Source: Paludibacteraceae bacterium
Lineage (GTDB): Bacteria; Bacteroidota; Bacteroidia; Bacteroidales; Paludibacteraceae
Length of the DNA stretch: 64,000 nt
Assembly (NCBI GenBank): GCA_045629285.1
Contig: JAZQQY010000038.1
Location: forward strand, 691 to 64,690
Direction: 5' to 3'
In this document: positions 1 through 64,000 of the stretch, piece after piece
Layout: every line of letters starts with the position of its first letter
Numbering within the stretch: position 1 is the first letter of the stretch
Made by a program: the position numbers and the translations under genes
Notes under the pieces: model-generated
Seen by the model: the letters and a program-made list of their open reading frames with translations, nothing else
What the model was told of the DNA's origin: nothing
Database searches by the model: none

Positions 1-453
1 GTTTTGATGGGACTGTCGTTAAGTGCCCTTTCACTTTTCGCATCTCCAAGAAAGTATTTGACTGTCGAATTGTTGACAGGAGACAAATACAGTTTCTTAA
101 TCGCTGATAATCCTGTACTTACGTTTGACACAGGTGAACTCGTTGTTAACGGAAATCCTACAACATCCTATTCTATCAGCGGAGTCAAAGATTATCATTT
201 TTCATTTTCGTCTGCAGATGCTGTAGATCAGCTTGGATCAAAGGAAATCAGAATTGTTGGAGTAGATGAACAGACAATTAAGGTGTTGAATGTTGAACCG
301 TCATCTCTTGTTACTCTTGTTTCGACTGCAGGTCAGAAGATTTTTTCGGTAAATGCAGATGCTAGCGGTGTTGCTACTGTTAATCTACCTACTATTAAAG
401 GAGTATATGTACTTTCCGTTTCAGGCAAGTCATTCAAAATCATTCGCAAATAA
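1..453 (+). CDS. 3' part of a secreted protein ending in a T9SS type-A C-terminal sorting domain (5' end outside window)
   Basis: The frame is open from the window edge to the stop at 451..453. The C-terminus ...GVATVNLPTIKGVYVLSVSGKSFKIIRK has the beta-strand pattern shared with the C-termini of the C10, GH16 and S1 proteins in this window. Confidence 0.5.
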   Translation, partial: VLMGLSLSALSLFASPRKYLTVELLTGDKYSFLIADNPVLTFDTGELVVNGNPTTSYSISGVKDYHFSFSSADAVDQLGSKEIRIVGVDEQTIKVLNVEPSSLVTLVSTAGQKIFSVNADASGVATVNLPTIKGVYVLSVSGKSFKIIRK

Positions 454-465
454 AAATTCTACTAT

Positions 466-1851
466 ATGAAAAAGAGACTAATACCAATTTTAGCCCTTTC
501 TACGCTAGGGTTAAGTTCTTATGCTGCCACATACATGATGGTAAACAAGTCAGACGGTACAGTTGTTGAATACGACATCGATGATGTGGTCAATGTTACC
601 TTTAGAGAAGATGCAGTCCCAGGCGACAATGGCGACAATGATGACAATGGTGACTCGAATCTGCCATCACCTCCTTGCGTCAGCATGTGTGACAACGAAT
701 TTGCTGTAAAGACTATGAGAATTCGTGGTAACAGCCTATTCGCTCCATTGAAAGCTAAATTCTGGGATGGTAAGGATTACACAATTGAGGCGTCGACTGA
801 AGATGGAACAATTGAACTTTTGAGTGACTATGATGCTGTCATAAAGATTCCTGCAGGAGTGGCAGACGGAGGACACATCTTGTTTGAGAACGCAAACGGT
901 GAGTCTTTGTCTGAATTCATCTATCGTGACACAAGAAATATGCTTATCACTCATGACGATGAGGATTATTTGAATAAGTTTATCGGTCAAAGACCTGATC
1001 AAGGATTTTATGATTATAATACTGATGACTACGTTAAGTGGGAAGAAAGAGATGAAGTGGCAAAGACTTACTTCAAGTCTGAGAATACCAATGGAGATTT
1101 CTCAATTTTCTGGAGTCAGGAATTTACTTCGTGGACTTATGAATCAAAGAGTGAGACTGCTGTAATGGATAGTTTGACTCCTAAATATCCGACTCCATTC
1201 GGTGTTTTCTCAGAATCTATTGTTAATGGAGAAACAGATTTCAACGATTATGTCATCAAGTTTGAGGTATTCGTATCTGAAGAATCTCCAATGATTGGCA
1301 ATGGATTGGTAATTGGGTTCTTTGTTAGTGACTTTGTGGAGTCAAGAGCATATTGTGCCTTCTGGCAACCATCCAGAGTTTATTTTGCTAGAAACGTGAA
1401 TGGAGAATGGGAGGAAGCTATAGATAGAGCTTATCCTTGGACATCAGGAGGTGATTGGATGACTATTACGATTCCTATGGATGAGATTAAATATAACTTC
1501 CAGACTAAGAATTATCTGTGCTCTGCTCAGAATAATCGTGTAATTGTTGATCCGGAAGGTACAGATAGTCCGTATACAGCGTATGGAGACGATGAGAATG
1601 GTCTTCCTTTCTTTGATAAGTATGGTGATGAACTTAGAGAAAACCTTTTAGGAAAGAGATCTAAGATGATTCAAAGTATAGGCATGGTTTATGATTTATA
1701 TGATCAGCCTACGTCGGATAACCAACCATATATTGCGGTCGACAATCTTCGTATCGTGCCAAAGGACAACAATGGAGGTATGTGGCGCATGACAAAATGG
1801 GGTTATCCAGATAGAGAATTCTACCAGGCTCCTATCTCTACTTGTAAATAA
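466..1851 (+). CDS. secreted hypothetical protein (possible surface glycan-binding protein)
   Basis: 461-aa ORF with signal peptide MKKRLIPILALSTLGLSSYAA and an acidic DNGDNDDNGD linker. No catalytic motif recognised. A hairpin terminator follows. Confidence 0.55.
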   Translation: MKKRLIPILALSTLGLSSYAATYMMVNKSDGTVVEYDIDDVVNVTFREDAVPGDNGDNDDNGDSNLPSPPCVSMCDNEFAVKTMRIRGNSLFAPLKAKFWDGKDYTIEASTEDGTIELLSDYDAVIKIPAGVADGGHILFENANGESLSEFIYRDTRNMLITHDDEDYLNKFIGQRPDQGFYDYNTDDYVKWEERDEVAKTYFKSENTNGDFSIFWSQEFTSWTYESKSETAVMDSLTPKYPTPFGVFSESIVNGETDFNDYVIKFEVFVSEESPMIGNGLVIGFFVSDFVESRAYCAFWQPSRVYFARNVNGEWEEAIDRAYPWTSGGDWMTITIPMDEIKYNFQTKNYLCSAQNNRVIVDPEGTDSPYTAYGDDENGLPFFDKYGDELRENLLGKRSKMIQSIGMVYDLYDQPTSDNQPYIAVDNLRIVPKDNNGGMWRMTKWGYPDREFYQAPISTCK

Positions 1852-1873
1852 TAGCTAATAATCAGTTTGTCGT

Positions 1874-1902
1874 AGGGACGTCACTTTGTGGCGTCTCTTT
1901 TT
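1874..1902 (+). terminator. Rho-independent terminator
   Basis: AGGGACGTCAC / GTGGCGTCTCT stem (two G-U pairs) followed by TTTTT. It belongs to the AGAGACG/CGTCTCT hairpin family seen elsewhere in the window. Confidence 0.6.
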
Positions 1903-1949
1903 GTTAATATCTATTTCATTAGCGACTACGCTATTCGACGGATTTTGGG

Positions 1950-1957
1950 TAACTTTG
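1950..1957 (+). promoter_or_regulatory. Bacteroidetes -7 promoter motif (TAnnTTTG) for mutS
   Basis: TAACTTTG matches the TAnnTTTG consensus, about 30 nt upstream of GTG 1987. Confidence 0.45.
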
Positions 1958-1986
1958 CATATATTCAAAACTTAATTCAAAAAGAC

Positions 1987-4629
1987 GTGGCAGGGAAGAG
2001 CGAAACGCCTTTAATGAGGCAATATTCCGAATATAAATCACAGTATCCTGATGCAATACTCCTATTTCGTGTAGGAGATTTCTATGAGACTTTTGGCGAC
2101 GACGCAATCAAAGCGTCTGAGGCTCTCGGCATCACGCTTACTAAACGCAACAACGGTGGCAGTTCGGGTGAAATGCCTCTTGCCGGTTTCCCTCATCACG
2201 CTCTCGACACTTATCTGCCTAAGTTGGTCAGACATGGCTATCGTGTTGCTATCTGCGACCAGCTTGAAGATCCTAAATTAGCTAAAGGTCTTGTGAAGCG
2301 TGGTATCACGGAGCTTTCTACTCCGGGTGTCACAATGAGTGAGAATATTCTTGACCCACGTGAAAACAACTTCCTATGTGCCGTATGTCGTAGTGAGGAT
2401 AAGAAGTCTAAGGACATCTTCGGTGTCTCTTTCCTTGATATTTCCACAGGTGAATACTTGCTTTCTCAAGGCAAACAGGATTATGTCGACAAACTGCTTT
2501 CTGTCTACACTCCGAAGGAAATCCTAATCGAGAGAGGAAGCAGACGTGATTTCGAGGATACATTCTCAAAGCACTATCTAGTCAATGAACTTGACGATTG
2601 GGCTTTCACTCCAGACAGTGCCCGTGGCAAACTGCTTGCCCATTTCAACACTTCGTCGTTAAAGGGATTCGGTGTCGAGAATCTTCAGGTTGGTCAGGTG
2701 GCTGCCGGTGCAATCCTTCACTATCTCGATTATACTCAGCATAAAAATATCAGTCACGTCAACTCTATCAGGCGTATCGAGGAGGAGAAATATGTTTGGA
2801 TGGACCGCTTTACAGTGCGTAATCTTGAACTTTTCCCTTCGTCGTACGATGAAAACCAACGCTCGCTTCTTGGCACTATCAACGAGACAATGACACCGAT
2901 GGGCTCACGTCAGATGATGCGTTGGTTGGCTCAGCCTCTTAAGGAGGTGACTCCGATTGTGGAGCGTCATGAGATTGTTGAGACTCTTTTCCAGGAGAAG
3001 GATCTTCGTTCGCTTCTTAACGAGTGTTTGCCTCAGATCGGTGATATGGAGCGTATCGTTTCTAAAGTCGCGGCAAAACGTGCTAATCCACGTGATGTGT
3101 TGGCTCTTTGTTCTGCGTTGAAGATGGTTGCTCCAATCAAGGCGGCATGTGCTCAGAGCAGCAATGTCAATCTTCAGGGTATGGCCGAACGACTTAATAC
3201 TTGCGAGCATATCTGTGCTAAGATCGACGCGATGATCGTGCCAAACCCTCCTGCGTTGTTGTCAAAGGGTGGGGTGATAGCTCCAGGCTATAATGAGGAT
3301 CTTGATAGTTGGCGACGTATATCTACCAATAGTAAGGATGTGTTGTTGCAGATCCAGGATCAGGAGATTGAACGCACTGGAATCTCGACACTTAAGGTCG
3401 GTTACAACAATGTGTTCGGCTACTATCTTGAGGTGCGCAACACTCATAAGGATAAGGTGCCGCAGGAGTGGATACGTAAGCAGACGTTGACAGGTGCTGA
3501 ACGCTATATCACGCCTGAATTGAAGGAGCTTGAGGCAAAGATCACTAAGGCAGAAGAGATGATCATTCCGTTAGAGACTAAATTGTTCACGGAGTTGGTA
3601 GATGAACTTGCCGAATATATCTCTCCTGTACAAACAGATACTTCCATCATTGCGCAGCTCGACTGCTTGATGTCGTTTGTGAGCATCTCGGAAAAATATA
3701 AATATGTTCGTCCTATTGTCGACGATAGCCTTGTCATCGATATTCGTGAAGGTCGACATCCGGTGATTGAGCGTCAGTTGCCGATTGACAGCCCGTATAT
3801 CGCCAATAGTGTGGAGCTTGACAATGAGAAGAAGCAGATCATGATGATCACCGGACCTAACATGGCCGGTAAGTCGGCTTTGCTTCGTCAGACTGCGTTG
3901 ATTGTGGTGTTGGCTCAGATCGGATGCTTCGTTCCTGCCGACAGTGCTCACATCGGTGTGGTGGATAAGATCTTCACACGTGTCGGAGCATCGGATAACA
4001 TCTCTATGGGTGAATCTACATTCATGGTGGAGATGACAGAGGCGTCGAGCATCATCAACAATATCACCGACCGTTCGCTTGTCCTATTCGACGAGTTGGG
4101 TCGTGGAACTTCCACTTACGACGGTATTTCGATCGCTTGGGCAATCGTGGAGCATCTTCACGAGAATCCTAAGGCAAATCCAAAGACTCTGTTTGCCACT
4201 CACTATCATGAGCTTAACGAGATGGAAAACACATTCGAGCGTGTGAAAAACTACAATGTGTCGGTACGTGAGGCAGAGGGTAAGGTGATATTCCTACGTA
4301 AGTTGAAAGAGGGTGGAAGTGAACATAGTTTCGGTATCCACGTTGCAAAATTGGCAGGTATGCCTGCGTCTGTAGTCGAGAGGGCGAATGAGATTCTTCA
4401 TCGTCTTGAAGAGCAGCATAAGGATACGGATGTCACTACTGAGAAGATCAAGAAAGCGACAGAGCCAAAGGTTCCGGTCGGCACACAATTGAGCATTTTC
4501 CAGCTTGACGATCCTACTCTTTCTCAGGTGCGCGACGAGATTCTGACAATAGATATTGATAATCTTACTCCGCTTGAAGCGTTGAACAAACTTCATGAGG
4601 TGAAGAAAATCTTGCTTGGAAGGAGTTAA
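1987..4629 (+). CDS. mutS: DNA mismatch repair protein MutS
   Basis: Full-length MutS pattern: [33 protein letters not shown] N-terminus, Walker [28 protein letters not shown]. The track ORF starts at 1888, but that extension overlaps the upstream terminator and lies upstream of the promoter motif. GTG 1987 (then [12 protein letters not shown]) or ATG 2014 are the plausible starts. Confidence 0.93.
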
Positions 4630-4726
4630 TTTCCACTAAGTAATTTGTTATTTGAAGATAATGGAATATATTTGCTACCAGCTATGGCATAACGCTGTGG
4701 TAGGTAGTATATTTTAAATAGGGACT

Positions 4727-5563
4727 ATGATAAAACTAAGAAATTTTTGGGTAGTGCTAGCTATTGGCTGCGCTTTTTCTATGGGTACTGCATCATGTAG
4801 TGATGACGAGGAGGAACAGAATCCTCAGGAGCAGAATGGTAATAAGGATACTAACAAGCCTGAAGATCAGAAGCAGGACGCTCCAGCAACTCAACCAGAA
4901 AAGTTGGGTGAGTCAATGAAGGAAGTTGTGGCTAAGATTGATATCGAGGAAGAGTCTTCACTTCTAAAACAGGCTACACAGATGACCTCAGCTCAGATCG
5001 AGACATTGGCTGAGACACTTGTGGAGTACAACAAGAATAAGGATAACAAAGAGTGGAAGGATTCATTCCTAGGTCAGGCAACAGAAGAAGAGAAGGAGAA
5101 AACTGTTGAGCTTATCGAGAACACAATCAGCAAGATTGAGGCGGAAGGCATCGTTATGGATGAGTTGGACAAGGATATCCTATTGGAGATCGCCAACGAG
5201 TATTTCAAGGGTACTGATGGCTATGGCGACGGCAAGAAGGCTGGTCTAGAAGAGGGTAAGACTCACGAGAAATTGTGCAACGACCTATACTATAAGTATA
5301 TGACGGATCTTGATTTCTCTACTACAGAAGGCATGTATGCGATGATGTCCGTCGTTACGGGTCTTGATTCTAACCAAAAGGGTGAGTTGATGTCTATTAT
5401 CTTGGCTTGGGATTCTAAGAAGGATGATAAGGATTGGAAGTCAGGATTCATCGAGGGTGTTAATTTGAAGGATCCTGCTGCAGCTGCAGATATGGAAGAA
5501 AAACTTAATCAGATCGTATCTAACCAGATGGTTATGGGTATGATTATCGGTGTGTTGTCATAA
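4727..5563 (+). CDS. hypothetical lipoprotein (acidic, Lys/Glu-rich)
   Basis: Lipoprotein signal AIGCAFSMGTASC followed by an acidic linker. Contains an internal repeat NKDNKEWKDSF / KKDDKDWKSGF. Confidence 0.6.
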   Translation: MIKLRNFWVVLAIGCAFSMGTASCSDDEEEQNPQEQNGNKDTNKPEDQKQDAPATQPEKLGESMKEVVAKIDIEEESSLLKQATQMTSAQIETLAETLVEYNKNKDNKEWKDSFLGQATEEEKEKTVELIENTISKIEAEGIVMDELDKDILLEIANEYFKGTDGYGDGKKAGLEEGKTHEKLCNDLYYKYMTDLDFSTTEGMYAMMSVVTGLDSNQKGELMSIILAWDSKKDDKDWKSGFIEGVNLKDPAAAADMEEKLNQIVSNQMVMGMIIGVLS

Positions 5564-5588
5564 TCGACCACTTATCATATAGATAAAT

Positions 5589-5622
5589 AAAACGCAGACA
5601 ATTTATATTGCCTGCGTTTTTT
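5589..5622 (+). terminator. Rho-independent terminator
   Basis: AAAACGCAG ... CTGCGTTTT 9-bp stem followed by a T-run. Confidence 0.6.
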
Positions 5623-5708
5623 AACTCTGTAATCCTAGGGTTGCGCTGCGTTTACCTTAGGCTTTAATTGTATCACCCCGTTTGAGTTTATCCCTCTTAC
5701 ATCTTACA

Positions 5709-6791
5709 TTAATACTGGTGGTTCTGGTGGAAATTCCTCCATTTTTCCAGCAATGCTCTCATGTCGCTAGGAATTGTGGAATCGAAATCCATCTCCTCGC
5801 CTGTGCGTGGATGACGGAATCCTAGAGTCTTGGCGTGTAGTGCTTGACGAGGACAGATAGCGAAACAGTTGCTGACAAACTTACGGTAGTTTGATGTGCG
5901 TTCACCACGCAAAATCTCCATGCCACCATATCTTTCGTCGGCAAACAGAGTGTGGCCGATATGCTTCATGTGTACACGGATCTGATGTGTACGGCCTGTC
6001 TCAAGAATACACTCTACTAAAGTAACATAACCGAATCTTTCCAATACCTTATAGTGAGTCACCGCATGTTTGGCAGACGGATTTTCTCCATTTGGGAAAG
6101 TGGTGAACAACATTCTATCTTTGGGATCACGAGCGATATCGGCATCGATTGTACCCTCATCCTTCTCCACGTTACCCCAAACTAGAGCATTATAGCGTCG
6201 ACGAGTAGTCTTATTGAAAAACTGCTTTCCTAGATCGCTCTTCGCGTCGTCGTTCTTTGCAATGATAAGTAGGCCGGAAGTGTCCTTGTCGATACGGTGT
6301 ACGAGACCTAGACGCGGGTCTGTAGTGTCGTAGTCGGGATCATCCTTCAAATGCCATGCAAGAGCGTTAAGCAATGTGCCTTGGAAATTACCGAAACCAG
6401 GATGCACCACCATGCCGGCAGTCTTGTTTACCAACACCACATCCTTGTCTTCATAAACAATATTGATTGGAATATCCTGAGGAATGATAGTGAAATCCGA
6501 CGGTGGATAGGAAAGCATGACGGAAATCTCGTCATTTGGCTTCACCTTATAGCTCGACTTCACCGGTTTGCCGTTGGCAAGGATGGTCTGGCAGTCGGCT
6601 GCCATCTGTATACGATTACGCGACACATGCGGCATCACACCGACCAGGAATTTGTCGATACGCACCATCTTTTTGCCTTCAGGCACACTGAAGTGGAAAT
6701 GCTCGTGAAGCTGGCCGTCGTTGCCAAGTTCTGCTTCCGGAGATTCCCCGTCCTGGATTATCTCTATATCTTCGATTTCGTCTTCTTGCAT
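5709..6791 (-). CDS. rluD: RluA/RluD-family 23S rRNA pseudouridine synthase
   Basis: S4-like N-terminal region, catalytic motif HRIDKDTSGLL, and GRTHQIRVH. Confidence 0.9.
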   Translation of the reverse strand: MQEDEIEDIEIIQDGESPEAELGNDGQLHEHFHFSVPEGKKMVRIDKFLVGVMPHVSRNRIQMAADCQTILANGKPVKSSYKVKPNDEISVMLSYPPSDFTIIPQDIPINIVYEDKDVVLVNKTAGMVVHPGFGNFQGTLLNALAWHLKDDPDYDTTDPRLGLVHRIDKDTSGLLIIAKNDDAKSDLGKQFFNKTTRRRYNALVWGNVEKDEGTIDADIARDPKDRMLFTTFPNGENPSAKHAVTHYKVLERFGYVTLVECILETGRTHQIRVHMKHIGHTLFADERYGGMEILRGERTSNYRKFVSNCFAICPRQALHAKTLGFRHPRTGEEMDFDSTIPSDMRALLEKWRNFHQNHQY

Positions 6792-6853
6792 TTTTAATTA
6801 GTATTCGATATCCAATAGATTTAGAAATTCGTCAGAAGTATATAATGGAATAT

Positions 6854-7003
6854 CTAATTTTCAAAATCTTTTTTGTTGCGAGTAACTACACAGTCCATGC
6901 CTGCGGATAATGCGGAATAGTATTGTACGCTATCTAAAGACTTAATGAATCCCCACAAGTGTTCAATTGCATTCGCTTCCGGCTTCCATTTTCCGTTTTT
7001 TTG
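6854..7003 (-). pseudogene. relic of a PIN-domain (VapC-like) toxin gene, C-terminal ~49 codons only
   Basis: My translation of the minus strand gives QKNGKWKPEANAIEHLWGFIKSLDSVQYYSALSAGMDCVVTRNKKDFEN*. It has an in-frame TAA immediately upstream and no start codon. The ending ...D..Q...A...G.D.(I/V)VTRNKKDF is the typical C-terminus of PIN toxins. Confidence 0.4.
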
Positions 7004-7046
7004 TTAAATACTGTTGCAAATCCCCTTTTGCGGGGTCTTTATATGA

Positions 7047-7955
7047 TTAGTTCCAAAGTCCGTCGCCGCTATCAGGCACAGAATCCTGAACAGTCTCGTC
7101 CTTGAATATCTCTTCTGGTTCCTCTAGCTTCTCCTTTTCAAGTGTCAAGTAAAGGTCGACGCGAGTGCCTGCAGGGACAACCTTACCTGTGATCGGAGTC
7201 TGCTTGTAGACCACTGCTTTCGCCTTGTCGTCGTCCGACATTCCCTTATCGTATGAGATTGCGCCGATGTTCAAATCTCTCTCGTGAGCTTCGTTTCTTG
7301 CTCTTTCAAGAGTAAGACCACGGAAACTAGTCACGTTGATCTCCTGGTTCGACAAACCGCGTCCGATAACCAATGTTACTGCCGATCCCTCTATCAACTG
7401 AGTGTTGGGAGTGATGATCTTGTCGTGAAACTTAACCTCGATCACGTTTCCGCTCTGCTCCGACGGTACATACTCCAAACTGCTTACTTTCAAACCTACG
7501 CTTGTCAACAAGTTTTCAGCCTGACGTGCAGAACCTTCGCGCACCTCTGGAAGAGAAACCTTCTTTGCGCTGTATGCCTGAATCTTAACGTAGATCTTGC
7601 GACCTTCCTTAACCTTGGCGCCAGCTTTCGGCACCTGGTCGACAATAGCGCCCGGCTTCATGCCCTTCACGTACATGGAGTCGATCACCTCGTATGTCAA
7701 TCCGCGGATGCTAAGAATCTCGCCACCTTCCTTTTCAGTCATGCCGTTCAAGTCAGGAGTCTCGATCTCCTTGCCATGATTAGTGTAGCCGTCAAGCCAA
7801 CTTGTCACCCAGACAAAACCGATGAATATGATGATGATACAAGCAAGTATGCTGATTACCAATGGATTCTTGATGAATCTCTTGAAAAATGGCTCTTTGT
7901 TTTTCTTCTTGTTCTTCTTAGTCGATTCCGACTTTACTTCTATTTCTGTACTCAT
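7047..7955 (-). CDS. PASTA domain-containing membrane protein
   Basis: One TM helix (VISILACIIIIFIGFVWV) followed by three PASTA-like repeats. I moved the start to ATG 7955 (MSTEIEVKSE...) because the track's 92-aa 5' extension runs into miaB and its promoter. Confidence 0.8.
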   Translation of the reverse strand: MSTEIEVKSESTKKNKKKNKEPFFKRFIKNPLVISILACIIIIFIGFVWVTSWLDGYTNHGKEIETPDLNGMTEKEGGEILSIRGLTYEVIDSMYVKGMKPGAIVDQVPKAGAKVKEGRKIYVKIQAYSAKKVSLPEVREGSARQAENLLTSVGLKVSSLEYVPSEQSGNVIEVKFHDKIITPNTQLIEGSAVTLVIGRGLSNQEINVTSFRGLTLERARNEAHERDLNIGAISYDKGMSDDDKAKAVVYKQTPITGKVVPAGTRVDLYLTLEKEKLEEPEEIFKDETVQDSVPDSGDGLWN

Positions 7956-8003
7956 TTGAAAATCTATTTCTTCTAAATAAATACAAAAATAAACGAAGAT
8001 GAG

Positions 8004-8011
8004 TATCTTTG
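8004..8011 (+). promoter_or_regulatory. -7 promoter motif for miaB
   Basis: TATCTTTG matches TAnnTTTG, 23 nt upstream of ATG 8034. Confidence 0.4.
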
Positions 8012-8033
8012 CAACAATTTTAATATATAAAAG

Positions 8034-9383
8034 ATGAAAACAGACTCTAAATCTGCGACAAAAAAACTTTTTATTGAGACTTACGGTTGCCAGATGAACG
8101 TGGCAGATACCGAAGTTGTGGCTGCAATCATGCAGACAGTAGGCTACGAAATCACTGAGGATATAGCCGAGGCAGACGCCGTGTTTGCCAACACTTGTTC
8201 CATCCGTGACAACGCGGAGCAGAAGATCCACTCACGTATCCAGTATTTCCAGTCGTTGAAGCGTGATGCCAAGCGCACGGTGATCATCGGAATCATCGGC
8301 TGTATGGCTGAGAGAATGAAGGAGGAGTTACTTCAGACGGGTGTTGTCGACCTTGTGTGTGGACCGGATTCCTATCTCGACCTTCCTAACTTGATCTCTA
8401 GCGTGGAGGCGGGAGAGAAGGCTATCAATGTAGATCTTTCTACTACAGAGACTTACCGCAACGTCATTCCTGCAAGAATCGGACATAGTCGTATATCTGG
8501 TTATGTATCGATCATGCGTGGCTGCAACAATTTCTGCTCATACTGCATCGTGCCGTACACTCGTGGACGCGAGAGAAGCCGTGCTGTCGACAGTATTCTC
8601 AATGAAGTCAACGATCTTAGTGAAAAGGGATTCAAGGAGGTGATCCTGCTTGGCCAGAATGTCAATTCTTATCGTTTTGTCGACGAGAACGAAAACGTAA
8701 CGACATTTGCCCAGCTACTTGAAATCATCGCTGAGAAGTTCCCGAAAATGCGTATCCGTTTCACAACGTCGCATCCAAAGGATATGACAGACGACATCCT
8801 TCATGCGATCGCCAAGTGGGACAACGTATGTCGACATATCCATCTTGCCGTGCAGAGCGGAAGTTCGGAGGTGTTGAAAGCAATGAACAGAAAATATACA
8901 CGAGAATGGTTCTTGGAGAGAATCGCTGCCATCCGTCGCATTATTCCAGATTGCGGTATCACTACCGACATCTTCTGCGGATTCCACGGCGAGACAGAGG
9001 AGGATCACAAGCAGACACTTTCCTTAATGGACGAGGTTGTGTTTGATTCGGCCTTCATGTTCAAGTATTCGGAGCGACCAGGCACATACGCATCCAAATT
9101 CTTGCCTGACAATATCTCGGAGGAGGTCAAGATCCGCCGTTTGAACGAGATCATCGAGAATCAGACACGACTATCAGCGATCAGCAATGAGCGTGACCTA
9201 GGCAAGGTCTTCGAGGTGCTAGTCGAGGGAAGAAGCAAGAGAAGCGCGGATCAATTATTCGGGCGTACACAGCAGAATAAGGTGGCGGTATTCCCTAAGG
9301 GCGACGCGAAGGTCGGCGATATAGTCCACGTTAAGGTGCTGCAGACTACATCAGCGACATTGATCGGCGAGATAGTAGATTAA
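8034..9383 (+). CDS. miaB: tRNA (N6-isopentenyl adenosine(37)-C2)-methylthiotransferase MiaB
   Basis: N-terminal TYGCQMN, radical-SAM motif CNNFCSYCIVP, and a C-terminal TRAM-like domain. Confidence 0.93.
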   Translation: MKTDSKSATKKLFIETYGCQMNVADTEVVAAIMQTVGYEITEDIAEADAVFANTCSIRDNAEQKIHSRIQYFQSLKRDAKRTVIIGIIGCMAERMKEELLQTGVVDLVCGPDSYLDLPNLISSVEAGEKAINVDLSTTETYRNVIPARIGHSRISGYVSIMRGCNNFCSYCIVPYTRGRERSRAVDSILNEVNDLSEKGFKEVILLGQNVNSYRFVDENENVTTFAQLLEIIAEKFPKMRIRFTTSHPKDMTDDILHAIAKWDNVCRHIHLAVQSGSSEVLKAMNRKYTREWFLERIAAIRRIIPDCGITTDIFCGFHGETEEDHKQTLSLMDEVVFDSAFMFKYSERPGTYASKFLPDNISEEVKIRRLNEIIENQTRLSAISNERDLGKVFEVLVEGRSKRSADQLFGRTQQNKVAVFPKGDAKVGDIVHVKVLQTTSATLIGEIVD

Positions 9384-9397
9384 ATGAGAAATTATAA

Positions 9398-9440
9398 ATG
9401 CGGAATGCGAAATGAAGGTTCAAATTCCGCATTTTTCAAT
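9398..9440 (+). terminator. Rho-independent terminator of miaB
   Basis: Perfect 9-bp stem ATGCGGAAT / ATTCCGCAT with a 17-nt loop, followed by TTTTT. Confidence 0.6.
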
Positions 9441-9490
9441 ATTTTCTTAAAAAAAATGGTGCAAATTTTGGTTATGTGTTGAGAAATACA

Positions 9491-9498
9491 TACTTTTG
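9491..9498 (+). promoter_or_regulatory. -7 promoter motif for tRNA-Arg
   Basis: TACTTTTG sits inside ATACTTTTGCATCGC. The same 15-mer precedes the tRNA-Phe/Val cluster at 56921. Confidence 0.55.
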
Positions 9499-9528
9499 CA
9501 TCGCTTTTGAAAGAAAGCAGTTAAGGTA

Positions 9529-9605
9529 GGTCGGGTAGCTCAGCTGGATAGAGCAACAGCCTTCTAAGCTGTGGGTCAAGGGTTCGAATCCCTTCCCGAT
9601 CACCA
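9529..9605 (+). tRNA. tRNA-Arg (anticodon TCT), CCA encoded
   Basis: Hand-folded cloverleaf: acceptor GGTCGGG/CCCGATC, D-arm GCTC..GAGC, anticodon stem ACAGC/GCTGT with loop CTTCTAA, T-arm AAGGG-TTCGAAT-CCCTT, discriminator A, CCA. Confidence 0.93.
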
Positions 9606-10134
9606 ACATATCTCCTAACTTATTGAATTTCAATATGTTGGGAGATTTCTTTTTTAAGTTCCACCCCTTTTTTCCAACCCCTTTTAAGAAAGCAGTTTCT
9701 AACTTCCTGACTACAGTTTTCCCTAGAATCCATCTTCCAGCAAGTATTATATTCTCATATTCACGGTAGTCATTACAAGACTTCGTGTCTGCAGCCCCAT
9801 AGTAGGTAACAGAAAAAGCTGATTCAGGAATACCGGAAGAAATCAGACTTTCTTTCAGTTTTTCGGTATATTTGTCATTTGGAATTTCTGACAAAACCTC
9901 CGTTGTCTTGAAATCTTTCCAGATAACCATAAGAGTCTTTCCACTTACAAATCTGAGAATATCAGCTACCGACTTTATGAAATTGTCGTATTGGGTATTA
10001 TCAGGCTCTGTTCTTCTGTTCAAAACAAATGGGAATGGTATAAACTTCACCCTACTGTTGTACTTGAAAGGAATGTTCAGTAAGGTGAACTTGCTCCCTT
10101 TTCCCAAGAGAACATCACCAGCACCTTCAAACAC
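9606..10134 (-). pseudogene. orphan gene fragment of unknown family abutting the tRNA-Arg 3' end
   Basis: Track ORF 9472..10134 has no native C-terminus. Its last ~45 codons are antisense to the terminator and the tRNA itself. Only a ~175-bp promoter region lies upstream. No motif recognised. Confidence 0.3.
9610..9654 (+). terminator. Rho-independent terminator after tRNA-Arg
   Basis: ATCTCCTAAC / GTTGGGAGAT 10-bp stem (one G-U pair) followed by TTTCTTTTTT. Confidence 0.6.
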
Positions 10135-10280
10135 TGAAATAAAAATATAGTGGCGACCTTATTATATAATGAATGCAAAATAAATGATGAATGATAAATG
10201 TGAAATGTTTTTTAGGCTTTCACAAGGGTCATCCTACAGAATACCTAAATTTGGGAATTTCATGTTTTTTAACATTAGGA

Positions 10281-10288
10281 TACCTTTG
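10281..10288 (+). promoter_or_regulatory. -7 promoter motif for the outer-membrane transport locus
   Basis: TACCTTTG matches TAnnTTTG, 23 nt upstream of ATG 10311. Confidence 0.4.
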
Positions 10289-10310
10289 CAGCGTAAAAAA
10301 AAAATAAAAA

Positions 10311-10949
10311 ATGAAACGTAAATTTTTAATGATCGTGCTTTCCGCTTTCCTATTCTCTTGCGGAAATTCAGAAAAAAAGAGTAATGAGTCTACTTCATCT
10401 GACGAGGTGCCAGCATGCTGTAAAAACAAAGGTAATGAAGCAACGTCTTCCGACAATGTGCCAGAGTGTTGCAAAAATAAAGGAATGGAAATGCTGTTTC
10501 CCTCAGAAGTGTCAGCAAAAGGTGATTCATATCTTGGCAAAGAAGTTGCCGTACGCGGTTTTGTGAAAAAAGTATGTCACTGTTCTGGTAAAAAATGTCA
10601 ATTGGCTGACAACGATGAGTCTGAAGTTTCTTTGACAGTATTTGCTAACGATGAGATTGGCAAATTTAGCCAAGAACTGACAGGCAAAAACGTGAAATAC
10701 ATCGGTGTGGTGAAAGAAAACAGAATCACTAAAGAGATGATAGCAGCATTTGAAGCAAAACAGGCTGAAGCAGCAGCAAGCGAACAGAAATCATGTTGCA
10801 GTGCAAAAAAAGAGGAGAGCGAAAGTGAACACAAACACTGTAGCAAGAGCAAGGATTACAGTGAGATGAAGAAATGGATGGAATATAATCAAAAAGACTA
10901 CTATCCAACTTATTACGTAGAGGCACAGACATTCGAAGTAATGGAATAA
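10311..10949 (+). CDS. Cys-rich lipoprotein with tandem SSD(E/N)VP(A/E)CCKNKG repeats, possible metal-binding protein
   Basis: Lipobox LFSCGN. 11 Cys in 212 aa, arranged as CC, CC, CHCxxxxC, CC and HKHC. The two 17-aa repeats lie at nt 10392..10493. Confidence 0.6.
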   Translation: MKRKFLMIVLSAFLFSCGNSEKKSNESTSSDEVPACCKNKGNEATSSDNVPECCKNKGMEMLFPSEVSAKGDSYLGKEVAVRGFVKKVCHCSGKKCQLADNDESEVSLTVFANDEIGKFSQELTGKNVKYIGVVKENRITKEMIAAFEAKQAEAAASEQKSCCSAKKEESESEHKHCSKSKDYSEMKKWMEYNQKDYYPTYYVEAQTFEVME

Positions 10950-11113
10950 TCCCATCTATCCCCCTGACAATCATTGATATTTTTGAATTAAACAAAGGAA
11001 TCCCTTTCAATTCTTTTAAGTTGTACGACTGACAAGATAGGAAGGGGACTCCAGGGGGATTATTGTGTCAAAATTTTTGAAACAACCAATTAAACATCAA
11101 CTATAGAATTCAA

Positions 11114-12475
11114 ATGAAAAAAAATTTTAGATTTCTTGCGTTAGCGGGAGTAATGTCACTTTCTCTCGGATTCACTGCGTGTGAAGACGACGAGGAGAAA
11201 GCAGAATCAACAATCAAGTCTACACTAAACATTTCACCTGATGTTGCCGACGCAATATCTGCAAAAGATATCAAGGCTTTGGCTGGAGCAAAGGTTACCT
11301 TCACAAACGTAAACTCAAAAGACGTTTACACTTTCGATGTTCCAGAATTGGATGCAGACGGATACCTTTCTCTTGATGTCAACGTCCCTGTCGGAACATA
11401 CGATATCTCTATGGAAAAAGATGTCGACGGTAAGATTATCTTCTTGAGACAACAGAATGTGACAATTAAGTCGGAAAATCAGCAGATTGAGGCAAAAATC
11501 ATCGCAACTGTTGCTAATTCAAGCGATTATCAGTTCATCTTCTCAGAACTTTTCTTCAACGGTGAAAGAAACGGAGGAAGAATGATGCACCCAGACCAGT
11601 TTATGGTGCTCTACAACCCTACAGACAAAGTGCTTTACGCTGATGGTCTTGCCGTAGGTTGTACAATGCAAGCTTCATGCACAGAAAAGGAAAGCTGGTA
11701 CGATGAGTTTTATGGTAAAAACTTAGTGCCTGTTCACGGAATCATTGTGATCCCAGGTTCAGGTTACGATGTTCCTGTTAAGCCTCACGACAAGATTGTC
11801 ATCGCCTTCACAGCTATCAACCACACTGCTACAGAAGGAAAGGACCCTATAGTAAAGCGTGATACTACTTTTGCAGCTGATGGAAGTGTTGAGAGCGTAA
11901 AGGTCGACACTATTGGATGGGACGGATACACATACGACAATGCCATCGACTTGAGTGGAGCCGACTACGAAATCTATGATCCACAACTTTATACAAGCGA
12001 CGTAGATAATCCAAACGTTCCTAATGTGAAGGAAATTTATCCTGCAGAGGATGACCTTGGCGGAATCGGTGGTTTCTACCAGCATCCAAGAGGTTTCTAC
12101 AATGCTTTCATATTCAAGTTGAAGAACGGCAATCAGGAGACACTTGACGCATTCTTCGCAGAACACTCAGGTGTTGCCACAGTACAGGATAAAGAAAACA
12201 ACAACGTAGAAATCAAAATGTTGAGTGTCCCTACTTCTATGATCCTTGACGGTATCACAACAGGTCACATCCCTTCTGGTATCGTGACAAATCCTCTTCC
12301 TCAAACTGTTGACCGTGGAGAGCAGTTGGTAAAGGGATGCCACAGTGGTTTACTTGTGAAACGTAAAGGAAACGACAAAGACGGATACGCCGACACTAAC
12401 GACTCTTCTGTTGACTGCGAAATTCTTTCGCCTCACAAAGATTATGTCGGTTATCCAGAAGGATGGAGAAAATAA
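11114..12475 (+). CDS. DUF4876-like surface lipoprotein
   Basis: Lipobox LGFTACEDD. The segment IFSELFFNG...DQFMVLYNPTDKVLYADGLAV resembles a lamin-tail-type fold signature. Family assignment is from memory of the DUF4876 / TonB receptor / DUF6850 gene neighbourhood and has not been searched. Confidence 0.6.
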   Translation: MKKNFRFLALAGVMSLSLGFTACEDDEEKAESTIKSTLNISPDVADAISAKDIKALAGAKVTFTNVNSKDVYTFDVPELDADGYLSLDVNVPVGTYDISMEKDVDGKIIFLRQQNVTIKSENQQIEAKIIATVANSSDYQFIFSELFFNGERNGGRMMHPDQFMVLYNPTDKVLYADGLAVGCTMQASCTEKESWYDEFYGKNLVPVHGIIVIPGSGYDVPVKPHDKIVIAFTAINHTATEGKDPIVKRDTTFAADGSVESVKVDTIGWDGYTYDNAIDLSGADYEIYDPQLYTSDVDNPNVPNVKEIYPAEDDLGGIGGFYQHPRGFYNAFIFKLKNGNQETLDAFFAEHSGVATVQDKENNNVEIKMLSVPTSMILDGITTGHIPSGIVTNPLPQTVDRGEQLVKGCHSGLLVKRKGNDKDGYADTNDSSVDCEILSPHKDYVGYPEGWRK

Positions 12476-12524
12476 TCTGAGTTTTTTACTCAGGGATGTA
12501 AATACCATTTTTTCAACTACTTCT

Positions 12525-12560
12525 AATCCGGGATGAATACATGTTTCATCCCGGATTTTT
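12525..12560 (+). terminator. strong intra-locus hairpin (terminator or attenuator)
   Basis: Perfect 13-bp stem AATCCGGGATGAA / TTCATCCCGGATT with a 7-nt loop, followed by TTTTC. It covers the track's ATG at 12541. Confidence 0.6.
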
Positions 12561-12579
12561 CAAAAAGACTATTGATATA

Positions 12580-15435
12580 ATGTCGAATTACAAAACATTT
12601 GAAATACTTACATTGAGCTTCCTATTTCTTTTTGGATCTCTGCTCAACGCCTTTTCTCAAGCCATAGAAAATGGCAACGTCCATAACAAATACTTCAAAA
12701 TAAGCGGAAACATCACATCCAACGATGGTCCTATCCCATTCGCATACGTTTCTATCGATGAACTACAAATGAATACAGTGGCCGATGAAAACGGACATTT
12801 TGAATTCAAACGCATACCAGTAGGAACTTATAAAATTGAAACTCAAAATCTTGGCTACGTCGACGCAAAGAAAACCGTCACTGTGGCAAACGAGGATATA
12901 AACATAAACATCAGACTGAAAAATGCCGTCTACGAATTAGAGCAAGTCACCGTGATGGCCAAACAAGCCCAACGCAATAAATTGGAAGTGAACGAAACAG
13001 CTATCGAATATGTCCAACCTGTTTCGCTTTCTGATGTCATGATTCTGCTGCCTGGAAACCTTTATCAGCAAAACGCACTTACTGGATTTTCCCTCAACTC
13101 AAACCGTCAGGCTGGAAGCGACCAGAATACATCTTTAGGAATCGGTCTGACTTCCGACGGTGTGCCACAAACTTCCGACGGATTACGTACACAGATGGTA
13201 GGTGTGACATCAAACAGAGGTGATGGATCAGGCGGTGACAACCAAATCAAAAACCGTTCGAGCATCAACTCCGGCTCCGACCTCAGATATGTCTCCACCG
13301 ACCATATCCACAGCATCGAATACACAAAAGGTATCAGTTCGCCACGTTATGGCAATCTGTCGAGCGGAATGATTAAAGTGAACTCCAAAATGGGAGTCTC
13401 TCCTTTGCGCATCAGAACTAAACTGGACCTGAAAAACAAACTTGTCTACGCTGGAAAAGGTTTTAAACTTGGAGATAAAGCCGGAACTCTTTATGCAGGC
13501 GCTGACTATCTGCACGCAGTGGATGATATACGTGACGAGATGGATAAATTCACACGTATCACCGCCCAAACTTATTACAACAACAAATTCAAATTGGGCG
13601 ATAGCTATTCGTTGGATTTGGACGCAAAAATTGCCCAGACCATTTCTGCCAATAAAATGAAAAAGGATGAGCTTACCTACGAATACAACGAGACTTATAA
13701 GGCTGACTACAACAAAACAGACCTTATGGTGAAAGGCAAACTGAATCTTGGCTTGGCTTGGATCGATAATATCGAATGGATCAACTCTCTCAATCGCGTC
13801 GACGACAGAATAGACCGTCACTACTGTGTGATCACAGCTAGTCCCAAAAGTATGCCAAAATCCTACGAGGAGGGTGAACACGAAGGTTACTATCTTCCGA
13901 CTATGTACTACAGCGACTATTATGTGGAAAATACTCCTATCAATTTCTACACTCAGCTTAATCTGAACAGCCGTTTATCATTCAATAAAAAATGGATTCT
14001 CAACCTTGAATACGGCGCGGATTATCATTCAAGCAAAAATAAAGGAGACGGTGCAGTGATTGAAAATCCTGAAATGCCTCCTTTCCCTGGCAACAACACC
14101 TATATGCGTCCACGCCCCAACTGGAGCATTCCTGCGTTGGAAGTGTTCGGTGCTTATCTGCAAGCTGTTCTGACTTTCAGACCCACATCGACACAATCAT
14201 TTAAATTAGAGGCAGGTGGACGTCTCACCGAAATGCTGAATCTTCCCGATGACTATGCTCTGAACCATAAAGTCCTTACCGAACCACGCTTGAATTTCAG
14301 CTATCTCTTTGGCAAAAAATTCAGAAACAATTTTCGCTTGGGATACGGTGAGGAAAACAAACTTCCGACTTTGGACTATCTCTATCCCGACAAAACATAC
14401 AAAGATTTCTGGGTGCTGAACGCTTACACAAACAATCCCGACTATAGACATCTGATCACTTACACTCAAATTTACGACGCGACAAACAAGGAAATCCGAG
14501 AAAACAAAAACCAAAAAATGGAAGTCGGATACGACGCTAAACTCAATGATTTCGAACTGTCCGTGACAGCTTTCCACGAATTCAGCAACAGCGGTTTCGA
14601 ATACTTCACTTTCTATGCTCCTGTGACGTATCCATACTACAATCAGCTAAAAGACGATGCTGACATTTCCAACAAAAAACCCGACAAGGAGGATTACGTA
14701 GCCTCTTCATTCAGTGAATTCACATCATACAGACAAGTGAAAAACAGCAAAAAAATTGTGAAGAACGGTATCGAATATCGTTTGATTTTTCCTAAGTTGA
14801 AAGCCATTCAAACAAACTTGGAAATCAACGGCGCGTATTATAAAACAACGTATAGCACTAATCAGCCTGACTATTTCTATCCAAACAGCAAAGTGGGTGA
14901 CAGCATGTATCCATACGTCGGATTATATGATCTGGACAGCAAAACCATAAAACAGCAATTCAATACAAACTTCTGGTTTAACACCCATATTCCAAAATTC
15001 AGACTCATCTTCACAAACTTCTTCCAGCTTGTGTGGTTCCAGACAGAACAAAAGACCGACAACTTCGATGGAATATACAAAAAAGTGCCATACGCCTACA
15101 TCGACTTCAATGGACTCACTCACACTGTGACTGAAGAAGAACTGGCAAAAATCTATTCAAAAGAAGAGACACAATGGTTCCAACTTCTCAGACAAAGCAC
15201 AACAAGTAAGTATGAGACAGAAAAAAAACCAATTTATCTCCTCTGGAATATAAAAGCGACAAAAGAATTAAACGACATGGTCAAACTTTCTTTCTTCGTC
15301 AATGGAATACTGGATGTCCATCCTAAATATGTGAGTGATAAAAGTTCCACTACAAAACGAGAATGGAGCAATCCTTTTTTTGGAATGGAGATGGTTATGA
15401 CTGTCGGAAAAACTAAAAAAGCAGAAGAAAAATGA
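12580..15435 (+). CDS. TonB-dependent receptor with N-terminal carboxypeptidase-regulatory-like domain
   Basis: Signal peptide MSNYKTFEILTLSFLFLFGSLLNAFSQA. CarboxypepD_reg-like segment ISGNITSNDGPIPFAYVSI...ADENGHFEFKRIPVGTYKI, then a plug and a long beta-barrel. I moved the start to ATG 12580 because 12541 lies inside the hairpin. Confidence 0.85.
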   Translation: MSNYKTFEILTLSFLFLFGSLLNAFSQAIENGNVHNKYFKISGNITSNDGPIPFAYVSIDELQMNTVADENGHFEFKRIPVGTYKIETQNLGYVDAKKTVTVANEDININIRLKNAVYELEQVTVMAKQAQRNKLEVNETAIEYVQPVSLSDVMILLPGNLYQQNALTGFSLNSNRQAGSDQNTSLGIGLTSDGVPQTSDGLRTQMVGVTSNRGDGSGGDNQIKNRSSINSGSDLRYVSTDHIHSIEYTKGISSPRYGNLSSGMIKVNSKMGVSPLRIRTKLDLKNKLVYAGKGFKLGDKAGTLYAGADYLHAVDDIRDEMDKFTRITAQTYYNNKFKLGDSYSLDLDAKIAQTISANKMKKDELTYEYNETYKADYNKTDLMVKGKLNLGLAWIDNIEWINSLNRVDDRIDRHYCVITASPKSMPKSYEEGEHEGYYLPTMYYSDYYVENTPINFYTQLNLNSRLSFNKKWILNLEYGADYHSSKNKGDGAVIENPEMPPFPGNNTYMRPRPNWSIPALEVFGAYLQAVLTFRPTSTQSFKLEAGGRLTEMLNLPDDYALNHKVLTEPRLNFSYLFGKKFRNNFRLGYGEENKLPTLDYLYPDKTYKDFWVLNAYTNNPDYRHLITYTQIYDATNKEIRENKNQKMEVGYDAKLNDFELSVTAFHEFSNSGFEYFTFYAPVTYPYYNQLKDDADISNKKPDKEDYVASSFSEFTSYRQVKNSKKIVKNGIEYRLIFPKLKAIQTNLEINGAYYKTTYSTNQPDYFYPNSKVGDSMYPYVGLYDLDSKTIKQQFNTNFWFNTHIPKFRLIFTNFFQLVWFQTEQKTDNFDGIYKKVPYAYIDFNGLTHTVTEEELAKIYSKEETQWFQLLRQSTTSKYETEKKPIYLLWNIKATKELNDMVKLSFFVNGILDVHPKYVSDKSSTTKREWSNPFFGMEMVMTVGKTKKAEEK

Positions 15436-17123
15436 TCAAAAAACTACTATCATACACAATATTAGCCATTTTCTCGACATTCGTTTTGCCTATTTACGGA
15501 CAGGACGCCCCTATATATGAATGGCAAACCAACTCTCTTTCTCCCTCAGAAAGCAGATGGACGGAGGTGGCATCCTCTATCGACTCAAGGATAACCTCGT
15601 CGCTACGGCTTCATCCCGTCTACCATGCAATGATGAATGCTGAAAATGCTTCAGCCCTGTCGGAACATAATAAACAAAATATCGTGCTGACCTCCGTTGG
15701 CTCTGGCGAAATAGACGGAGATTTTCTTCCCTACGAAGGGAAAGCCTATAAAAACTGGAGACTTTTCGGACACGGATGCCATAATTTCGGAAAACATGGC
15801 ACGCTTTACGGAACTATCCAATATGCAAGGGGAACACACAAAGAAATTAGTTGGAGCGCTATGCGTTTTCCTGAACTTTACTGGCCATACACGTTGACCG
15901 ACTCAACAGGTGGAGACAGCAAATTCGAGTATTACGGAATAGAAGGAGGCTACGGCGTGAAACTCCGAAAGGTATATTTCGGTGTCATTGCCCAATTCGA
16001 CGGTGAGTTGGCCCACAGAATGACTGACCCACGTCTGAAAAACAACACGACATTCCTTCAGCTTGGTTTCAACGCAGGATATATCTCTCCTAAAGGACAA
16101 CGTCTGATGGCGGAAGCCAAATATCTACGCAACAAAGAGCATGAGAGCGACAGCTATTGGAGACCAGGCGAACAACAACGCTTCTTCACATTGTATGGAT
16201 TCGGACTCTACGACAATAAAAGGAGCACCGTCTCCGGCGGCAGATCACGAATGTACTACATCAACGGATTCAAATCTCATCTTTCGTATGCGTCGCCAAC
16301 AGAAAAAAAATTATGCACAACTATTAATTTAGGATGGGACATAAACAAAATGGATGCCGAGGAAAGCGACTTTACAAGTCCGTATGGAAGCCGTACGACA
16401 ACTCTCTCACCACAAATCGAATTTAAATGGAAAATCAACGAAAACAATGTGGTCTCACTGTTGAGCGACAACAATCTTGAAAAAAGATTAGGCTACGAAC
16501 GTGTGTTTGAAAAATATGTAACAAACACCGCAACGTCGACCTACGATTATCGGCAAATCGCAGAAAACCAATACTACTCTTTGTATACACGACAAGGATT
16601 AAACGCTGTCAGATATTCCGTCTCTTTCGGCAAACACAATACAATAGGGCTTCAATACGGCATGGGTTATTTCTACAGAAGTGAAAAAAACTCGTTCTAC
16701 GACTTCTCTGTAGTTAATAAAAATATTGTCTTTTTGCCACGTATTGATTATAAACTGTCTGCAAAAAAACATGAACTCTCGGCATGCTTCAACTGGGGTC
16801 GTCAAAAAATCAAACAGCACGAATATGATGTGGATATAAAAATGTCAAGCATCCAACATCTTGATTTTCAAACCTGCTTCGCCCCCTACGCATACTATGC
16901 ATCTGAATACGACTTGATTGCGGCGGACCTGACATACATCTTCCATTTCAAAAAGTGTGGCCTTGGAATGCGTCTGAAGTATATGAATATCTCTGGCCAC
17001 AGACTTAATGATGTGGAATATACCAAAGAAATCGGCTTCAATTCGATCTGCCCGATGATTTCAGCTCAATCAGACATCCATGACGAACATTGGTGTAATG
17101 GATCGATTTTCATCCTGTTCTAA
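15432..17123 (+). CDS. outer-membrane beta-barrel protein (DUF6850-like)
   Basis: ATGA overlap with the upstream receptor gene. Signal peptide, alternating aromatic/polar strands, and a C-terminal ...GSIFILF ending in Phe. Confidence 0.6.
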   Translation: MIKKLLSYTILAIFSTFVLPIYGQDAPIYEWQTNSLSPSESRWTEVASSIDSRITSSLRLHPVYHAMMNAENASALSEHNKQNIVLTSVGSGEIDGDFLPYEGKAYKNWRLFGHGCHNFGKHGTLYGTIQYARGTHKEISWSAMRFPELYWPYTLTDSTGGDSKFEYYGIEGGYGVKLRKVYFGVIAQFDGELAHRMTDPRLKNNTTFLQLGFNAGYISPKGQRLMAEAKYLRNKEHESDSYWRPGEQQRFFTLYGFGLYDNKRSTVSGGRSRMYYINGFKSHLSYASPTEKKLCTTINLGWDINKMDAEESDFTSPYGSRTTTLSPQIEFKWKINENNVVSLLSDNNLEKRLGYERVFEKYVTNTATSTYDYRQIAENQYYSLYTRQGLNAVRYSVSFGKHNTIGLQYGMGYFYRSEKNSFYDFSVVNKNIVFLPRIDYKLSAKKHELSACFNWGRQKIKQHEYDVDIKMSSIQHLDFQTCFAPYAYYASEYDLIAADLTYIFHFKKCGLGMRLKYMNISGHRLNDVEYTKEIGFNSICPMISAQSDIHDEHWCNGSIFILF

Positions 17124-17167
17124 AATTCCATTCCCAATTATTTATCTTTACATAAGAGACATAATAT

Positions 17168-19162
17168 ATGAATAAGAAAATACATTTAAAAAGACTTATA
17201 AGTTTTGCACTCTTTCTCACGATACCTCACACATACGTATGCGGACAAGACAATGATATTGATTCCTCTGTCGATCTGGACGAGATTGTGATCAAAGCAT
17301 ATAGTGGAAATGAGAAAAAAGACAAAGTGAACCAAATCGAAGTTATCGGATCAAGCCAACTCGTCAGGGCAGCCTGCTGCAACTTAGGGGAGTCGTTCAC
17401 AACAAACCCCTCAGTAGATGCGACTTACAGTGATGCCGCGACGGGAGCTAAACAGATCAAACTGCTTGGTCTAAATGGCAAATACGTCCAGATGCTGACT
17501 GAAAATATCCCGAACCTTCGTGGTGCGGCGATCCCTTACGGACTCAGTTATATCCCCGGCACATGGATGCGTTCCATCCAAGTGAGCAAAGGCGCGTCAA
17601 GTGTGAAAAACGGATATGAAAGTACAACAGGACAAATTAATATAGAATTCAAGAAACCTCAGGATGAAGAAGAAATAAACGGAAATTTGTTTCTCAACTC
17701 TAGCTTGAAATATGAGGCAAACGCAGATGGCAATATTCATCTCAACGACCGTCTGTCGACCAACCTGCTTCTCCATTTTGAAAACCAGCAAATGGAGCAT
17801 GACGGCAACGATGATAATTTCATGGACATTCCCCGCAACAGTCAATATAATCTCGGCCACAGATGGGCTTTTATATCCCGTAAATTCATAAGCCAACTTA
17901 TGTTCAATTTTCTTCACGACGAACGAGAAAGCGGCATGATAAAGTCTGACAGAAATATTTATGATATTCCCCTCTACCGTATCGGCATAGAGACTAACCG
18001 ATACGCATTCCAATGGAAAAATGCCTTGTTCTTGAATTCAGAGAAAAACTCTTCCGTCGCCCTTATGCTTCACGGATCTTGGCATGATGCAGACAATAAT
18101 TTTGGAAACACCTACTATGATGTCACTCAAAAAAATGGATATGCCCAACTTATGTATGAGACAGATTTTTCTGAGAGACACAGTCTTTCCACTGGCATAT
18201 CTCTTAATTGTGATAAATACGATGAAGCCTCATCATTGTTCTTGTCTGATAAAACCATCGACAAGGAAATAGTTTCTGGAATATATACCCAATACACATA
18301 TAAATTGCACAGTAAACTGACGGCTATGGCTGGCATGCGCTGGGATTTTTCCTCTAAATTCGATGGATTTTTCACACCACGTGTCCACCTCAAATATTCA
18401 CCATCGGAAAAGGTTACTTTTCGCGCATCTGTGGGAAAAGGAAGACGAACACCACATTGTTTGGCAGAAAACTCACACTTGCTGGTCTCTGGCAGAAACT
18501 TCTACTTTGAAAAAAATATGAAACAGGAAGAGGCGTGGAATTATGGCTTCTCCACTAATTTTACCTTCCCTATACATGATAAAAATCTTGAGGTGAATGC
18601 AGAATATTATTTTACTGATTTTCAAAATAGTATGGTTGTGAATGTCGACGGAATGAATGGAGCTTATACCGTATCATTTGAAAATCTGGATGGAAAAAAC
18701 TACAGCCACACAGTACAACTAGATGTGACATATCCTTTTGGAGAAATTCTGGATGTGACCGCAGCCTGCCGCTTCAATGATGTCCGCACTACTTTCGATG
18801 GCATACTTTACACCCAACCGTTAACCTCCCGTATTAAAGGATTGCTTACAATGGGATTTAAATCAAAACTTGATATTTGGCATTTTGATATAACTGGCCA
18901 GATTAACGGAAAAGGCAAATTATATGATCAGTCTTCTTATCCTGCCTTTTTCCAGCTGCAGGCACAAATATCAAGAGAATTCCGTCATTTTACAGTATAT
19001 GTCGGAGGAGAAAACCTGACAGCTTATAAAATGAGCCATCCTGTCATTGCCGCTGATAATCCTTGGAGTGATCAGTTTGACGCGACGCAGGTGTGGGGCC
19101 CCACTCACGGAGCCATGGCATACGCTGGACTACGGTTTAACTTTAGGAAAAAAACAAATTAA
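17168..19162 (+). CDS. TonB-dependent receptor (664 aa)
   Basis: Signal peptide, then plug region DLDEIVIKA...SQLVRAACCNLGESFTTNPSVD...QIKLLGLNGKYVQMLTEN, then a barrel ending ...YAGLRFNF. Confidence 0.85.
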   Translation: MNKKIHLKRLISFALFLTIPHTYVCGQDNDIDSSVDLDEIVIKAYSGNEKKDKVNQIEVIGSSQLVRAACCNLGESFTTNPSVDATYSDAATGAKQIKLLGLNGKYVQMLTENIPNLRGAAIPYGLSYIPGTWMRSIQVSKGASSVKNGYESTTGQINIEFKKPQDEEEINGNLFLNSSLKYEANADGNIHLNDRLSTNLLLHFENQQMEHDGNDDNFMDIPRNSQYNLGHRWAFISRKFISQLMFNFLHDERESGMIKSDRNIYDIPLYRIGIETNRYAFQWKNALFLNSEKNSSVALMLHGSWHDADNNFGNTYYDVTQKNGYAQLMYETDFSERHSLSTGISLNCDKYDEASSLFLSDKTIDKEIVSGIYTQYTYKLHSKLTAMAGMRWDFSSKFDGFFTPRVHLKYSPSEKVTFRASVGKGRRTPHCLAENSHLLVSGRNFYFEKNMKQEEAWNYGFSTNFTFPIHDKNLEVNAEYYFTDFQNSMVVNVDGMNGAYTVSFENLDGKNYSHTVQLDVTYPFGEILDVTAACRFNDVRTTFDGILYTQPLTSRIKGLLTMGFKSKLDIWHFDITGQINGKGKLYDQSSYPAFFQLQAQISREFRHFTVYVGGENLTAYKMSHPVIAADNPWSDQFDATQVWGPTHGAMAYAGLRFNFRKKTN

Positions 19163-19172
19163 TTAAAAAGAT

Positions 19173-19475
19173 ATGAAAAAACTATTTTTAGCACCTGCAC
19201 TGTGTGCCTTTGTAGGAGATGTTTTTGCAGGAAACGACGCAAAAGATTCACAGTTGGACACATTAGTTGTGACGACACAACCCGTCATGCATTGTTCTAA
19301 ATGTGAAAACAAAATCAAGTCTAACATTCGTTTCGTGAAGGGAACCAAATCAATTGAGACATCTGTTCCCGATCAAAAAGTGACAATCATCTACAATAAC
19401 AAAAAATCTTCTTTGGAGGATTTCAAAAAAGAATTCAAAAGAATTGGTTATGAAATAACTGTTTTGCCTAAATAG
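19173..19475 (+). CDS. secreted heavy-metal-associated (HMA) domain protein
   Basis: Signal peptide, then TTQPVMHCSKCENKIKSNI (MxCxxC metal-binding loop) and a ferredoxin-like remainder. It starts 10 nt after the receptor gene. Confidence 0.8.
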   Translation: MKKLFLAPALCAFVGDVFAGNDAKDSQLDTLVVTTQPVMHCSKCENKIKSNIRFVKGTKSIETSVPDQKVTIIYNNKKSSLEDFKKEFKRIGYEITVLPK

Positions 19476-19513
19476 CAGACAGTAAATTCTTTTTTCATGT
19501 TTTATTTTTCAAA

Positions 19514-19540
19514 GGCTGTGAGGTGATCACAGCTTTTTTT
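19514..19540 (+). terminator. Rho-independent terminator ending the transport locus
   Basis: GCTGTGA / TCACAGC stem followed by TTTTTTT. Confidence 0.7.
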
Positions 19541-20099
19541 GTTAAAAAGATGAAAACAGACGTATTACCAAAAAATACAACGAGGAAATCGACGAAAAAC
19601 ATGCATGGGATTAACCCCACTAAGCTCTAACGAGCCCATCATGGGATGAATGGGAAGATCATGAATAATTAATGCATAAACGATTAATGTGTATTCATAA
19701 TTTGGCTGAATTTTGATGTCAAGTGACGAATCGTGAACCTGATGTGATGAAATGCAATTTTAAATCCATAAAATTAAGTGGTAATTTTTGTATAAATATT
19801 GGCCTAAACGTACTCTAATACATCGCAAAAACCGAATAATTCTTAAAAAATGTAAAAAAATATGTTAAATGAGGATTTTTATGACTTTTCTCTATGCTTA
19901 ATGTGTATAAATTTTTATTCCTTTGCGACGTCTCTGAAAAAACTGCGCTTTAGCGGTGTTTTTGAGACAAAGGGTTTTGATGTTAGAGAGGTTGATTTAA
20001 TATTAGATGTGAATAGCTGTTTTGCCTGTTTATTAGTTGATGTATGTGTAGGTGATAGAGGCTGATGAAAGAGGGTTTGATGGCATATTAGGATAAACG

Positions 20100-21425
20100 T
20101 TGGTCAGGAAATTTATTACATATTGTGTGGTTCTGTTTTTGAACGTTGCTGTGGCGGCGGCTCAAAAAAGCGGTGGATTCAGTGACTTTTTGGATTCAAC
20201 GAAAATCACATTTTATTTCCAGGTAGGTTCCTCAGCAATTGATCTTTATTATTCAAGTAATAGCGCAATGCTTGATAAATTGCGTTCTGTGTCCGAACAA
20301 AGAAGATCAGATTCCATTTATGTGCCACGAGTTGATGTTTTCTCTGGTGTTTCTCCAGAAGGATCGGATGAGGCAAACTCAAATGTGAGATGGAAGCGTT
20401 TGGACAACTCTATTAATTTTCTAAAAAGATATTTCGATCTTCCTAGATATAATGAGAACCATTTCGACGCGAAAGTGACTATTCCTCAGATTTGGGAAAA
20501 CCTTTCTAAAGAGGTGAGTCGATCTGATATCGCTAACAAAGAGAGAGTTCTTCAATGTATTAATGGTGGAGGCGATGTCCCGGCTAAGCTTAAGGCAATT
20601 GATAAGAGCGGTGCGACGTGGAATGAGATTTCACAGAAGTATTTCCCTCAATTGCGTCGATGCGAGGTTGTGGTCTATTTCAAGAAGAGAGAGGCTCCGA
20701 AAGCTTTCCCTACAATGGATCAACCTTTGCCAGAGGATGAAGATGAGGTGTTTGTTTATGTGAGAAAACCTCATGACGAGCTTTCTTCAATGACTCCATT
20801 GAAGGTGTCGAAGGCACAGGCAGAGAGATTGAAGAAACGTCAGACGATTACTGAGTATCATCCGATGTTCGCAGTCAACTCAAATCTATTCTACGACGGA
20901 ATAGGAGCTCCGAATTTTGGCCTTGAGTTGCCAATCGGAAAATTGAGTTTCAATGTCTCTTATGTTTTCCCTTGGTATTCGGCTAAGAAAGACAATTGGT
21001 GTTACCAGCTCAACTATTGGGAGCTAGAAGGAAAGTATTGGCTTGGCGACAGAGAATATGCACCTAAGCTTACAGGATACGCCATAGGATTGTATGCTGG
21101 AGTGGGATACTACGACTTCGAGTTCAAGTCGAAAGGATATCAAGGTGAGATATGTGTGAATGCTGGAGCGTCTTTTCATTACGCTAAGCAATTCGGAAAA
21201 GAGAAACGATGGAGATTGCAGTTTGGTGGCGGTGTCGGAATGATGCGTACCAACTACAGCTACTATGAACATAGGTATGGCCATTTGGTGTGGAAGCGCG
21301 ACGGACGCTACACATGGTTCGGACCTACAAAACTTGACATTAACCTAGGATACTTGCTTCACAGAAAGGTGGAGAAGCCAAGTAACCTAATTATAGAGGA
21401 AGGAGGTGGCAATGCTACGAAATAG
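20100..21425 (+). CDS. pilus-locus outer-membrane protein (DUF3868/DUF3575-like)
   Basis: Signal peptide VRKFITYCVVLFLNVAVAAAQ. The C-terminal half FAVNSNLFYDGIGAPNFGLELPIG...WELEGKYW is barrel-like. An in-frame TAA at 20094..20096 and the absence of an ATG before the signal peptide imply a TTG (20100) start. Confidence 0.55.
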   Translation: MVRKFITYCVVLFLNVAVAAAQKSGGFSDFLDSTKITFYFQVGSSAIDLYYSSNSAMLDKLRSVSEQRRSDSIYVPRVDVFSGVSPEGSDEANSNVRWKRLDNSINFLKRYFDLPRYNENHFDAKVTIPQIWENLSKEVSRSDIANKERVLQCINGGGDVPAKLKAIDKSGATWNEISQKYFPQLRRCEVVVYFKKREAPKAFPTMDQPLPEDEDEVFVYVRKPHDELSSMTPLKVSKAQAERLKKRQTITEYHPMFAVNSNLFYDGIGAPNFGLELPIGKLSFNVSYVFPWYSAKKDNWCYQLNYWELEGKYWLGDREYAPKLTGYAIGLYAGVGYYDFEFKSKGYQGEICVNAGASFHYAKQFGKEKRWRLQFGGGVGMMRTNYSYYEHRYGHLVWKRDGRYTWFGPTKLDINLGYLLHRKVEKPSNLIIEEGGGNATK

Positions 21426-22512
21426 CGTTTCGGCGGTGTTGGGAATCCTTCTGATGTTGATTGCCACATCTTGCGACAGACGTCAGCTTTGGGACGAGTG
21501 GGACACTCTGGTGCCAATAGACATTAACGTCAACTGGAGTCAGAGCCGCTGGGCCGAATTCGACGAGGGTGCTGCTCCTACAGGAATGTCTATTTATGCC
21601 TACGATCAGATGGGCAAGCAGCAGAATGTAGTGAAGGTGACAAACGATCTTGAACATGTTGAGCTTAAGCTATACGACGGTGATTGGAACGTGTTTGTGT
21701 TCAACCAGTCTATTATGGAATACGCGTCGCTCCAGTTTAGAGGAATGGATAAATACGCGTCGGCACAGATCGAGACAATTCCTCAATCATCACGATGGTT
21801 CGCAGCCTCACGTGCTGAATGGGTGACACGTTCGAACTCTCCTTGGGCGGTGCAGACTCGTGCTACTCGAGCTCAAGCCACAAGAGACGGAACGCGTGCC
21901 GACGAATACTCACTCACAACAAAGCAGCCAATCTGGTTTGCCAGCGACTGCCACGAGGGTGTGATTATCGACGAGGACAAGATCATAAGAGATTTTACAC
22001 CACACACTCGTTTCGACAACGGTATATTCTATACTAAGTCGGCGATCATCAAGATGGGAGTGAAGGTTCATTTCAAAGGATTCGCAAACCTTTACACTGT
22101 AAGATCTGTAATAAGTGGTGTAGCAAAATCCTACAACATCAGCAAGATGCATTCTCAATATGAGATGACAGCGCATGAGTTGACAGGATGGGAAAGCAAA
22201 GCAGAGACAGATAGCACAGGATATGTGGAGACATCATTCCAGACATTCGGCTTGATAGATGGCTATTCTTATCAGCCGGAAGAGCTTTATCTTCATTTGG
22301 ATGTGATGCTTCGCGACGGTGAGACAGTTATGACCTACGATTTGCCAGTGGGCGGTTTGGTCAAAGAGACAGAAGACAAAGATTTAGATTTGATCATAGA
22401 GATTAAGGATCCGCTTGAACTTCCAGACGTGGAGGTGAACGAAACAGGTAACGGATTCGAAATCACGGTGAGTGATTGGGAGGATGAGATCAATATCGAC
22501 ATCGATTTGTAA
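21412..22512 (+). CDS. fimbrial lipoprotein, anchor-class candidate (FimB/Mfa2 or DUF5119-like)
   Basis: Lipobox LIATSCDRRQLWDEWDTLVPIDINVNW. Overlaps the upstream gene by 14 nt. ATG 21412 is preferred over the track's GTG 21406. Confidence 0.5.
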   Translation: MLRNSVSAVLGILLMLIATSCDRRQLWDEWDTLVPIDINVNWSQSRWAEFDEGAAPTGMSIYAYDQMGKQQNVVKVTNDLEHVELKLYDGDWNVFVFNQSIMEYASLQFRGMDKYASAQIETIPQSSRWFAASRAEWVTRSNSPWAVQTRATRAQATRDGTRADEYSLTTKQPIWFASDCHEGVIIDEDKIIRDFTPHTRFDNGIFYTKSAIIKMGVKVHFKGFANLYTVRSVISGVAKSYNISKMHSQYEMTAHELTGWESKAETDSTGYVETSFQTFGLIDGYSYQPEELYLHLDVMLRDGETVMTYDLPVGGLVKETEDKDLDLIIEIKDPLELPDVEVNETGNGFEITVSDWEDEINIDIDL

Positions 22513-22553
22513 AAAAGAAACAAAAGGAAAAAACAATTAAAAAATTTATTAAC

Positions 22554-23933
22554 ATGAAAAAAGTTTTCTTTTTCGCACTTGCAAGCTTAGCTCTTGCATC
22601 GTGTTCTCAGGACGAAGAGTTCGCTCCAGAGAAGTCTAGTTCTAAGGGTGGTTCTAACAGAGCTAACACAGAGGCTTTGAGTTTCTCTACTTACACAGCT
22701 GGTGGTACTCGTGCTACAGATGTTACTTCTGCTGAGGTTATAGCTTCTGGTTTCAAGGTATCTGCTTGGTATGATGGTAAGAAGTTCTTCGATGATAACG
22801 CTTTGTATGAGAACGGTGCTGTAGCTGATGGTACAGTTATCGATGAAGCTTTTGATACAGTGGAGGATACTTACTGGTGGCCACGTCTATCAACAACTGA
22901 CACAATCCGTTTCCGTGCATTCAACAATCTAACAGTTCCTGCTAAGTGGTTGAATGATTCTTGCCAGAAGGTTATGTATAAGATTCAGGAGACTGCTGAG
23001 GCTCAGGAGGATTTGGTAATCGCTTTTGCTGAGGCTTCAGAAAAGCCAGAAGAGGGAGTTCAGCCATTGAACTTTACTCACGCTCTTTCTAAGGTAAACT
23101 TCTCATTTGTAGGTGATAATCCTAAATACAAGTACACAATTAATAAGGTAGAGGTTATCGCTGCTGGTGAACTTGCATCTAATACAGCAAATGACAAGAT
23201 GCCTATCTTATCATTTGCTGAGACTACAGAGTTGGGTGCTAATGGCACAGATGATGGTGATCAACCAAATGGTGTTCAGGCTGATAAGGCATCTTGGGAG
23301 TACACAGCGATTAATGGTAAAGATGCTTTGGTAAATGGTGAGGGTGCAAATCAGGGTGTTCTATACACTTATTATTCAGATGCAGTAGGTGTTTCTAATA
23401 AACTAGCTGATAATTCAGATCCTACAAACCCAGTAGCAGCAGATACTAAGATTGAAATGGAAGATCAGAACTTCATGCTACTTCCTCAGTCTGATTCAAT
23501 CGCAATCCGTGTTTACTATAAGGTTGAGGATAAGAATGGTAAGTTGATCGGTAACTGTGGTTATGAATTGACAGATGAATTCGGACGTCATGAAAGAATG
23601 GATGATTTCGACGCTTCTACAGCTATCTATGGTTGCAAGACTGTAGTCGTTAAGCTTGGTACTAATGATTATATTGGAGGAACAGAAACAATTCCTGCAT
23701 GGGAGGCTGGAAAGGCATACCGTTTCACTATGACATTGCCTACAGTTAACTTCATTGGTGATAGAGACGAGGATGGTGTAGCTGATGGACTAGAAAATGG
23801 TATCGACTTGGATGGTGACTTGGATGGAAACGATTCAGAGTTCGATGAGTTGACTCCAATCAGATTCTCTGTAACAGTTTCTAACTGGGAGGAGACAGAG
23901 CTTAACTCTAACATCACAATCAAGACTTATTAA
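22554..23933 (+). CDS. fimbrillin (type V pilin), probable major subunit
   Basis: Lipobox LALASCSQDE, then ...NRANTEALSFSTYTAGGTRA (pilin pro-region pattern). Codons are strongly T-ending (GCT GGT TCT ACT GTT), suggesting high expression. Contains a C-terminal acidic DxDxDG insert. Confidence 0.7.
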   Translation: MKKVFFFALASLALASCSQDEEFAPEKSSSKGGSNRANTEALSFSTYTAGGTRATDVTSAEVIASGFKVSAWYDGKKFFDDNALYENGAVADGTVIDEAFDTVEDTYWWPRLSTTDTIRFRAFNNLTVPAKWLNDSCQKVMYKIQETAEAQEDLVIAFAEASEKPEEGVQPLNFTHALSKVNFSFVGDNPKYKYTINKVEVIAAGELASNTANDKMPILSFAETTELGANGTDDGDQPNGVQADKASWEYTAINGKDALVNGEGANQGVLYTYYSDAVGVSNKLADNSDPTNPVAADTKIEMEDQNFMLLPQSDSIAIRVYYKVEDKNGKLIGNCGYELTDEFGRHERMDDFDASTAIYGCKTVVVKLGTNDYIGGTETIPAWEAGKAYRFTMTLPTVNFIGDRDEDGVADGLENGIDLDGDLDGNDSEFDELTPIRFSVTVSNWEETELNSNITIKTY

Positions 23934-23958
23934 TCAAATAATAAGATATTATTCGGCG

Positions 23959-23978
23959 AAGGTGCAAACTGCACCTTT
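23959..23978 (+). terminator. hairpin after the pilin gene (weak terminator)
   Basis: AAGGTGCA / TGCACCTT 8-bp stem with only a short T tract. Confidence 0.4.
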
Positions 23979-24009
23979 GCTGAATATATTTAATAACGTT
24001 AACAAAATT

Positions 24010-24035
24010 GGTTATAGAAGTGAGATTCTATAACC
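24010..24035. other. perfect 10-bp stem-loop in the inter-pilin spacer
   Basis: GGTTATAGAA gtgaga TTCTATAACC. Confidence 0.5.
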
Positions 24036-24225
24036 AGTCTATTTAAGCGATCTTTAATACAATGCATAGTTCATAATGCATAATTCATAATTGGCGAACA
24101 CGCTCGTAGAGACGCACGGACGTGCGTGTAAATCAATTAATTCGTCCCCGAAGGGGGACACACAACCAAAGGTTAACGTAATCGATTGCTTTTTGCGAAA
24201 CAAAATGCTGTCGGAAAAAAGAGAA

Positions 24226-25569
24226 ATGATGAGAACTGTACGATTCAACATGTTTAAATTAAGCTGGCTGGCAATTTCATTGTCGGCATTGTTTGCGTCG
24301 TGCAAGGAAGATGTGGAGGAGGATGTCGTAGCGGAAAAGAGGAATGCAAATAGCAGTGTTATCTCTTTCTCCACATATACGGCTGGAGCAACACGTGCTA
24401 ACGATGTTACAATAGCTGACTTTTTAAGTAAACAAAATAGCGGAATAGCATTCAAAGTTTCGGCTTGGAAAGCTAATTCAACCGATTATTTCTTCATGGC
24501 TGATACCCGTAATAATATAGGCACTGCAGATGGCAAATTGGAAAAAGAAAATGGTATTTTCGATACAATGGATCAAACTTACTATTGGCCGTTGTCAAGT
24601 GGTGATTATCCAATCAGTTTCTATGCATTTAATGATGGTGTAAGAGCAAGTTGGAATAATTCAAAAACACCTAAAGAAGTATCATTTTCGGTTCAGAATA
24701 CTGCTGCTAATAACTACGATTTGGTCGTTGCATATGCAAGAGCAGAGGAGAAGCCGGAGAATGGAGTGTTACCATTGAACTTTATCCATGCTCTTTCAAA
24801 AGTGAATTTTTCATTTGTAGGAGCGGACGAAGATCTCTATATATACACTGTCAACAAAGTGGAGATTATCTCTGCAGGTTCGAAGGGAGTGGTTTCGTTT
24901 AAGAAGTCAACAGAGGTAGGATCGAGTGCCAAGCCATCACAGATGATAGCGTGGAATTATACACAAATAAATGATATATCATTTTCAAAACCTTTGGTAA
25001 AAGCCACTGGTGCCGGTCAAGGATTCCTTTGCAAATACTATGATAAAGCTGCTGGTTTTACCACTGGAGGCCAGGATGCTGTAAGAAATGAAAATTGCCG
25101 ATTGATTCCCCAGAAAGGTAAGATAGCCATACGTGTATATTACAAAGTAGAATACAAGGATTCCAAGAAGTTGAAAGGAAATTGTGGTTTCTATGAGACA
25201 GACAGAGAAGGAAATCATAATGTGATGCTTGATTCGGATGGTAAGGTTGTCACTTCTGGAGGTATAAATAAGTATACATCAGGAGGTATAAAAGGATGTA
25301 AGACGTTGGTTGTCGATTTAGGAAAGGATGTTCCGGAGTGGGAGCCAAGCAAGGCATACCGTTTTACTTTGACATTGCCAACAGCAAGTTTCAGAGGAGA
25401 CTTTAGTGGAGATGGTGTCGCTGACGACAGAGATGAGTTTGGCAAGGATTCGGATGGCGACGGTGATGACGATGTATCTGAGTTCAAATCATCAAATCCT
25501 ATATTGTTCTCAGTAAAGGTTAACCCATGGGCATCTGTAGAAGCCAGCGGTAACATTACAATCAATTAA
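24226..25569 (+). CDS. fimbrillin paralogue (type V pilin)
   Basis: MMRTVRFNMFKLSWLAISLSALFASCKED lipoprotein signal. It is collinear with the 22554 pilin (SFSTYTAGATRA, LNFxHALSKVNFSFVG, IAIRVYYKVE, KAYRFT(M/L)TLPT). The start is uncertain among ATG 24205, 24226 and 24250. The track's 24091 start is an extension. Confidence 0.7.
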   Translation: MMRTVRFNMFKLSWLAISLSALFASCKEDVEEDVVAEKRNANSSVISFSTYTAGATRANDVTIADFLSKQNSGIAFKVSAWKANSTDYFFMADTRNNIGTADGKLEKENGIFDTMDQTYYWPLSSGDYPISFYAFNDGVRASWNNSKTPKEVSFSVQNTAANNYDLVVAYARAEEKPENGVLPLNFIHALSKVNFSFVGADEDLYIYTVNKVEIISAGSKGVVSFKKSTEVGSSAKPSQMIAWNYTQINDISFSKPLVKATGAGQGFLCKYYDKAAGFTTGGQDAVRNENCRLIPQKGKIAIRVYYKVEYKDSKKLKGNCGFYETDREGNHNVMLDSDGKVVTSGGINKYTSGGIKGCKTLVVDLGKDVPEWEPSKAYRFTLTLPTASFRGDFSGDGVADDRDEFGKDSDGDGDDDVSEFKSSNPILFSVKVNPWASVEASGNITIN

Positions 25570-25610
25570 TTCAATTATTAACCGTTAATTATTAATTGTT
25601 AATTAGAAAG

Positions 25611-26957
25611 ATGGACGTACGACTACATAACATAACAATCAAATGTATGCTGGCAATGACGTTGCCGGCTTTGTTTGCGTCGTGCAAAGACGAGATAGAG
25701 GAGCCAGTACAAGCGTCGTCTTCAAAAGGAAGTGCGATTACTTTTAAGCCTTATCAGGATGGATTCCAAAAACCAGTGACCAGAGCTCTTGTTGATAGTG
25801 TGGGAGATTTGAATAATGTCTATGTGCTTTCAATGAGACATGATCAGACTCATATGCTAAATGGGGATTTTCATCCCGATTATTGGGAACAGGTGTTTAG
25901 AGACAACGCTTTGAATAAAGGGATCAACGTCTTGACTCTTAGTAATAACGGTCACACAAATGATGTGGGAATATGGGATTATACAGGATCCTCTCCACTT
26001 GAGGATTGGGAGGATGGCTATTTCTATAAATTTAGAGCCTACTACCCAAACACCTTTAATACTGCAGAAGGAGAGTCGTGTGCCAATGGATTTGAATATA
26101 ACACTGTAGGAGGTATTCCAACTGGATCAACGGCTTTGATGCTCAACGACTATAGGTCTGCTTCGGATCCAAGAAATAACACGGATATGCTTGTGTCAAA
26201 TGAGGAGACGAGAGCCTATTCCGACGCCCTTTGGAACGACGAGGCGGTGGAATTGAAGATGAACCATATCTTGTCATGCGTCAACTTCAACATCAAGAAG
26301 AAAGAGGGAACAAAGCTAACAATCACTTCATTCAAGATAAAGGATTATGTTTCAAAAGCTTCTTATGATGGAAGCGATTGGAAATACGCGCAACAGGAGT
26401 ATAGTGGGGCAAATGTAGGGAATATCTTAAATGATTTCGACTTTTATAATATGGATGGATCTCCATTGGCGGTAGGAAATGGAGATCTACATGGCAATGG
26501 AAACGGCAACAAGTTGAAGGATAAGGAATTTTATGTTGAGTATAAAGGCGGTTCGGGAGGAAATGTGACATTATCTACATATTCAGCTGAACTTTCTGAT
26601 GTCAGCAAAAGCACTATACCAACCACTACGACGTTGCTTGAGAATTATTGCACAGGGTTGCTTATGATACCTCAGACCTTGTCTGGCAAAAGCGAGGTGA
26701 TTAAAATTGAGCTTGGAAATACAATAAAAGAGGCTCAGATTAATCATAATGTCCAGGCAGAGATCAAATTCTATTTTGATGAAGCGTCTGCAACAGTTCT
26801 TACAGCAAGAATTGATTTGACAGCAAATGGAAAAATTCCTGCGTGGGAACCAGGTGTGAAATATACATACACTATTGGAGTTTTTGAATATCAAGTGGCA
26901 GTAAACATTGATGTGGAAGCTTGGCAGAAACATGCTTATGAGGAGGAGTTGAAATGA
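25611..26957 (+). CDS. fimbrillin-family lipoprotein (accessory pilin candidate)
   Basis: MDVRLHNITIKCMLAMTLPALFASCKDE lipobox. Contains LKMNHILSCVNFNI (compare LNFTHALSKVNFSF in the pilins). Confidence 0.6.
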   Translation: MDVRLHNITIKCMLAMTLPALFASCKDEIEEPVQASSSKGSAITFKPYQDGFQKPVTRALVDSVGDLNNVYVLSMRHDQTHMLNGDFHPDYWEQVFRDNALNKGINVLTLSNNGHTNDVGIWDYTGSSPLEDWEDGYFYKFRAYYPNTFNTAEGESCANGFEYNTVGGIPTGSTALMLNDYRSASDPRNNTDMLVSNEETRAYSDALWNDEAVELKMNHILSCVNFNIKKKEGTKLTITSFKIKDYVSKASYDGSDWKYAQQEYSGANVGNILNDFDFYNMDGSPLAVGNGDLHGNGNGNKLKDKEFYVEYKGGSGGNVTLSTYSAELSDVSKSTIPTTTTLLENYCTGLLMIPQTLSGKSEVIKIELGNTIKEAQINHNVQAEIKFYFDEASATVLTARIDLTANGKIPAWEPGVKYTYTIGVFEYQVAVNIDVEAWQKHAYEEELK

Positions 26958-28777
26958 AAAAAGTTAAATATATATACAAGTTTTTTATAGTATTACTATT
27001 CGGATTATTCTCATTTGCTTGCAGCGACGACGATATTGAACAGGGAGATGAGAATGAGTTGTCAGAGTATAGTGGGGAACCAATACAGACATCATTCAAG
27101 GTGTGTGTCTCGGCTCCTGATGTTAGTGTGGATGTAGACGGGGTTACTCGTGCAGGGGATAATGCTAATATTGACTATGCTATGCCAGAGAATGGAGGTC
27201 GATTCCAGAATATTGTGATTCTTGTCACAGACAATAGTAATAAAGTTTATGGTCTACATTGCAATAAGTGGTATGATACCAAAGATGATCCTACATCCTT
27301 TGGTATGAAAGATTATGAGTATATATTTCCAGACATGAAAATTAACGATACGAAAGCTAAGGTATATGTGTTTGGAAATGTGAGTGCAGATGTGTATGAG
27401 ACAATTTGTGGTTATAAACCTAATGAAAATCCTACATATTTGTCAAGAGCTCATATGAATGAAATAAACCTATTAGTCAATACTCATAATATAAGTGTAG
27501 AAGAGAAAAACCTTTATAATATCAGATTTAAGCCAAAGGAAGGAAATTTTAAGGTAGGAGATACAGAAGTCACTACTTATTGTACAGGTATGCCAGTAAA
27601 TGCAATGGCAACATCCGATGTGAAAAAAGGATCTACAGTTTTTAATGTTCATATGAAGCGTGTCTGCGCAAGATTGCAGGTGACATTCAGAAATTTTACG
27701 GGAAAGACTGATTACGATGATACATATTATGGTATTGGTTCAAAAGGAAACAGAGTGTATGTAGATAATTTTGTGTTGAAGAAAGCACTTGCTACCAGCA
27801 CAAAATATTTTTATAATGGTACTGCTCCTTCTTCAGCTACTGTTGACTTTGATATTTTAGCCGCATTAGGTGGAACTAACAATCATGAATGCAATATGAT
27901 TGAAAATGGAGAAAGTAAAACTGTATCTCTATATGTGTTTGAGTCGGTAGGAAACCAATCAAAGACAGTAACAGTGGATAAGAAAACCCAAGTGACTACA
28001 AAATATTACACTTATGATTTGAAAGTAGATAGAGGCAAGAGTTTGGGACAACAGGTTCAAGAACTTCAAGACGACAATGTCTATGTAATGTGGAGTGATA
28101 ATCTGGACCCTAAAGGGAATGGCTTGTTTGCTGGGGATTATCATAACACATTTAATCGTTGTCTAGGTGCTGATGATAATAATATAGTTTACAATGATTT
28201 GAGGATGGACAGTCCTGATAAAATACCATATGGAACATATACGGATGCTAATAAATATGGAAACAGAGTTTTTTGGCATTATAATGACGGAAGATTCCAA
28301 AGTTGTAAAGTGAATTTAAATACAGATGAATGTGAATTGACGAAAAAATATATAGGGGAAAAAACGGCAAGTATCTTTAATCAGCCTGCTTATGAAACGA
28401 AATTACAAAATAGTGGTCATTCGTTTACCATATCACCACAATACTTTGATGGGTTTAATCGAATAGCTTTGAAAGTAGCTGGAAGTTCTTATATGATGAT
28501 ATCAAATGATATTCTAAAAGCAAGATATATTTCTGGCATAACTACTCCTACTAAATCAACTAACCCCTGGGTATTTTTTGCCAAATACATCATCAAGAAT
28601 GGAGAGGCATTCTCTACTGGCACTGGAACAAGCAAGACAGATATCCAACAAATTGAGCGCAATGGCAGTTACGAGCTAGATTTCTCTGTGATGCCAAACT
28701 ACGATACAAAGCAGGAGTTGCTTGTGAATTGTGTGAGAAAGCAGAGTGAGATCTCTTGGAGTGAGACGCAGAAGTAG
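26954..28777 (+). CDS. large pilus-associated lipoprotein (tip/adhesin candidate)
   Basis: ATGA overlap with the upstream gene. Lipobox LFSFACSDDD. 607 aa. MKRVCARLQVTFRN resembles the pilin core strand. Confidence 0.5.
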   Translation: MKKVKYIYKFFIVLLFGLFSFACSDDDIEQGDENELSEYSGEPIQTSFKVCVSAPDVSVDVDGVTRAGDNANIDYAMPENGGRFQNIVILVTDNSNKVYGLHCNKWYDTKDDPTSFGMKDYEYIFPDMKINDTKAKVYVFGNVSADVYETICGYKPNENPTYLSRAHMNEINLLVNTHNISVEEKNLYNIRFKPKEGNFKVGDTEVTTYCTGMPVNAMATSDVKKGSTVFNVHMKRVCARLQVTFRNFTGKTDYDDTYYGIGSKGNRVYVDNFVLKKALATSTKYFYNGTAPSSATVDFDILAALGGTNNHECNMIENGESKTVSLYVFESVGNQSKTVTVDKKTQVTTKYYTYDLKVDRGKSLGQQVQELQDDNVYVMWSDNLDPKGNGLFAGDYHNTFNRCLGADDNNIVYNDLRMDSPDKIPYGTYTDANKYGNRVFWHYNDGRFQSCKVNLNTDECELTKKYIGEKTASIFNQPAYETKLQNSGHSFTISPQYFDGFNRIALKVAGSSYMMISNDILKARYISGITTPTKSTNPWVFFAKYIIKNGEAFSTGTGTSKTDIQQIERNGSYELDFSVMPNYDTKQELLVNCVRKQSEISWSETQK

Positions 28778-28826
28778 CTTAGAGCTTAGAGTTGAGAGCT
28801 TAGAGAAAAGAGGTTAGAGAAAAGAG
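28778..28826. repeat. seven tandem heptanucleotide units (consensus CTTAGAG)
   Basis: CTTAGAG CTTAGAG TTGAGAG CTTAGAG AAAAGAG GTTAGAG AAAAGAG, beginning immediately after the TAG stop at 28775..28777. Confidence 0.85.
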
Positions 28827-28869
28827 AATGACTACTATGATGAATAGGTAGGGATTACATTAAATATAT

Positions 28870-28877
28870 TATCTTTG
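28870..28877 (+). promoter_or_regulatory. -7 promoter motif upstream of the toxin-antitoxin relic
   Basis: TATCTTTG matches TAnnTTTG, 17 nt before ATG 28894. Confidence 0.4.
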
Positions 28878-28893
28878 TAAAAAAAAAAGAGAT

Positions 28894-29067
28894 ATGACGA
28901 AAGGTGTTCCAACAAGACCAGAGGTGATAATTACAGGTTTGACAGTCTCTCTTCAAATGAGTAAAGCTCGAGAAATCCTTAATAGCCAAGTGATTCCTCG
29001 TAGTGAAGTTTATGCTATTCGCAAAAAGGAAGGGCGTCTATCAAATTCAAAAGTTAAGGGTTACTAA
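28894..29067 (+). CDS. 57-aa antitoxin-like small protein (below the track's size cutoff)
   Basis: My translation: MTKGVPTRPEVIITGLTVSLQMSKAREILNSQVIPRSEVYAIRKKEGRLSNSKVKGY*. Its stop overlaps the next ATG (TAATG), which is typical toxin-antitoxin coupling. Confidence 0.45.
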   Translation: MTKGVPTRPEVIITGLTVSLQMSKAREILNSQVIPRSEVYAIRKKEGRLSNSKVKGY

Positions 29068-29492
29068 TGGCAGAATTGACTATAATTGCAGGTTGTAACG
29101 GATCGGGGAAGTCAACATTTGCACCGTCTTTTTTGAAGGAGGGTGTTTCTTCTTTTGATTACGACAAACTTTATTTGCAATTATATTCGTCTCTTTACGA
29201 TTCTGAATTTAGAGAGGACATGGCAAGGAACATGACCTCTGAGATATGATGTGAGTTCAAAGGTCACTTTGTCGATGATGAAACGATAGATTTGAAGTGG
29301 AAAGCAGGCTATAAAAATCTAAATGCTCATTATTCGTATTTTGATAGAATTTTATTTGTCGATAATTCTGTCGATAATGAAGTTTATACTAATTTATTGC
29401 AAATAGAAAATGGTCGAGCATATTGTATGGGAATATTGCCAGAATATTTTTCTCGTCGTTTTCCAGATGTGATAAAATTATTAGATAAATAA
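29067..29492 (+). pseudogene. zeta-toxin/AAA-type P-loop kinase toxin gene, inactivated
   Basis: The N-terminus MAELTIIAGCNGSGKSTFAP carries a Walker A motif. Track ORFs 29067..29249 and 29292..29492 are in the same frame, separated by an in-frame TGA at 29250..29252. The total of 142 codons is shorter than I recall for this family, so an internal deletion is likely between ...NMTSEI and GHFVDDETIDLKWKAGYKNL. Confidence 0.6.
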
Positions 29493-29503
29493 GGAGAAAA
29501 ACT

Positions 29504-30910
29504 ATGAAGAATTTAATATACATACTGAATGTCATGATGATTCTTATCTTCGCTTCGTGCAAAGACGAGAATTCTTTCATGTCTGTCGACGACGAGCCAT
29601 GTTATTCAATCTTGATTTCAGCTCCTGGGGCCGACGCCACTCGTGCCACTTACAAGGAAGAAGGTGAGGATTTAGCTGTTGTGTGGGAGAAAGGTGATGT
29701 AATCTACGTCGGAGATTATGAGTTTGTGTACAAGGGGATGCAGGGAAACGACGCCCTATTTTTCCATTACGGAGAAATCGCTAATGCCGCTGGCTGGACG
29801 GGAACAGTATCGTATGGTTCTACTGTAGATTTGAAGTCTCAATTCCAGAAGAAGAATAACACTTGTGGGGAGCATTTGGTGGCAAATGTCACAAACATCG
29901 ATTTGACTAACAAGCCAACAATACCACTTCTTCCAGCAGATAATATGAGTCTGCTTCATGTTAGGGTAAAAGCTCCTGTTATGTTGCTAGGAAGCTCCAT
30001 GATGAAGGTTGAAGGATTGGATAAGAGCGACGTCTATACAGTCACTTTGGGAAATGACCCCAGCCATGTGTTTGCGGATAAAGATGAGCCGATTGATGTA
30101 TATGTTGCTATGCAAGCGGACAAGGTAATCAGCGGAACTCTCAAATTCAATTTTTATGTTTATGATGAACTATTAAAGAGTGCAGAAAAAGGAGATGAGT
30201 ACCACTTCTATGTAAGATGCAATAATGTGATAACTCCTGTAAACAATGAGGTGTTGAAGGTGGTATTGCCATCTAAACCAACCCACGTCGCTCTACAGCT
30301 TGGATTGCCAAGCGGAGCAAAGTGGGCGACGATGAATGTCGGAGCGACAAAAGAGGAAGAACCTGGAGAATACTATGCTTGGGGTGAGATAGAACCTGCT
30401 CCTGGGAAAAATTATTCGGAAAGTAATTGTGTAAATACTTGGAATAAAAATCCAACTACATTAAAAAATAATAAAGTCATTGATAGTAATAATAATTTAA
30501 CCCCTGAATTTGATGCAGCAACGCAGAATTGGGGAGATGACTGGAGAATGCCGACCAAAGTGGAGCTTGAGGAATTGATTAGTGGATGTGACTGGGGAGC
30601 TATATCTGGAGAAGGATATACGGTCAAGAGCAAAAAATATCCAAATAAATATATAAAAATCCCTTTGACTGGAAGTTATGAAAAGACAGAATTTTTGGAT
30701 GGAAAAACGTATCCAACAGTTTCAGGTACAATTAGTGAATTTGGAAGAATCTTTCTTTGGAGCTCAACTATTCTTACGGATAGTAATGTTACGATACATT
30801 CGTATTCTTTTGATTCTATTTATAAGGACGGCAATGTATATAAGGAAAAGCCATGGGTTGCCAATAGAGCTCGTTGGGCAGGAAGACCTATTCGTGCGGT
30901 AAGAAAATAA
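29504..30910 (+). CDS. lipoprotein with pilin-like N-terminal part and C-terminal DUF1566/FISUMP-type lectin-like domain
   Basis: Lipobox LIFASCKDEN. The C-terminal LGLPSGAKWATMNVGA...GEYYAWGE...NWGDDWRMPTKVELEEL...LWSST...RPIRAVRK is the recurrent Bacteroidales paralogous domain pattern. Confidence 0.6.
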   Translation: MKNLIYILNVMMILIFASCKDENSFMSVDDEPCYSILISAPGADATRATYKEEGEDLAVVWEKGDVIYVGDYEFVYKGMQGNDALFFHYGEIANAAGWTGTVSYGSTVDLKSQFQKKNNTCGEHLVANVTNIDLTNKPTIPLLPADNMSLLHVRVKAPVMLLGSSMMKVEGLDKSDVYTVTLGNDPSHVFADKDEPIDVYVAMQADKVISGTLKFNFYVYDELLKSAEKGDEYHFYVRCNNVITPVNNEVLKVVLPSKPTHVALQLGLPSGAKWATMNVGATKEEEPGEYYAWGEIEPAPGKNYSESNCVNTWNKNPTTLKNNKVIDSNNNLTPEFDAATQNWGDDWRMPTKVELEELISGCDWGAISGEGYTVKSKKYPNKYIKIPLTGSYEKTEFLDGKTYPTVSGTISEFGRIFLWSSTILTDSNVTIHSYSFDSIYKDGNVYKEKPWVANRARWAGRPIRAVRK

Positions 30911-31223
30911 GAAGAGAAATATCTCTAAATAGAAAATAATCCCGGGAGCCGATGCTTCTGGGATTATTTGTTTGTGGAGGTATATTGTTGCCGACAGTCA
31001 TGCCTTTTTTAATAAGTGTAGCAAACATTTCTGACAGGAGTTTTGCATCTTGATCAGCATTGAATCACCTTTTTCCGTCGTGCAGAGGAGGTCTAAAACA
31101 GAAAGGATTTCATGATAATCGGGTCGGACATGCAGTATTTATTTCGGAATTTGCATTTAATCATTATTAACGTATTTGCATCCTTTTTTTATGTTTTTGT
31201 TTTTTCCGAAGTTTGGTTTCTGC

Positions 31224-31231
31224 TAATTTTG
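31224..31231 (+). promoter_or_regulatory. -7 promoter motif
   Basis: TAATTTTG matches TAnnTTTG, 22 nt upstream of ATG 31253. Confidence 0.4.
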
Positions 31232-31252
31232 CAGTGTGAAAAATTTAATGTT

Positions 31253-32026
31253 ATGAAGAGATACATATTGTTTATGGTCGCATTGATGGCATCGGTGTAT
31301 GCGTCTGCGCAAGATACAATCAGATTTCGTAATGGTAGAGTAGAGGCTGCTAAAGTGGCTGAAGTTGGTTTAGGAAAGGTGAAGTATAAGAAGTTCAATA
31401 ATCCTGACGGACCTTTGTTTTTGCTTGATGAGGCTGAAGTGGAGTCTATCAAATATCAGAATGGCGACGTGGAGGATTTCAACCTGCCCGACCAGATGAG
31501 CCAGATGCCTCAGGAGTATGTTGCTCCAGTACGTGAGAAACGTATGATTCTACAGGCTGGTCCGGTGATGTTTGAGAGAAGAGTTAAGATGAATCCTGCT
31601 TCCTATCCATTGACTCGTCGTAGGGATTCGCCGTCAGGTCTTGCCTTTGATTCACGCTACTTGACAGAGCAGGAGGCATACGATCTTCTTGGCCACAACT
31701 ACGATGTTTTCGTCGAGAATGAGCGTCGATTCCGTACAGGCCGTGTCATGTGGATCACTGGAGCAGCTTTGGCTTTTATATCCGGACCTATTGCTATTGC
31801 CGCTGCCATCAACGATTCTCCTACAGATAGATTCGTTTCATTGTCGTGTCTATGCGGTGGAGTCGTTTTGGTGCCTGCAGGTATAGCCAGATTTTCGTCG
31901 GGTAAGGCGAGAATGAAGAAAGTGATTAAGGAGTACAATCTAGAGCATAATGCAAGATTTCAGAATTCGGCAGAGTTGAGATTCGGAGTGACTGGAAACG
32001 GAGTCGGATTCAATTTGGCTTTCTGA
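31253..32026 (+). CDS. hypothetical secreted/membrane protein
   Basis: Signal peptide MKRYILFMVALMASVYASAQ and C-terminal hydrophobic segments (VMWITGAALAFISGPIAIAAAI, CLCGGVVLVPAGIA). The track's start at 31112 is an extension upstream of the promoter motif. Confidence 0.55.
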   Translation: MKRYILFMVALMASVYASAQDTIRFRNGRVEAAKVAEVGLGKVKYKKFNNPDGPLFLLDEAEVESIKYQNGDVEDFNLPDQMSQMPQEYVAPVREKRMILQAGPVMFERRVKMNPASYPLTRRRDSPSGLAFDSRYLTEQEAYDLLGHNYDVFVENERRFRTGRVMWITGAALAFISGPIAIAAAINDSPTDRFVSLSCLCGGVVLVPAGIARFSSGKARMKKVIKEYNLEHNARFQNSAELRFGVTGNGVGFNLAF

Positions 32027-32050
32027 AACAATAGCTTTCTAATATACAAG

Positions 32051-32077
32051 AAAAGACGCGAGCGATCGCGTCTTTTT
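32051..32077. terminator. bidirectional terminator between convergent genes
   Basis: AAAAGACGCGA gcga TCGCGTCTTTT, with A- and T-runs on either side. Confidence 0.7.
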
Positions 32078-32117
32078 GTTTAGTCTTTATATCTCCTGCC
32101 TTTTATCTATTGTCTAA

Positions 32118-32936
32118 TTAACTTCGTGGAGAATATTTTTCAAGAATTTCCGCATTCCATTTTTTTCTTTCCTCGTCGAATATCCAACCCCACTTGTTGA
32201 AATACTTAATCATATTTTTAATGTGGATCAGAAGCATTCTCTTGCTCTTGTACGACGCTGCACCGTGCTTGTGAGTTACGACAGCACCCGGCCAGAACAT
32301 TGTACGGTAGTGCTTGTGCATACGGCGTGTGATGTCGATATCTTCAGGATAAAGAAAGAATCTTTCGTCGAACAAACCAACTTTCTCAAAACACTTTACG
32401 CGGAAGAACATGAAACATCCGTGATGGTAAGGAATGTTCATCTCGCTCTTGTGGTCGTTGAACTTCAGCATGTATCTGTAGTTCATGCTCTCTCCCCAAC
32501 TGTCAGGAAGGAAGCGACGGAAAATCAAGTTGGCCGGATTAGGGAGCATACGTACTGTATACTGTTGCTCGCCATTAGGGTAAAGGACGTTAGGCTGTAC
32601 CATTGCCACGTCTTCGTTCTCCGACATGTATTTTGTGATTGCCGGAATCACGCCTGTATTGAAGCAAACGTCGGCGTTGATTACAAGATGGTAGTCTGAG
32701 CCTCCAGCAATAGCCTTTCTGATTGCTATGTTGTGGCCTGCACCATAACCAAGATTCTTGTTGTTGAAGGTGTATTCCACTTTCGAAAGCCCCTCGCAGA
32801 ACGAACGTAAGTCGTCGGATGGAGAATTGTCGGAAACGTACACATATTCAATGCCGTCTGCCAACATTGAATCTATGCACTTCTGCAATTCCTTGCGCTC
32901 AGTTATGTAAGTTACAATCGATGCTGTAATTTTCAT
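32118..32936 (-). CDS. family 2 glycosyltransferase
   Basis: ASIVTYITERKELQKCIDS...VYVSDNSPSDD...NLGYGAGHN...INADV, the typical GT-A/GT2 layout (rhamnosyltransferase-like). Confidence 0.85.
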   Translation of the reverse strand: MKITASIVTYITERKELQKCIDSMLADGIEYVYVSDNSPSDDLRSFCEGLSKVEYTFNNKNLGYGAGHNIAIRKAIAGGSDYHLVINADVCFNTGVIPAITKYMSENEDVAMVQPNVLYPNGEQQYTVRMLPNPANLIFRRFLPDSWGESMNYRYMLKFNDHKSEMNIPYHHGCFMFFRVKCFEKVGLFDERFFLYPEDIDITRRMHKHYRTMFWPGAVVTHKHGAASYKSKRMLLIHIKNMIKYFNKWGWIFDEERKKWNAEILEKYSPRS

Positions 32937-33056
32937 TTCTACCTAATGCAACAACGTACGAAGCAGTTAATTTATCCCATCTTTTTGTGCTACGTACTTT
33001 TTGCGAGTCGCAAATTTAACATAATTTTTCAATTTTTCCGACACTTTTGTACAAAA

Positions 33057-33692
33057 CTACAACGACAATTGGAATTTTCTGTCTACGAAAGTGTATTCCA
33101 ATACTCCGAATCGCACAAGTTTTGCGATTTGTTTCTGCACGTCGCGTCTGTCGATGTTGTGAGTCTTGGCAAATTTATTGATTGAAAAACAATCGGTTTC
33201 GATAGCCTTAAGAAGATCTTTCTCTGTGTCTGTGAATTCAATGGTCACTCCGTATTGCATTCCGCCCTGTTCCCACATCTCAAGGTGAATGGCGGTTGCC
33301 TGGATATTCTCGTCGGCGATTCTGACGTATGCCCATTTGCGGTTTTCTTCATCGATGGCGCATATCGGCTTATTTTCCGACTCCGGGATTATCACTTCCA
33401 GCACCGTTTTCCCGTCGACTTTATGCTGGTGTATTTCAAATTCAGGCGACGGCTGACAGTAGACGTTGGCGGCCGCTTCAGCCATGTATGCCTCTTCTTC
33501 TGAACTTACGCCTGATATTTTGCCGTTGTCCTTTACGCCGATAAGCAGACGACCGCCTTCTGTATTGGCGAATGCCGAGAAACTTTTCGCTATCTTTCTT
33601 GCGTCTGAAATCTCAAATTTGAAGTCCTGGTTGACGTGTTCACCCTCCTCGATCAACGAGTGTATATAGTCTGCGGAATCTATCGGTTTCAT
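33057..33692 (-). CDS. AlbA_2 (Schlafen-type) DNA-binding domain protein with C-terminal wHTH
   Basis: EGEHVNQDFKFEISDARKIAKSFSAFANTEGGRLLIGVKDNGKISGV is the AlbA_2 signature. Confidence 0.7.
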   Translation of the reverse strand: MKPIDSADYIHSLIEEGEHVNQDFKFEISDARKIAKSFSAFANTEGGRLLIGVKDNGKISGVSSEEEAYMAEAAANVYCQPSPEFEIHQHKVDGKTVLEVIIPESENKPICAIDEENRKWAYVRIADENIQATAIHLEMWEQGGMQYGVTIEFTDTEKDLLKAIETDCFSINKFAKTHNIDRRDVQKQIAKLVRFGVLEYTFVDRKFQLSL

Positions 33693-33753
33693 CTTTGTTA
33701 TCTTAAAACCTTACAAAATTACGCAAAACGGCTGATTTTTACATTTTAATTCA

Positions 33754-33761
33754 TACTTTTG
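33754..33761 (+). promoter_or_regulatory. -7 promoter motif
   Basis: TACTTTTG matches TAnnTTTG, 28 nt upstream of ATG 33789. Confidence 0.4.
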
Positions 33762-33788
33762 TGTATAGACTATCTAAACACGGGGTAC

Positions 33789-33983
33789 ATGGCAATACCA
33801 AAGAACAGGAGTTTGATACGAGACCATAGAGTGGTTGTTGCGCTGAACGAGAAAGAGTATGAGGCTCTTACCAAGTTTTGTGAACAGCACAAGATCCCTA
33901 TGTCTGATTTTATCAGACGCACTGTTTTTTCTGAAATCATGGCCAGACAGTATTCTGAGGCTCCGACTCTATTCGACAGATAA
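33789..33983 (+). CDS. small ribbon-helix-helix-like protein
   Basis: MAIPKNRSLIRDHRVVVALNEKEYEALTKFCEQHKIPMSDFIRRTVF has a beta-strand plus two helices (CopG/MobC-like pattern). It ends 3 nt before tadA. Confidence 0.45.
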   Translation: MAIPKNRSLIRDHRVVVALNEKEYEALTKFCEQHKIPMSDFIRRTVFSEIMARQYSEAPTLFDR

Positions 33984-33986
33984 CCT

Positions 33987-34445
33987 ATGATAGATTCACC
34001 AGTTTCAACAATCCAAACAGACGAAAAATTCATGCAGATGGCCTTGAAAGAGGCTAGGAAAGCTATGTCTGAAGGCGAGGTGCCTATCGGTGCTGTGATT
34101 GTTTGTGCCGACAAAGTGATCGCATCTGCGCATAATCTTACAGAGACTCTCCATGATGTGACAGCCCATGCCGAGATGCAGGCTATCACGATGGCTGCCG
34201 ACTTCCTTGGCGGCAAATACCTTACCGATTGCACGCTCTACGTCACTGTAGAGCCGTGTGTGATGTGTGCCGGTGCGTTGGGTTGGAGTCAGATTGCAAG
34301 AGTAGTGTACGGCAGCTCCGACGATAAACGTGGATTCCAGAAATTCGCACCTGACGCGTTGCATCCCAAGACGACTGTTGCCTCGGGTGTGCTGGAGGAG
34401 GAATGCACGAAATTGATGACGGATTTCTTTAAGAGAAAACGATAA
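33987..34445 (+). CDS. tadA: tRNA adenosine(34) deaminase TadA
   Basis: EVPIGAVIV, HAEMQAI, PCVMCAGA zinc motifs. The 152-aa length is typical. Confidence 0.9.
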   Translation: MIDSPVSTIQTDEKFMQMALKEARKAMSEGEVPIGAVIVCADKVIASAHNLTETLHDVTAHAEMQAITMAADFLGGKYLTDCTLYVTVEPCVMCAGALGWSQIARVVYGSSDDKRGFQKFAPDALHPKTTVASGVLEEECTKLMTDFFKRKR

Positions 34446-34449
34446 AAAC

Positions 34450-34477
34450 GTAGAGACGGTGTGCACACCGTCTCTAC
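34450..34477. terminator. bidirectional terminator (perfect 28-nt palindrome)
   Basis: GTAGAGACGGTGTG/CACACCGTCTCTAC lies between convergent tadA and the C10 protease gene. Confidence 0.75.
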
Positions 34478-34485
34478 AGAGAATT

Positions 34486-37086
34486 TTATTTAACCATTAC
34501 CTTTTGATTTCCTACGATGTAGATGCCCTTTGTAAGCGGCACGAACAACGACGATTCTCGGTTCAATCCTATCGTCGACACAATCTTTCCGTCGACAGCA
34601 ACTATAGGCAATGAAGGGATATCTGTGTCGGAAGTGATCCAGATTCCACCGTCCGCAGATACGATTGACAGATTGTCAGAAAGAATGTCGGATATGCCGT
34701 TAGTGTTGGTCCAAGTCAATTCCATGTAGGCGTAGAATGAACCGTTCTCTTTGCACAGACCGATATATTTCGGTTTTTCAATAGAGCAATAGTTGCTCAA
34801 CATAAATGCAATAGAGATTGATTGCTCGCCTGGCTCCGGCTCGTATACCAGTTTCTCATACGACTTCTCATCCTCCAACGATGAGGTGACGCCGATGATC
34901 AGTTTGCTCATTTTATTGACATCTGTCGGCTTCAATTCTACCGAAATGATTTTCTCGTCTTTGTCGAAGAATTGGGATATCGTGCCATAGTATTTTAGCG
35001 GAGTGACTTTTCCCAACAACGTATTATCCTTGTCGAAAACGGAATAATTTGCGTAGTTCACCTGCAGGGAATCTGTATCGCCAACGATTGCCGGGAGCGA
35101 GAAGAGGAATTGCACGCCCTTTTCAGGTTCTATAGACGCCGTCTGGCTGGAAACGCTATCGCTTCCACAAAGCAAAACGAATGTGTTGTCGTAGTTCTTG
35201 CTTTTGGTGTTGAGAATCTTAAGCGAGATAGTCGATTCGTCTTCAGCCGACAAACCATAGAAGATGTGGCTGAACGTATCCTTCACGAAATTGTATCTTG
35301 CAGTGATCCTGTCGTCTTTGATGATGGCAAGAGTGCTTTGGATATAGCTTGTCAACTCAGGCATGTCATGTTCGATGGTTTTTTGTGTTGTTCCGCCGGC
35401 AGGGATGCTCAACATCAATCCTGTGGTGTACTCCTCCAACATGAAATAGACGTCGTCATAGAACTCGAATGGAGTCGGATTAGAGAAAGTGATATCAAAC
35501 CTATGTTTTGATCCGTTTGTCGTATGAACGATTGTGTCTATGTGCAACTCTTTCGAGAAGATTGTATAGTCGGACAATTTGAATCTGTTTGGCTCGAAAT
35601 CTTCACATAAAGTCCACTCGTTTTTGTCGAGATCCTTGTCTATTGTGAAAGTGTCGGTCTGCATCATGATCAAACTCATCTCCTTGTCGATGTCAGTCAT
35701 CTTGAGTGATCTGTCTAAGTATACGATATTTGCGTTCGATTCGACGAAGTCTGCAGGGTTTTCCGACATCAACGTGTCTCCGTCAGCGACTACAGCCAAG
35801 GCGTAGTATTTCATGCTTCCAGCCGGTATTTTTGTCTCGGTCACAGCCTTTAATGTAATAACTGATTTCGCATATTCGCCTATGATGTCAGTCGTAGTGT
35901 TTATGATTCTCACGGAGTCAGGGATGATGACTGTGGAGTCGGGCACTATTGAACTAGATGATGCCGGACGACTGATTACCGTTTTGCCTTCTCCCGGCTC
36001 TATACCGATTATTATAGCTTGGAAGAAAGAGTATCCGTTATCGGGAGTTGTCTGCTCCTTTTCGTAATCATGCTTGAAATCAAATATGTCTACGTCGTAA
36101 TAGCCGTTGCTTGTGCCGTTCCAACCCCAGTTGATATGCAGATATCCATCCATATATCCGTCGCAGATAAAAGCGTGTCCACCATGGTGAAATGATGTTG
36201 CCGACATGTAGATAGGACGTTTTTTGCTCAACTCTTCATGGATGATGTCGAGCCACTCTTCACGGTAATATGAGTCTCTTGACAAATACTGAAGAGAGTC
36301 GCTGTTGTATCCGAAATAGTGAACTAACGAGTATAGGAACATCTCTGAAAGTGCAGCACTGCCGGCTTGCTCGAATCTTGTCTCCACACTTCTCGCACAA
36401 TCCCACATCAATTTTGCGATTTCGTTGTTCAAAGCCTCAGTGGTGTCTTTCTTGTAGTGGTTAAGAATCAGACTCCAATCGTATGTGCGGCCTTCTGCTT
36501 TCTGTCCCTCGATTTGGTAGATGATGTCAGGATTCTTGGCAGAGTAGTGGCCATATCCAGGGATGTCGTTCAAGAGTTTCGAAGGATGCTCGTAATATTT
36601 GCAGATCTGAGCCAAGCACACAGGCACACAGCCTACAGGAGGTCCGGAACCTTCTCTCTCTGGAATGTATTTGTTGTATGGGGAACGTGTGCTGTAGACA
36701 ACGTCCATGAACGAAGGAATATTCTCTCTTGTTTCAGCACTTCTCAATTTGTCGACTGCTTTTGTCGACGCTGCATAGACATCCAATGCGGCTTGAAGCT
36801 GTGGCGGCAACACGTCGGAGTAGTTGTCTCCGTAGCCCAACACTTTGTCGGCATTTGCGGAAACGATGCAGAATTTGTCGGTTGCATCGTCTGAGAAGAT
36901 ATAGTACGATGGCTCCTCTTCCGAAGCAGAGCGCAATTGTGAAGCTGTTTTCACACCTGTCTTCTTCAACGTAGGATTCTGACAATATGCTTTTGCTAAA
37001 TTTTTCGCTGCATCTATATAGTTTTCAGCTGCTTGTAGTGGAAGTGCAAACAGTAGAAGTGTCAGTATGTGGAGAAATAATTTCAT
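34486..37086 (-). CDS. C10-family (streptopain-like) cysteine peptidase with T9SS type-A C-terminal domain
   Basis: Signal peptide MKLFLHILTLLLFALPLQA. Catalytic Cys context GPPVGCVPVCLAQI and His context GGHAFICDGY...INWGWNG. C-terminal ...KGIYIVGNQKVMVK sorting domain. Start set at ATG 37086. Confidence 0.85.
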   Translation of the reverse strand: MKLFLHILTLLLFALPLQAAENYIDAAKNLAKAYCQNPTLKKTGVKTASQLRSASEEEPSYYIFSDDATDKFCIVSANADKVLGYGDNYSDVLPPQLQAALDVYAASTKAVDKLRSAETRENIPSFMDVVYSTRSPYNKYIPEREGSGPPVGCVPVCLAQICKYYEHPSKLLNDIPGYGHYSAKNPDIIYQIEGQKAEGRTYDWSLILNHYKKDTTEALNNEIAKLMWDCARSVETRFEQAGSAALSEMFLYSLVHYFGYNSDSLQYLSRDSYYREEWLDIIHEELSKKRPIYMSATSFHHGGHAFICDGYMDGYLHINWGWNGTSNGYYDVDIFDFKHDYEKEQTTPDNGYSFFQAIIIGIEPGEGKTVISRPASSSSIVPDSTVIIPDSVRIINTTTDIIGEYAKSVITLKAVTETKIPAGSMKYYALAVVADGDTLMSENPADFVESNANIVYLDRSLKMTDIDKEMSLIMMQTDTFTIDKDLDKNEWTLCEDFEPNRFKLSDYTIFSKELHIDTIVHTTNGSKHRFDITFSNPTPFEFYDDVYFMLEEYTTGLMLSIPAGGTTQKTIEHDMPELTSYIQSTLAIIKDDRITARYNFVKDTFSHIFYGLSAEDESTISLKILNTKSKNYDNTFVLLCGSDSVSSQTASIEPEKGVQFLFSLPAIVGDTDSLQVNYANYSVFDKDNTLLGKVTPLKYYGTISQFFDKDEKIISVELKPTDVNKMSKLIIGVTSSLEDEKSYEKLVYEPEPGEQSISIAFMLSNYCSIEKPKYIGLCKENGSFYAYMELTWTNTNGISDILSDNLSIVSADGGIWITSDTDIPSLPIVAVDGKIVSTIGLNRESSLFVPLTKGIYIVGNQKVMVK

Positions 37087-37176
37087 GTGCTTTTGTTTTT
37101 CTTGCCACAAATGTGCAAAAAAAATATGAGACTTTTGCTTATTTTTGTTTCCAACGACGATTTAATCCATTTTAAG

Positions 37177-38742
37177 ATGCAGAATTTCGGTAAACTATTT
37201 GTGATTGCTACGCTTTTGTTGTCGATCCTTGATCTTCATGCCGAGTATAAATTGGTGTGGAACGAGGAGTTTGGCGCTCTAGATGCCAACGTCTGGAATC
37301 ACGATATCGGTTGGGGCAGCTACGGTTGGGGCAACAATGAGCAGGAGTATTACACTTCAAATGCGGAAAATATTTTTGTGAAGGATTCCAAACTGAATAT
37401 TGTGGCGTTGCGCAGTGATGCATATAAGAGTGTGTCCGACAGAATTCTGTATACATCTGCAAAGATTCACACACAACGCAATGTGTCGATAAAATATGGT
37501 AAGGTCGAGGCTCGTATCCATTTGCCTGAGCGTGGCGATGGAGTATGGCCTGCATTCTGGATGCTTGGGGAGAATCAGGAGAAAGGTTGGCCGTATTGTG
37601 GTGAGATCGATATCTGCGAGTGGAGAGGTTCGAGGCCTCAAGAGACTGTTTCCACTATGCATTGGAATGGCACGAATGCGGAATATGTTCACTGCGACTA
37701 TGGAAATACGTTGACATACAAACGTGGATTGGATGAGGATTTCTTTGTTTATGGGCTAGAGTGGACTCCGGAAAAGGCGGAGTTTTATATTGTCGACGAG
37801 AAGGACAACTCTCGCCATAGGGTGAATATCATGGATCTTACCACTGCGACGGTGGAGAATGGATTGGCTTGTTTCCATCAGGCGCAGTACATCATTCTCA
37901 ATCTTGCTATGGGTGGTCAATTCGGTGGAGATGTCACTGGAGACTTTAAGTCGCGCACGATGCAGGTGGATTGGATCCGCGTCTATCAGGATAACGATGC
38001 ATATCCTGAGTCTCGTTTCTACAACAATTCGAAGAGTGAGACGTTTGCCTACAATTCCGACTGCAATATGTTGATGGATAAGTCGACAGAAATCGGTGGA
38101 TATTATGCTCCAAACTGGAATGAAATGACACTATCTGCTTCTGGTGATGCAAAGAAGTTTGAGATTTCGCTTCCGTCGCCGACATTCGAGCGTTGGCAAG
38201 CTCAGTACTCATTGACGTTCCATGATGTCGAGATAAAGAAGGGAGTGAAATATGATATGAGTTTCACGATAGAGAGCGATGCGGCGTTGAATAGATTTTT
38301 GTTGAAGGTTTACGACGGTGAGGACGATAATGCATTCATGCCGACAGCCGATTTGCAGAACTATAATGTAGAGGCTGGCAAGAAAAAGGATATTGTACTT
38401 CCCGGAATGACAGCACCGTGCGATATGTCTCAGGTCAAGGTCCTATTTGATTTCGGAGCTAATCCTGCTGCGACGGTAACTGTTTCCGACATGGTATTGA
38501 GAGAGTCGGATTGCAATCCGACTTCTGTGGCTGATAAGGGGAATGAAGCCTTTAATGTGTATGCCGACAACGGAAGAGTCGTGGTCGATGCAACTGATGG
38601 TGGAGTGGTGGAGATCTATACCGTCGACGGAAGGTGTGTGATGAAAAAGAGGTTGTCTGAAGGAATGAATCATATTGATGTTCCATCCGGAATCTACGTT
38701 GTGAAAACAGGAAATATTACAACATGGTTTATAAGTAGATGA
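37177..38742 (+). CDS. GH16 beta-glucanase (laminarinase-like) with T9SS type-A C-terminal domain
   Basis: WPAFWMLG and catalytic GEIDICEW (ExDxxE). C-terminal VEIYTVDGRCVMKKRLSEGMNHIDVPSGIYVVKTG. Start set at ATG 37177 (MQNFGKLFVIATLLLSILDLHA). Confidence 0.88.
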   Translation: MQNFGKLFVIATLLLSILDLHAEYKLVWNEEFGALDANVWNHDIGWGSYGWGNNEQEYYTSNAENIFVKDSKLNIVALRSDAYKSVSDRILYTSAKIHTQRNVSIKYGKVEARIHLPERGDGVWPAFWMLGENQEKGWPYCGEIDICEWRGSRPQETVSTMHWNGTNAEYVHCDYGNTLTYKRGLDEDFFVYGLEWTPEKAEFYIVDEKDNSRHRVNIMDLTTATVENGLACFHQAQYIILNLAMGGQFGGDVTGDFKSRTMQVDWIRVYQDNDAYPESRFYNNSKSETFAYNSDCNMLMDKSTEIGGYYAPNWNEMTLSASGDAKKFEISLPSPTFERWQAQYSLTFHDVEIKKGVKYDMSFTIESDAALNRFLLKVYDGEDDNAFMPTADLQNYNVEAGKKKDIVLPGMTAPCDMSQVKVLFDFGANPAATVTVSDMVLRESDCNPTSVADKGNEAFNVYADNGRVVVDATDGGVVEIYTVDGRCVMKKRLSEGMNHIDVPSGIYVVKTGNITTWFISR

Positions 38743-38792
38743 TTGATATTTATTTTTTTATTACCTTTGTCGCCTGAAAGTAACTTTGTGAT

Positions 38793-39905
38793 ATGGTTAA
38801 GAAAATATTAGTCCTTGTTTTTTCTGCTGTGTCGATGTCGATATCGGCGCAAGAAGCGGAGCCGGAAGCAATCGGCAAGTACAGTATGTCCGCTTATCCA
38901 AAACTAAAAATGCCTCAGGGCAGAAAGCTTTATGCTCTTGTGGAGAATGGAGCGTTGGCCGAAGACGGAACGTTCACTGCTGCTGTTGCCCAGTTGCAGA
39001 ACGAATCGTTCATTCGTACTGATAATCCCGCTGAGGCTGATTTCCTGATCAGGTATTCACAGTTTGAGGCTGTGACTCCGATGGCGGTGGACAAGTTCAA
39101 TCCTATGCAACGTAAATCGAAGATAAAGGTTGGTAATTTTGCTGTGCCTACACGTACAGATCCGCCTGGAGCTTCACAAATGAAGCCTGGCCAGATCCCG
39201 ACAGCGATGAACAGCTCTTCTAAGTACTACTGTGCATATATGCATCTTGAGTTTTCATTCCATGTCGCCATCACTCTTCCGGATAAAAGTTCAATCTACG
39301 TGGAGGATGTAAAACTTGGAAAGAATTACAATTCCGGTTGGATGCCGAGCGAAGGAGCAGCAGTAGCGAAGGTGCAGGAGGATGCTTCGGTAATGTCGTA
39401 TGAGGCTGTAGTAGGCGAATATAGCAGTAAGAAAGTTTCTGGACTTTTGGGAGCTTCGTACTTTTTTAAGGAAAGAGACATCACTTGCTACTATGCCAGA
39501 CCCAAAAAACGTGGCACAAGCGGAGCTGAATATATTGAAATCAACGATGCTGTAAGCAGACTGAAGAGCGGTTTGGGTTATCTTAAGGAAGATGAGTGGA
39601 ACAAGGAAGCTTTCAGAAGAGAGACAGATGGGGTTGAGGCTATCTTGAAGACTGCGATCGACAGTGTAGGTTCACCTAACTACGAACATATCAATAAAGA
39701 GGTTGAGTCGGCAATCCGTTATGACCTTGGCCTCTACTATATTTTCAGTAAAGAGTTCGGTAAGGCATCTGCACAATTCAAGGCAGTCACAACTGATCCT
39801 AAAGAGAAAGGTAAAGATAAGAAGTTTGCCGACGCTGCTGAGTTAGCAAGAAATTGTGAAAAGTGGCAGAAGGAGAAAGAGGGTTACGAAGCCCTATGGA
39901 AGTAA
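38793..39905 (+). CDS. hypothetical secreted protein
   Basis: Signal peptide MVKKILVLVFSAVSMSISAQ. No motif recognised. Confidence 0.55.
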   Translation: MVKKILVLVFSAVSMSISAQEAEPEAIGKYSMSAYPKLKMPQGRKLYALVENGALAEDGTFTAAVAQLQNESFIRTDNPAEADFLIRYSQFEAVTPMAVDKFNPMQRKSKIKVGNFAVPTRTDPPGASQMKPGQIPTAMNSSSKYYCAYMHLEFSFHVAITLPDKSSIYVEDVKLGKNYNSGWMPSEGAAVAKVQEDASVMSYEAVVGEYSSKKVSGLLGASYFFKERDITCYYARPKKRGTSGAEYIEINDAVSRLKSGLGYLKEDEWNKEAFRRETDGVEAILKTAIDSVGSPNYEHINKEVESAIRYDLGLYYIFSKEFGKASAQFKAVTTDPKEKGKDKKFADAAELARNCEKWQKEKEGYEALWK

Positions 39906-39907
39906 AT

Positions 39908-39937
39908 AAAGGCGTGATTTTTCATCACGCCTTTTTT
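39908..39937. terminator. bidirectional terminator
   Basis: AAAGGCGTGAT ttttc ATCACGCCTTT followed by TTT. Confidence 0.75.
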
Positions 39938-39941
39938 ATGA

Positions 39942-40424
39942 TTAGTATTCGATTTTGTCTGCCTTGTTCTTCCATGTGTTGAACACCTTAAGCGTCGCAT
40001 CACGTAGAAGCTGTTTTCTGCTCATGAATCTATCCTTAGGTTTCTGAGCAATCTCGTCGTAGATGAACTTATCGTCAAAACCGATTTCAGCGGCATCGTG
40101 TTGTGTGCCGGCGTAGAAATAGCGCTCGATGTGAGCCCAGTACATTGACGACAGACACATAGGGCATGGTTCGCATGATGCGTACAATGTGCAGCCGCTA
40201 AGGTCGAAAGTCTTAAGTTTCTGGCAAGCCTCTCTGATTGCCATCACCTCTGCGTGTGCAGTAGGGTCGTTGTTGAGCGTCACACAGTTGTGGGCTGCAG
40301 CGATAATCTCACCCTCTTTATTTACGATAACGGCACCGAATGGACCACCGCCTTCCTCCACGCTCTTAGCAGATAGATCTATCGCCATCTGCATAAATTC
40401 AATATGCTTATCTTCGTTTTTCAT
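39942..40424 (-). CDS. CMP/dCMP-type nucleoside deaminase (guanine-deaminase-like)
   Basis: GGPFGAVIV, HAEVMAI, PCPMC zinc motifs. 160 aa. Confidence 0.8.
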   Translation of the reverse strand: MKNEDKHIEFMQMAIDLSAKSVEEGGGPFGAVIVNKEGEIIAAAHNCVTLNNDPTAHAEVMAIREACQKLKTFDLSGCTLYASCEPCPMCLSSMYWAHIERYFYAGTQHDAAEIGFDDKFIYDEIAQKPKDRFMSRKQLLRDATLKVFNTWKNKADKIEY

Positions 40425-40517
40425 GGCTTCAATATTTTATGGTTTATGATTTTGTTTTGGTAAATATAAGGAAAAATGGGGAATAATGTAAATGGGGATG
40501 CAAAATTATTGATGGCA

Positions 40518-41294
40518 TTATTTAATTCTTTCTACCTTTTTGAAATGCAAAACGATTGGAAGTTTGCAAAGAGAGTCTTTCTCTACTGGTGTTATATAGT
40601 TGTATTTTGCCATCTGCTCCAACACGTGATTGCGTCGCTCCAAACATTTATCATATCTTCGTTCACGAGTTGGATTATAGAATGCAGGATTCTGCATCAT
40701 ACCGACAAGCATTGCTGCTTCTTCTGTCTTTAATCTGTCTGGAGTTGTGGAGAAATAGACATCTGCTGCACTGTAGATTCCGACTGCATTGTGGAGAAAG
40801 TCAAAAGTATTTAGATGTGTAGTCAAGATTTCTTTTTTTGTAAAGAATTTTTCTATGTCTACTATCATTTTTTGCTCTATTGACTTATCTAATAGAGCAC
40901 CTGGATATACTTTTGAGAATATTAGTATATCCCTTGCTAATTGTTCTGTGATAGTTGGGTTGAATGTCTTTTTTCCTCTTACTATTTCATCGTACATCGC
41001 TTTGAAGACGTTTTTGAAATCTATTCCGGAATGTTCATAGAAATTGGGATCTTCAGTTGCAATCAAAGCGTTGACGACGCAACTTGGAATTTCATCGTAT
41101 GAACAGGAGATTCTTCGACTGGCGTTTTTGGTATCGCGTGAACCATAGGCGTATGCCATCATGTCTTTGGAATTAAATATTTCTTCGACAGTCATGGCAT
41201 ATTCCTTTGTCTGGATTATTGTATTAACGTCGAATCCTACGATTATTGATACGAATATCCAAAATATGATTGTTAATTTTCCGCTTATACTCAT
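40518..41294 (-). CDS. GT51 peptidoglycan glycosyltransferase-only paralogue of the adjacent PBP1A
   Basis: Collinear with PBP1A residues 1 to ~265 (MSISGK..., NALIATEDPNFYEHSGID, YFSTTPDRLKTEEAAMLVGMMQNPAFYNP, LHFKKV), then a stop. Motif 2 is altered (NPTITEQ versus GGSTITQQ). Confidence 0.75.
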   Translation of the reverse strand: MSISGKLTIIFWIFVSIIVGFDVNTIIQTKEYAMTVEEIFNSKDMMAYAYGSRDTKNASRRISCSYDEIPSCVVNALIATEDPNFYEHSGIDFKNVFKAMYDEIVRGKKTFNPTITEQLARDILIFSKVYPGALLDKSIEQKMIVDIEKFFTKKEILTTHLNTFDFLHNAVGIYSAADVYFSTTPDRLKTEEAAMLVGMMQNPAFYNPTRERRYDKCLERRNHVLEQMAKYNYITPVEKDSLCKLPIVLHFKKVERIK

Positions 41295-41315
41295 GATGGG
41301 GGAATCTATAATAGA

Positions 41316-41342
41316 TAGAGACGAGGATATGCCCCGTCTCTA
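41316..41342. other. TAGAGACG...CGTCTCTA hairpin 22 nt upstream of the GT51 paralogue start
   Basis: TAGAGACGAGGATATGCCCCGTCTCTA. Confidence 0.5.
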
Positions 41343-41382
41343 TATTATTAATCATTAACTTAAATCAAATGCTAAGGCAAAT

Positions 41383-41475
41383 ATATATGAGTTGTCCAAA
41401 TAACGCTCTCTCTCCGAGCTCGCGTTGGTGTGGGGGTTAGGGCGTTCCGCCCTTAACAATCCTCATTTTGGACAA
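41383..41475 (-). repeat. MITE-like intergenic repeat, long copy (A)
   Basis: Termini TTGTCCAAAAT / ATTTGGACAA are inverted repeats. It shares a 19-nt core, CAAAATGAGGATTGTTAAG, and the end ATTTGGACAACTC.TATAT with copy B. Its centre carries a GC-rich hairpin, AGGGCGttcCGCCCT. Confidence 0.6.
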
Positions 41476-41482
41476 TTGCCAA

Positions 41483-43912
41483 TTATTCAAAGATTCCTTC
41501 GACGGCATTCTCCTCGACCTGCTGCTCACCAGTGTTCTGGTTCTTGCAGTTGTAAGACTCCTTAACGTTGAACTTACATTTTCTATCGTAGTGAAGTGAA
41601 GCATCGTCGAATACCTTGTTCATGTAGACACCCCAGATAGGAAGCGCTGTAGATGAACCCTGTCCGTTACGCAAGTTGTCGAAGTGGATATCACGGTCCT
41701 CACCACCTACCCATACACCTGTGATAAGGTCTGGTGTAAATGCCATGAACCAACCGTCGGAGTTGTTCTGAGTTGTACCTGTCTTACCGGCCATCTCTGT
41801 CTCCCAACCGATTCTATATGCGTGCTTCGGATGACCAGGTTCCCAAGGAATTGTAAAGTTGAATGATGCTGCCGACGAACGGATTCTTAGTCCGGTACCA
41901 CCGTCGATAACGCCTCTCATCAGTGAGATCATCTTTTCTGACGTTTCGTCGCTGAAAATCTCCTTCATACGTGGACTGAATGTCGCCAATAGGTTGCCGT
42001 TGTTGTCAAAGATACTCTCAACGTAGACAGGCTCGATCTGAATACCGTGGTTGGCAAATGCAGTATAGGCTCCACACATCTCGGCGATTGTCAAGTCGCA
42101 AACACCAAGACAAAGAGAATAAACTGGTTCGATCTCCTGGTTTTTGATTCCGAATGAGTGAAGAAGCTTCACGAAACCTTCTGGATGATATTGCATCATG
42201 ATTCTTGCGGAAGTCCAGTTGTTGGAAGTTTGAAGACCACGCTTAAGTGTGATCATCTGACCGATCTCAGCCTTGCCCGACTCGCCGTAAGGAACGTTCT
42301 TTGGCTGCCAGATTGTGTAGTCTTCCTCTCTTGCTCCTGTCTGTACCTTTACAGATGGCTGAGTGTTGGCAACCTCATCACATGGGTTCATGCCGTTCTC
42401 CATTGCGTAAGCGTAAAGGAACGGCTTGATTGTCGAACCTACCTGACGACGACCGACTGTACACATATCATACTGGAAGTAGCGGAAGTCAGGTCCACCC
42501 ACGTAAGCCTTAACATGACCGTTCTTAGGGTCGATACTCATCATACCGCTTCTAAGGAAGTGCTTATTGTAGATGATTGAGTCAAGAGGAGTAAGGACAG
42601 TATCCTTTGATCCCTTCTCCCAATCGAACACAGACATCGGAACCTTTGTGTTGAATGCTGTCTTGATCTGTGCATCTGAAGCACCTGCAGCCTTCATGCG
42701 CTGGTATCTGTCAGTTAGACGCATTGCCTTCTGAAGCATTGAGTCTCTCTGTGCCTTTGTTGTCTTTGTTGAGTAAGGAGCAGTCTTACGACCATTCTTC
42801 TCTTTGAAGAACAACTGCTGGATATATCCACCCAAAGTCTCTCTGATTGACTCCTCTGCATACTTCTGCATACGTGAGTCGACAGTAGTGTGGATCTTCA
42901 AACCGTCAGTGTAAAGGTTGTATGGAGTTCCGTCAGGCTTTGTGTTTTTGTTGCACCATCCGTAAAGAGGGTCTGTAGCCCAAGCCAACGAATCCTCGTA
43001 GTATTTCTGACGAGCCCACTTCGGATATTTCTTTTTGTCCGGTTTATCCGCAGTCATCACCTTTCTTAGATGCTCACGGAAGTATGGAGCAAGACCTTCT
43101 TTGTGGTCTACTTTGTTGAAATGCAATGTGATAGGCAACTGAGACAATGAATCTCTCTCAGAAGCGGAAATGTAACCTGCTTTCTCCATCTGTCCGAAAA
43201 CGACGTTACGACGGCCAAGACACATGTCGTAGCGACTTTCACGGTGAGGGTTGTAAAGTGCAGGGTTCTTGAGCATGCCGACAAGCAATGCTGCCTCCTC
43301 CAACTTAAGTTTGTCAGGAGTCGTAGAGAAGTATACTTGAGCAGCCGAGCAGATACCTACTGCGTTGTTAAGGAAGTCGAACTTGTTTAGATACATAGTC
43401 ATGATTTCTTCCTTAGTGTAGTATTTCTCAAGCTTTGTGGCGATCACCCACTCGGTAGGCTTCTGCATAGCACGTTCGATCTTGTCCTTTGCCACCTCTG
43501 TGTAAAGCAACTTGGCAAGCTGCTGAGTGATTGTCGAACCTCCTCCTGAGTTCTTCTGCTGAAGGATCACAGACTTGAAAATTGCACGGAACAATGATCT
43601 GAAGTCGATACCTGAGTGCTCATTGAAGCGGATATCCTCAGTTGCGATCAAAGCGTTTACAAGGTTAGGAGAGATGTCCTCGTATGCAGTGTAGACACGG
43701 TTTTCGCTTGACTGGAAATAACGGCCTAGCACAACACCGTCGCTAGAGAAAATCTCAGTTGCAAACTTATTCTTTGGACTCTGTAATTCTTCTACTGGGG
43801 GAAGGTGTCCGAACGAACCGTTCTTGATACCTACAAACATTGCGATGATAGCTCCTACAACTATCAAAAAGATTGCCCAGAAGGCTATGGATATTTTACC
43901 GCTTATACTCAT
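41483..43912 (-). CDS. class A penicillin-binding protein (PBP1A-type transglycosylase/transpeptidase)
   Basis: GT51 motifs ATEDIRFNEHSGID and GGGSTITQQLAK. Transpeptidase motifs STIKP, SNN, KTGTT. Confidence 0.93.
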   Translation of the reverse strand: MSISGKISIAFWAIFLIVVGAIIAMFVGIKNGSFGHLPPVEELQSPKNKFATEIFSSDGVVLGRYFQSSENRVYTAYEDISPNLVNALIATEDIRFNEHSGIDFRSLFRAIFKSVILQQKNSGGGSTITQQLAKLLYTEVAKDKIERAMQKPTEWVIATKLEKYYTKEEIMTMYLNKFDFLNNAVGICSAAQVYFSTTPDKLKLEEAALLVGMLKNPALYNPHRESRYDMCLGRRNVVFGQMEKAGYISASERDSLSQLPITLHFNKVDHKEGLAPYFREHLRKVMTADKPDKKKYPKWARQKYYEDSLAWATDPLYGWCNKNTKPDGTPYNLYTDGLKIHTTVDSRMQKYAEESIRETLGGYIQQLFFKEKNGRKTAPYSTKTTKAQRDSMLQKAMRLTDRYQRMKAAGASDAQIKTAFNTKVPMSVFDWEKGSKDTVLTPLDSIIYNKHFLRSGMMSIDPKNGHVKAYVGGPDFRYFQYDMCTVGRRQVGSTIKPFLYAYAMENGMNPCDEVANTQPSVKVQTGAREEDYTIWQPKNVPYGESGKAEIGQMITLKRGLQTSNNWTSARIMMQYHPEGFVKLLHSFGIKNQEIEPVYSLCLGVCDLTIAEMCGAYTAFANHGIQIEPVYVESIFDNNGNLLATFSPRMKEIFSDETSEKMISLMRGVIDGGTGLRIRSSAASFNFTIPWEPGHPKHAYRIGWETEMAGKTGTTQNNSDGWFMAFTPDLITGVWVGGEDRDIHFDNLRNGQGSSTALPIWGVYMNKVFDDASLHYDRKCKFNVKESYNCKNQNTGEQQVEENAVEGIFE

Positions 43913-43948
43913 TTTTTTAAAATCTCTGTGAAAAAAGCCTTTGTATCA

Positions 43949-43956
43949 CAAAAATA
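43949..43956 (-). promoter_or_regulatory. -7 promoter motif for PBP1A
   Basis: The minus strand reads TATTTTTG (TAnnTTTG), about 37 nt upstream of ATG 43912. Confidence 0.4.
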
Positions 43957-43998
43957 CTGTTTTTTCTCTTTTTATGAAGGTTTTTCTTGATTTTTCTG

Positions 43999-44049
43999 CA
44001 AAATGAGGATTGTTAAGAGCTAATGTTAGATTTTGGGCAACTCGTATAT
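43999..44049 (+). repeat. MITE-like intergenic repeat, short copy (B), inverted relative to copy A
   Basis: CAAAATGAGGATTGTTAAG agctaatgttag ATTTTGGGCAACTCGTATAT. Confidence 0.6.
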
Positions 44050-44329
44050 TAATCGCATCAAATTGTATAAATTGCATCATTTGCCATAAAAATGATGCAG
44101 TTCTTTTTGGATTGATACAATTGTCAGAGATGTATTTTGTATTTTTGTTCTTAAAATTTTGATGTAGATTATGCATACATACGACTATATTCCTTCTTTC
44201 CCTATTAACGTCTGAAATAGTATCTTTGATTACATCAATCCATGAATCAAAGGGGAGGCAAGAACTATATATTGAGGCAGAGTCTGATGTGCTTAACTCC
44301 TTGCTTGTACTTGCGAAAATTGTTAATAA

Positions 44330-45034
44330 CTACATTATCCAGCTCAAAATCGTTGGGGCGACAATGGCAGTCAGGATGCCGTTGAGCGATAGACCTAAAC
44401 CTGCGTAGGCTCCGTAGCGTGTGCTGATCTCCATCACTCTTGATGTGCCGACGGCATGTGAGGCCGTACCCATGCTAAGGCTCTCTCCGATTGGTGTCTT
44501 GGCTCTTGAAAGTCCGAAAATGCTCAATCCGAACACTCCGCCAAAGATACCTGCGATCACCACGGCTGACACTGTGAGTGCTGGGATTCCCCCCATCATC
44601 TCCGACACTTGCATCGCGATTGGTGTTGTGACTGATTTTGGGGCAAGCGAAAGCACAACCTCATCTGTCGCTCCAAGCCATTTGGCTATGTAGACGACGC
44701 TGAAAAGCCCGACCAGACATCCCACCACCTGGGATACAAGTATAGGCACAATTTGCTTCTTGATGTTATCCAACTGTAGGTAGAGTGGTACTCCCATTGC
44801 CACAACACATGGTGAAAGCCAGATATCAATGGCTGTTGAAGCCTCTTTGTATTTGCTGTAGTCTATTCCTGTGAATTTCAAGAAAATGATGATGACAGCA
44901 ATGCTTACCAGAATAGGGTTGAGCAATAGAATATTGGTACGCTTCTGAAGGTGCTTCGACACTGCGTAGACGCCAAACGTCAAGGCGATTAGCACATATT
45001 TATTTTCTAGAATTTCCATTGCGTTTTCTGACAA
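44330..45034 (-). CDS. lrgB: LrgB/CidB-family membrane protein
   Basis: 234-aa polytopic protein. Overlaps the upstream lrgA-like gene by 35 nt, the usual operon arrangement. Confidence 0.85.
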   Translation of the reverse strand: MSENAMEILENKYVLIALTFGVYAVSKHLQKRTNILLLNPILVSIAVIIIFLKFTGIDYSKYKEASTAIDIWLSPCVVAMGVPLYLQLDNIKKQIVPILVSQVVGCLVGLFSVVYIAKWLGATDEVVLSLAPKSVTTPIAMQVSEMMGGIPALTVSAVVIAGIFGGVFGLSIFGLSRAKTPIGESLSMGTASHAVGTSRVMEISTRYGAYAGLGLSLNGILTAIVAPTILSWIM

Positions 45035-45353
45035 GTTTATATGTCCAGACGGTTGTTACCATCACTAAAATTGTGCTGACTATAATTGACACAGTGATAG
45101 GAATCCACTGGTTTTTAATTAGTTCGTAGTATAGAATCAACGATACTCCGGGAGCAATGAAAAAGAAAGTAAGGTTGCCGGTAAGCACGTTGCTTGCCGA
45201 CTTCACCCACTGGAGTTTGATCACTCCAATCTTGAGCAAAAATGTAAGTGTTAGCATTCCGATGATCGACGACGGAATAGGAACTCCCGTCAGCCATACC
45301 ACCAGTTCTCCGAATGCCAACATTGCAAAAATAATGAATAGTTGCAGTGCCAT
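45000..45353 (-). CDS. lrgA: CidA/LrgA-family holin-like protein
   Basis: 117 aa with four hydrophobic segments, directly upstream of lrgB. Confidence 0.8.
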   Translation of the reverse strand: MALQLFIIFAMLAFGELVVWLTGVPIPSSIIGMLTLTFLLKIGVIKLQWVKSASNVLTGNLTFFFIAPGVSLILYYELIKNQWIPITVSIIVSTILVMVTTVWTYKLVRKRNGNSRK

Positions 45354-45358
45354 TTTAT

Positions 45359-46318
45359 TTAGAATTCTATTGAGTAGCTTGCTGCGTATTGTGGATTGAA
45401 TGAATCTGAATCAAATGCGTCGTCGTATATTCTAAATCCGAATCCGAAACGCATGATCTTGTTTTGTTTGCCTCTGTAGGACAATCCGAATCTAGGCTGG
45501 AATACCCATTTGCGATATTCGTCGTAAGATAAGTAAGGTCCTGCTGTCAACTCCACGAATGGAGCAACAGGTGTAGGTGCGGAAACTATGAAATCAACCA
45601 TCGGTGAGAATGCAAGCATCTCGATCGCTTCTACATCGATCAACAGACCGACATAGCCGATATGGTTGAATCTATAGCCCATGCCCCCGTTCAACACGAA
45701 TCCCCAGCTGTCGAATCCCATTTTGTTTTCTCTATTGCCGTAGTCGCTCCATGCTATTGTCGCGCCGACGTTTCCACGCCAACCGTATGTCCCTGGTCCG
45801 TATTTGCTTTTTGCAATAGTCGTGTCGGCCATGTTGCGCTCTTTGATTGATGGCTTCTTCGGTTTTTCCTCTTTTTGTTCTGCTGCCTTTGGTGCATCTG
45901 CCTTTTTTGGTGCATCTGCATTCTTATCCTTTTCTTTCTTCTCTTCACGAGATCTCTTTTCACGCTTTGGCTTCTCCTCTTTCGCTTTGTCGTCAGCCTT
46001 TGCTTCGGTTTTCTTTGCGTCAGCCTTTTCTGTCTCTGCTTTTTTAGGAGATTGCTTCTTTGTTTCTGCGTCAGTCTTGGACTTTTCTGGTTTGCTGTCG
46101 CTCTCCATTGCTTTTGCCTTCTTCTCTGCCTCCATCTTTGCTCGCTCGGCGGCTTTGGCCTCTGCTTTTGCTCTTGCTGCAGCACGTGCTTTTTCTATCT
46201 GTGCCTTGCGTGCTTCCTGTAGTGAATCCGACGGGGCCTGAGCAAACCCAGTGAAAGAAATGAGTAACGAAGTTATGAATAATAGTAGTCTATACATAGA
46301 TTGTCTTATTGCGTTCAA
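45359..46318 (-). CDS. outer-membrane protein with a ~140-aa Lys/Glu/Ala-rich charged region and a C-terminal barrel-like domain
   Basis: Signal peptide ...SFTGFAQA, then AKAEAKAAERAKMEAEKKAK...KKADAPKKADAPK low complexity. The C-terminal half has alternating aromatic strands and ends ...YSIEF. Confidence 0.6.
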   Translation of the reverse strand: MNAIRQSMYRLLLFITSLLISFTGFAQAPSDSLQEARKAQIEKARAAARAKAEAKAAERAKMEAEKKAKAMESDSKPEKSKTDAETKKQSPKKAETEKADAKKTEAKADDKAKEEKPKREKRSREEKKEKDKNADAPKKADAPKAAEQKEEKPKKPSIKERNMADTTIAKSKYGPGTYGWRGNVGATIAWSDYGNRENKMGFDSWGFVLNGGMGYRFNHIGYVGLLIDVEAIEMLAFSPMVDFIVSAPTPVAPFVELTAGPYLSYDEYRKWVFQPRFGLSYRGKQNKIMRFGFGFRIYDDAFDSDSFNPQYAASYSIEF

Positions 46319-46330
46319 GCGTTCAAAATG

Positions 46331-47206
46331 TTAGTCTCTGAATCTGCGGCAAAGATCGCCGAACTCTTCAATTCTTCTGTCGCGTAGGAATGGCCATATT
46401 CTGCGCACATTTTCGCTTCTCTCCATGTCGACATCGATGATTACGCTGTCTTCTTTGTCAGTAGGTCCTTCGTAGATAAGTTCGCCTTGCGGACCTGCGA
46501 CAAAACTGCTGCCCCAGAACTGTATTCCGCCTGTCACACCTGAAGGGTCGGCTTCGTAGCCGACACGGTTGACAGTCACTACCGGAAGCCCGTTTGCTAC
46601 TGCGTGTCCGCGCTGCACAGTCATCCATGCTCCACGCTGACGAGCCTTCTCTGCATCAGTGTCTGTGCTCTCCCAACCGATGGCAGTTGGGTAGATAAGC
46701 ATGTCTGCTCCGGCTAGTGCCATCAGTCTTGCTCCTTCTGGATACCACTGGTCCCAGCAGACCATTAGACCAAGTTTGCCAAGTGATGTCTGGATCGGGT
46801 GAAATCCCAAATCTCCAGGAGTGAAGTAGAACTTCTCGTAGTATGCAGGATCGTCAGGAATGTGCATCTTTCGATATTTGCCGGCGATTGTACCGTCTTT
46901 TTCAAGCACTACAGCTGTGTTGTGGTAAAGTCCTGTCGCACGCTTCTCGAATAGAGAGATGACAAGCACTACGCCAAGACGTTTTGCAACTGCGGAAAAA
47001 TGGTCGGTCGACTTGCCTGGAATAGATTCTGCCAAATCAAAATTGTCAACGTCTTCAACCTGACAAAAGTAGAGCGAGTTGTGTAGCTCGGACAACACAA
47101 TAAGTTCCGCTCCATTCTTTGCCAACTCCTCTATCTTGGAAGTTAGTTTAGCGATATTTGAATCTACGTTTGCCGTATGGCTCTCCTGAATAATTCCGAC
47201 CTTCAT
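46331..47206 (-). CDS. aguB: N-carbamoylputrescine amidase (carbon-nitrogen hydrolase)
   Basis: Nitrilase-superfamily layout with LSEL (Glu), YRKMHIPDDP (Lys) and LMVCWDQWYPE (Cys). 291 aa. Confidence 0.8.
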   Translation of the reverse strand: MKVGIIQESHTANVDSNIAKLTSKIEELAKNGAELIVLSELHNSLYFCQVEDVDNFDLAESIPGKSTDHFSAVAKRLGVVLVISLFEKRATGLYHNTAVVLEKDGTIAGKYRKMHIPDDPAYYEKFYFTPGDLGFHPIQTSLGKLGLMVCWDQWYPEGARLMALAGADMLIYPTAIGWESTDTDAEKARQRGAWMTVQRGHAVANGLPVVTVNRVGYEADPSGVTGGIQFWGSSFVAGPQGELIYEGPTDKEDSVIIDVDMERSENVRRIWPFLRDRRIEEFGDLCRRFRD

Positions 47207-47312
47207 AATGTTGTAGTGTATAATTTCTGCAAAGTTATGCTTTTTGGCGAATAAAGTGTCGTTTATTCGTCATTTTCAATCATCCTCACCTGAAACCTGA
47301 AACTTGAAACTA

Positions 47313-50300
47313 TTACCTCAACAAAGTAAAGTGTCCGAAATAGACCTTATCGATGGCATCGATACTCAATTCGTACCAGTAGTCGGAGCTAGGCATTGCA
47401 ATTCCGTTGTATGTTCCGTCCCACTCATCGTCATTCGATGCTTTTAGTGTAGTTAACAGTTTGCCATGACGGTTGTAGATTCTCATCGTAGTGTTAGGAT
47501 AGATCTTCACTGCATCAGGAATCTTTAGTGTGGCGTTATCGCCGTCGCTATCTGGCTCTATAAAGTTTTGAATGACAAATTCAGGCTCTGTTATAACGAA
47601 GGTTGTGTCGGTTTTGCATCCGGCAATGTCTATGATGCTCAACGTGTGTTTGCCAAAACCTAAATTATATTTCACATTGTCTGTGACATCTTTGGCTGTA
47701 GATTTTCCGTCTACGATAAATTGATATTCTCCTGCCGACGACATGTTGATCTGTACGTCATCAAGGCCGATAGAGTCGACAGATGCCAATTTCGGTGTGG
47801 CTCCGACCATCAATACGAACTCTTTTTCAAGAATGCACTTTCCACGGTAAGCGGTAACATAATATTTGTTTTCCACTCCGTTAGGCACAACTGTGATTAT
47901 TGCGGAATTTGAGTGGTCGTGTTCCCAATCGTATCTTTCTGCTTCCAATGCACTGGCATCCAGCGTTGTGCTATCGCCTTCACACATGATTGTTCCGGCT
48001 TCGATATTTCCGTTCATTTGAGGATGGACATTTACATCGACAGTCTTTAGCTGTTGAGCGCAGTCGCCGTTGCGGATCACAACGTTATAGCTCTGTGAGG
48101 TATATGGCTTTAACGTTGCGGATGCCCCTTTGTTAGCGGTGACGATATCGTTTCCTGTTGACCATGAGTAAGATACCTTGTCGCTGTTTGGCGATATCTC
48201 AATGTCGACTTCTACTACATCACCCTGACAGATTGTGTCTGCCGATTGAGAAATGGCAATATTTAATGGTGGGTAGATGTCTGGGTCTCTATCAGAAACA
48301 AATCCGATGAATGAACATCCGTCGCATAGTAGGGTATATGTGTATTCTCCTATATCGGAAGCGGATACGTTGCTGATCCTCAATGTTTTTGTGTCTTTGA
48401 CGACTTCTTCTTCGTCTCTATACCATGTTACTTTGCATCCATCCACATTGCTTATTATAGCTGAAATCTCTCCTCCGTAGCAACTGCTCCATTTTGTAGT
48501 TTCCACAATAGGACTTGCTGTCATTACCGAGACGTTGAATGAGAATGATGTCTCGCAGTCGTTCGCGTAGATTACGGAATATGAGCCGTCTCCTGATATC
48601 GTGAATCTTGCTACGTTTCCGTCAAACGAATAAGTGCCTAGATCTGTGTTCCCCTTTCTTACGGTAAAGTCGGATGACGTGTGCTCTACTGTCGCTTCTA
48701 CGACAATTTCGTTTCCGCAACTGTTGAATGTCACGTTGTCCAGTGAGGATGATGTTCGTGCCTTGTTGCCTTCTGTAAATTGGATTTTTCCTCCTACTTT
48801 ACTTGTGCCGACGGAAATGTCCCAAGTGCCGCTTGCCTGGCAAACTCCAGTATTAACTGTGCAGCTAAGAGTTAAGTCGCGGATTCCCATCGTTACGTCC
48901 ACTGTCGAAGATGCCGTATTTGATATAGCTTCAGGTGAATCGCAGCTCCATGTCGTGCGGTCGAAACTTGTGGTATTGCCGTCTCCCGACACTGTGACCT
49001 TTCCGTCTTTGCCCGGACATAGATGATCGTCTCCGCTTATCTTCATTCCGAGTGAATCCGCCACGACATTGACAGATGCCAGTTCACTCCAGCATTTGTC
49101 TCCATTCACTAATTCATATCTTTTTGCATAGAATGTGTGGGTGCCTTTCTTTTTGATTGGAGCGACTGTCGTCAACTCATTTTTATCAGCATCGTACCAT
49201 TGTAAGTTTGAACTTGAGCTTAGTTGCGACAACTGAATTTCCTTCGTATCGTTAAGGCACAAAGATGCAGGAGTAGTCGACGGAATGGCCGGCTGACTTA
49301 CGGTGATAGTCATAGGCACGATCGGACCGGACAGATTACGTGACAGTTCTGTTTGCCTGATATATATCGTTTGTATGCCAGTGGCTGACACGTTTAATGG
49401 ATATGCGAAGTGAGTTTCGCCGGCAGATAGTGACATTGCACCGCTCATGTCGGCATTTTTACTGATACTCAAAGAGTAGTGCGAGGTGTTGTCTGACGCA
49501 TCCACAGTTTTGATTATCGCGTCGAATCCGTCTGCTGCGCGTGGATCGTTGATGCAGAACTCCAGGTTGTCGGCAACAGGGGATGGACATTCGAACAGGT
49601 CTGCTTGGAACGTCCAGTTTGCAGTTTCTGAGCACGCTCCGTCATTCACGACGGCTGTAAGAGTGACGGGAGTTCCTCCCATCTTGACGGTCACGTCTTT
49701 CTTGTCGGCATCACCTATAATGGATCCCGCAACATTACTGCTCCATGCGATTGTCTGATTGCCGCTGCCTGTTATCGTAAGTTCGGATTTGCCGGTTTCG
49801 CCTGGCAACAAAACGTTGTCTCCTGAAATCGCCACATTAAGGGCGTCGACGTGTATTGTGGCAGTAGCGATTTCACTATGGCACTGAGTTCCGTTTACAA
49901 TTTCCGATTTTTGCGCGCTGACTACGATGTCTCCGCGTTCCACTGTGCTGACACTTCCTGTTATGATGCTGTTGCTAGCGTCTCTCCAGATTATGCCGGC
50001 TTCATTGCTGATTGACGACAGCTCTACGCTTTGTGTAGAGTTTGCACATACGGATTTGTTTGTCAATGCAGGTGCAACAGGTTGCTTTACAACAACTTTG
50101 AATGGAACGACTACGCTGTATTGATCGTCTGTTATCTGTTGCTGGCGTACGTAGTATGTTGTTGTGCCAGCTTTGGTTACATCGAATGCAAAATTAAAAT
50201 GGGTCTCTCCTGCAGAAAGAGTGACGGCATCGCTCATATCAGCGTTTTTGCTGAATTGTAGGGCATAGTTTGCCACGCTTTCTCCTGCCTCGCCAGCCAG

Positions 50301-51368
50301 ACCGAGTTCTGCATCAAAACCGTCGCTTGCTTGTAGATCTCCCACGCAGAATTCTTTGTCGCTGACTGTCGGTGTCGGCACAAGATATCTCAAAAGATAT
50401 AGTGTGGTAGTCTTGAGAGGAGTGCTGCATCCACAGTCTTTCTGGACTGTATATTGGTCGATAGTAGAGCCCGACTTGGTAGGAACTGGTGGGATATAGT
50501 TCTCGAAGTCGGCTATGACGTTCCCGTCCGGACCTCTCCAGATAAGGTCGCAGTTGTTTTCGTTGTTGTCTACCAGTTCTGTCCCGTGCTGTTCCAACGC
50601 TTGCTCCAGAATGGTCTTTGTATAGAATCCGTTCTTGATATCGGAGGGCCCGTAGTTTACGTATGATTTGCTTAGATGTGCGGCTCCGTTTCCGATGACG
50701 GAAAGCTTGAGTTCAACTCCTTTGCTGAAACAGTCGCCATCCTTTATGGCAACTCTGTAAATATGGTCGCCTTCACCCAGAGAGCCGATGTTCATGTAGT
50801 CCCAAAGACCGAGGGCATTGCCATCTTCATCGTACCAATGGTATTTGCCGGACGTGTATTTGCCGACGAACGTACTGACCGATGACGGCATTTTCCCGGC
50901 ACAATAAGGTTCGAATTGAGGAGCAGTGATATCCTTGATGTGGATGGCATCGAATGTGATCTCCTCGACCCAGCTGCCTGCACTTCCGTCTGCCGGCGTG
51001 ATTCTGACATAGTATGTCTTGGAAACTGTCTTCTCGTTTTCCGGGTTGAAGATTCTTCTGTCGACTGTATAGCTGACTCTGGTAGGGTCAACGTCGGAAT
51101 ATGCTTTTAGCGCTTTGGATACAGTTCCGACATCTGCTAAATCTTCATATATTTCGGCATTGATATTGCCTAAATCCAAAGCATCCTTATTGGCTGCTGT
51201 GACTTGGATTTTTGCAGTGTTCTCCAAGTCGCACATGAAGAAATTGCCGTTTTGGGCTCGGTGGATATTGCTCAAGACAAGGAATATAGGGTCGGCCAGC
51301 GTAGTGGTTACGCCGGCAAGAGAAATCAAAGTGAGAAAACACTTTGCTATGCCCTGTCTGATATTCAT
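47313..51368 (-). CDS. 1351-aa Ig-like repeat adhesin with T9SS type-B (gliding-motility-associated) C-terminal domain
   Basis: The C-terminus ...KIYPNTTMRIYNRHGKLLTTL...WDGTYNGIAMPSSDYWYEL...GHFTLLR fits the type-B CTD pattern. Contains a tandem ~260-aa internal duplication. Confidence 0.8.
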   Translation of the reverse strand: MNIRQGIAKCFLTLISLAGVTTTLADPIFLVLSNIHRAQNGNFFMCDLENTAKIQVTAANKDALDLGNINAEIYEDLADVGTVSKALKAYSDVDPTRVSYTVDRRIFNPENEKTVSKTYYVRITPADGSAGSWVEEITFDAIHIKDITAPQFEPYCAGKMPSSVSTFVGKYTSGKYHWYDEDGNALGLWDYMNIGSLGEGDHIYRVAIKDGDCFSKGVELKLSVIGNGAAHLSKSYVNYGPSDIKNGFYTKTILEQALEQHGTELVDNNENNCDLIWRGPDGNVIADFENYIPPVPTKSGSTIDQYTVQKDCGCSTPLKTTTLYLLRYLVPTPTVSDKEFCVGDLQASDGFDAELGLAGEAGESVANYALQFSKNADMSDAVTLSAGETHFNFAFDVTKAGTTTYYVRQQQITDDQYSVVVPFKVVVKQPVAPALTNKSVCANSTQSVELSSISNEAGIIWRDASNSIITGSVSTVERGDIVVSAQKSEIVNGTQCHSEIATATIHVDALNVAISGDNVLLPGETGKSELTITGSGNQTIAWSSNVAGSIIGDADKKDVTVKMGGTPVTLTAVVNDGACSETANWTFQADLFECPSPVADNLEFCINDPRAADGFDAIIKTVDASDNTSHYSLSISKNADMSGAMSLSAGETHFAYPLNVSATGIQTIYIRQTELSRNLSGPIVPMTITVSQPAIPSTTPASLCLNDTKEIQLSQLSSSSNLQWYDADKNELTTVAPIKKKGTHTFYAKRYELVNGDKCWSELASVNVVADSLGMKISGDDHLCPGKDGKVTVSGDGNTTSFDRTTWSCDSPEAISNTASSTVDVTMGIRDLTLSCTVNTGVCQASGTWDISVGTSKVGGKIQFTEGNKARTSSSLDNVTFNSCGNEIVVEATVEHTSSDFTVRKGNTDLGTYSFDGNVARFTISGDGSYSVIYANDCETSFSFNVSVMTASPIVETTKWSSCYGGEISAIISNVDGCKVTWYRDEEEVVKDTKTLRISNVSASDIGEYTYTLLCDGCSFIGFVSDRDPDIYPPLNIAISQSADTICQGDVVEVDIEISPNSDKVSYSWSTGNDIVTANKGASATLKPYTSQSYNVVIRNGDCAQQLKTVDVNVHPQMNGNIEAGTIMCEGDSTTLDASALEAERYDWEHDHSNSAIITVVPNGVENKYYVTAYRGKCILEKEFVLMVGATPKLASVDSIGLDDVQINMSSAGEYQFIVDGKSTAKDVTDNVKYNLGFGKHTLSIIDIAGCKTDTTFVITEPEFVIQNFIEPDSDGDNATLKIPDAVKIYPNTTMRIYNRHGKLLTTLKASNDDEWDGTYNGIAMPSSDYWYELSIDAIDKVYFGHFTLLR

Positions 51369-51372
51369 TTAT

Positions 51373-51810
51373 TTATTGGATTGGAGAAATCGACTCCACA
51401 ATGAAATACACCTCTTCCTTGCCAAAAGCCAATGGGTTGGCGTATGGTTTTGTCTTGCCGATGATTGTAAGTTTTGTGCCTGCTGCAAACGCCTCTATTT
51501 CTGCTTTCCTTGATTCCTCGATCAAGAAAACCTCTCCGTATGCCTCTCCGTTAAGAGTGTTCAATTCCGACTCATCGCCTCCAATACGCTTGCATTGGAA
51601 GATACAGTAGCCTTGCTTCATGAACGGTGGAATACGATAGAATTTAGGCAAACCAAGTTTGTAGAACTCAGCGTCGATCTGAACCGGATTATCAGAATAA
51701 TTCTTTGCATATACTGGATTCAACACTCTTGTGAATGCTTCGGTTGCAACTTCAGCGTTAGCGGCCATTCCTGCAAGTAGGATGGCAAATATTGTAATCA
51801 GTCTTTTCAT
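51373..51810 (-). CDS. small secreted hypothetical protein coupled to the type-B adhesin gene
   Basis: Signal peptide MKRLITIFAILLAGMAANA. Its stop lies 4 nt before the adhesin ATG. Confidence 0.5.
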   Translation of the reverse strand: MKRLITIFAILLAGMAANAEVATEAFTRVLNPVYAKNYSDNPVQIDAEFYKLGLPKFYRIPPFMKQGYCIFQCKRIGGDESELNTLNGEAYGEVFLIEESRKAEIEAFAAGTKLTIIGKTKPYANPLAFGKEEVYFIVESISPIQ

Positions 51811-51881
51811 ACTACCCCTATTATTTATGTTATTATATTGTGTTTGAGTCGCTAAAAATACTAAAAATCAAGTAATCAATA

Positions 51882-54014
51882 CTATTCTTTGATGAATTTT
51901 GTGTGGTATTTGCCTTTATCGGTTGTGATTTCTGCCGAATAAATACCTTTTGGCAAGTCTTTCACGTTAATTTTTTTGTCGTCGCTGTACAATAATTCTG
52001 CACCGTCGACACCGAATATACTGACGTTTTTGACCTCTTCCGTACAGTTGATATTGATTATATCTTTTGTGGGATTCGGGTATACGGTAACTGCCGCATT
52101 TGTCGGAATCTCATCTGCGCTGTTGGTGTCTGCTTCTCTGACTACGGTATTGATCAGCAGTCCGCCTACGCTTTTGTCGAATGGATGGTTGTCCCAAGAT
52201 TCCCATTCTCCGTTCTTTTTGAAGAAAGCGGTTCGGGGGCTTGAAACGGTTGCGAGCATTGCAAAATCATTTTTCTGATAATCAGTGTAGAATGAGACGA
52301 AGAATGTTTTCCCCGTCTTGACGACAGAATCCAATCGTATGTAGTTTTCCTTGTACGACCAGTTGCTGACCGTTGTTGTGGAGAATCCGGAAGCTTTGGA
52401 TTTATATTCCCTTGCTGTCACCTTTACCGGCGACTCATAGATCAGCGTTTCTGGCTTCTCATCTCCAGAGTATATCCTTAGGTAGACGGGATTTTTCGTG
52501 CTGTATGATCCCAAAATCGGTATGAATGAGATTCCATGAATTTCTGTGTTGTCGTATGGCGAAGTGAATTTTTCGGCAAACTCCTCCAATCCGAATTCGT
52601 TTTTGCCGGAAGCATATCCGTAACCTTCTTTATATGGTTCGTCAAATTCGGAAAATTCATGATAGTTCCTTAGTGGATAGCAGCGGTTGTCGTTTGTCTC
52701 TTTGCCTTCCATTCGTATGATTCCTGAACGGTATGGGTCTAGCACGGACATGATGCTGTTAGGCATTGATGAAGGGTCGTCCCAGACATTGTTTAGACGC
52801 CAGTATTTGTCGTCTCCTTTGTTGGTACATAGTGAGTTGCCTCCGGAAAGAGCTCCGATGATAAGACCGTTCCTGTCATATAGAGGTGAACCGGAAGAAC
52901 CGATTTCTGTTACTCCTACAGCCCATGTCTCGATCTTCCAATGAGAATCTCCTACAAGTCCATCCGTCTCAAACGATATCGGCATGGGGTCGTCTTCGCT
53001 GATGCTGATTTTCAACAGGTCGCCGTTAGGGTGGTGTAGACAGACTACCGGACCGTGTGGCGCCGATTCCACGTTCCATCCGCTTTCGAAAGTCATATAG
53101 TCGACAGGCGGACGTTGTGAAAGTTTAAGCAGAGCCATGTCTTTCCCGTGGTTTGAACTGACAACATTGCTGCCAGAAACAGATTTTTCGTAACTGCTTA
53201 TGAATCTTGCTTCACAGATGGAAGTGCTGTAGCCAAAATAGAATACACATTTGTTGGCTAGAGTGGAGTCGAAACGGTTTGTGTTATCTCTCAGGCAGTG
53301 AGCCGATGTCAACACGAATGATGCCGTTTCGTCGTCGCTGGCGATGAGTGATCCGCTGCAATATCTTGTCCCGTTGATGATAATCAGGCAGGCAGATCTG
53401 CTCTGGTCCTCTACAGCTTCATCCATGCAGACCATGTCCGTTTCGCAAAAGCTGGCTTTGCCTGAGTTCGGCAGCAGACGCAATTCATCGAATCCTACGT
53501 TGACAGCAGATATCGTTGCTGAAAACGAGTCGGCAGACGAAACTGGCACTTCACACTGAATCATGATGCTGTCGCCTGATACAGGAGTCGTGGCAAACAC
53601 GTCGCCAGAGAAAGATCTGTTCGTATAGGCTCCGTATATTTCTCCTCCGTCCGGACGGAATAGGTAGACCTTCGCGTTGTCCGGAAGATGCAAGGAGGTA
53701 AAAATCAGATTTAGGGATTTTGCATTTTCACTGTTGATTATCAATCTGTAGACGATGTTCTCTCCGTCAACTACGGATGAGGCTTCTTTTGCAATGTCGA
53801 TGTTTACATCTGTCTTGAAGGCAAACTGGTTGGCTTCTACTGTTTCTGTTGTGTCGGGAGTGATGGTGATTGACGGTATTTCCTCTGCCGAACGCAATGC
53901 TCGTGTCTGAATCGCCGACGGCAGACCGCCGAAACTGATTTGTGCGTGTGATGACAGACTAAACGCTACGGCAAGTATTGTAAGTATTAGACGTAAATTT
54001 TTCACCCTGTTCAT
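51882..54014 (-). CDS. S1-family (trypsin-fold) serine endopeptidase with T9SS type-A C-terminal domain
   Basis: VLTSAHC (His) and GSSGSPL (Ser). C-terminal VTVYPNPTKDIININ...LPKGIYSAEITTDKGKYHTKFIKE. Confidence 0.8.
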   Translation of the reverse strand: MNRVKNLRLILTILAVAFSLSSHAQISFGGLPSAIQTRALRSAEEIPSITITPDTTETVEANQFAFKTDVNIDIAKEASSVVDGENIVYRLIINSENAKSLNLIFTSLHLPDNAKVYLFRPDGGEIYGAYTNRSFSGDVFATTPVSGDSIMIQCEVPVSSADSFSATISAVNVGFDELRLLPNSGKASFCETDMVCMDEAVEDQSRSACLIIINGTRYCSGSLIASDDETASFVLTSAHCLRDNTNRFDSTLANKCVFYFGYSTSICEARFISSYEKSVSGSNVVSSNHGKDMALLKLSQRPPVDYMTFESGWNVESAPHGPVVCLHHPNGDLLKISISEDDPMPISFETDGLVGDSHWKIETWAVGVTEIGSSGSPLYDRNGLIIGALSGGNSLCTNKGDDKYWRLNNVWDDPSSMPNSIMSVLDPYRSGIIRMEGKETNDNRCYPLRNYHEFSEFDEPYKEGYGYASGKNEFGLEEFAEKFTSPYDNTEIHGISFIPILGSYSTKNPVYLRIYSGDEKPETLIYESPVKVTAREYKSKASGFSTTTVSNWSYKENYIRLDSVVKTGKTFFVSFYTDYQKNDFAMLATVSSPRTAFFKKNGEWESWDNHPFDKSVGGLLINTVVREADTNSADEIPTNAAVTVYPNPTKDIININCTEEVKNVSIFGVDGAELLYSDDKKINVKDLPKGIYSAEITTDKGKYHTKFIKE

Positions 54015-54131
54015 TCTTTGTTATTGAAATTCTTTGCAAAGATAGTTTGAAATGCTAAACAATTATGAATTATGTAATACGAATTATGAATTGATTTTAG
54101 TATTTTTGCGCGCAAATAAGGATATCCTGTT

Positions 54132-54926
54132 ATGAACGAAAGAAATTTTTTCAATGACCCGTCAGTGGCGGTGACGCGAAATTTATTGATAATCAACATT
54201 CTGATTGCGTTGGCTGCGACAGTTTCGCATAAGGTGCAGCCTAGCTTTGATTGGTATTCCTACTTTTCTTTGCATTTTTGGAAAAGCTCGGCTTTCCATC
54301 CTGCACAGGTATTCACATACATGTTCCTTCACTCGTTGGATTGGTCGCATGTCCTTTTCAACATGTTCTCTTTGTTCATGTTCGGACGCTTGCTGGAGCA
54401 GGTGATGGGTGCCAAGAAATTCTTGATCTACTATGCATTCTGTGGAGTGGGTGCAGCGATTATACAGGAGATCACCTGGACAATCGACTTTTGGCCGATG
54501 TTGACCCAATTGAGTAAGATATCGGGTGAAATCTCGGAGTTGGCTGCAAGTGGAGCTCTTGAGACGGAAGGATATTATGTTGATGGAATACACATGCTTT
54601 CGGTTGAGCAGTGGAATGCATACGCCGACTCTATATTGTGTCGACCTACAACAGTCGGAGCCTCAGGTGCTGTGTTCGGTATCTTATTGGCATTCGGTAT
54701 GATATTCCCGAATTTGGCTATGTTCATCATGTTCATTCCGATTCCGGTGAAGGCTAAATATGTGGTTGTCGGATACGCATTGTTGGAGTTGTTCCTTGGT
54801 GTACATGGTGTAGCTACTGGAGTAGCACACTTCGCTCATCTTGGAGGAATGTTGTTCGGACTTATCCTGATGCTCTATTGGAAGAAGAAGGGCGAGATCG
54901 GCAACAATTATGGCGGACTAATGTAA
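54132..54926 (+). CDS. rhomboid-family intramembrane serine protease
   Basis: HxxxxHxxxN region (HSLDWSHVLFNMFSL), GASGAVFG catalytic Ser, and AHLGG catalytic His. Confidence 0.85.
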   Translation: MNERNFFNDPSVAVTRNLLIINILIALAATVSHKVQPSFDWYSYFSLHFWKSSAFHPAQVFTYMFLHSLDWSHVLFNMFSLFMFGRLLEQVMGAKKFLIYYAFCGVGAAIIQEITWTIDFWPMLTQLSKISGEISELAASGALETEGYYVDGIHMLSVEQWNAYADSILCRPTTVGASGAVFGILLAFGMIFPNLAMFIMFIPIPVKAKYVVVGYALLELFLGVHGVATGVAHFAHLGGMLFGLILMLYWKKKGEIGNNYGGLM

Positions 54927-54938
54927 TAGGATATTTTT

Positions 54939-55778
54939 GTGGCAGGCATATTTGACGATATAAAGATGATGCTCCGACGAGGAGATTCGCTGACATGGCT
55001 GATTGCGATCAACTGTGTGGTATTCGTCGCTGTGTGTGCTATATCTGCGATTTTTCGTTTTGTTACGGCAGATGTGAATTGGCTATACAGCTGGTTCTTC
55101 CTTTCGTCGTCGGGATGGCATCTGTTGACGCATCCCTGGCAGATTCTGACATACGCTTTCATTCATGAAAACTTCATACACTTCATAATCAATATCCTGT
55201 TGCTTTCAATGGCAGGTAGACTCTTCAAGGAGTTTTTCACAACTCGCGATTTAGTCGGCGTTTATCTTTTGGCTGCAGTAGTCGGTGGAGTATGTTTCGT
55301 CGCTGCCTGTGAGTTGAGCAATGCGCTGGGCATATTGTCCGGATGTTCTGCCTCTATAATGGCGCTGATTGTCGCACCGGCTGTCTATGCTCCTGATTAT
55401 GAGATCTATTTGACGTTGATCGGAAGAGTCAAGCTAAAGTGGATAGCAGTTGTGTATGTGGTGATTAGCCTGCTCAACATGCTTGGAGGAAACTGGGCGG
55501 GACAGTTCGCGCATCTTGGTGGAGTCGTAACAGGAGCTGTCTTCGCATGGTTGTTGAAGAATAAGAGAGTGAATATCACAGCATGGATTTGGAATGTTGT
55601 CGACAAAATTTCGAAGAAGAATCAGCCGAAGTTCAAAGTGGCTTACCAGAATCCAGATTTCCGTATCAAGACAGAAAAGGAATTGCTTGATGATATTTTA
55701 GATAAGATTAAAATCAGTGGATATGACTCATTGTCAGCAACAGAAAGAGAATTCTTGCGGAAAATGGCAGAAGATTAA
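54939..55778 (+). CDS. second rhomboid-family protein (GTG start)
   Basis: HENFIHFIINILL, SGCSASIMA (GxSx retained), and AHLGG. Confidence 0.75.
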   Translation: MAGIFDDIKMMLRRGDSLTWLIAINCVVFVAVCAISAIFRFVTADVNWLYSWFFLSSSGWHLLTHPWQILTYAFIHENFIHFIINILLLSMAGRLFKEFFTTRDLVGVYLLAAVVGGVCFVAACELSNALGILSGCSASIMALIVAPAVYAPDYEIYLTLIGRVKLKWIAVVYVVISLLNMLGGNWAGQFAHLGGVVTGAVFAWLLKNKRVNITAWIWNVVDKISKKNQPKFKVAYQNPDFRIKTEKELLDDILDKIKISGYDSLSATEREFLRKMAED

Positions 55779-55779
55779 A

Positions 55780-56862
55780 ATGTTCTTTTCTGCACTCAGA
55801 GGCATTTTGCTTACCGTGCCGACGTTGCTTCTTCTTTTTTCGATGCTGGGGGCGTTGGGCTGCAGGTATGTCGCACCTTCAGAATTTATGCCGATATCAT
55901 ATTTGGGATTGGGATTTCCGTTGATATTTATTGTCTATATTATATGGTTGGTCGCGATGGTGTTGTTCGGATGCTGGAAACAGCTTTTGATTCTTCTTCC
56001 TACACTTGTTTGCTTTCCGATCATGTGGGATACATTCCCTTTCAATGTCTCGACTCCTAAAGTCGACCCGAATGCAAAGACACTAAAGATTTTCACCTAT
56101 AATGTGTATGCGTTTTGTTATAAAGGTGTGATAACGACGTCGGATATTGCAAGATTGGTTGAAAAAGAGGATCCCGATATCATTTGCATGCAAGAATATA
56201 TCGATTTCAGAGCTAAGGAAGACAAGGAATTCAGCAAACTGCTTGTCAAATATCCATATAGCACTGTTGGCGACATGACAATAGACAGTCACAACCGTGT
56301 CGTTACTCTTTCCAGACTCAAGATAGTCGGTAGTGGGGTGGCAAGCAAAGGTAAGGGTAACAATAAAGCGATATATTCTGATGTTGTAGTCGGAAACGAT
56401 ACGGTCAGGATGATAAATGCACATTTGGCAAGCAATCATATCACATTTGCAGAAAAGCAGGAGATTGACAGTATAAGTCATGGCTTTTTATTGGGCAAAA
56501 TAAGGAATATGGTTTTCTCGTTGAATAAAAAAGTAGCTGAAAACTATGTCGTAAGAGAACAGATGGCCAACGATATCGATAGTTTGATATCAGTCACAAA
56601 CCATAGAGTATTGGTGTGTGGCGACTTTAATGATGTCCCTGTTTCATACGTCTACCATAAGGTGAAAGGCAAGAGGATGAGTGTCGCTAACGAAGAGATG
56701 GGTTGGGGATATAACTATACATTCCGTGAATCTCCATTCTATTTCTGTATCGACCATATCCTTTACGATAAGAAAAAAATCGATTGTTTGAGTTATGATA
56801 TCTTGGATGCAACATATTCCGATCATTATCCGAGTGTTGCGCAATTTTCTATCAAACAATGA
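55780..56862 (+). CDS. membrane-anchored endonuclease/exonuclease/phosphatase (EEP) family protein
   Basis: N-terminal TM helices, DIICMQE and a C-terminal SDHYP motif. Start set at ATG 55780, 1 nt after the rhomboid stop. Confidence 0.8.
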   Translation: MFFSALRGILLTVPTLLLLFSMLGALGCRYVAPSEFMPISYLGLGFPLIFIVYIIWLVAMVLFGCWKQLLILLPTLVCFPIMWDTFPFNVSTPKVDPNAKTLKIFTYNVYAFCYKGVITTSDIARLVEKEDPDIICMQEYIDFRAKEDKEFSKLLVKYPYSTVGDMTIDSHNRVVTLSRLKIVGSGVASKGKGNNKAIYSDVVVGNDTVRMINAHLASNHITFAEKQEIDSISHGFLLGKIRNMVFSLNKKVAENYVVREQMANDIDSLISVTNHRVLVCGDFNDVPVSYVYHKVKGKRMSVANEEMGWGYNYTFRESPFYFCIDHILYDKKKIDCLSYDILDATYSDHYPSVAQFSIKQ

Positions 56863-56921
56863 AATAAGAAAAAAGTTTTAAATTTTACCAAAATTTATTT
56901 GGATGAAATGCAAATAAACTA

Positions 56922-56929
56922 TACTTTTG
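56922..56929 (+). promoter_or_regulatory. -7 promoter motif for the tRNA cluster
   Basis: ATACTTTTGCATCGC is identical to the 15-mer upstream of tRNA-Arg (9490..9504). Confidence 0.55.
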
Positions 56930-56960
56930 CATCGCAATTCAAAAATGAGAGTTGCTGAAT

Positions 56961-57033
56961 GGTGCCATAGCTCAGTTGGTAGAGCAAAGGACTGAAAATC
57001 CTTGTGTCCCCGGTTCGATTCCTGGTGGTACCA
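56961..57033 (+). tRNA. tRNA-Phe (anticodon GAA), no encoded CCA
   Basis: Acceptor GGTGCCA/TGGTACC, anticodon stem AAGGA/TCCTT with loop CTGAAAA, T-loop TTCGATT. The T-stem has one C-U mismatch (CCCGG/CCTGG). Confidence 0.88.
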
Positions 57034-57041
57034 CTTCAAAT

Positions 57042-57119
57042 GGTCTTATAGCTCAGTTGGTTCAGAGCATCTGCCTTACAAGCAGAGGGTCCTAGGTTCG
57101 AATCCTAGTGAGACCACCA
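57042..57119 (+). tRNA. tRNA-Val (anticodon TAC), CCA encoded, copy 1
   Basis: Acceptor GGTCTTA/TGAGACC, anticodon stem TCTGC/GCAGA with loop CTTACAA, T-arm CTAGG-TTCGAAT-CCTAG. Confidence 0.93.
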
Positions 57120-57182
57120 ACGTAGGAACGTCGCGTTAGTGCGTTCAAAATTGTAGAGATGTCGCGTCAGCGAGTCTAGATT

Positions 57183-57260
57183 GGTCTTATAGCTCAGTTG
57201 GTTCAGAGCATCTGCCTTACAAGCAGAGGGTCCTAGGTTCGAATCCTAGTGAGACCACCA
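57183..57260 (+). tRNA. tRNA-Val (anticodon TAC), copy 2, identical
   Basis: Same 78 nt as copy 1, offset by 141 bp. Confidence 0.93.
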
Positions 57261-57262
57261 AC

Positions 57263-57295
57263 GTAGAGACGTTGCGTTAGCACGTCTCTTTTTTT
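57263..57295 (+). terminator. Rho-independent terminator of the tRNA cluster
   Basis: GTAGAGACGTTGC gtta GCACGTCTCT followed by TTTTTT. Confidence 0.7.
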
Positions 57296-57409
57296 ATGCC
57301 GTGTCTGCACGTGTTTTGTGCTACACCAGCGCGTCTTTTTTATGTCTGGATATATCCTGATACGGACTATTATGAATTTATATATATTCGGGGAAATAAC
57401 CTCATTGTT

Positions 57410-57438
57410 GTAGAGACGGTATGCACGCCGTCTCTTAC
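57410..57438. repeat. orphan copy of the GTAGAGACGG...CCGTCTCT hairpin element
   Basis: GTAGAGACGGTATGCACGCCGTCTCTTAC is nearly identical to the palindrome at 34450..34477, but no gene ends here. Confidence 0.5.
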
Positions 57439-57508
57439 TTACTTATGCCCCTCAACACTCTTTTCTTACAATTTATTTTCTATTTGAGCAGAAATCAAAA
57501 AAATGTAT

Positions 57509-57516
57509 TAAATTTG
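57509..57516 (+). promoter_or_regulatory. -7 promoter motif upstream of the giant ORF
   Basis: TAAATTTG matches TAnnTTTG, about 85 nt before ATG 57602. Confidence 0.4.
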
Positions 57517-57601
57517 GGCCGTTTTGGTGTGTAAACTATACTCATTCCACATCTTAACTAATAATAGGGCACTTATAATAGTATGATTAAAAGGGATTAT
57601 A

Positions 57602-60600
57602 ATGAATAAAGGCTTATTAACTCTAATATCCAGTATTGGACTTTTTCATGCAGTGTCGTCGTCGGCACAGTGTGTTGTTGCTAGTACTGATTTTGACACA
57701 AGCACTGATCTATGCTGTCCGATTTTGACTCCGGATGAAGATGGATGGTATAGTGAAGATCTTGACTGGAAAACACTCTGTAAGTCGAATATGTTTGTCG
57801 GACCTGAATATGCTGTTCAGGGAGGAATCGGTGGTGCATTCTCTAGTCAGGCTAGTGATAATATGACAAAGGTAGATGATGTATTTCATCTTGGTAGTCA
57901 AATTCAAAAAGGAGATGGCCAATATGGTTATTCTACTGTTACGGCACAACCAAAGCTTATACACTCTTTCTGTAAAGCAAATGATGATGCGAATAACATG
58001 TATGTCAATGTCGGTTCTGCCGATAATTCTCAATTTTTGACTTATACTGTATATGGATTGAATCCCGGATCTGATGTAGAGTTGTCGTTTACATTGTATA
58101 ATCTGTTGGATCCATCGTATTTTGAATATCTTACCGACAATGTTCTTGGTGGTACAAAAATAATGCTAGATTTTATCACTAAATATAACATTTCAAACAC
58201 TGGTAATATTACTGGTCAGCCGTTGGGACTAGGTGTGATTTCTACAGATCAAGATATCTCATATAACACAGGATACAATAACTCTATCCAGTTACAACCG
58301 ACTACTAAATATACGTCTGCTACGGCTGGATTTGGAAAGTCAACTGTTGTGACTCATAAGGCAAAAGTTACAGCGACGGGTTCCATCTCTTTCCTTTTCT
58401 TCCGTACAGGCGACTGTTTCCAGATTCCTATCGGTATTGATGACATAAAGGTGACAGGTAGTATCAAACCTGTTATTACAAGTACTGGTAATCCATGTCC
58501 TCAGATGCCGATGCGTGTGATTACTAAGTCTACTTATCCGTCCGGAACAAAGTTCTCTTGGAAAGAGTCTGTAACAGGACAAACTTCCACAGACCCAAGT
58601 TTCAATTTCACTCCGGATGCTGCCGAGACAGATTATAGCATCTCTCTTGAAGTGACTTTGCCAGGATGTACGCCATCTAAGGCAGATGTTTATCCTGTTC
58701 ATTCAGGAACTTGTTGTACAAATGACGATGGAGCTCCGATGGCGAAGACCAATTTGTTCTTTGACGACTTTGGTAGTTTCCCATCTGATGATACATACGA
58801 GTGGACTGATAGATTTGGAGTGACTCATACAGTAAAGATTCCTGCCGGACAGGTTCATGAAGCGCAGTCGCATACTGGAAATCCTAAAATTCCTTATGTA
58901 AAAGCATATAATATTGAGGCGAGCGGCGCAACTTTGACTGTACCTCCACTTGGTACTGGAGGTAAGACTGAGTTGTACAACCATGGCGCTTACGCCGTTT
59001 CTAAATATGGAGGATATCCTCAGGGTGTACAGTATGATAATTCAGGAACTCAAATTGGTGGTATGCTTCAGTTTGACCTGCTGGACAATGGAACGCAGGA
59101 TAACTTTTTTGAAATAGATGTTGAACATATCTGTACTGGAAAGGAGATCTCTTTTGGTGCTGATTTCGCTTCTATTTCTAATCACCCGGGTTCTATTGAG
59201 GTGGTTTTGGAACATAGCGGAAATGTTCTAGACAGTCAGTACAAGTATTTTTCAGGAGGTGCTGATGGATGGAAGAATGCAAGTAATTCTTTTGTCATAA
59301 ATTCATCGGATGTAGGTGGTGCATCTGAGGTAACAATCACCATGAAGGTGAGACATTACGGAAAGATGGAAGATGGTTCGGATATTACCGGAGAGACTCG
59401 TGACTATGCTATCGATAATATCATTTTCCAGGTTTGTACTCCTCCTGATGTCAATGTGGAGTCTTCTGTTTCTACTGGTAAGGATATCCTTGACTTGTGT
59501 ACTGAGGATGTGTTGAAATTGACTTCTGTAACTTCAGAAGCCGTAAAGAGATTCTATTTGTATAGTAATAAGCAGCTAGATCCAAATAAAGAGGTTGGTT
59601 ACGTTTATCAGTACACTTTCCAGGATCCATCTACAGAAAGTGACACTAATCCGATTACATGGGAGACTCTTCATAGAGAAGAGGTTGTTAAGACAGAGTC
59701 ATTTGATGTAAAGGTTGAGGATTATTGGGATGATATCTTCTCTCAGCTTGGTGATGATCCGACTCACGAGAAGCGTATCTATTTCCGTGTGGTTGTGGGA
59801 GAATATTCAGATTTGATTGCAGACCAGTCTTGGAAGAAGAACTCTGCGTTCTCTCCATGTCGTAAGATTTCAATCTCTACAATTCCGGTTGTGGCAGGTT
59901 TGAACTGTGCCGCATGTGAGAAGGTTAAGGAGGCATCTATAATTTCAGCTGATCCTTCGACCGTAATCACAACTAATGCAAATGGAGAGAAGGAGGTTCA
60001 CCTATGTCTTGGTGAAATCGCTCACTTGACAACTGAGAAGTTTGCTCCGACAGACCCTACTGTTATGGGTATTACTGTCGGTTCGGACAAAGAGCCTCGT
60101 AAGTATTTGGCTTCTTGGATCAGAGGAAGAAAGGAAGCTGCAGGAAAACCAGGTGCTGGTTATACTCCTGGAGATGAGACTTCTTCATTTGATGTGACTT
60201 GGGAAAATGCAGATAAATATTATCTATTGGTTAAGGATATCGAGTTCCCTGGTGAAGATGGACAAAGCTGTTGGGTATACGATAGTATCAATGTCATCGG
60301 TTATGACAAGCCAACCGACAAGCTGACAGATCCAGCCCCATTCTGTGAAGGAATGTTGTCGTCAGAGCCGGACAAGAGCATGTCTGGATTCAAGATCCAG
60401 TGGTACGAGAGCGACGCCGATACGACAGCATCGGCGGAGATTCCGGAACCAGAAATCGGCAAGGTCAAGAAGGCCGACATGCCCAAGACGTTCCACTACG
60501 TAGTGACGGACGAGAACGGCTGCCGCGGCGAGGTGAACGACTACGAGGTGGTGGTGAACAAGGCGGAGAGGAACAACGTGGAGAGCGGCTCGAAGATCGA

Positions 60601-63600
60601 GTACCGCAAGAACGACGCGAAGGGAGGCAAGACGCTGAAGCCGCTCGACCAGCAGAACGCGCGCGTGTTCAACGCGGCTCAGACAACGGCAGGCCACAAG
60701 CTGATGATAGGGCTTATCGTTGGGGCGGAGGAATCCACCACACCGGACACCGCGACAGCGACATTCGGAACGGCAAGCACTACGATGCCAACACCAGCGG
60801 TGAAGGACGCGGACAACTCGGACGACGAGTACCTATGGTACTACACGTACCTGGAGACAGACGAGGGCTGCGTGAGCGACACTGTGTTGGTGGGCGTAGC
60901 GATCATGGGAGCACCTGCACCGAAGACAGAGAACGCCGAGTACTGCGTCAACTCGACGACGGTGAGGGCGATGAAGTCCTACGCGACACCGTCGGTGGAG
61001 GACCCGACAGGCACACTTGTCTTCTACGGAACGGACAAGACGACGACAATGGACGGGGACGACCTTCCTGACGTGACGGCACCGGGCAAGTACACGTACT
61101 GGGTGAGCCAGGTGAGCTCGACAGGCGGCGGGGAGAGCTCGAAGCAGCCGGTCGAGATCGAGGTGTACGGAGTGAGCGGCGTGACGATCAGCCCGGCATC
61201 CGACAAGTACTGCAAGGGATCGACGGAGGCCAAGCTCGACGGTCTGGCGTCGGAGGTCGCGTCCGGCGACAGCTACGTGAAGTCGTCCGGCTGGGAGTAC
61301 TTCAAGGGCACGGAGCCGGCGGCCAACGAGAAGACGGCCGGAGCCGAGAGCACGATGGACATCTCCACAGCCGAGACAGGCCAGATAGAGTATTTCGCGC
61401 GCATGACATACACCATCGCAAGCACAGGCGAGGTCTGCTACGGAGCGCACAAGAAGTTCACGGCCGAGGTGCAGTCGGTCGACGACCCGATAACGAACCC
61501 GATCACGTACCTGAAGAGCGAGGGCGCGTCGGGCGGTTTCAGGGCCCCATTGGCCCAGAACCCCGACGGAGTGATAGGCGACGCGTCGTGCGGCGACTGC
61601 AGCATAGAGTGGTACAGCGACGCGGCCGGAACGACCAAGATCACGGAGGCGCAGGCCACACCGATATACGACAGCAACCTTCAGGGCAACGACGAGAAGA
61701 CGTATTATGTGAAGCAGGTGAACAGCCTAGGCTGCGAGAGCTCTCTGGTTCCGGTGAAGATCATCGTGTCGGGCTATCCGACGCCGACGGTGAAGAACAT
61801 CTCGGTATGCGAGAACTCCGACCGCTTCACAGGCGAGATACAGGCGACGATCAACGGAACGACGGCAGACCCTGCGGGCCACTTCAAGCTGGTGTGGTAC
61901 AAGCAGGATCCCGTCACAAAGCAGGCCGACAAGACAGTGGAGTTCAACTGGATAGATTTCGACGCTAATAAGCACCAGTCGCTGTCCGAGGACATCCCGA
62001 CAATATACACATACTACGTGCTTCAGCGCCTTTTGGACCCGTACCAGCCGGTAGCGGGTCAGGTGGCGGAGAGCGCGCTGGTTCCGATGACGGTGACGGT
62101 GTATCCGACGCCGAAGCTGACCAAGCTGGTGACAGACCCGAAGTGCAAGGGCGAGAACCAGAAGCTGTCCGAGATGTACACGGTGCAGCCGGTGGACTGC
62201 GAGGTGTACAAGCTCAACCAGTCCACAAGCGAGAAGCTTCCTAGCGACGAGGTCACTGAGGCCGGAATCTACGAGGTCACTGGATCGTACGTGATCAACA
62301 AGGGCCAGGCCGACGAGGAGACATGCAAGTCGTTGACGGAGGAGCTTAAGGTTGTGTTCCACGAGCTTGACGCCGGCATCGTCGGATCCGACAGGACATG
62401 TCCGGGAGTGGGCGTCGACCTTGACGCGGACGTCACGGTCGGCGGAGGCTTGGCGCTTAACGAGGTGATGTACTCGTGGAGCAACGACCTGAACTCTACG
62501 GCAGAGACGACGAAGACATACAACACGGGAGCCGGCGGACTTAACGCTGCGGGCGACATCATGAAGGTGACGGTGGAGGTGTCCAGCCCGGCCTGCAAGG
62601 GATCGTACGCGGTGAAGAAGACACACGCCATCAAGGTCGGCGACGGTCCTCTTATCGGAAACATATCGTTCTCCGAGCCGAAGAACTCAGAGACGAAGAG
62701 CGAGCTGATCTCGTCGAGAAACATATCGTTCAACTCGTGCGGCGGCAAGGTGTCGGTAGAGCTTAGCGGCATCGCCAACAAGGACGGCGGCAGCTACACG
62801 TTGAGCGGGGACGCCAGCGAGAGCGGCTCGTTCGGAAGCGAGACATCCGGAACTGCCACGCTCAGCCTCGGCGAAGGAAGCTACACGGTGGAGTTCGTGA
62901 ACGAGTGCCCTACGAAGTTCAGCTTCGAGATCATAGACTACAGCAACACGGCCAGATCGACAAACCACGACATGACGATCTGCGAGGACGAGAAGTGGTT
63001 CGCGGAGATCCTCGACATCAAGGGCCCATCCCCAAGGATCGAGTGGAAGCACGACGGGGTTCCGATGGCCGGCGAGACAGGCACGAAGATCCAGTTCAAC
63101 CAGTCCAAACCGTCTGACAGCGGAGTGTACACATACGCGCTGTACTCCGCAGGATGCGAGTACAACGGCAAGATCGCGTTGGGCGACGCGCTAAAGGTGA
63201 AGCCGATCGCGGAGTTCAAGAGCAGCTCCTACCAGACGAGATACGAGGTCGTGAACGGCAAGCAGCTCCAGATCGACATGGACTTCAACGTCCCAGCGAA
63301 CAAGAACGACATAGACGCGGACGTGACATGGAAGGACCAGAGCGCGGGCTTCAGCGCCAAGACATCCAGCGTGACGATCGATCCGGTCACAAGGGACTAC
63401 AACCTGCACGTGGTGGCAGAGAACGACGACTACTGCAAGGCGGAGGCGGAGATCGCGGTGCTTGTGGACGCCAAGCTTAAGATAGAGGCCGAGCTGGAGC
63501 GCGTGCTCATGTGCGAGGGCGAGACCAACCACATCTACGTGGACACGACGGGAACAGGCAAGATCCTTCATCCGGAAGGCTTCGTGTTCACTGTGACGGA

Positions 63601-64000
63601 GGTGACGTCATCGGGAAGCAAGACGATCTCGCTCCACAGGGACGGAGACAGGCTTTCCGGCGAGATCAGCCCGACATCCGACGCCCAGTACACGGTGACA
63701 TACACATACACGAGCGACAGCCAGGACGAGAGCGTTACGCTTCCGTTGACGGTGAAGGAGAAGTTCCAGGTGGAAATCGCCGAGGTGGATCCGGTCTGCG
63801 AGGGCGACATCGCGACAGTGACAGTGAAGAACGTCTATCCTAGCGGAACGACCCTTGACTGGAGCGATAACCCGTCCGACGAGTATGTGAACGGATCGAT
63901 GTCCGGAGCGACGTTCGAGCCGAAGCACGACCAGGGAGGCGTTGCCCCTCAGGTGAAGAGATATTCGGTCGTCGCCAAGAACGGATTGTGCCAGGACAAG
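57602..64000 (+). CDS. giant secreted Ig-like-repeat adhesin (at least 2133 codons, 3' end outside window); not present in the supplied ORF track
   Basis: I translated the frame from ATG 57602 codon by codon to position 64000 without meeting a stop. It starts MNKGLLTLISSIGLFHAVSSSAQC (signal peptide). From ~aa 900 it has repeated modules with the W(Y)...YY(V)xQ...GC(E)S...V.V.V signature, like the type-B T9SS protein at 47313..51368. Confidence 0.85.
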   Translation, partial: MNKGLLTLISSIGLFHAVSSSAQCVVASTDFDTSTDLCCPILTPDEDGWYSEDLDWKTLCKSNMFVGPEYAVQGGIGGAFSSQASDNMTKVDDVFHLGSQIQKGDGQYGYSTVTAQPKLIHSFCKANDDANNMYVNVGSADNSQFLTYTVYGLNPGSDVELSFTLYNLLDPSYFEYLTDNVLGGTKIMLDFITKYNISNTGNITGQPLGLGVISTDQDISYNTGYNNSIQLQPTTKYTSATAGFGKSTVVTHKAKVTATGSISFLFFRTGDCFQIPIGIDDIKVTGSIKPVITSTGNPCPQMPMRVITKSTYPSGTKFSWKESVTGQTSTDPSFNFTPDAAETDYSISLEVTLPGCTPSKADVYPVHSGTCCTNDDGAPMAKTNLFFDDFGSFPSDDTYEWTDRFGVTHTVKIPAGQVHEAQSHTGNPKIPYVKAYNIEASGATLTVPPLGTGGKTELYNHGAYAVSKYGGYPQGVQYDNSGTQIGGMLQFDLLDNGTQDNFFEIDVEHICTGKEISFGADFASISNHPGSIEVVLEHSGNVLDSQYKYFSGGADGWKNASNSFVINSSDVGGASEVTITMKVRHYGKMEDGSDITGETRDYAIDNIIFQVCTPPDVNVESSVSTGKDILDLCTEDVLKLTSVTSEAVKRFYLYSNKQLDPNKEVGYVYQYTFQDPSTESDTNPITWETLHREEVVKTESFDVKVEDYWDDIFSQLGDDPTHEKRIYFRVVVGEYSDLIADQSWKKNSAFSPCRKISISTIPVVAGLNCAACEKVKEASIISADPSTVITTNANGEKEVHLCLGEIAHLTTEKFAPTDPTVMGITVGSDKEPRKYLASWIRGRKEAAGKPGAGYTPGDETSSFDVTWENADKYYLLVKDIEFPGEDGQSCWVYDSINVIGYDKPTDKLTDPAPFCEGMLSSEPDKSMSGFKIQWYESDADTTASAEIPEPEIGKVKKADMPKTFHYVVTDENGCRGEVNDYEVVVNKAERNNVESGSKIEYRKNDAKGGKTLKPLDQQNARVFNAAQTTAGHKLMIGLIVGAEESTTPDTATATFGTASTTMPTPAVKDADNSDDEYLWYYTYLETDEGCVSDTVLVGVAIMGAPAPKTENAEYCVNSTTVRAMKSYATPSVEDPTGTLVFYGTDKTTTMDGDDLPDVTAPGKYTYWVSQVSSTGGGESSKQPVEIEVYGVSGVTISPASDKYCKGSTEAKLDGLASEVASGDSYVKSSGWEYFKGTEPAANEKTAGAESTMDISTAETGQIEYFARMTYTIASTGEVCYGAHKKFTAEVQSVDDPITNPITYLKSEGASGGFRAPLAQNPDGVIGDASCGDCSIEWYSDAAGTTKITEAQATPIYDSNLQGNDEKTYYVKQVNSLGCESSLVPVKIIVSGYPTPTVKNISVCENSDRFTGEIQATINGTTADPAGHFKLVWYKQDPVTKQADKTVEFNWIDFDANKHQSLSEDIPTIYTYYVLQRLLDPYQPVAGQVAESALVPMTVTVYPTPKLTKLVTDPKCKGENQKLSEMYTVQPVDCEVYKLNQSTSEKLPSDEVTEAGIYEVTGSYVINKGQADEETCKSLTEELKVVFHELDAGIVGSDRTCPGVGVDLDADVTVGGGLALNEVMYSWSNDLNSTAETTKTYNTGAGGLNAAGDIMKVTVEVSSPACKGSYAVKKTHAIKVGDGPLIGNISFSEPKNSETKSELISSRNISFNSCGGKVSVELSGIANKDGGSYTLSGDASESGSFGSETSGTATLSLGEGSYTVEFVNECPTKFSFEIIDYSNTARSTNHDMTICEDEKWFAEILDIKGPSPRIEWKHDGVPMAGETGTKIQFNQSKPSDSGVYTYALYSAGCEYNGKIALGDALKVKPIAEFKSSSYQTRYEVVNGKQLQIDMDFNVPANKNDIDADVTWKDQSAGFSAKTSSVTIDPVTRDYNLHVVAENDDYCKAEAEIAVLVDAKLKIEAELERVLMCEGETNHIYVDTTGTGKILHPEGFVFTVTEVTSSGSKTISLHRDGDRLSGEISPTSDAQYTVTYTYTSDSQDESVTLPLTVKEKFQVEIAEVDPVCEGDIATVTVKNVYPSGTTLDWSDNPSDEYVNGSMSGATFEPKHDQGGVAPQVKRYSVVAKNGLCQDK

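Follow-up and report, generated by a model that had tools for sequence, protein, structure and literature searches.

The reading frame of a giant adhesin in a Paludibacteraceae bacterium contains an abrupt rise in the G+C content of third codon positions (GC3), and this step is real and biological. It lies in a window of 64,000 nt (assembly GCA_045629285.1, contig JAZQQY010000038.1, positions 691 to 64,690 of the forward strand), which is the whole stretch of DNA analyzed here. We consider an account probable in which a mosaic joined at module borders carries a maintained GC3-rich lineage, with a recombination-linked bias as the favored force. The step would then represent the joint of an ordinary-lineage module of ~125 residues with a long-lived GC3-rich C-terminal lineage of Ig-like modules, and it would be sharp because a recombination joint brings together DNA segments in different compositional states.

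A switch of GC and GC3 within one open frame had been claimed in a first-pass annotation made from the bare sequence, and both the computed profile and a likelihood change point confirmed it. The hand counts of G+C behind that claim (25/60, 35/60 and 40/60) were reproduced exactly, and those of GC3 were upheld by computed values of 22/59 in 59941-60120 and 81/89 in 60451-60720. Windowed GC climbs from 0.40-0.45 to 0.58-0.64 across 60250-60400 and GC3 from 0.2-0.45 to 0.7-0.98, with GC1 (~0.5) and GC2 (~0.43) remaining flat. GC3 amounts to 303/917 = 0.33 on the 5' side of the change point versus 1014/1215 = 0.835 on the 3' side (chi-square 560, p = 7e-124), and the change point directly follows the ...KPTDKLTDPAPFCEG motif, which opens the next Ig-like module. 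Third positions of the block are composed of C 0.41, G 0.43, A 0.11 and T 0.06, the last compared with 0.46 in the N-terminal part, and the GC skew is ~0.1. The earlier list of preferred block codons proved correct by the codon table: AAG accounts for 80/81, GAG for 84/89, GAC for 78/83, AAC for 50/51 and TTC for 28/28 of the respective codons, and ATT (0/54) and AGT (0/104) do not occur. The GC-rich usage is confined locally, as had been supposed. Elsewhere in the window, every 1-kb bin stays at or below a GC of 0.50, the 37 other ORFs of the window have a GC3 of 0.29-0.58, and the GC3 of 300-codon open stretches in 1-57000 peaks at 0.603. The fimbrillin-like gene at 22554-23933 does favor T-ending codons, as stated before (third-position T 0.45).

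The adhesin frame is open from nt 57587 to the end of the window and offers 2132 codons from its ATG without a single stop. Its orthologues are 2000-2460 aa long and carry a T9SS type-B sorting domain at their C-terminus, and the alignment with them predicts that about 250 further codons probably follow outside the window. The PF13585/CHU_C domain, which together with TIGR04131 defines the family of type-B sorted adhesins, is present in all orthologues at 55-61% identity. Within the window, Pfam detected the CHU_C-associated Ig-like domain Ig_7 (PF19081) at residues 1334-1389, corresponding to nt 61601-61768 (E = 1.3e-12, 48.3 bits, cutoff 27.3), and no Pfam family matched the N-terminal 770 residues. 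A comparison of the visible 2132 aa with NCBIfam, in which the C-terminus itself lies outside the window, gave no match, and no solved structure matched the adhesin at the sequence level. The N-terminus is hydrophobic and, judged by eye, resembles a signal peptide. The gene product is probably a modular T9SS surface adhesin, and recombination at the module borders shuffles its modules. The ORF at 47313..51368, previously described as a paralogue encoding the same module type, is indeed a relative, but a distant one (~27-30% identity, mostly in the C-terminal sorting domain), and the modules are not of the same type.

Features of the adhesin locus in the window
Feature	Position (nt)	Strand	Basis
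tRNA-Phe(GAA), tRNA-Val(TAC), tRNA-Val(TAC) cluster directly 5' of the adhesin gene	56961..57260	+	ARAGORN
Giant adhesin ORF, 3'-incomplete	57602..64000	+	open frame; Pfam; homologues
Type-1 N-terminal region, residues 1 to ~774	57602..59923	+	GC3 profile, codon table, identities
Module from the ordinary, low-GC3 lineage of paralogues, residues ~775-900, GC3 ~0.31	59924..60301	+	windowed identities
GC3 change point, best nt 60353 (after codon 917)	60350..60365	+	maximum likelihood; 2-lnL support interval
GC3-rich block, runs past the window end	60353..64000	+	GC3 0.835
Block part 1	60542..61768	+	alignment gaps; blastn

Judged from its sequence, the window gene is a three-part mosaic of a type-1 N-terminal region, an ordinary-lineage module and the GC3-rich C-terminal lineage. 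The type-1 region (GC3 ~0.32, mostly T-ending codons) shares an amino acid identity of 0.65-0.78 with L001, L009 and L008, compared with 0.31-0.33 with the ordinary lineage. For the module that follows, identity in 20-residue windows reaches 0.55-0.85 to the relatives L002, L007, L011 and L016; to the GC-rich genes, whose module differs at this place, it is no more than 0.05-0.30. The block in turn shows 57-61% amino acid identity to the GC3-rich blocks of L001, L009, L021, L008 and L010 and 50-53% to the ordinary-GC3 paralogues. It forms a deep branch with a best database match of 61%, and the phylogenies of the N-terminal part and the block conflict. Block part 1 is missing from the ordinary lineage and from a second GC-rich locus. 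Among other genomes, the adhesin and an adjacent gene with a type-A sorting domain (geneB) have this stretch in common, and the geneB of L027 matches window positions 60755-61768. Module joints are GC3 change points in eleven genes, and in L009, L026, L027 and L004 the switch occurs at the same motif despite different upstream modules.

The same GC3 step recurs in relatives, Paludibacteraceae-like Bacteroidales from rumen and horse gut, in 10 or more independent assemblies (L001, L003, L004, L008, L009, L010, L021, L023, L025-L032, L037, L038 and L042). In these relatives the flanks have ~42% GC, the step lies at a module joint, and GC3 stays at 0.6-0.85 until the stop codon, past which GC is back at background after ~100 nt (0.2-0.4 within 60-120 nt, 0.19-0.37 within 60-240 nt). 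Throughout ~0.8 Mb of related loci, the GC-rich stretches are full-length adhesin genes only. A tRNA-Phe/Val/Val cluster also precedes the GC-rich gene in L009 (UBA3743) and L001, and this cluster marks the adhesin locus as orthologous across genomes. Upstream of the locus, UBA3743 carries the same S8-like, rhomboid, rhomboid and EEP genes with 68-84% amino acid identity to the window. For these genes dS between the two genomes ranges from 1.7 to infinity, and their GC3 is 0.43-0.54 and equal in both. GC-rich blocks occupy the syntenic locus in L009, L001 and L021 and are present in many further assemblies.

The enrichment is restricted to silent sites. Over 664 shared columns, GC1 of the block is raised by 0.042, mostly through silent first positions of Leu, and GC2 by 0.007 (CI -0.020 to +0.031). 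The proportions R/(R+K), V/(V+I) and E/(E+K) are unshifted, as are the ratios K/R, I/V and T/A, and R/(R+K) is of the low-GC type at 0.09-0.21 (0.17 in the window block). Apart from the silent Leu positions, only the amino acids D/N have moved. The block still shuns the host-avoided codons ACC, CCC, GGG, CGG and CGA and tolerates ATA (0.26), ACA (0.35) and CTT (0.34). It favors NAC, AAG, GAG and CAG, which are preferred by the ribosomal protein genes of a related genome, and likewise GCG, ACG, TCG and CCG, which those genes never use; codon choice is thus a uniform G/C drive and not tRNA adaptation. At conserved residues, the excess codon identity between the window and L001, L009 and L021 is 0.11-0.18, compared with 0.82-0.93 in a close-pair control. 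Lineages that both stand near GC3 0.8 have reached saturation at silent sites relative to each other, and the high GC3 is therefore an actively maintained equilibrium. In this respect the local process that had been suggested as one of three origins of the step was borne out as a process keeping GC3 high; conversion among the gene's own modules, named as an example, was not, because these modules share no DNA similarity and cannot convert one another.

The block is also the recombining and most variable part of the gene. Its dS is raised by a factor of 1.5-4 and its dN by a factor of 3-10. Of the 30 codons that differ in the closest pair, 29 fall within or just 5' of the block, nine of them bunched at codons 904-939, ahead of the change point of that gene. 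Differences between close haplotypes are patchy (20-36 per 120 nt beside windows with 0-6), as expected of recombination tracts. Together with discordant phylogenies and module swaps, this patchiness marks a local excess of recombination in the block. Between close haplotypes, AT-to-GC changes per AT site amount to 0.145 in the block and 0.034 in the N-terminal part (4.3-fold), GC-to-AT changes to 0.111 and 0.094, and the implied equilibrium GC3 is 0.57-0.76 and 0.27, estimates that are confounded because tracts from other GC-rich alleles look compositionally stationary under any force. Among the youngest third-position differences, GC-to-AT exceeds AT-to-GC by 11 to 2, compared with 22:22 among older ones (p = 0.03-0.13, with imported tracts as a confounder). 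Such a young GC-to-AT excess that gives way to a ratio of about 1:1 is what a bias in fixation, not in mutation, would produce.

We tentatively attribute the maintained state to a recombination-associated fixation bias, namely GC-biased gene conversion in which divergent alleles and the block's paralogous copies take part. Silent AT-to-GC changes would fix several times more often in the block than in the N-terminal part and GC-to-AT changes would accrue at about equal rates in both. The GC-rich state begins at a module border and, in the orthologues, ends at the stop codon. Several observations count against such a bias. A strong force acting on each nucleotide should also shift near-neutral residues, but K/R, I/V, T/A and GC2 are static. 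Conversion tracts would be expected to affect replacement sites and adjacent non-coding DNA, and no such effect was seen; the halt of the enrichment at the stop codon favors a coding-level force, or conversion limited by paralogy, over allelic tracts. The N-terminal region swaps modules too, yet its GC3 stays low. Finally, the two copies of block part 1 within one genome are 78% alike at the nucleotide level versus 85-90% for orthologues between genomes, which indicates that no recent concerted evolution has taken place.

A close rival, possible although we doubt it somewhat, is selection on silent sites in favor of G/C-ending codons for a coding-level or mRNA-level reason. The distal two-thirds of the 7-kb mRNA may be shielded from AU-directed cleavage or 3' exonucleases, whereby the C-terminal secretion signal would always get translated; tuning of elongation is a second candidate. 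The restriction to silent sites, the end of the enrichment at the stop codon in every orthologue, the respect for codons avoided by the host and the persistence of high GC3 beyond silent-site saturation all agree with selection. The predicted mRNA of the block is far more structured (-47.6 vs -34.0 kcal/mol per 150 nt), but the codon order is no more structured than silent-site shuffles (z = -1.7, similar to controls), and codon choice in the fourfold boxes differs from the translational optimum of the clade. Furthermore, selection should lower dS, which is raised in the block, and ordinary paralogues of the same genomes manage homologous domains without GC-rich codons. In parts of L009 and L008, GC3 has sunk to 0.35-0.6 and the gene was nevertheless retained.

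A recent recombinational import, taken from a Bacteroidota genome of high GC and still awaiting drift to the composition of the host, is very improbable. It would account for a block composition far beyond the host range, for the tRNA genes adjoining the adhesin gene, for the deep branch with its distant nearest match and for the conflicting histories of the N-terminal part and the block. However, GC1, GC2 and amino acid usage are of the low-GC type, and the tolerated ATA, ACA and CTT and the avoided ACC and CCC are host-like. All homologues found sit in flanks of 0.39-0.43 GC, except for one 25%-identical gene in a genome of 0.49 GC, and none was found in a high-GC context or on a plasmid or viral contig. 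Because the block stands at the same syntenic locus in diverged species, many independent imports into one locus would be required. Of the graft proposed in the first-pass annotation, the mosaic and the step at a joint thus persist and the high-GC donor does not, the block belonging to a lineage of this same adhesin family that resides in genomes of ~42% GC in many species. For the same reasons the feature does not classify as a horizontally acquired island: the composition is not of donor type at all codon positions or in the amino acids, and relatives carry the block at the orthologous locus.

We regard it as even less credible that a local hypermutation with an AT-to-GC spectrum, targeted to the block, diversifies the adhesin and enriches G/C. 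The raised dS and dN, the concentration of differences between the closest pair and the increase of the AT-to-GC rate with an unchanged GC-to-AT rate speak for it. On the other hand, the youngest differences are mainly GC-to-AT, many differences are clustered like imported tracts, amino acid composition is unshifted, and the flanks showed no candidate enzyme. Within 44-64 kb we found neither a template/variable repeat pair nor any direct or inverted repeat of at least 30 nt involving the block, and a stretch of 3.6-4.5 kb far exceeds the targets of diversity-generating retroelements, which speaks against its being one of these. An assembly chimera of two templates joined inside a conserved domain, also put forward earlier, is the least probable origin and not supported as an explanation of this class of feature: the source is probably a metagenome-assembled genome and the exact joint with the ordinary-lineage module was reproduced in no independent assembly, but the step occurs in more than 10 independent assemblies from different assemblers with low-GC DNA on both sides, upstream synteny places a GC-rich gene at the window locus, a chimera would need two in-frame misjoins inside 400 nt, and the lineages (same-residue excess codon identity 0.054) are too dissimilar to fool an assembler.

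It is possible, though not likely, that a heritable force specific to this segment keeps the silent sites of a single adhesin-module lineage at GC3 ~0.85, against a genome equilibrium of ~0.3-0.5, and has done so while those sites turned over completely. If this force is GC-biased conversion, it would greatly surpass all other bacterial cases in strength and in the sharpness of its limits and offer a natural test bed; if it is selection, giant secreted proteins would have an unrecognized coding-level requirement. Thirdly, the block may belong to a programmed system of diversification that works with an inverted downstream partner gene. One such gene lies ~6.5 kb downstream in related loci, and the window stops short of that position.

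In comparison with known systems, the abrupt change of composition beside a tRNA cluster resembles tRNA-adjacent horizontally transferred islands, but the border lies within an ORF, only silent sites are affected, an unsystematic look at the flanks brought up no mobility genes, and locus and feature are conserved across diverged species. The protein is similar to the SprB-type giant adhesins with T9SS type-B sorting in its modularity, its likely signal peptide, its CHU_C-associated Ig-like domains and the C-terminal type-B sorting domain seen in the orthologues; it differs from them in its lack of a sequence match to solved structures and in an N-terminal part outside the Pfam families. To our knowledge, sprB-type genes have not been described as having a compositional step, and targeted literature searches for one found none.

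GC-biased gene conversion has been proposed for bacteria, reportedly by Lassalle et al. (2015), with a higher GC3 in recombining genes. Likewise, it is the recombining part of the gene whose GC3 is raised here, on a background of AT-biased mutation, and the counts lean towards GC-to-AT among young variants and are balanced among older ones. The genome-wide effects reported for bacterial conversion amount to a few percent of GC3, in contrast to the +0.5 inside one ORF observed here, with sharp limits and unaffected GC2 and amino acids. The Borrelia vls system (vlsE and its silent cassettes) has a surface-protein coding region of 49.1% GC in a genome of ~28.6%; it recombines intensively, its high GC is conserved across species despite sequence turnover, and it was judged to be under GC-rich pressure (PMC11499132). 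The block described here is similarly a GC-rich, recombining segment of a surface protein that is kept through sequence turnover. The vls locus is strongly skewed (GC skew 0.52), contains G-runs and has its promoterless cassettes lined up in a contiguous array next to a single expression site, whereas the adhesin block shows little skew, no array or repeats in the available flanks, and an enrichment purely at the third codon position.

The first-pass annotation had proposed that base composition changes abruptly within the single reading frame of the giant adhesin gene, and our recomputation confirmed this observation. Its hand counts of G+C were reproduced exactly (25/60, 35/60 and 40/60), and the number of codons ending in G or C came to 22/59 before and 81/89 after the switch. 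From 57587 on, the frame stays open as far as the window end, with an ATG at 57602 and 2132 visible codons. Between 60250 and 60400, sliding-window GC rises from 0.40-0.45 to 0.58-0.64, and GC at third codon positions (GC3) steps from 0.2-0.45 to 0.7-0.98. The step is limited to third positions, with GC1 staying at ~0.5 and GC2 at ~0.43. A likelihood change-point analysis placed the switch after codon 917, at nt 60353 (support interval 60350-60365), separating a GC3 of 0.33 upstream from 0.835 downstream (chi-square 560, p = 7e-124). Within the window the anomaly is indeed local, as had been claimed: no further 1-kb bin exceeds 0.50 GC, the 37 other ORFs have a GC3 of 0.29-0.58, and the highest value of any 300-codon open stretch in 1-57000 is 0.603.

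Pfam analysis located a CHU_C-associated Ig-like domain (PF19081) in the GC-rich part of the adhesin, while the N-terminal 770 residues matched no Pfam family and the protein had no match among PDB sequences. Homologues at 55-61% identity are annotated as type IX secretion system (T9SS) type-B sorting-domain proteins in Paludibacteraceae and Bacteroidales MAGs, with PF13585 at the C-terminus. Besides a distant type-B-sorted relative, the window holds further genes typical of Bacteroidales, namely Mfa-like fimbrillins (three of them adjacent), a surface glycan-binding protein, MutS and a C10 peptidase. Several surface-protein genes, including the N-terminal part of the adhesin, show strongly T-ending codons (T3 0.41-0.46), unlike neighbouring housekeeping genes. 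Over positions 1-57000, genes on the plus strand have T3 > A3 and G3 > C3 and those on the minus strand the reverse, which is consistent with the plus strand being the leading strand and the adhesin being co-oriented.

Features of the adhesin gene, its window and related loci
Feature	Sequence	Position	Remark
Adhesin ORF	window	57602..64000 (+)	runs past the window end
GC3-rich block	window	60353..64000 (+)	
Block part 1	window	60542..61768 (+)	
Mosaic part 1	adhesin protein	residues 1 to ~770	type-1 N-terminal part of L001, L009 and L008; identity 0.65-0.78 vs 0.31-0.33 to the ordinary lineage
Mosaic part 2	adhesin protein	residues ~775-900	ordinary lineage; identity 0.55-0.85 per 20-residue window
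Mosaic part 3	adhesin protein	from residue ~900	GC-rich lineage
Distant type-B-sorted relative of the adhesin	window	47313..51368	
Surface-protein genes, among them three adjacent Mfa-like fimbrillin genes	window	22554-26957, 466-1851 and 26954-28777	
104-nt direct repeat	window	57041-57144 and 57182-57285	95% identity
GC-rich type-B gene	L027	7226-14311 (+)	
Inverted partner gene	L027	20969-23494 (-)	
GC3 dip	L009	residues 1551-1750 of its gene (nt ~11700-12300)	within the UBA3743 GC-rich block
In-frame TAG	L042	4074-4076	AAG in relatives

The GC-rich adhesin locus is orthologous across diverged species. Upstream of the gene, the related assembly UBA3743 (L009) has the same order as the window, consisting of the distant paralogue, an S8-like protease, two rhomboids, an EEP-family gene and tRNA-Phe/Val/Val; the tRNA-Val pair is also present in L001, and a downstream tRNA-Asp is common to L021 and L009. 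Four flanking genes share 69-84% protein identity between the window and UBA3743, with dS ranging from 1.7 to unmeasurable and with equal GC3 (0.43-0.54). The direct repeat next to the gene is a duplicated tRNA-Val(TAC) with a tail of ~25 nt; since UBA3743 has three copies, this array varies in copy number.

One explanation put forward for the switch was an assembly chimera joined inside a conserved domain. By collecting homologue DNA from ENA, NCBI, JGI and Logan assemblies, we found the same step in many contigs produced by different pipelines (L001, L008, L009, L010, L021, L023, L025, L026, L027, L029-L032, L037, L038, L042), so that a chimera is the wrong explanation for the phenomenon. 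In these contigs, flanks of 0.39-0.43 GC and a 5' gene part with a GC3 of ~0.3 are followed by a GC3 of 0.6-0.88 up to the stop codon, and in related loci GC drops to 0.19-0.42 within 60-240 nt 3' of it. The 46-kb contig L027 has ordinary DNA for 7-9 kb on either side of the GC-rich gene. Across ~0.8 Mb of related loci, stretches of at least 0.53 GC are essentially confined to adhesin segments, the exception being L024, which comes from a genome of higher overall GC. The exact joint of the window had no independent assembly in the protein database, where the best junction-spanning match was 56%; the phenomenon is clearly biological, and the window's own joint has single-assembly support. Most close homologues of the GC-rich gene are partial or lie on contigs of 5-9 kb, and assemblies seem to break in or beside it, possibly due to variation of the block between strains. 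In L042, an in-frame TAG splits the gene into two called genes and reflects either recent pseudogenisation or a sequencing error; past this codon, GC3 remains at 0.8.

A graft from a high-GC donor, likewise proposed, is contradicted by the host-type character of the block. Across 664 shared columns, the difference between GC-rich and ordinary genes is +0.042 in GC1, +0.007 in GC2 (CI -0.020 to +0.031) and ~+0.47 in GC3. Both lineages have an R/(R+K) of 0.09-0.21 and do not differ in V/(V+I), E/(E+K) or A/(A+T+S); a rise in the GC-rich lineage is limited to D/(D+N) and to the silent first position of Leu. The block still avoids the codons that the host avoids (ACC, CCC, GGG, CGG, CGA) and tolerates ATA, ACA, GGA and CTT. 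No homologue in a high-GC context was found among GTDB representative genomes and JGI metagenomes. A mobile-element origin was rejected as well, as no relatives were found on viral contigs or plasmids.

What stood from the original set of explanations, once donor and chimera had fallen, is that the gene is a mosaic and that a local process is at work. The genomes with a GC3-rich gene also hold an ordinary paralogue with a GC3 of 0.25-0.45 throughout (L016, L017, L022, L015, and also L002, L007, L011, L012). Identity in the shared C-terminal region is 57-78% among the GC-rich genes and 50-56% between them and the ordinary ones. The adhesin alternates between these lineages in three parts (see table), and opposite its middle part other GC-rich genes have an unrelated module (identity 0.05-0.30). 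The GC3 change point lies just past the second joint and directly follows the motif ...KPTDKLTDPAPFCEG. This motif also marks the switch in four further genes whose upstream modules are different; in the rest, GC3 rises at whichever joint opens the GC-rich modules of the gene in question. Furthermore, the neighbouring type-A-sorted genes P0017 and P0020 are GC3-rich only where they are homologous to block part 1 and return to ~0.35 at the sorting domain, within the ORF. Taken together, the coincidence of switches and joints and the pattern in these two genes indicate that the GC3 state travels with the DNA segment and that the steps are recombination joints. Identity between the window and L001 is 0.61 in the block and 0.78 in the N-terminal part; the block is the deeper branch, so the two parts have different histories.

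An inverted partner gene lies ~6.5 kb downstream of the GC-rich type-B gene in L027, with matching arrangements in L021, L004 and L009/L028; the window does not reach as far as this position. The partner shares the N-terminal domain and block part 1 and ends in a type-A sorting domain. This inverted homology (78% at the nucleotide level) could permit an inversion that swaps the C-terminal parts and hence the secretion fate.

The GC-rich state is maintained and not left over. Comparing the window with L001, L009 and L021, we found that codon identity at conserved residues lies only 0.11-0.18 above the value expected of independent sequences, with a similarly low excess in the N-terminal part (close-pair controls: 0.82-0.93). 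Silent sites have therefore turned over, in agreement with the flanking genes, and despite this turnover GC3 is 0.83, 0.79 and 0.74 in three of the compared lineages. Between close haplotypes, the silent third-position rate from AT to GC is 0.145 per site in the block vs 0.034 in the N-terminal part, and that from GC to AT 0.111 vs 0.094. The implied equilibrium GC3 is 0.57 for the block (0.69-0.76 in two other pairs) vs 0.27 for the N-terminal part. The equilibria from substitution counts polarised with distant outgroups contradicted one another, and these counts were set aside as biased. The level of GC3 varies by lineage, and L009 has patches down to 0.34-0.48. Their closest kin remain the GC-rich lineage, on which ground we rejected imports from the ordinary paralogue; the force seems weaker in L009. 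Its dip reflects either enrichment that is decaying in this species or a strength that is uneven along the block. A milder rise in GC3 from N- to C-terminus was seen in two relatives of 25% identity, L040 (QMCD01000965.1; 0.25 to ~0.45) and L024 (Tb.RUG.361), and in weaker form the effect may extend widely through the adhesin superfamily.

The block is also the variable, recombining part of the gene. In close pairs, dS is 1.5-4x and dN 3-10x higher in the block, with a dN/dS of 0.14-0.18 vs 0.05-0.08 in the N-terminal part. Differences are patchy, with 20-36 per 120-nt window beside windows with 0-6. The closest pair differs at 30 codons, of which 29 fall within the block or shortly before it, partly in clusters and partly scattered.

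Which force holds GC3 high can be narrowed by codon usage. The ribosomal protein genes of one related genome use T- and A-ending codons in fourfold boxes, never use GCG, GCC, ACG, ACC, TCG, TCC, CCG or CCC, and prefer NAC, AAG, GAG and CAG. The block is extreme toward the preferred direction in twofold boxes and goes in the opposite direction in fourfold boxes, a pattern that a uniform push toward G/C at third positions, filtered by tRNA limits, fits better than adaptation to tRNA supply. Among the youngest third-position differences, 11 are GC-to-AT and 2 AT-to-GC, against ~1:1 among older ones (p = 0.03-0.13), which points to fixation bias over mutation bias, but the counts are small and are confounded by imported tracts.

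We tentatively rank GC-biased conversion first, while giving it somewhat less than an even chance. The link of GC3 with recombination fits such a process, but replacement sites without any shift and the sharp end at the stop codon do not. Exactly these two features would be accounted for by selection on silent sites, which we place a close second. Selection does not fit the raised dS of the block, its anti-optimal fourfold codons or the lack of enrichment in paralogous domains. The local process originally suggested, conversion among the gene's own repeat modules, fails because the sole repeat of the block is one 35-nt pair of 77% identity. Concerted evolution between the two neighbours that have block part 1 in common was rejected, as copies within a genome are 78% identical, below the 85-90% of orthologues. 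No retroelement template/variable repeat pair was found at 44-64 kb of the window.

Further readings were tried and dismissed. An overlapping or antisense gene is not indicated, since none of the other five frames of the block has an open stretch beyond the range seen in silent-site shuffles. Enrichment of 4-mers and 6-mers against such shuffles in four orthologous blocks revealed small codon-pair effects only and no restriction, methylation or Chi-like motif. The extra mRNA stability of the block comes from composition alone (z = -1.7 vs silent-site shuffles, like controls), which dismisses selected folds.

The cause of GC-content variation in bacteria is a long-standing question, as is the very operation of GC-biased gene conversion or of selection for GC in them; the usual evidence is a difference of a few percent between gene classes. 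The adhesin ORF is its own internal control: both parts share promoter, transcript, expression level, replication strand and genome, and have a GC3 of 0.33 vs 0.84. In the same genomes, paralogues of these domains have a GC3 of 0.3-0.4. With these contrasts, and with several species and strains already covered by public data, the competing explanations are directly testable. The pattern also calls for caution, since this native gene would be flagged by binning, by horizontal-transfer detectors and by chimera filters, and it may account for the frequent short contigs of such genes.

The nearest described analogue is the vls system of Borrelia, whose cassettes are held at 49% GC across species in a genome of 28.6% and whose region recombines by segmental conversion (PMC11499132). 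Unlike vls, the adhesin block has neither a strong GC skew nor G-runs and shows no visible cassette array, and the enrichment is restricted to third positions and lies inside one ORF, that of a T9SS adhesin of a gut commensal. Targeted searches of the literature gave no prior description of such a step in T9SS adhesin genes. Among recombining surface-protein genes with local GC elevation, the adhesin step is a new and unusually clean form.

Follow-up and report, generated by a model that had tools for sequence, protein, structure and literature searches.

A giant orphan type-B cargo gene of a Paludibacteraceae bacterium with a predicted lectin-like head and a GC-rich stalk shared with its tandem paralog

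The window (the whole stretch of 64,000 nucleotides analysed here) spans positions 691-64690 of contig C38 in genome G000 of a Paludibacteraceae bacterium, a metagenome-style assembly of 62 contigs, 3.64 Mb and 41% GC. It ends inside a giant gene of 2386 codons, which starts at ATG 57602 on the forward strand and closes at contig position 65452 (window-equivalent 64762), the stop codon occupying window-equivalent 64760-64762 (contig 65450-65452), 762 nt past the window edge (Table 1). ORF calling with open ends allowed gave a 3′-open frame of 2133 amino acids from this ATG, and direct translation of 57602..64000 revealed no in-frame stop. Random sequence would run for 2133 codons without a stop with a probability of approximately (61/64)^2133, or ∼1e-44. 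The original prediction, that a giant ORF was missing from an ORF track listing closed frames only, was therefore right about both the gene and the edge effect that hid it, and all of the peptides it quoted are found in the translation. The shadow ORFs run long because GC3 of the real gene is 0.8-0.9 where they lie.

Table 1. Features of the adhesin gene and its upstream region, in window coordinates
Feature	Residues or codons	Position	Strand	Basis or remark
Adhesin gene	codons 1-2133 of 2386	57602..64000	+	type-B CTD (aa 2299-2385) and stop lie beyond the window
Possible Bacteroidetes -7 promoter motif TAAATTTG (TAnnTTTG)		57509..57516	+	read from the sequence; putative
Predicted signal peptide MNKGLLTLISSIGLFHAVSSSA	aa 1-22	57602..57667	+	sequence inspection
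Head D1, CBM/lectin-like beta jelly roll	aa 24-286	57671..58459	+	AlphaFold model, Foldseek
Ig/PKD-like insert	aa 290-368	58469..58705	+	profile versus PDB, PKD matches, beta strands in model
Head D2, second jelly roll, ending in conserved RDYAIDNIIFQVCTPP	aa 372-613	58715..59440	+	model, Foldseek, alignment
Head D3, mixed alpha/beta module	aa 618-770	59453..59911	+	secondary structure of the model
Neck	aa 771-902	59912..60307	+	GC3 still low (0.13-0.5); 43-62% nt identity to tandem paralog
GC-rich stalk (putative conversion tract), Ig-like beta-sandwich rod	codon 903 to stop outside window	60308..64000	+	composition, identity, model
Ig_7 (PF19081, CHU_C-associated Ig-like)	aa 1334-1389	61601..61768	+	Pfam 48.1 bits, cut-off 27.3
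Shadow ORF, not a gene		60400-61071	+	wholly within high-GC3 part of adhesin frame
Shadow ORF, not a gene		60833-61450	-	as above
Shadow ORF, not a gene		61727-62626	-	as above
Shadow ORF, not a gene		62269-62781	-	as above

The encoded protein, a candidate adhesin, is laid out as a predicted signal peptide, a head of ∼770 residues, an Ig-like rod of ∼1400 residues and a C-terminal domain (CTD). The signal peptide, non-repetitive N-terminal region of ∼900 residues and Ig-like modules that had been anticipated for it are borne out by the Pfam Ig_7 match and two AlphaFold models. The possible promoter motif TAAATTTG sits within an element, AAAAAATGTATTA, that is also present upstream of the downstream paralog, and a sigma-70 scan upstream of the adhesin gene gave nothing above chance. 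The hydrophobic leader MNKGLLTLISSIGLFHAVSSSA, followed by QC, is conserved in homologs and has a pLDDT of <50 in the head model. Cleavage at the predicted site would make Gln the first residue of the mature protein, in line with the 'Q-rule' of Bacteroidetes.

At the C-terminus, TIGR04131 matches residues 2299-2385 with 80 bits (cut-off 35; model positions 2-85 of 85) and PF13585 (CHU_C) matches with 52.9 bits (cut-off 27), and by this domain the protein is classed as a T9SS type-B cargo. The same genome contains T9SS machinery (SprA/Sov, 2062 bits; a GldJ-like gene, 399 bits) and abundant type-A and type-B cargos. A porP/sprF-like gene had been suggested as a possible neighbour of the 3′ end; none is found directly downstream, where there is instead a terminator and then a tandem paralog. 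In the complete syntenic pair of the sister species G021 the genes that follow encode a GHMP-kinase and a nucleotidyl-transferase (NTP-transferase), with no sprF. The adhesin is thus an 'orphan' type-B cargo, without porP/sprF beside its gene. Genome-wide, ∼13 high-scoring type-B CTD genes have no neighbouring shuttle gene, and 4 of the 12 PorP/SprF genes (on C15, two on C34, and on C14) do not adjoin a type-B cargo gene.

Orphan type-B substrates are described in Flavobacterium johnsoniae, with Fjoh_1677 as the unlinked shuttle of Fjoh_1123, Fjoh_1720 and Fjoh_4934 (PMC12618676). Like the adhesin, they combine a strong TIGR04131/CHU_C CTD with a Sec signal peptide (a predicted one in the adhesin), no downstream porP/sprF, and PorP/SprF genes that are unlinked; however, the adhesin has an unrelated passenger and belongs to the order Bacteroidales. 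We propose that the predicted Sec signal peptide would direct the protein into the periplasm and the type-B CTD would hand it over to the T9SS. Since no porP/sprF gene is adjacent, export is probably via an unlinked PorP/SprF-type shuttle/anchor protein, as in F. johnsoniae, and we infer both the identity of this shuttle and the display of the adhesin at the surface. The protein had also been called SprB-like, which holds only for its general build. SprB, the gliding adhesin of F. johnsoniae, is likewise a giant filament of Ig repeats, carrying a type-B CTD and exported by the T9SS, but the adhesin lacks SprB repeats and a downstream sprF, is about one-third of the length of SprB and has a distinct lectin-like head. 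Membership of the SprB family was rejected: a Pfam search at E≤0.1 across the 2386 residues found no SprB repeat, and sprF is absent downstream.

The head is modelled (mean pLDDT 81.4) as two CBM/lectin-like jelly rolls and an Ig domain. Its top Foldseek matches are the tandem CBM22 of Xyn10C (4xup, E 5e-10), CBM51 of ZmpB and CBM32 of EngBF, with TM-scores depressed by the multi-domain query; D1 and D2 resemble these jelly-roll CBMs at the level of fold only. The head belongs to no Pfam or NCBIfam family and has no sequence match to any curated CBM family (such as CBM22, CBM4_9 and CBM32), and profile searches against the PDB match the Ig insert only, to Ig-like surface-protein domains (8yke, E 7e-4). 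Among 18 head-family members, two have PKD matches in the insert and one has a weak CBM_4_9_1 match (E 0.008). The family alignment contains invariant columns that include RDYAIDNIIFQVCTPP, and the D2-D3 unit is duplicated in relatives with a type-A CTD. In total, 472 clusters at E≤1e-3 were recovered among 1.84 billion representatives, and the secretion signal that accompanies the head may be of either type A or type B; the gene of one homolog adjoins T9SS-secreted GH5 cellulases, GH94 and GH3 in its genome. The head presumably binds a glycan or some other surface.

The Ig_7 module is the only part of the stalk above the Pfam threshold, and at E≤0.1 the full 2386 residues match only Ig_7, CHU_C and, weakly, I-set, Ig_3 and Filamin. 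The stalk model (pLDDT 77.8) is closest by Foldseek to the neck and base of GhpA (E 3e-26 and 6e-23), followed by titin, DSCAM and contactins. GhpA, the grappling hook of Aureispira (9flp, 9fly; bioRxiv 10.1101/2024.01.29.577165), also has an N-terminal binding head, an Ig-like stem and a T9SS sorting domain. In contrast to the adhesin it is 5898 rather than 2386 residues long, shares only ∼14% sequence identity with it and has a hook loop in place of jelly rolls. GhpA forms a heptamer and has PorP/PorE-type neighbours (GhpB/C); the likeness of the adhesin is to the monomer fold only, and no PorP/PorE-type genes were found next to its gene. The ∼1400-residue rod would hold out the head at the cell surface.

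Neither the tandem paralog nor the switch in GC and codon usage described below figured in the original prediction for this gene. In G000 the heads of the adhesin gene (a) and its paralog (b) are 29-42% identical in amino acids (∼35%), whereas their nucleotides agree at 97-100% starting with codon 903 and for as far as the contig reaches. The end of C38, which lies inside the paralog, matches the first 362 nt of the stalk at 98.6% identity, the comparison being limited to 362 nt by the contig ending there. Both genes are complete in G021, with a repeat of 4943 nt that extends to the last sense codon and has all 61 of its mismatches at the 5′ edge; a and b are 100% identical over ∼4.5 kb, as given by the public assembly. 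In G151 the contig ends overlap by 123 identical nucleotides. Between species the relation is reversed, with heads 70-88% and stalks 42-68% identical in amino acids, and the stalks of G000a and G021a 59-73% identical in nucleotides. Because stalks are alike within a genome and diverged between species, and heads the reverse, the stalk and CTD of the pair show the pattern of concerted evolution. Two heads would share one stalk and CTD, the DNA of which repeated gene conversion or unequal exchange would keep identical, so that the stalk would evolve in concert within a genome and diverge faster than the heads between species. The reason for the identical stalks may be that both proteins co-assemble into one multi-strand fibre of the GhpA kind, bearing two kinds of head.

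The stalk tract is the only region of ≥53% GC in 3.64 Mb. GC3 rises from 0.25-0.46 (∼0.3) over the head to 0.78-0.91 over the stalk, compared with 0.433±0.082 for the ORFs of the genome, and the best 300-codon window elsewhere reaches 0.70 versus 0.86 in the tract. The change is abrupt in G000, within ∼50 codons. An artefact of assembly or binning, in which a low-GC head was joined to a high-GC fragment of another organism in a chimeric contig, would suit a metagenome-style assembly of 62 contigs and a contig that ends inside the repeat. We consider it extremely improbable, as the reading frame is unbroken across the junction, dozens of independent assemblies contain full-length homologs with the same length and layout, and contig C9 begins with the same post-stop flank and terminator, beside the syntenic GHMP-kinase gene. 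Moreover, the same head/stalk switch in GC3 is seen in G021 (both genes), G151, G097, G115 and GCA_016295295.1.

Only synonymous sites are enriched in GC: GC1 and GC2 remain as in GC-poor homologs, and R/(K+R) is 0.21. The stalk also keeps the avoidance of ACC and CCC and the use of ACA and GGA that characterize the genome, which fits its 4 tRNA-Thr(UGU) and 2 tRNA-Gly(UCC) genes. Polarised third-position changes (W>S:S>W) number 37:44 in G000a and 14:33 in G021a, and 3:77 and 3:83 in the two copies from G097, where only one gene occupies the syntenic locus. Pooled, these are 51:77 versus 6:160 (Fisher p = 1e-15); at first and second positions the ratios are 149:134 versus 58:65 (p = 0.33). 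In this comparison, in which the species are few and related, GC3 is at equilibrium in genomes with the pair and decaying where the gene is single.

These data bear on a foreign origin, in which the stalk and CTD were recombined in from a high-GC Bacteroidota donor, were duplicated onto two heads and are slowly ameliorating. The abrupt change in composition is in keeping with this, as are the differing histories of head and stalk, the movement of stalks between species (G144 and G131 have segments in common that are 95-100% identical), and the family members in relatives of 49-50% GC in which GC3 is high along the entire gene or just along the stalk (G102, G028, L006); the G097 copies do resemble amelioration. 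However, the stalk has the amino-acid usage of a low-GC organism, it keeps the codon quirks of this genome, and its codon dialect differs from that of the 49-50% GC relatives (ACC 7% versus 34-40%, GGT 3% versus 24-33%, CGT 0% versus 22-44%). The nearest stalk relatives are all within the same genus, the G102 stalk being only 22-37% identical, and the stalk of the AT-richer genome is the GC-richer one (0.83, compared with 0.62 in L006). Import also sits poorly with the W/S equilibrium of G000a and G021a, and we judge it improbable.

Selection for GC-ending codons per se, for instance to set the translation speed of an export-competent giant protein, to stabilise the mRNA or to avoid AT-rich signals inside the gene, with conversion merely spreading them, has somewhat more to recommend it, although we still regard it as unlikely. 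It accords with the purely synonymous shift, with the near loss of NNT while ACA, GGA, ATA and AGA, which have abundant or dedicated tRNAs, are kept, and with the stronger depletion of T3 than of A3 (0.06 versus 0.11). A third G021 gene, with a type-A CTD, is GC-rich at codons 900-1400 though only 70% identical to a and b. Yet no other gene in the genome is so composed, including giant type-B cargos of 2000-9000 residues, nor is the head encoded by the same mRNA, and paralogs and orthologs of the same architecture lack the enrichment (C49, C17, G144, G131, G081). Selection on codons is also at odds with the decay at a W>S:S>W of ∼1:27 in single-copy G097 and with GC3 following a/b identity across the tract edge, the two ramping in parallel over codons 760-920 of G021 (identity from 0.5 to 1.0, GC3 from 0.38 to 0.75).

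The existence of GC-biased gene conversion (gBGC) in bacteria is still debated. We infer as the molecular cause a conversion-linked GC pressure, gBGC or similar, that would act on synonymous sites atop the codon preferences of the lineage. Part of what gBGC predicts is seen here, in that the GC of the tract is raised and tracks a/b identity and W>S:S>W is shifted relative to non-converting copies. The specific proposal that conversion between the tandem genes is itself strongly GC-biased, having raised 4.5 kb to a GC3 of ∼0.85 and keeping it there until collapse to one copy ends the bias and GC decays, is put forward tentatively; by a rough estimate, for two copies to keep GC3 at 0.83 in the face of AT-biased mutation, the repair bias would have to be ∼9:1. 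Several observations run counter to this reading. Pure strand-symmetric gBGC predicts no T3/A3 asymmetry. A bias arising from heteroduplex repair would act on all classes of site, yet no significant W>S excess is seen at non-synonymous positions. The third G021 gene lacks a/b identity but is GC-rich, and the stalks of G144 and G131, which have near-identical segments, are GC-poor. Within-genome homogenisation with a tract-specific rise in GC3, strongest at synonymous sites, has parallels in gBGC and concerted paralogs elsewhere (Lassalle et al. 2015, PMC4450053; mammalian multigene families). Unlike the bacterial gBGC hypothesis (PMC4450053), the present case involves intragenomic conversion of two tandem copies rather than population recombination, and GC3 rises from 0.3 to 0.85 within one gene, far above the differences reported among bacterial core genes.

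As a whole, the account of an orphan type-B Ig-rod adhesin with a lectin-like head, concerted tandem stalks and a conversion-linked GC pressure is in our view probably correct. The adhesin gene itself is ordinary in kind, and public records already carry homologs of it under the label 'T9SS type B sorting domain-containing protein'. Its head represents a small uncharacterised family, and in rumen/gut-type Paludibacteraceae it may serve as an adhesin for fibres or glycans. Where two heads are joined to DNA-identical stalks, short-read assemblies systematically fail at the junction of head and stalk; numerous MAG copies end after 900-1000 residues, and genes of this kind are under-annotated for this reason. 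The combination of a conversion tract, synonymous GC enrichment and decay in a single-copy relative makes bacterial gBGC directly testable on one locus and, if conversion here is indeed GC-biased, the pair would offer, within one gene, a natural experiment on it of unusual clarity.

Once open ends were allowed in the ORF listing, a giant frame of 2133 aa that is open at its 3′ end appeared in the window (gene a), and direct translation of the whole stretch found no in-frame stop. Its absence from the ORF track was an edge effect of ORF calling, as the original prediction had supposed. In the whole-genome sequence (62 contigs, 3.64 Mb, 98.6% complete, the window being positions 691–64690 of contig C38) the frame closes at contig position 65452, equivalent to window position 64762, to give a 2386-aa protein. 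The ORFs that the track lists inside this stretch are shadow frames, whose length is explained by the extreme GC content of the real frame at third codon positions (GC3) there. Internal tandem DNA repeats in gene a are limited to three trivial two-copy rows of 12–15 nt.

The type-B T9SS cargo that had been proposed was borne out at the true C-terminus, where the last 87 residues match TIGR04131 (80 bits; cut-off 35) and a PF13585 CHU_C match is also found (52.9 bits). No SprB-repeat family match was found in the protein with Pfam, hence it is not a member of the SprB family to which it had been likened, and a search for the suggested adjacent porP/sprF gene found none. By inspection, the N-terminus is predicted to be a typical leader whose likely cleavage would leave Gln. 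The genome encodes the SprA translocon (2062 bits), a GldJ-like protein scoring just under its cut-off, 12 PorP/SprF-family genes and ∼30 type-B C-terminal sorting domain (CTD) matches. Eight of the 12 PorP/SprF genes adjoin a type-B cargo gene and the four unlinked ones lie on C15, C34 (two) and C14, the last beside a GldJ/PorK-like gene, while ∼13 high-scoring type-B genes, including gene a, have no shuttle neighbour. In F. johnsoniae three orphan substrates are served by one common unlinked shuttle (PMC12618676), and gene a, with no shuttle gene adjacent, matches this class. The gene identity and secretion route can be assigned with high confidence.

Shuttle-linked type-B cargos in this genome, one of which is a 9027-aa open frame on C10, have low-scoring CTDs (28–48 bits), whereas the ∼13 high-scoring CTDs (80–109 bits) are all orphans; this split suggests two CTD subclasses with differing shuttle logic. 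T9SS substrates are dense in the window: within 10 kb lie another orphan type-B cargo and a trypsin-like protease that bears a type-A CTD.

A structural model of residues 1–830 of gene a, built on an 18-sequence alignment (mean pLDDT 81.4), divides the head into the modules listed in the table. Its best Foldseek matches are tandem CBM22, CBM51 and CBM32 modules and other lectin-like sandwiches. The jelly rolls have no sequence-level match in Pfam, NCBIfam or PDB profile searches, the Ig insert alone being recognizable. The head family is small: a profile search among 1.84 billion representatives returned 472 clusters at E≤1e-3, of which 112 also pass E≤1e-30. The stalk (residues 881–2080, pLDDT 77.8) is modelled as a string of β-sandwich modules, only one of which passes the Pfam threshold (Ig_7). 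Foldseek places it nearest to GhpA, the grappling-hook protein of Aureispira (neck and base, E 3e-26 and 6e-23), itself a T9SS substrate comprising a head, an Ig stem and a sorting domain; titin, DSCAM and contactins come next.

Of 151 sampled genomes of the family, 28 carry the head; they belong to 5 of 33 genera and include every genome sampled from the genus of the window. Homologues of gene a carry the public name ‘T9SS type B sorting domain-containing protein [Paludibacteraceae bacterium]’. The same head also occurs on ∼1,460-aa proteins with a type-A CTD and a duplicated D2–D3 unit (second jelly roll and α/β module), and six head-bearing genes are found in the genome under study. Upstream of gene a are two rhomboid genes, an EEP-family gene, a tRNA-Phe and two tRNA-Val genes, a synteny conserved in two relatives, G021 (same genus) and G097. 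At the place of the tRNA genes G021 has a similar tandem repeat. The element AAAAAATGTATTA lies ∼90 nt before the start codon of both gene a and its downstream tandem paralogue, gene b, and could serve as a promoter element common to both genes. The gene a homologue of one relative is beside T9SS-secreted GH5 cellulases, GH94 and GH3, a neighbourhood that hints at possible plant-fibre binding; the genomic context of a type-A-CTD relative (P0004) was uninformative.

Features of the gene a locus, of its head and of related loci
Feature	Location	Coordinates	Remarks
Gene a frame	window	57602..64000 (+)	
tRNA-Phe(GAA), two tRNA-Val(TAC)	window	56961-57260	tRNA-Val anticodons identical; directly upstream of gene a
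Tandem repeat	G021, L008	1347-1677	
AAAAAATGTATTA element	window; L003	57495-57520; 116-334	
Second orphan type-B cargo	window	47313-51368 (-)	1351 aa; TIGR04131 74 bits; Ig_7 and PKD
Trypsin-like protease	window	51882-54014 (-)	
Jelly roll	gene a head, model	aa 24-286	
Ig/PKD-like domain	gene a head, model	aa 290-368	
Second jelly roll	gene a head, model	aa 372-613	
Mixed α/β module	gene a head, model	aa 618-770	
Head-bearing genes 1-2	C38		tandem pair a and b
Head-bearing gene	C17		type-A-CTD copy
Head-bearing gene	C49		1878-aa type-B copy
Head-bearing gene	C18		770-aa copy
Head-bearing gene	C10		truncated copy
Third head-bearing gene of G021	G021:C22, L020	968-5293 (-)	1442 aa; type-A CTD
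139-nt sequence	C9	1-204	
139-nt sequence	C6	1-140	
139-nt sequence	C55	20673-20812	

The GC3 of gene a is 0.25–0.46 to about codon 880, 0.5–0.77 over codons 880–950, and 0.78–1.0 from there to the stop. This tract is the only region of the genome with ≥53% GC over 1 kb; the mean ORF GC3 is 0.433 (s.d. 0.082) and the best 300-codon window elsewhere reaches 0.70, compared with 0.86 in the stalk. A chimeric assembly as the source of the switch between head and stalk is ruled out by its occurrence in five other assemblies. The switch is seen in both G021 genes and in a third species, G151, and more weakly in G097 and G115; it is absent from the paralogues on C17 and C49 and from the same-genus orthologues in G144 and G131.

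A strong terminator lies 30 nt past the gene a stop, and gene b starts at contig position 65734, with C38 ending inside it. The heads of the two genes are 29–42% identical, yet from codon 903 of gene a their DNA is 98.6% identical over the 362 nt to the contig end. In G021 both genes are complete (2412 and 2381 aa) and their heads are 32–52% identical. The two genes share a repeat over their last 4943 nt, which stops at the last sense codon and has 61 mismatches, every one of them at the 5′ edge. Over codons 760–920 of this pair a/b identity (0.5, 0.78, 0.80, 0.85, 0.98, 1.0) and GC3 (0.38, 0.50, 0.6, 0.75) rise together. In G151 a 7.5-kb contig begins in one stalk, crosses the intergenic DNA and a b-type head, and finishes in the next stalk; its ends share an overlap of 123 identical nt. 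Between species the pattern is reversed, the heads of gene a and its G021 counterpart being 70–88% identical and their stalks only 42–68%. The identity of stalks within genomes and its reversal between species argue for concerted evolution of stalk and CTD in the tandem pair, which we consider highly probable. The syntenic locus of G097 holds only one gene, as unequal exchange between direct repeats would leave it. Over codons ∼1,100–1,600, stalk segments of two different species of the genus, G144 (L011) and G131 (L012), are 95–100% identical in nucleotides and their heads only 45–66%; this points to recent exchange of stalk DNA between species, here without GC enrichment.

No second stalk copy is assembled in the genome of the window, where no other stretch reaches 53% GC over 1 kb. 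C9 repeats the post-stop flank and terminator of gene a at its start. The orthologue of the GHMP-kinase gene found after the tandem pair in G021 lies 230 nt further downstream. In C9 the same stop and terminator flank is preceded by a 139-nt repeat end, and the repeat occurs in three or more copies. The 3′ flank of gene b therefore exists, and its stalk is unassembled or collapsed rather than absent. Three contigs share the 139-nt sequence at their ends without a single difference. The sequence closes with ...GGGACGGTAGTG and leads in each contig to its own unique flank, which in C9 starts directly with the TAG stop and 63-nt terminator flank seen after gene a. The 139-nt sequence resembles the terminus of a multi-copy mobile or repeat element that inserted at the gene b stop codon or close by.

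Third-position changes were polarised on a four-taxon alignment. Changes from AT to GC and from GC to AT number 37:44 in gene a and 14:33 in its G021 counterpart, near equilibrium at GC3 ∼0.8, and 3:77 and 3:83 in the two G097 copies, which are dispersed and diverged. Counts pooled over these few and related species are 51:77 versus 6:160 (p=1e-15), and 25:29 versus 5:91 for conserved codons; the bias at first and second positions points the same way without reaching significance. These counts indicate a GC-maintaining force where stalks are homogenized that is absent where they are not, for which GC-biased gene conversion (PMC4450053) is the simplest reading. Against this reading, T3 is depleted more than A3 in the stalk, a third G021 gene is GC-rich though non-identical, and recombination between species has also involved GC-poor stalks. 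Selection on synonymous sites is a live rival as the cause of the GC-ending codons, and we regard the chances that conversion-linked GC pressure produced the tract as evenly balanced. The third G021 gene, ∼10 kb from the pair, has a GC3 of 0.53–0.75 over codons 900–1400 and is only ∼70% nucleotide-identical to the a/b stalk, a case in which a type-A-secreted relative carries a piece of GC-rich stalk.

Import of the tract from a truly high-GC donor is disfavoured, since the enrichment is synonymous only (GC1 0.53, GC2 0.43, and R/(K+R) 0.21, with K far above R, as in GC-poor homologues) and the nearest stalks are all from the same genus. The stalk moreover keeps the avoidance of ACC and CCC and the use of ACA and GGA of its own genome, which has four tRNA-Thr(UGU) and two tRNA-Gly(UCC) genes as readers of the latter two. 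This codon dialect is unlike that of relatives of 49–50% GC and, with stalk identity, rules out import from them.

Gene a thus encodes an orphan type-B T9SS fibre adhesin, a kind already known, with an uncharacterized, lectin-like head. New variation comes in its evolutionary mode: a tandem pair whose shared stalk is identical in DNA and forms the only GC-rich island of the genome. In short-read metagenome-assembled genomes (MAGs), head-bearing genes very often end at a contig edge after 840–1,000 aa, at the head/stalk junction. Many of these copies, ending after 900–1,000 aa, break there because stalk DNA is kept identical between paralogues, and these adhesins are systematically truncated in public assemblies.
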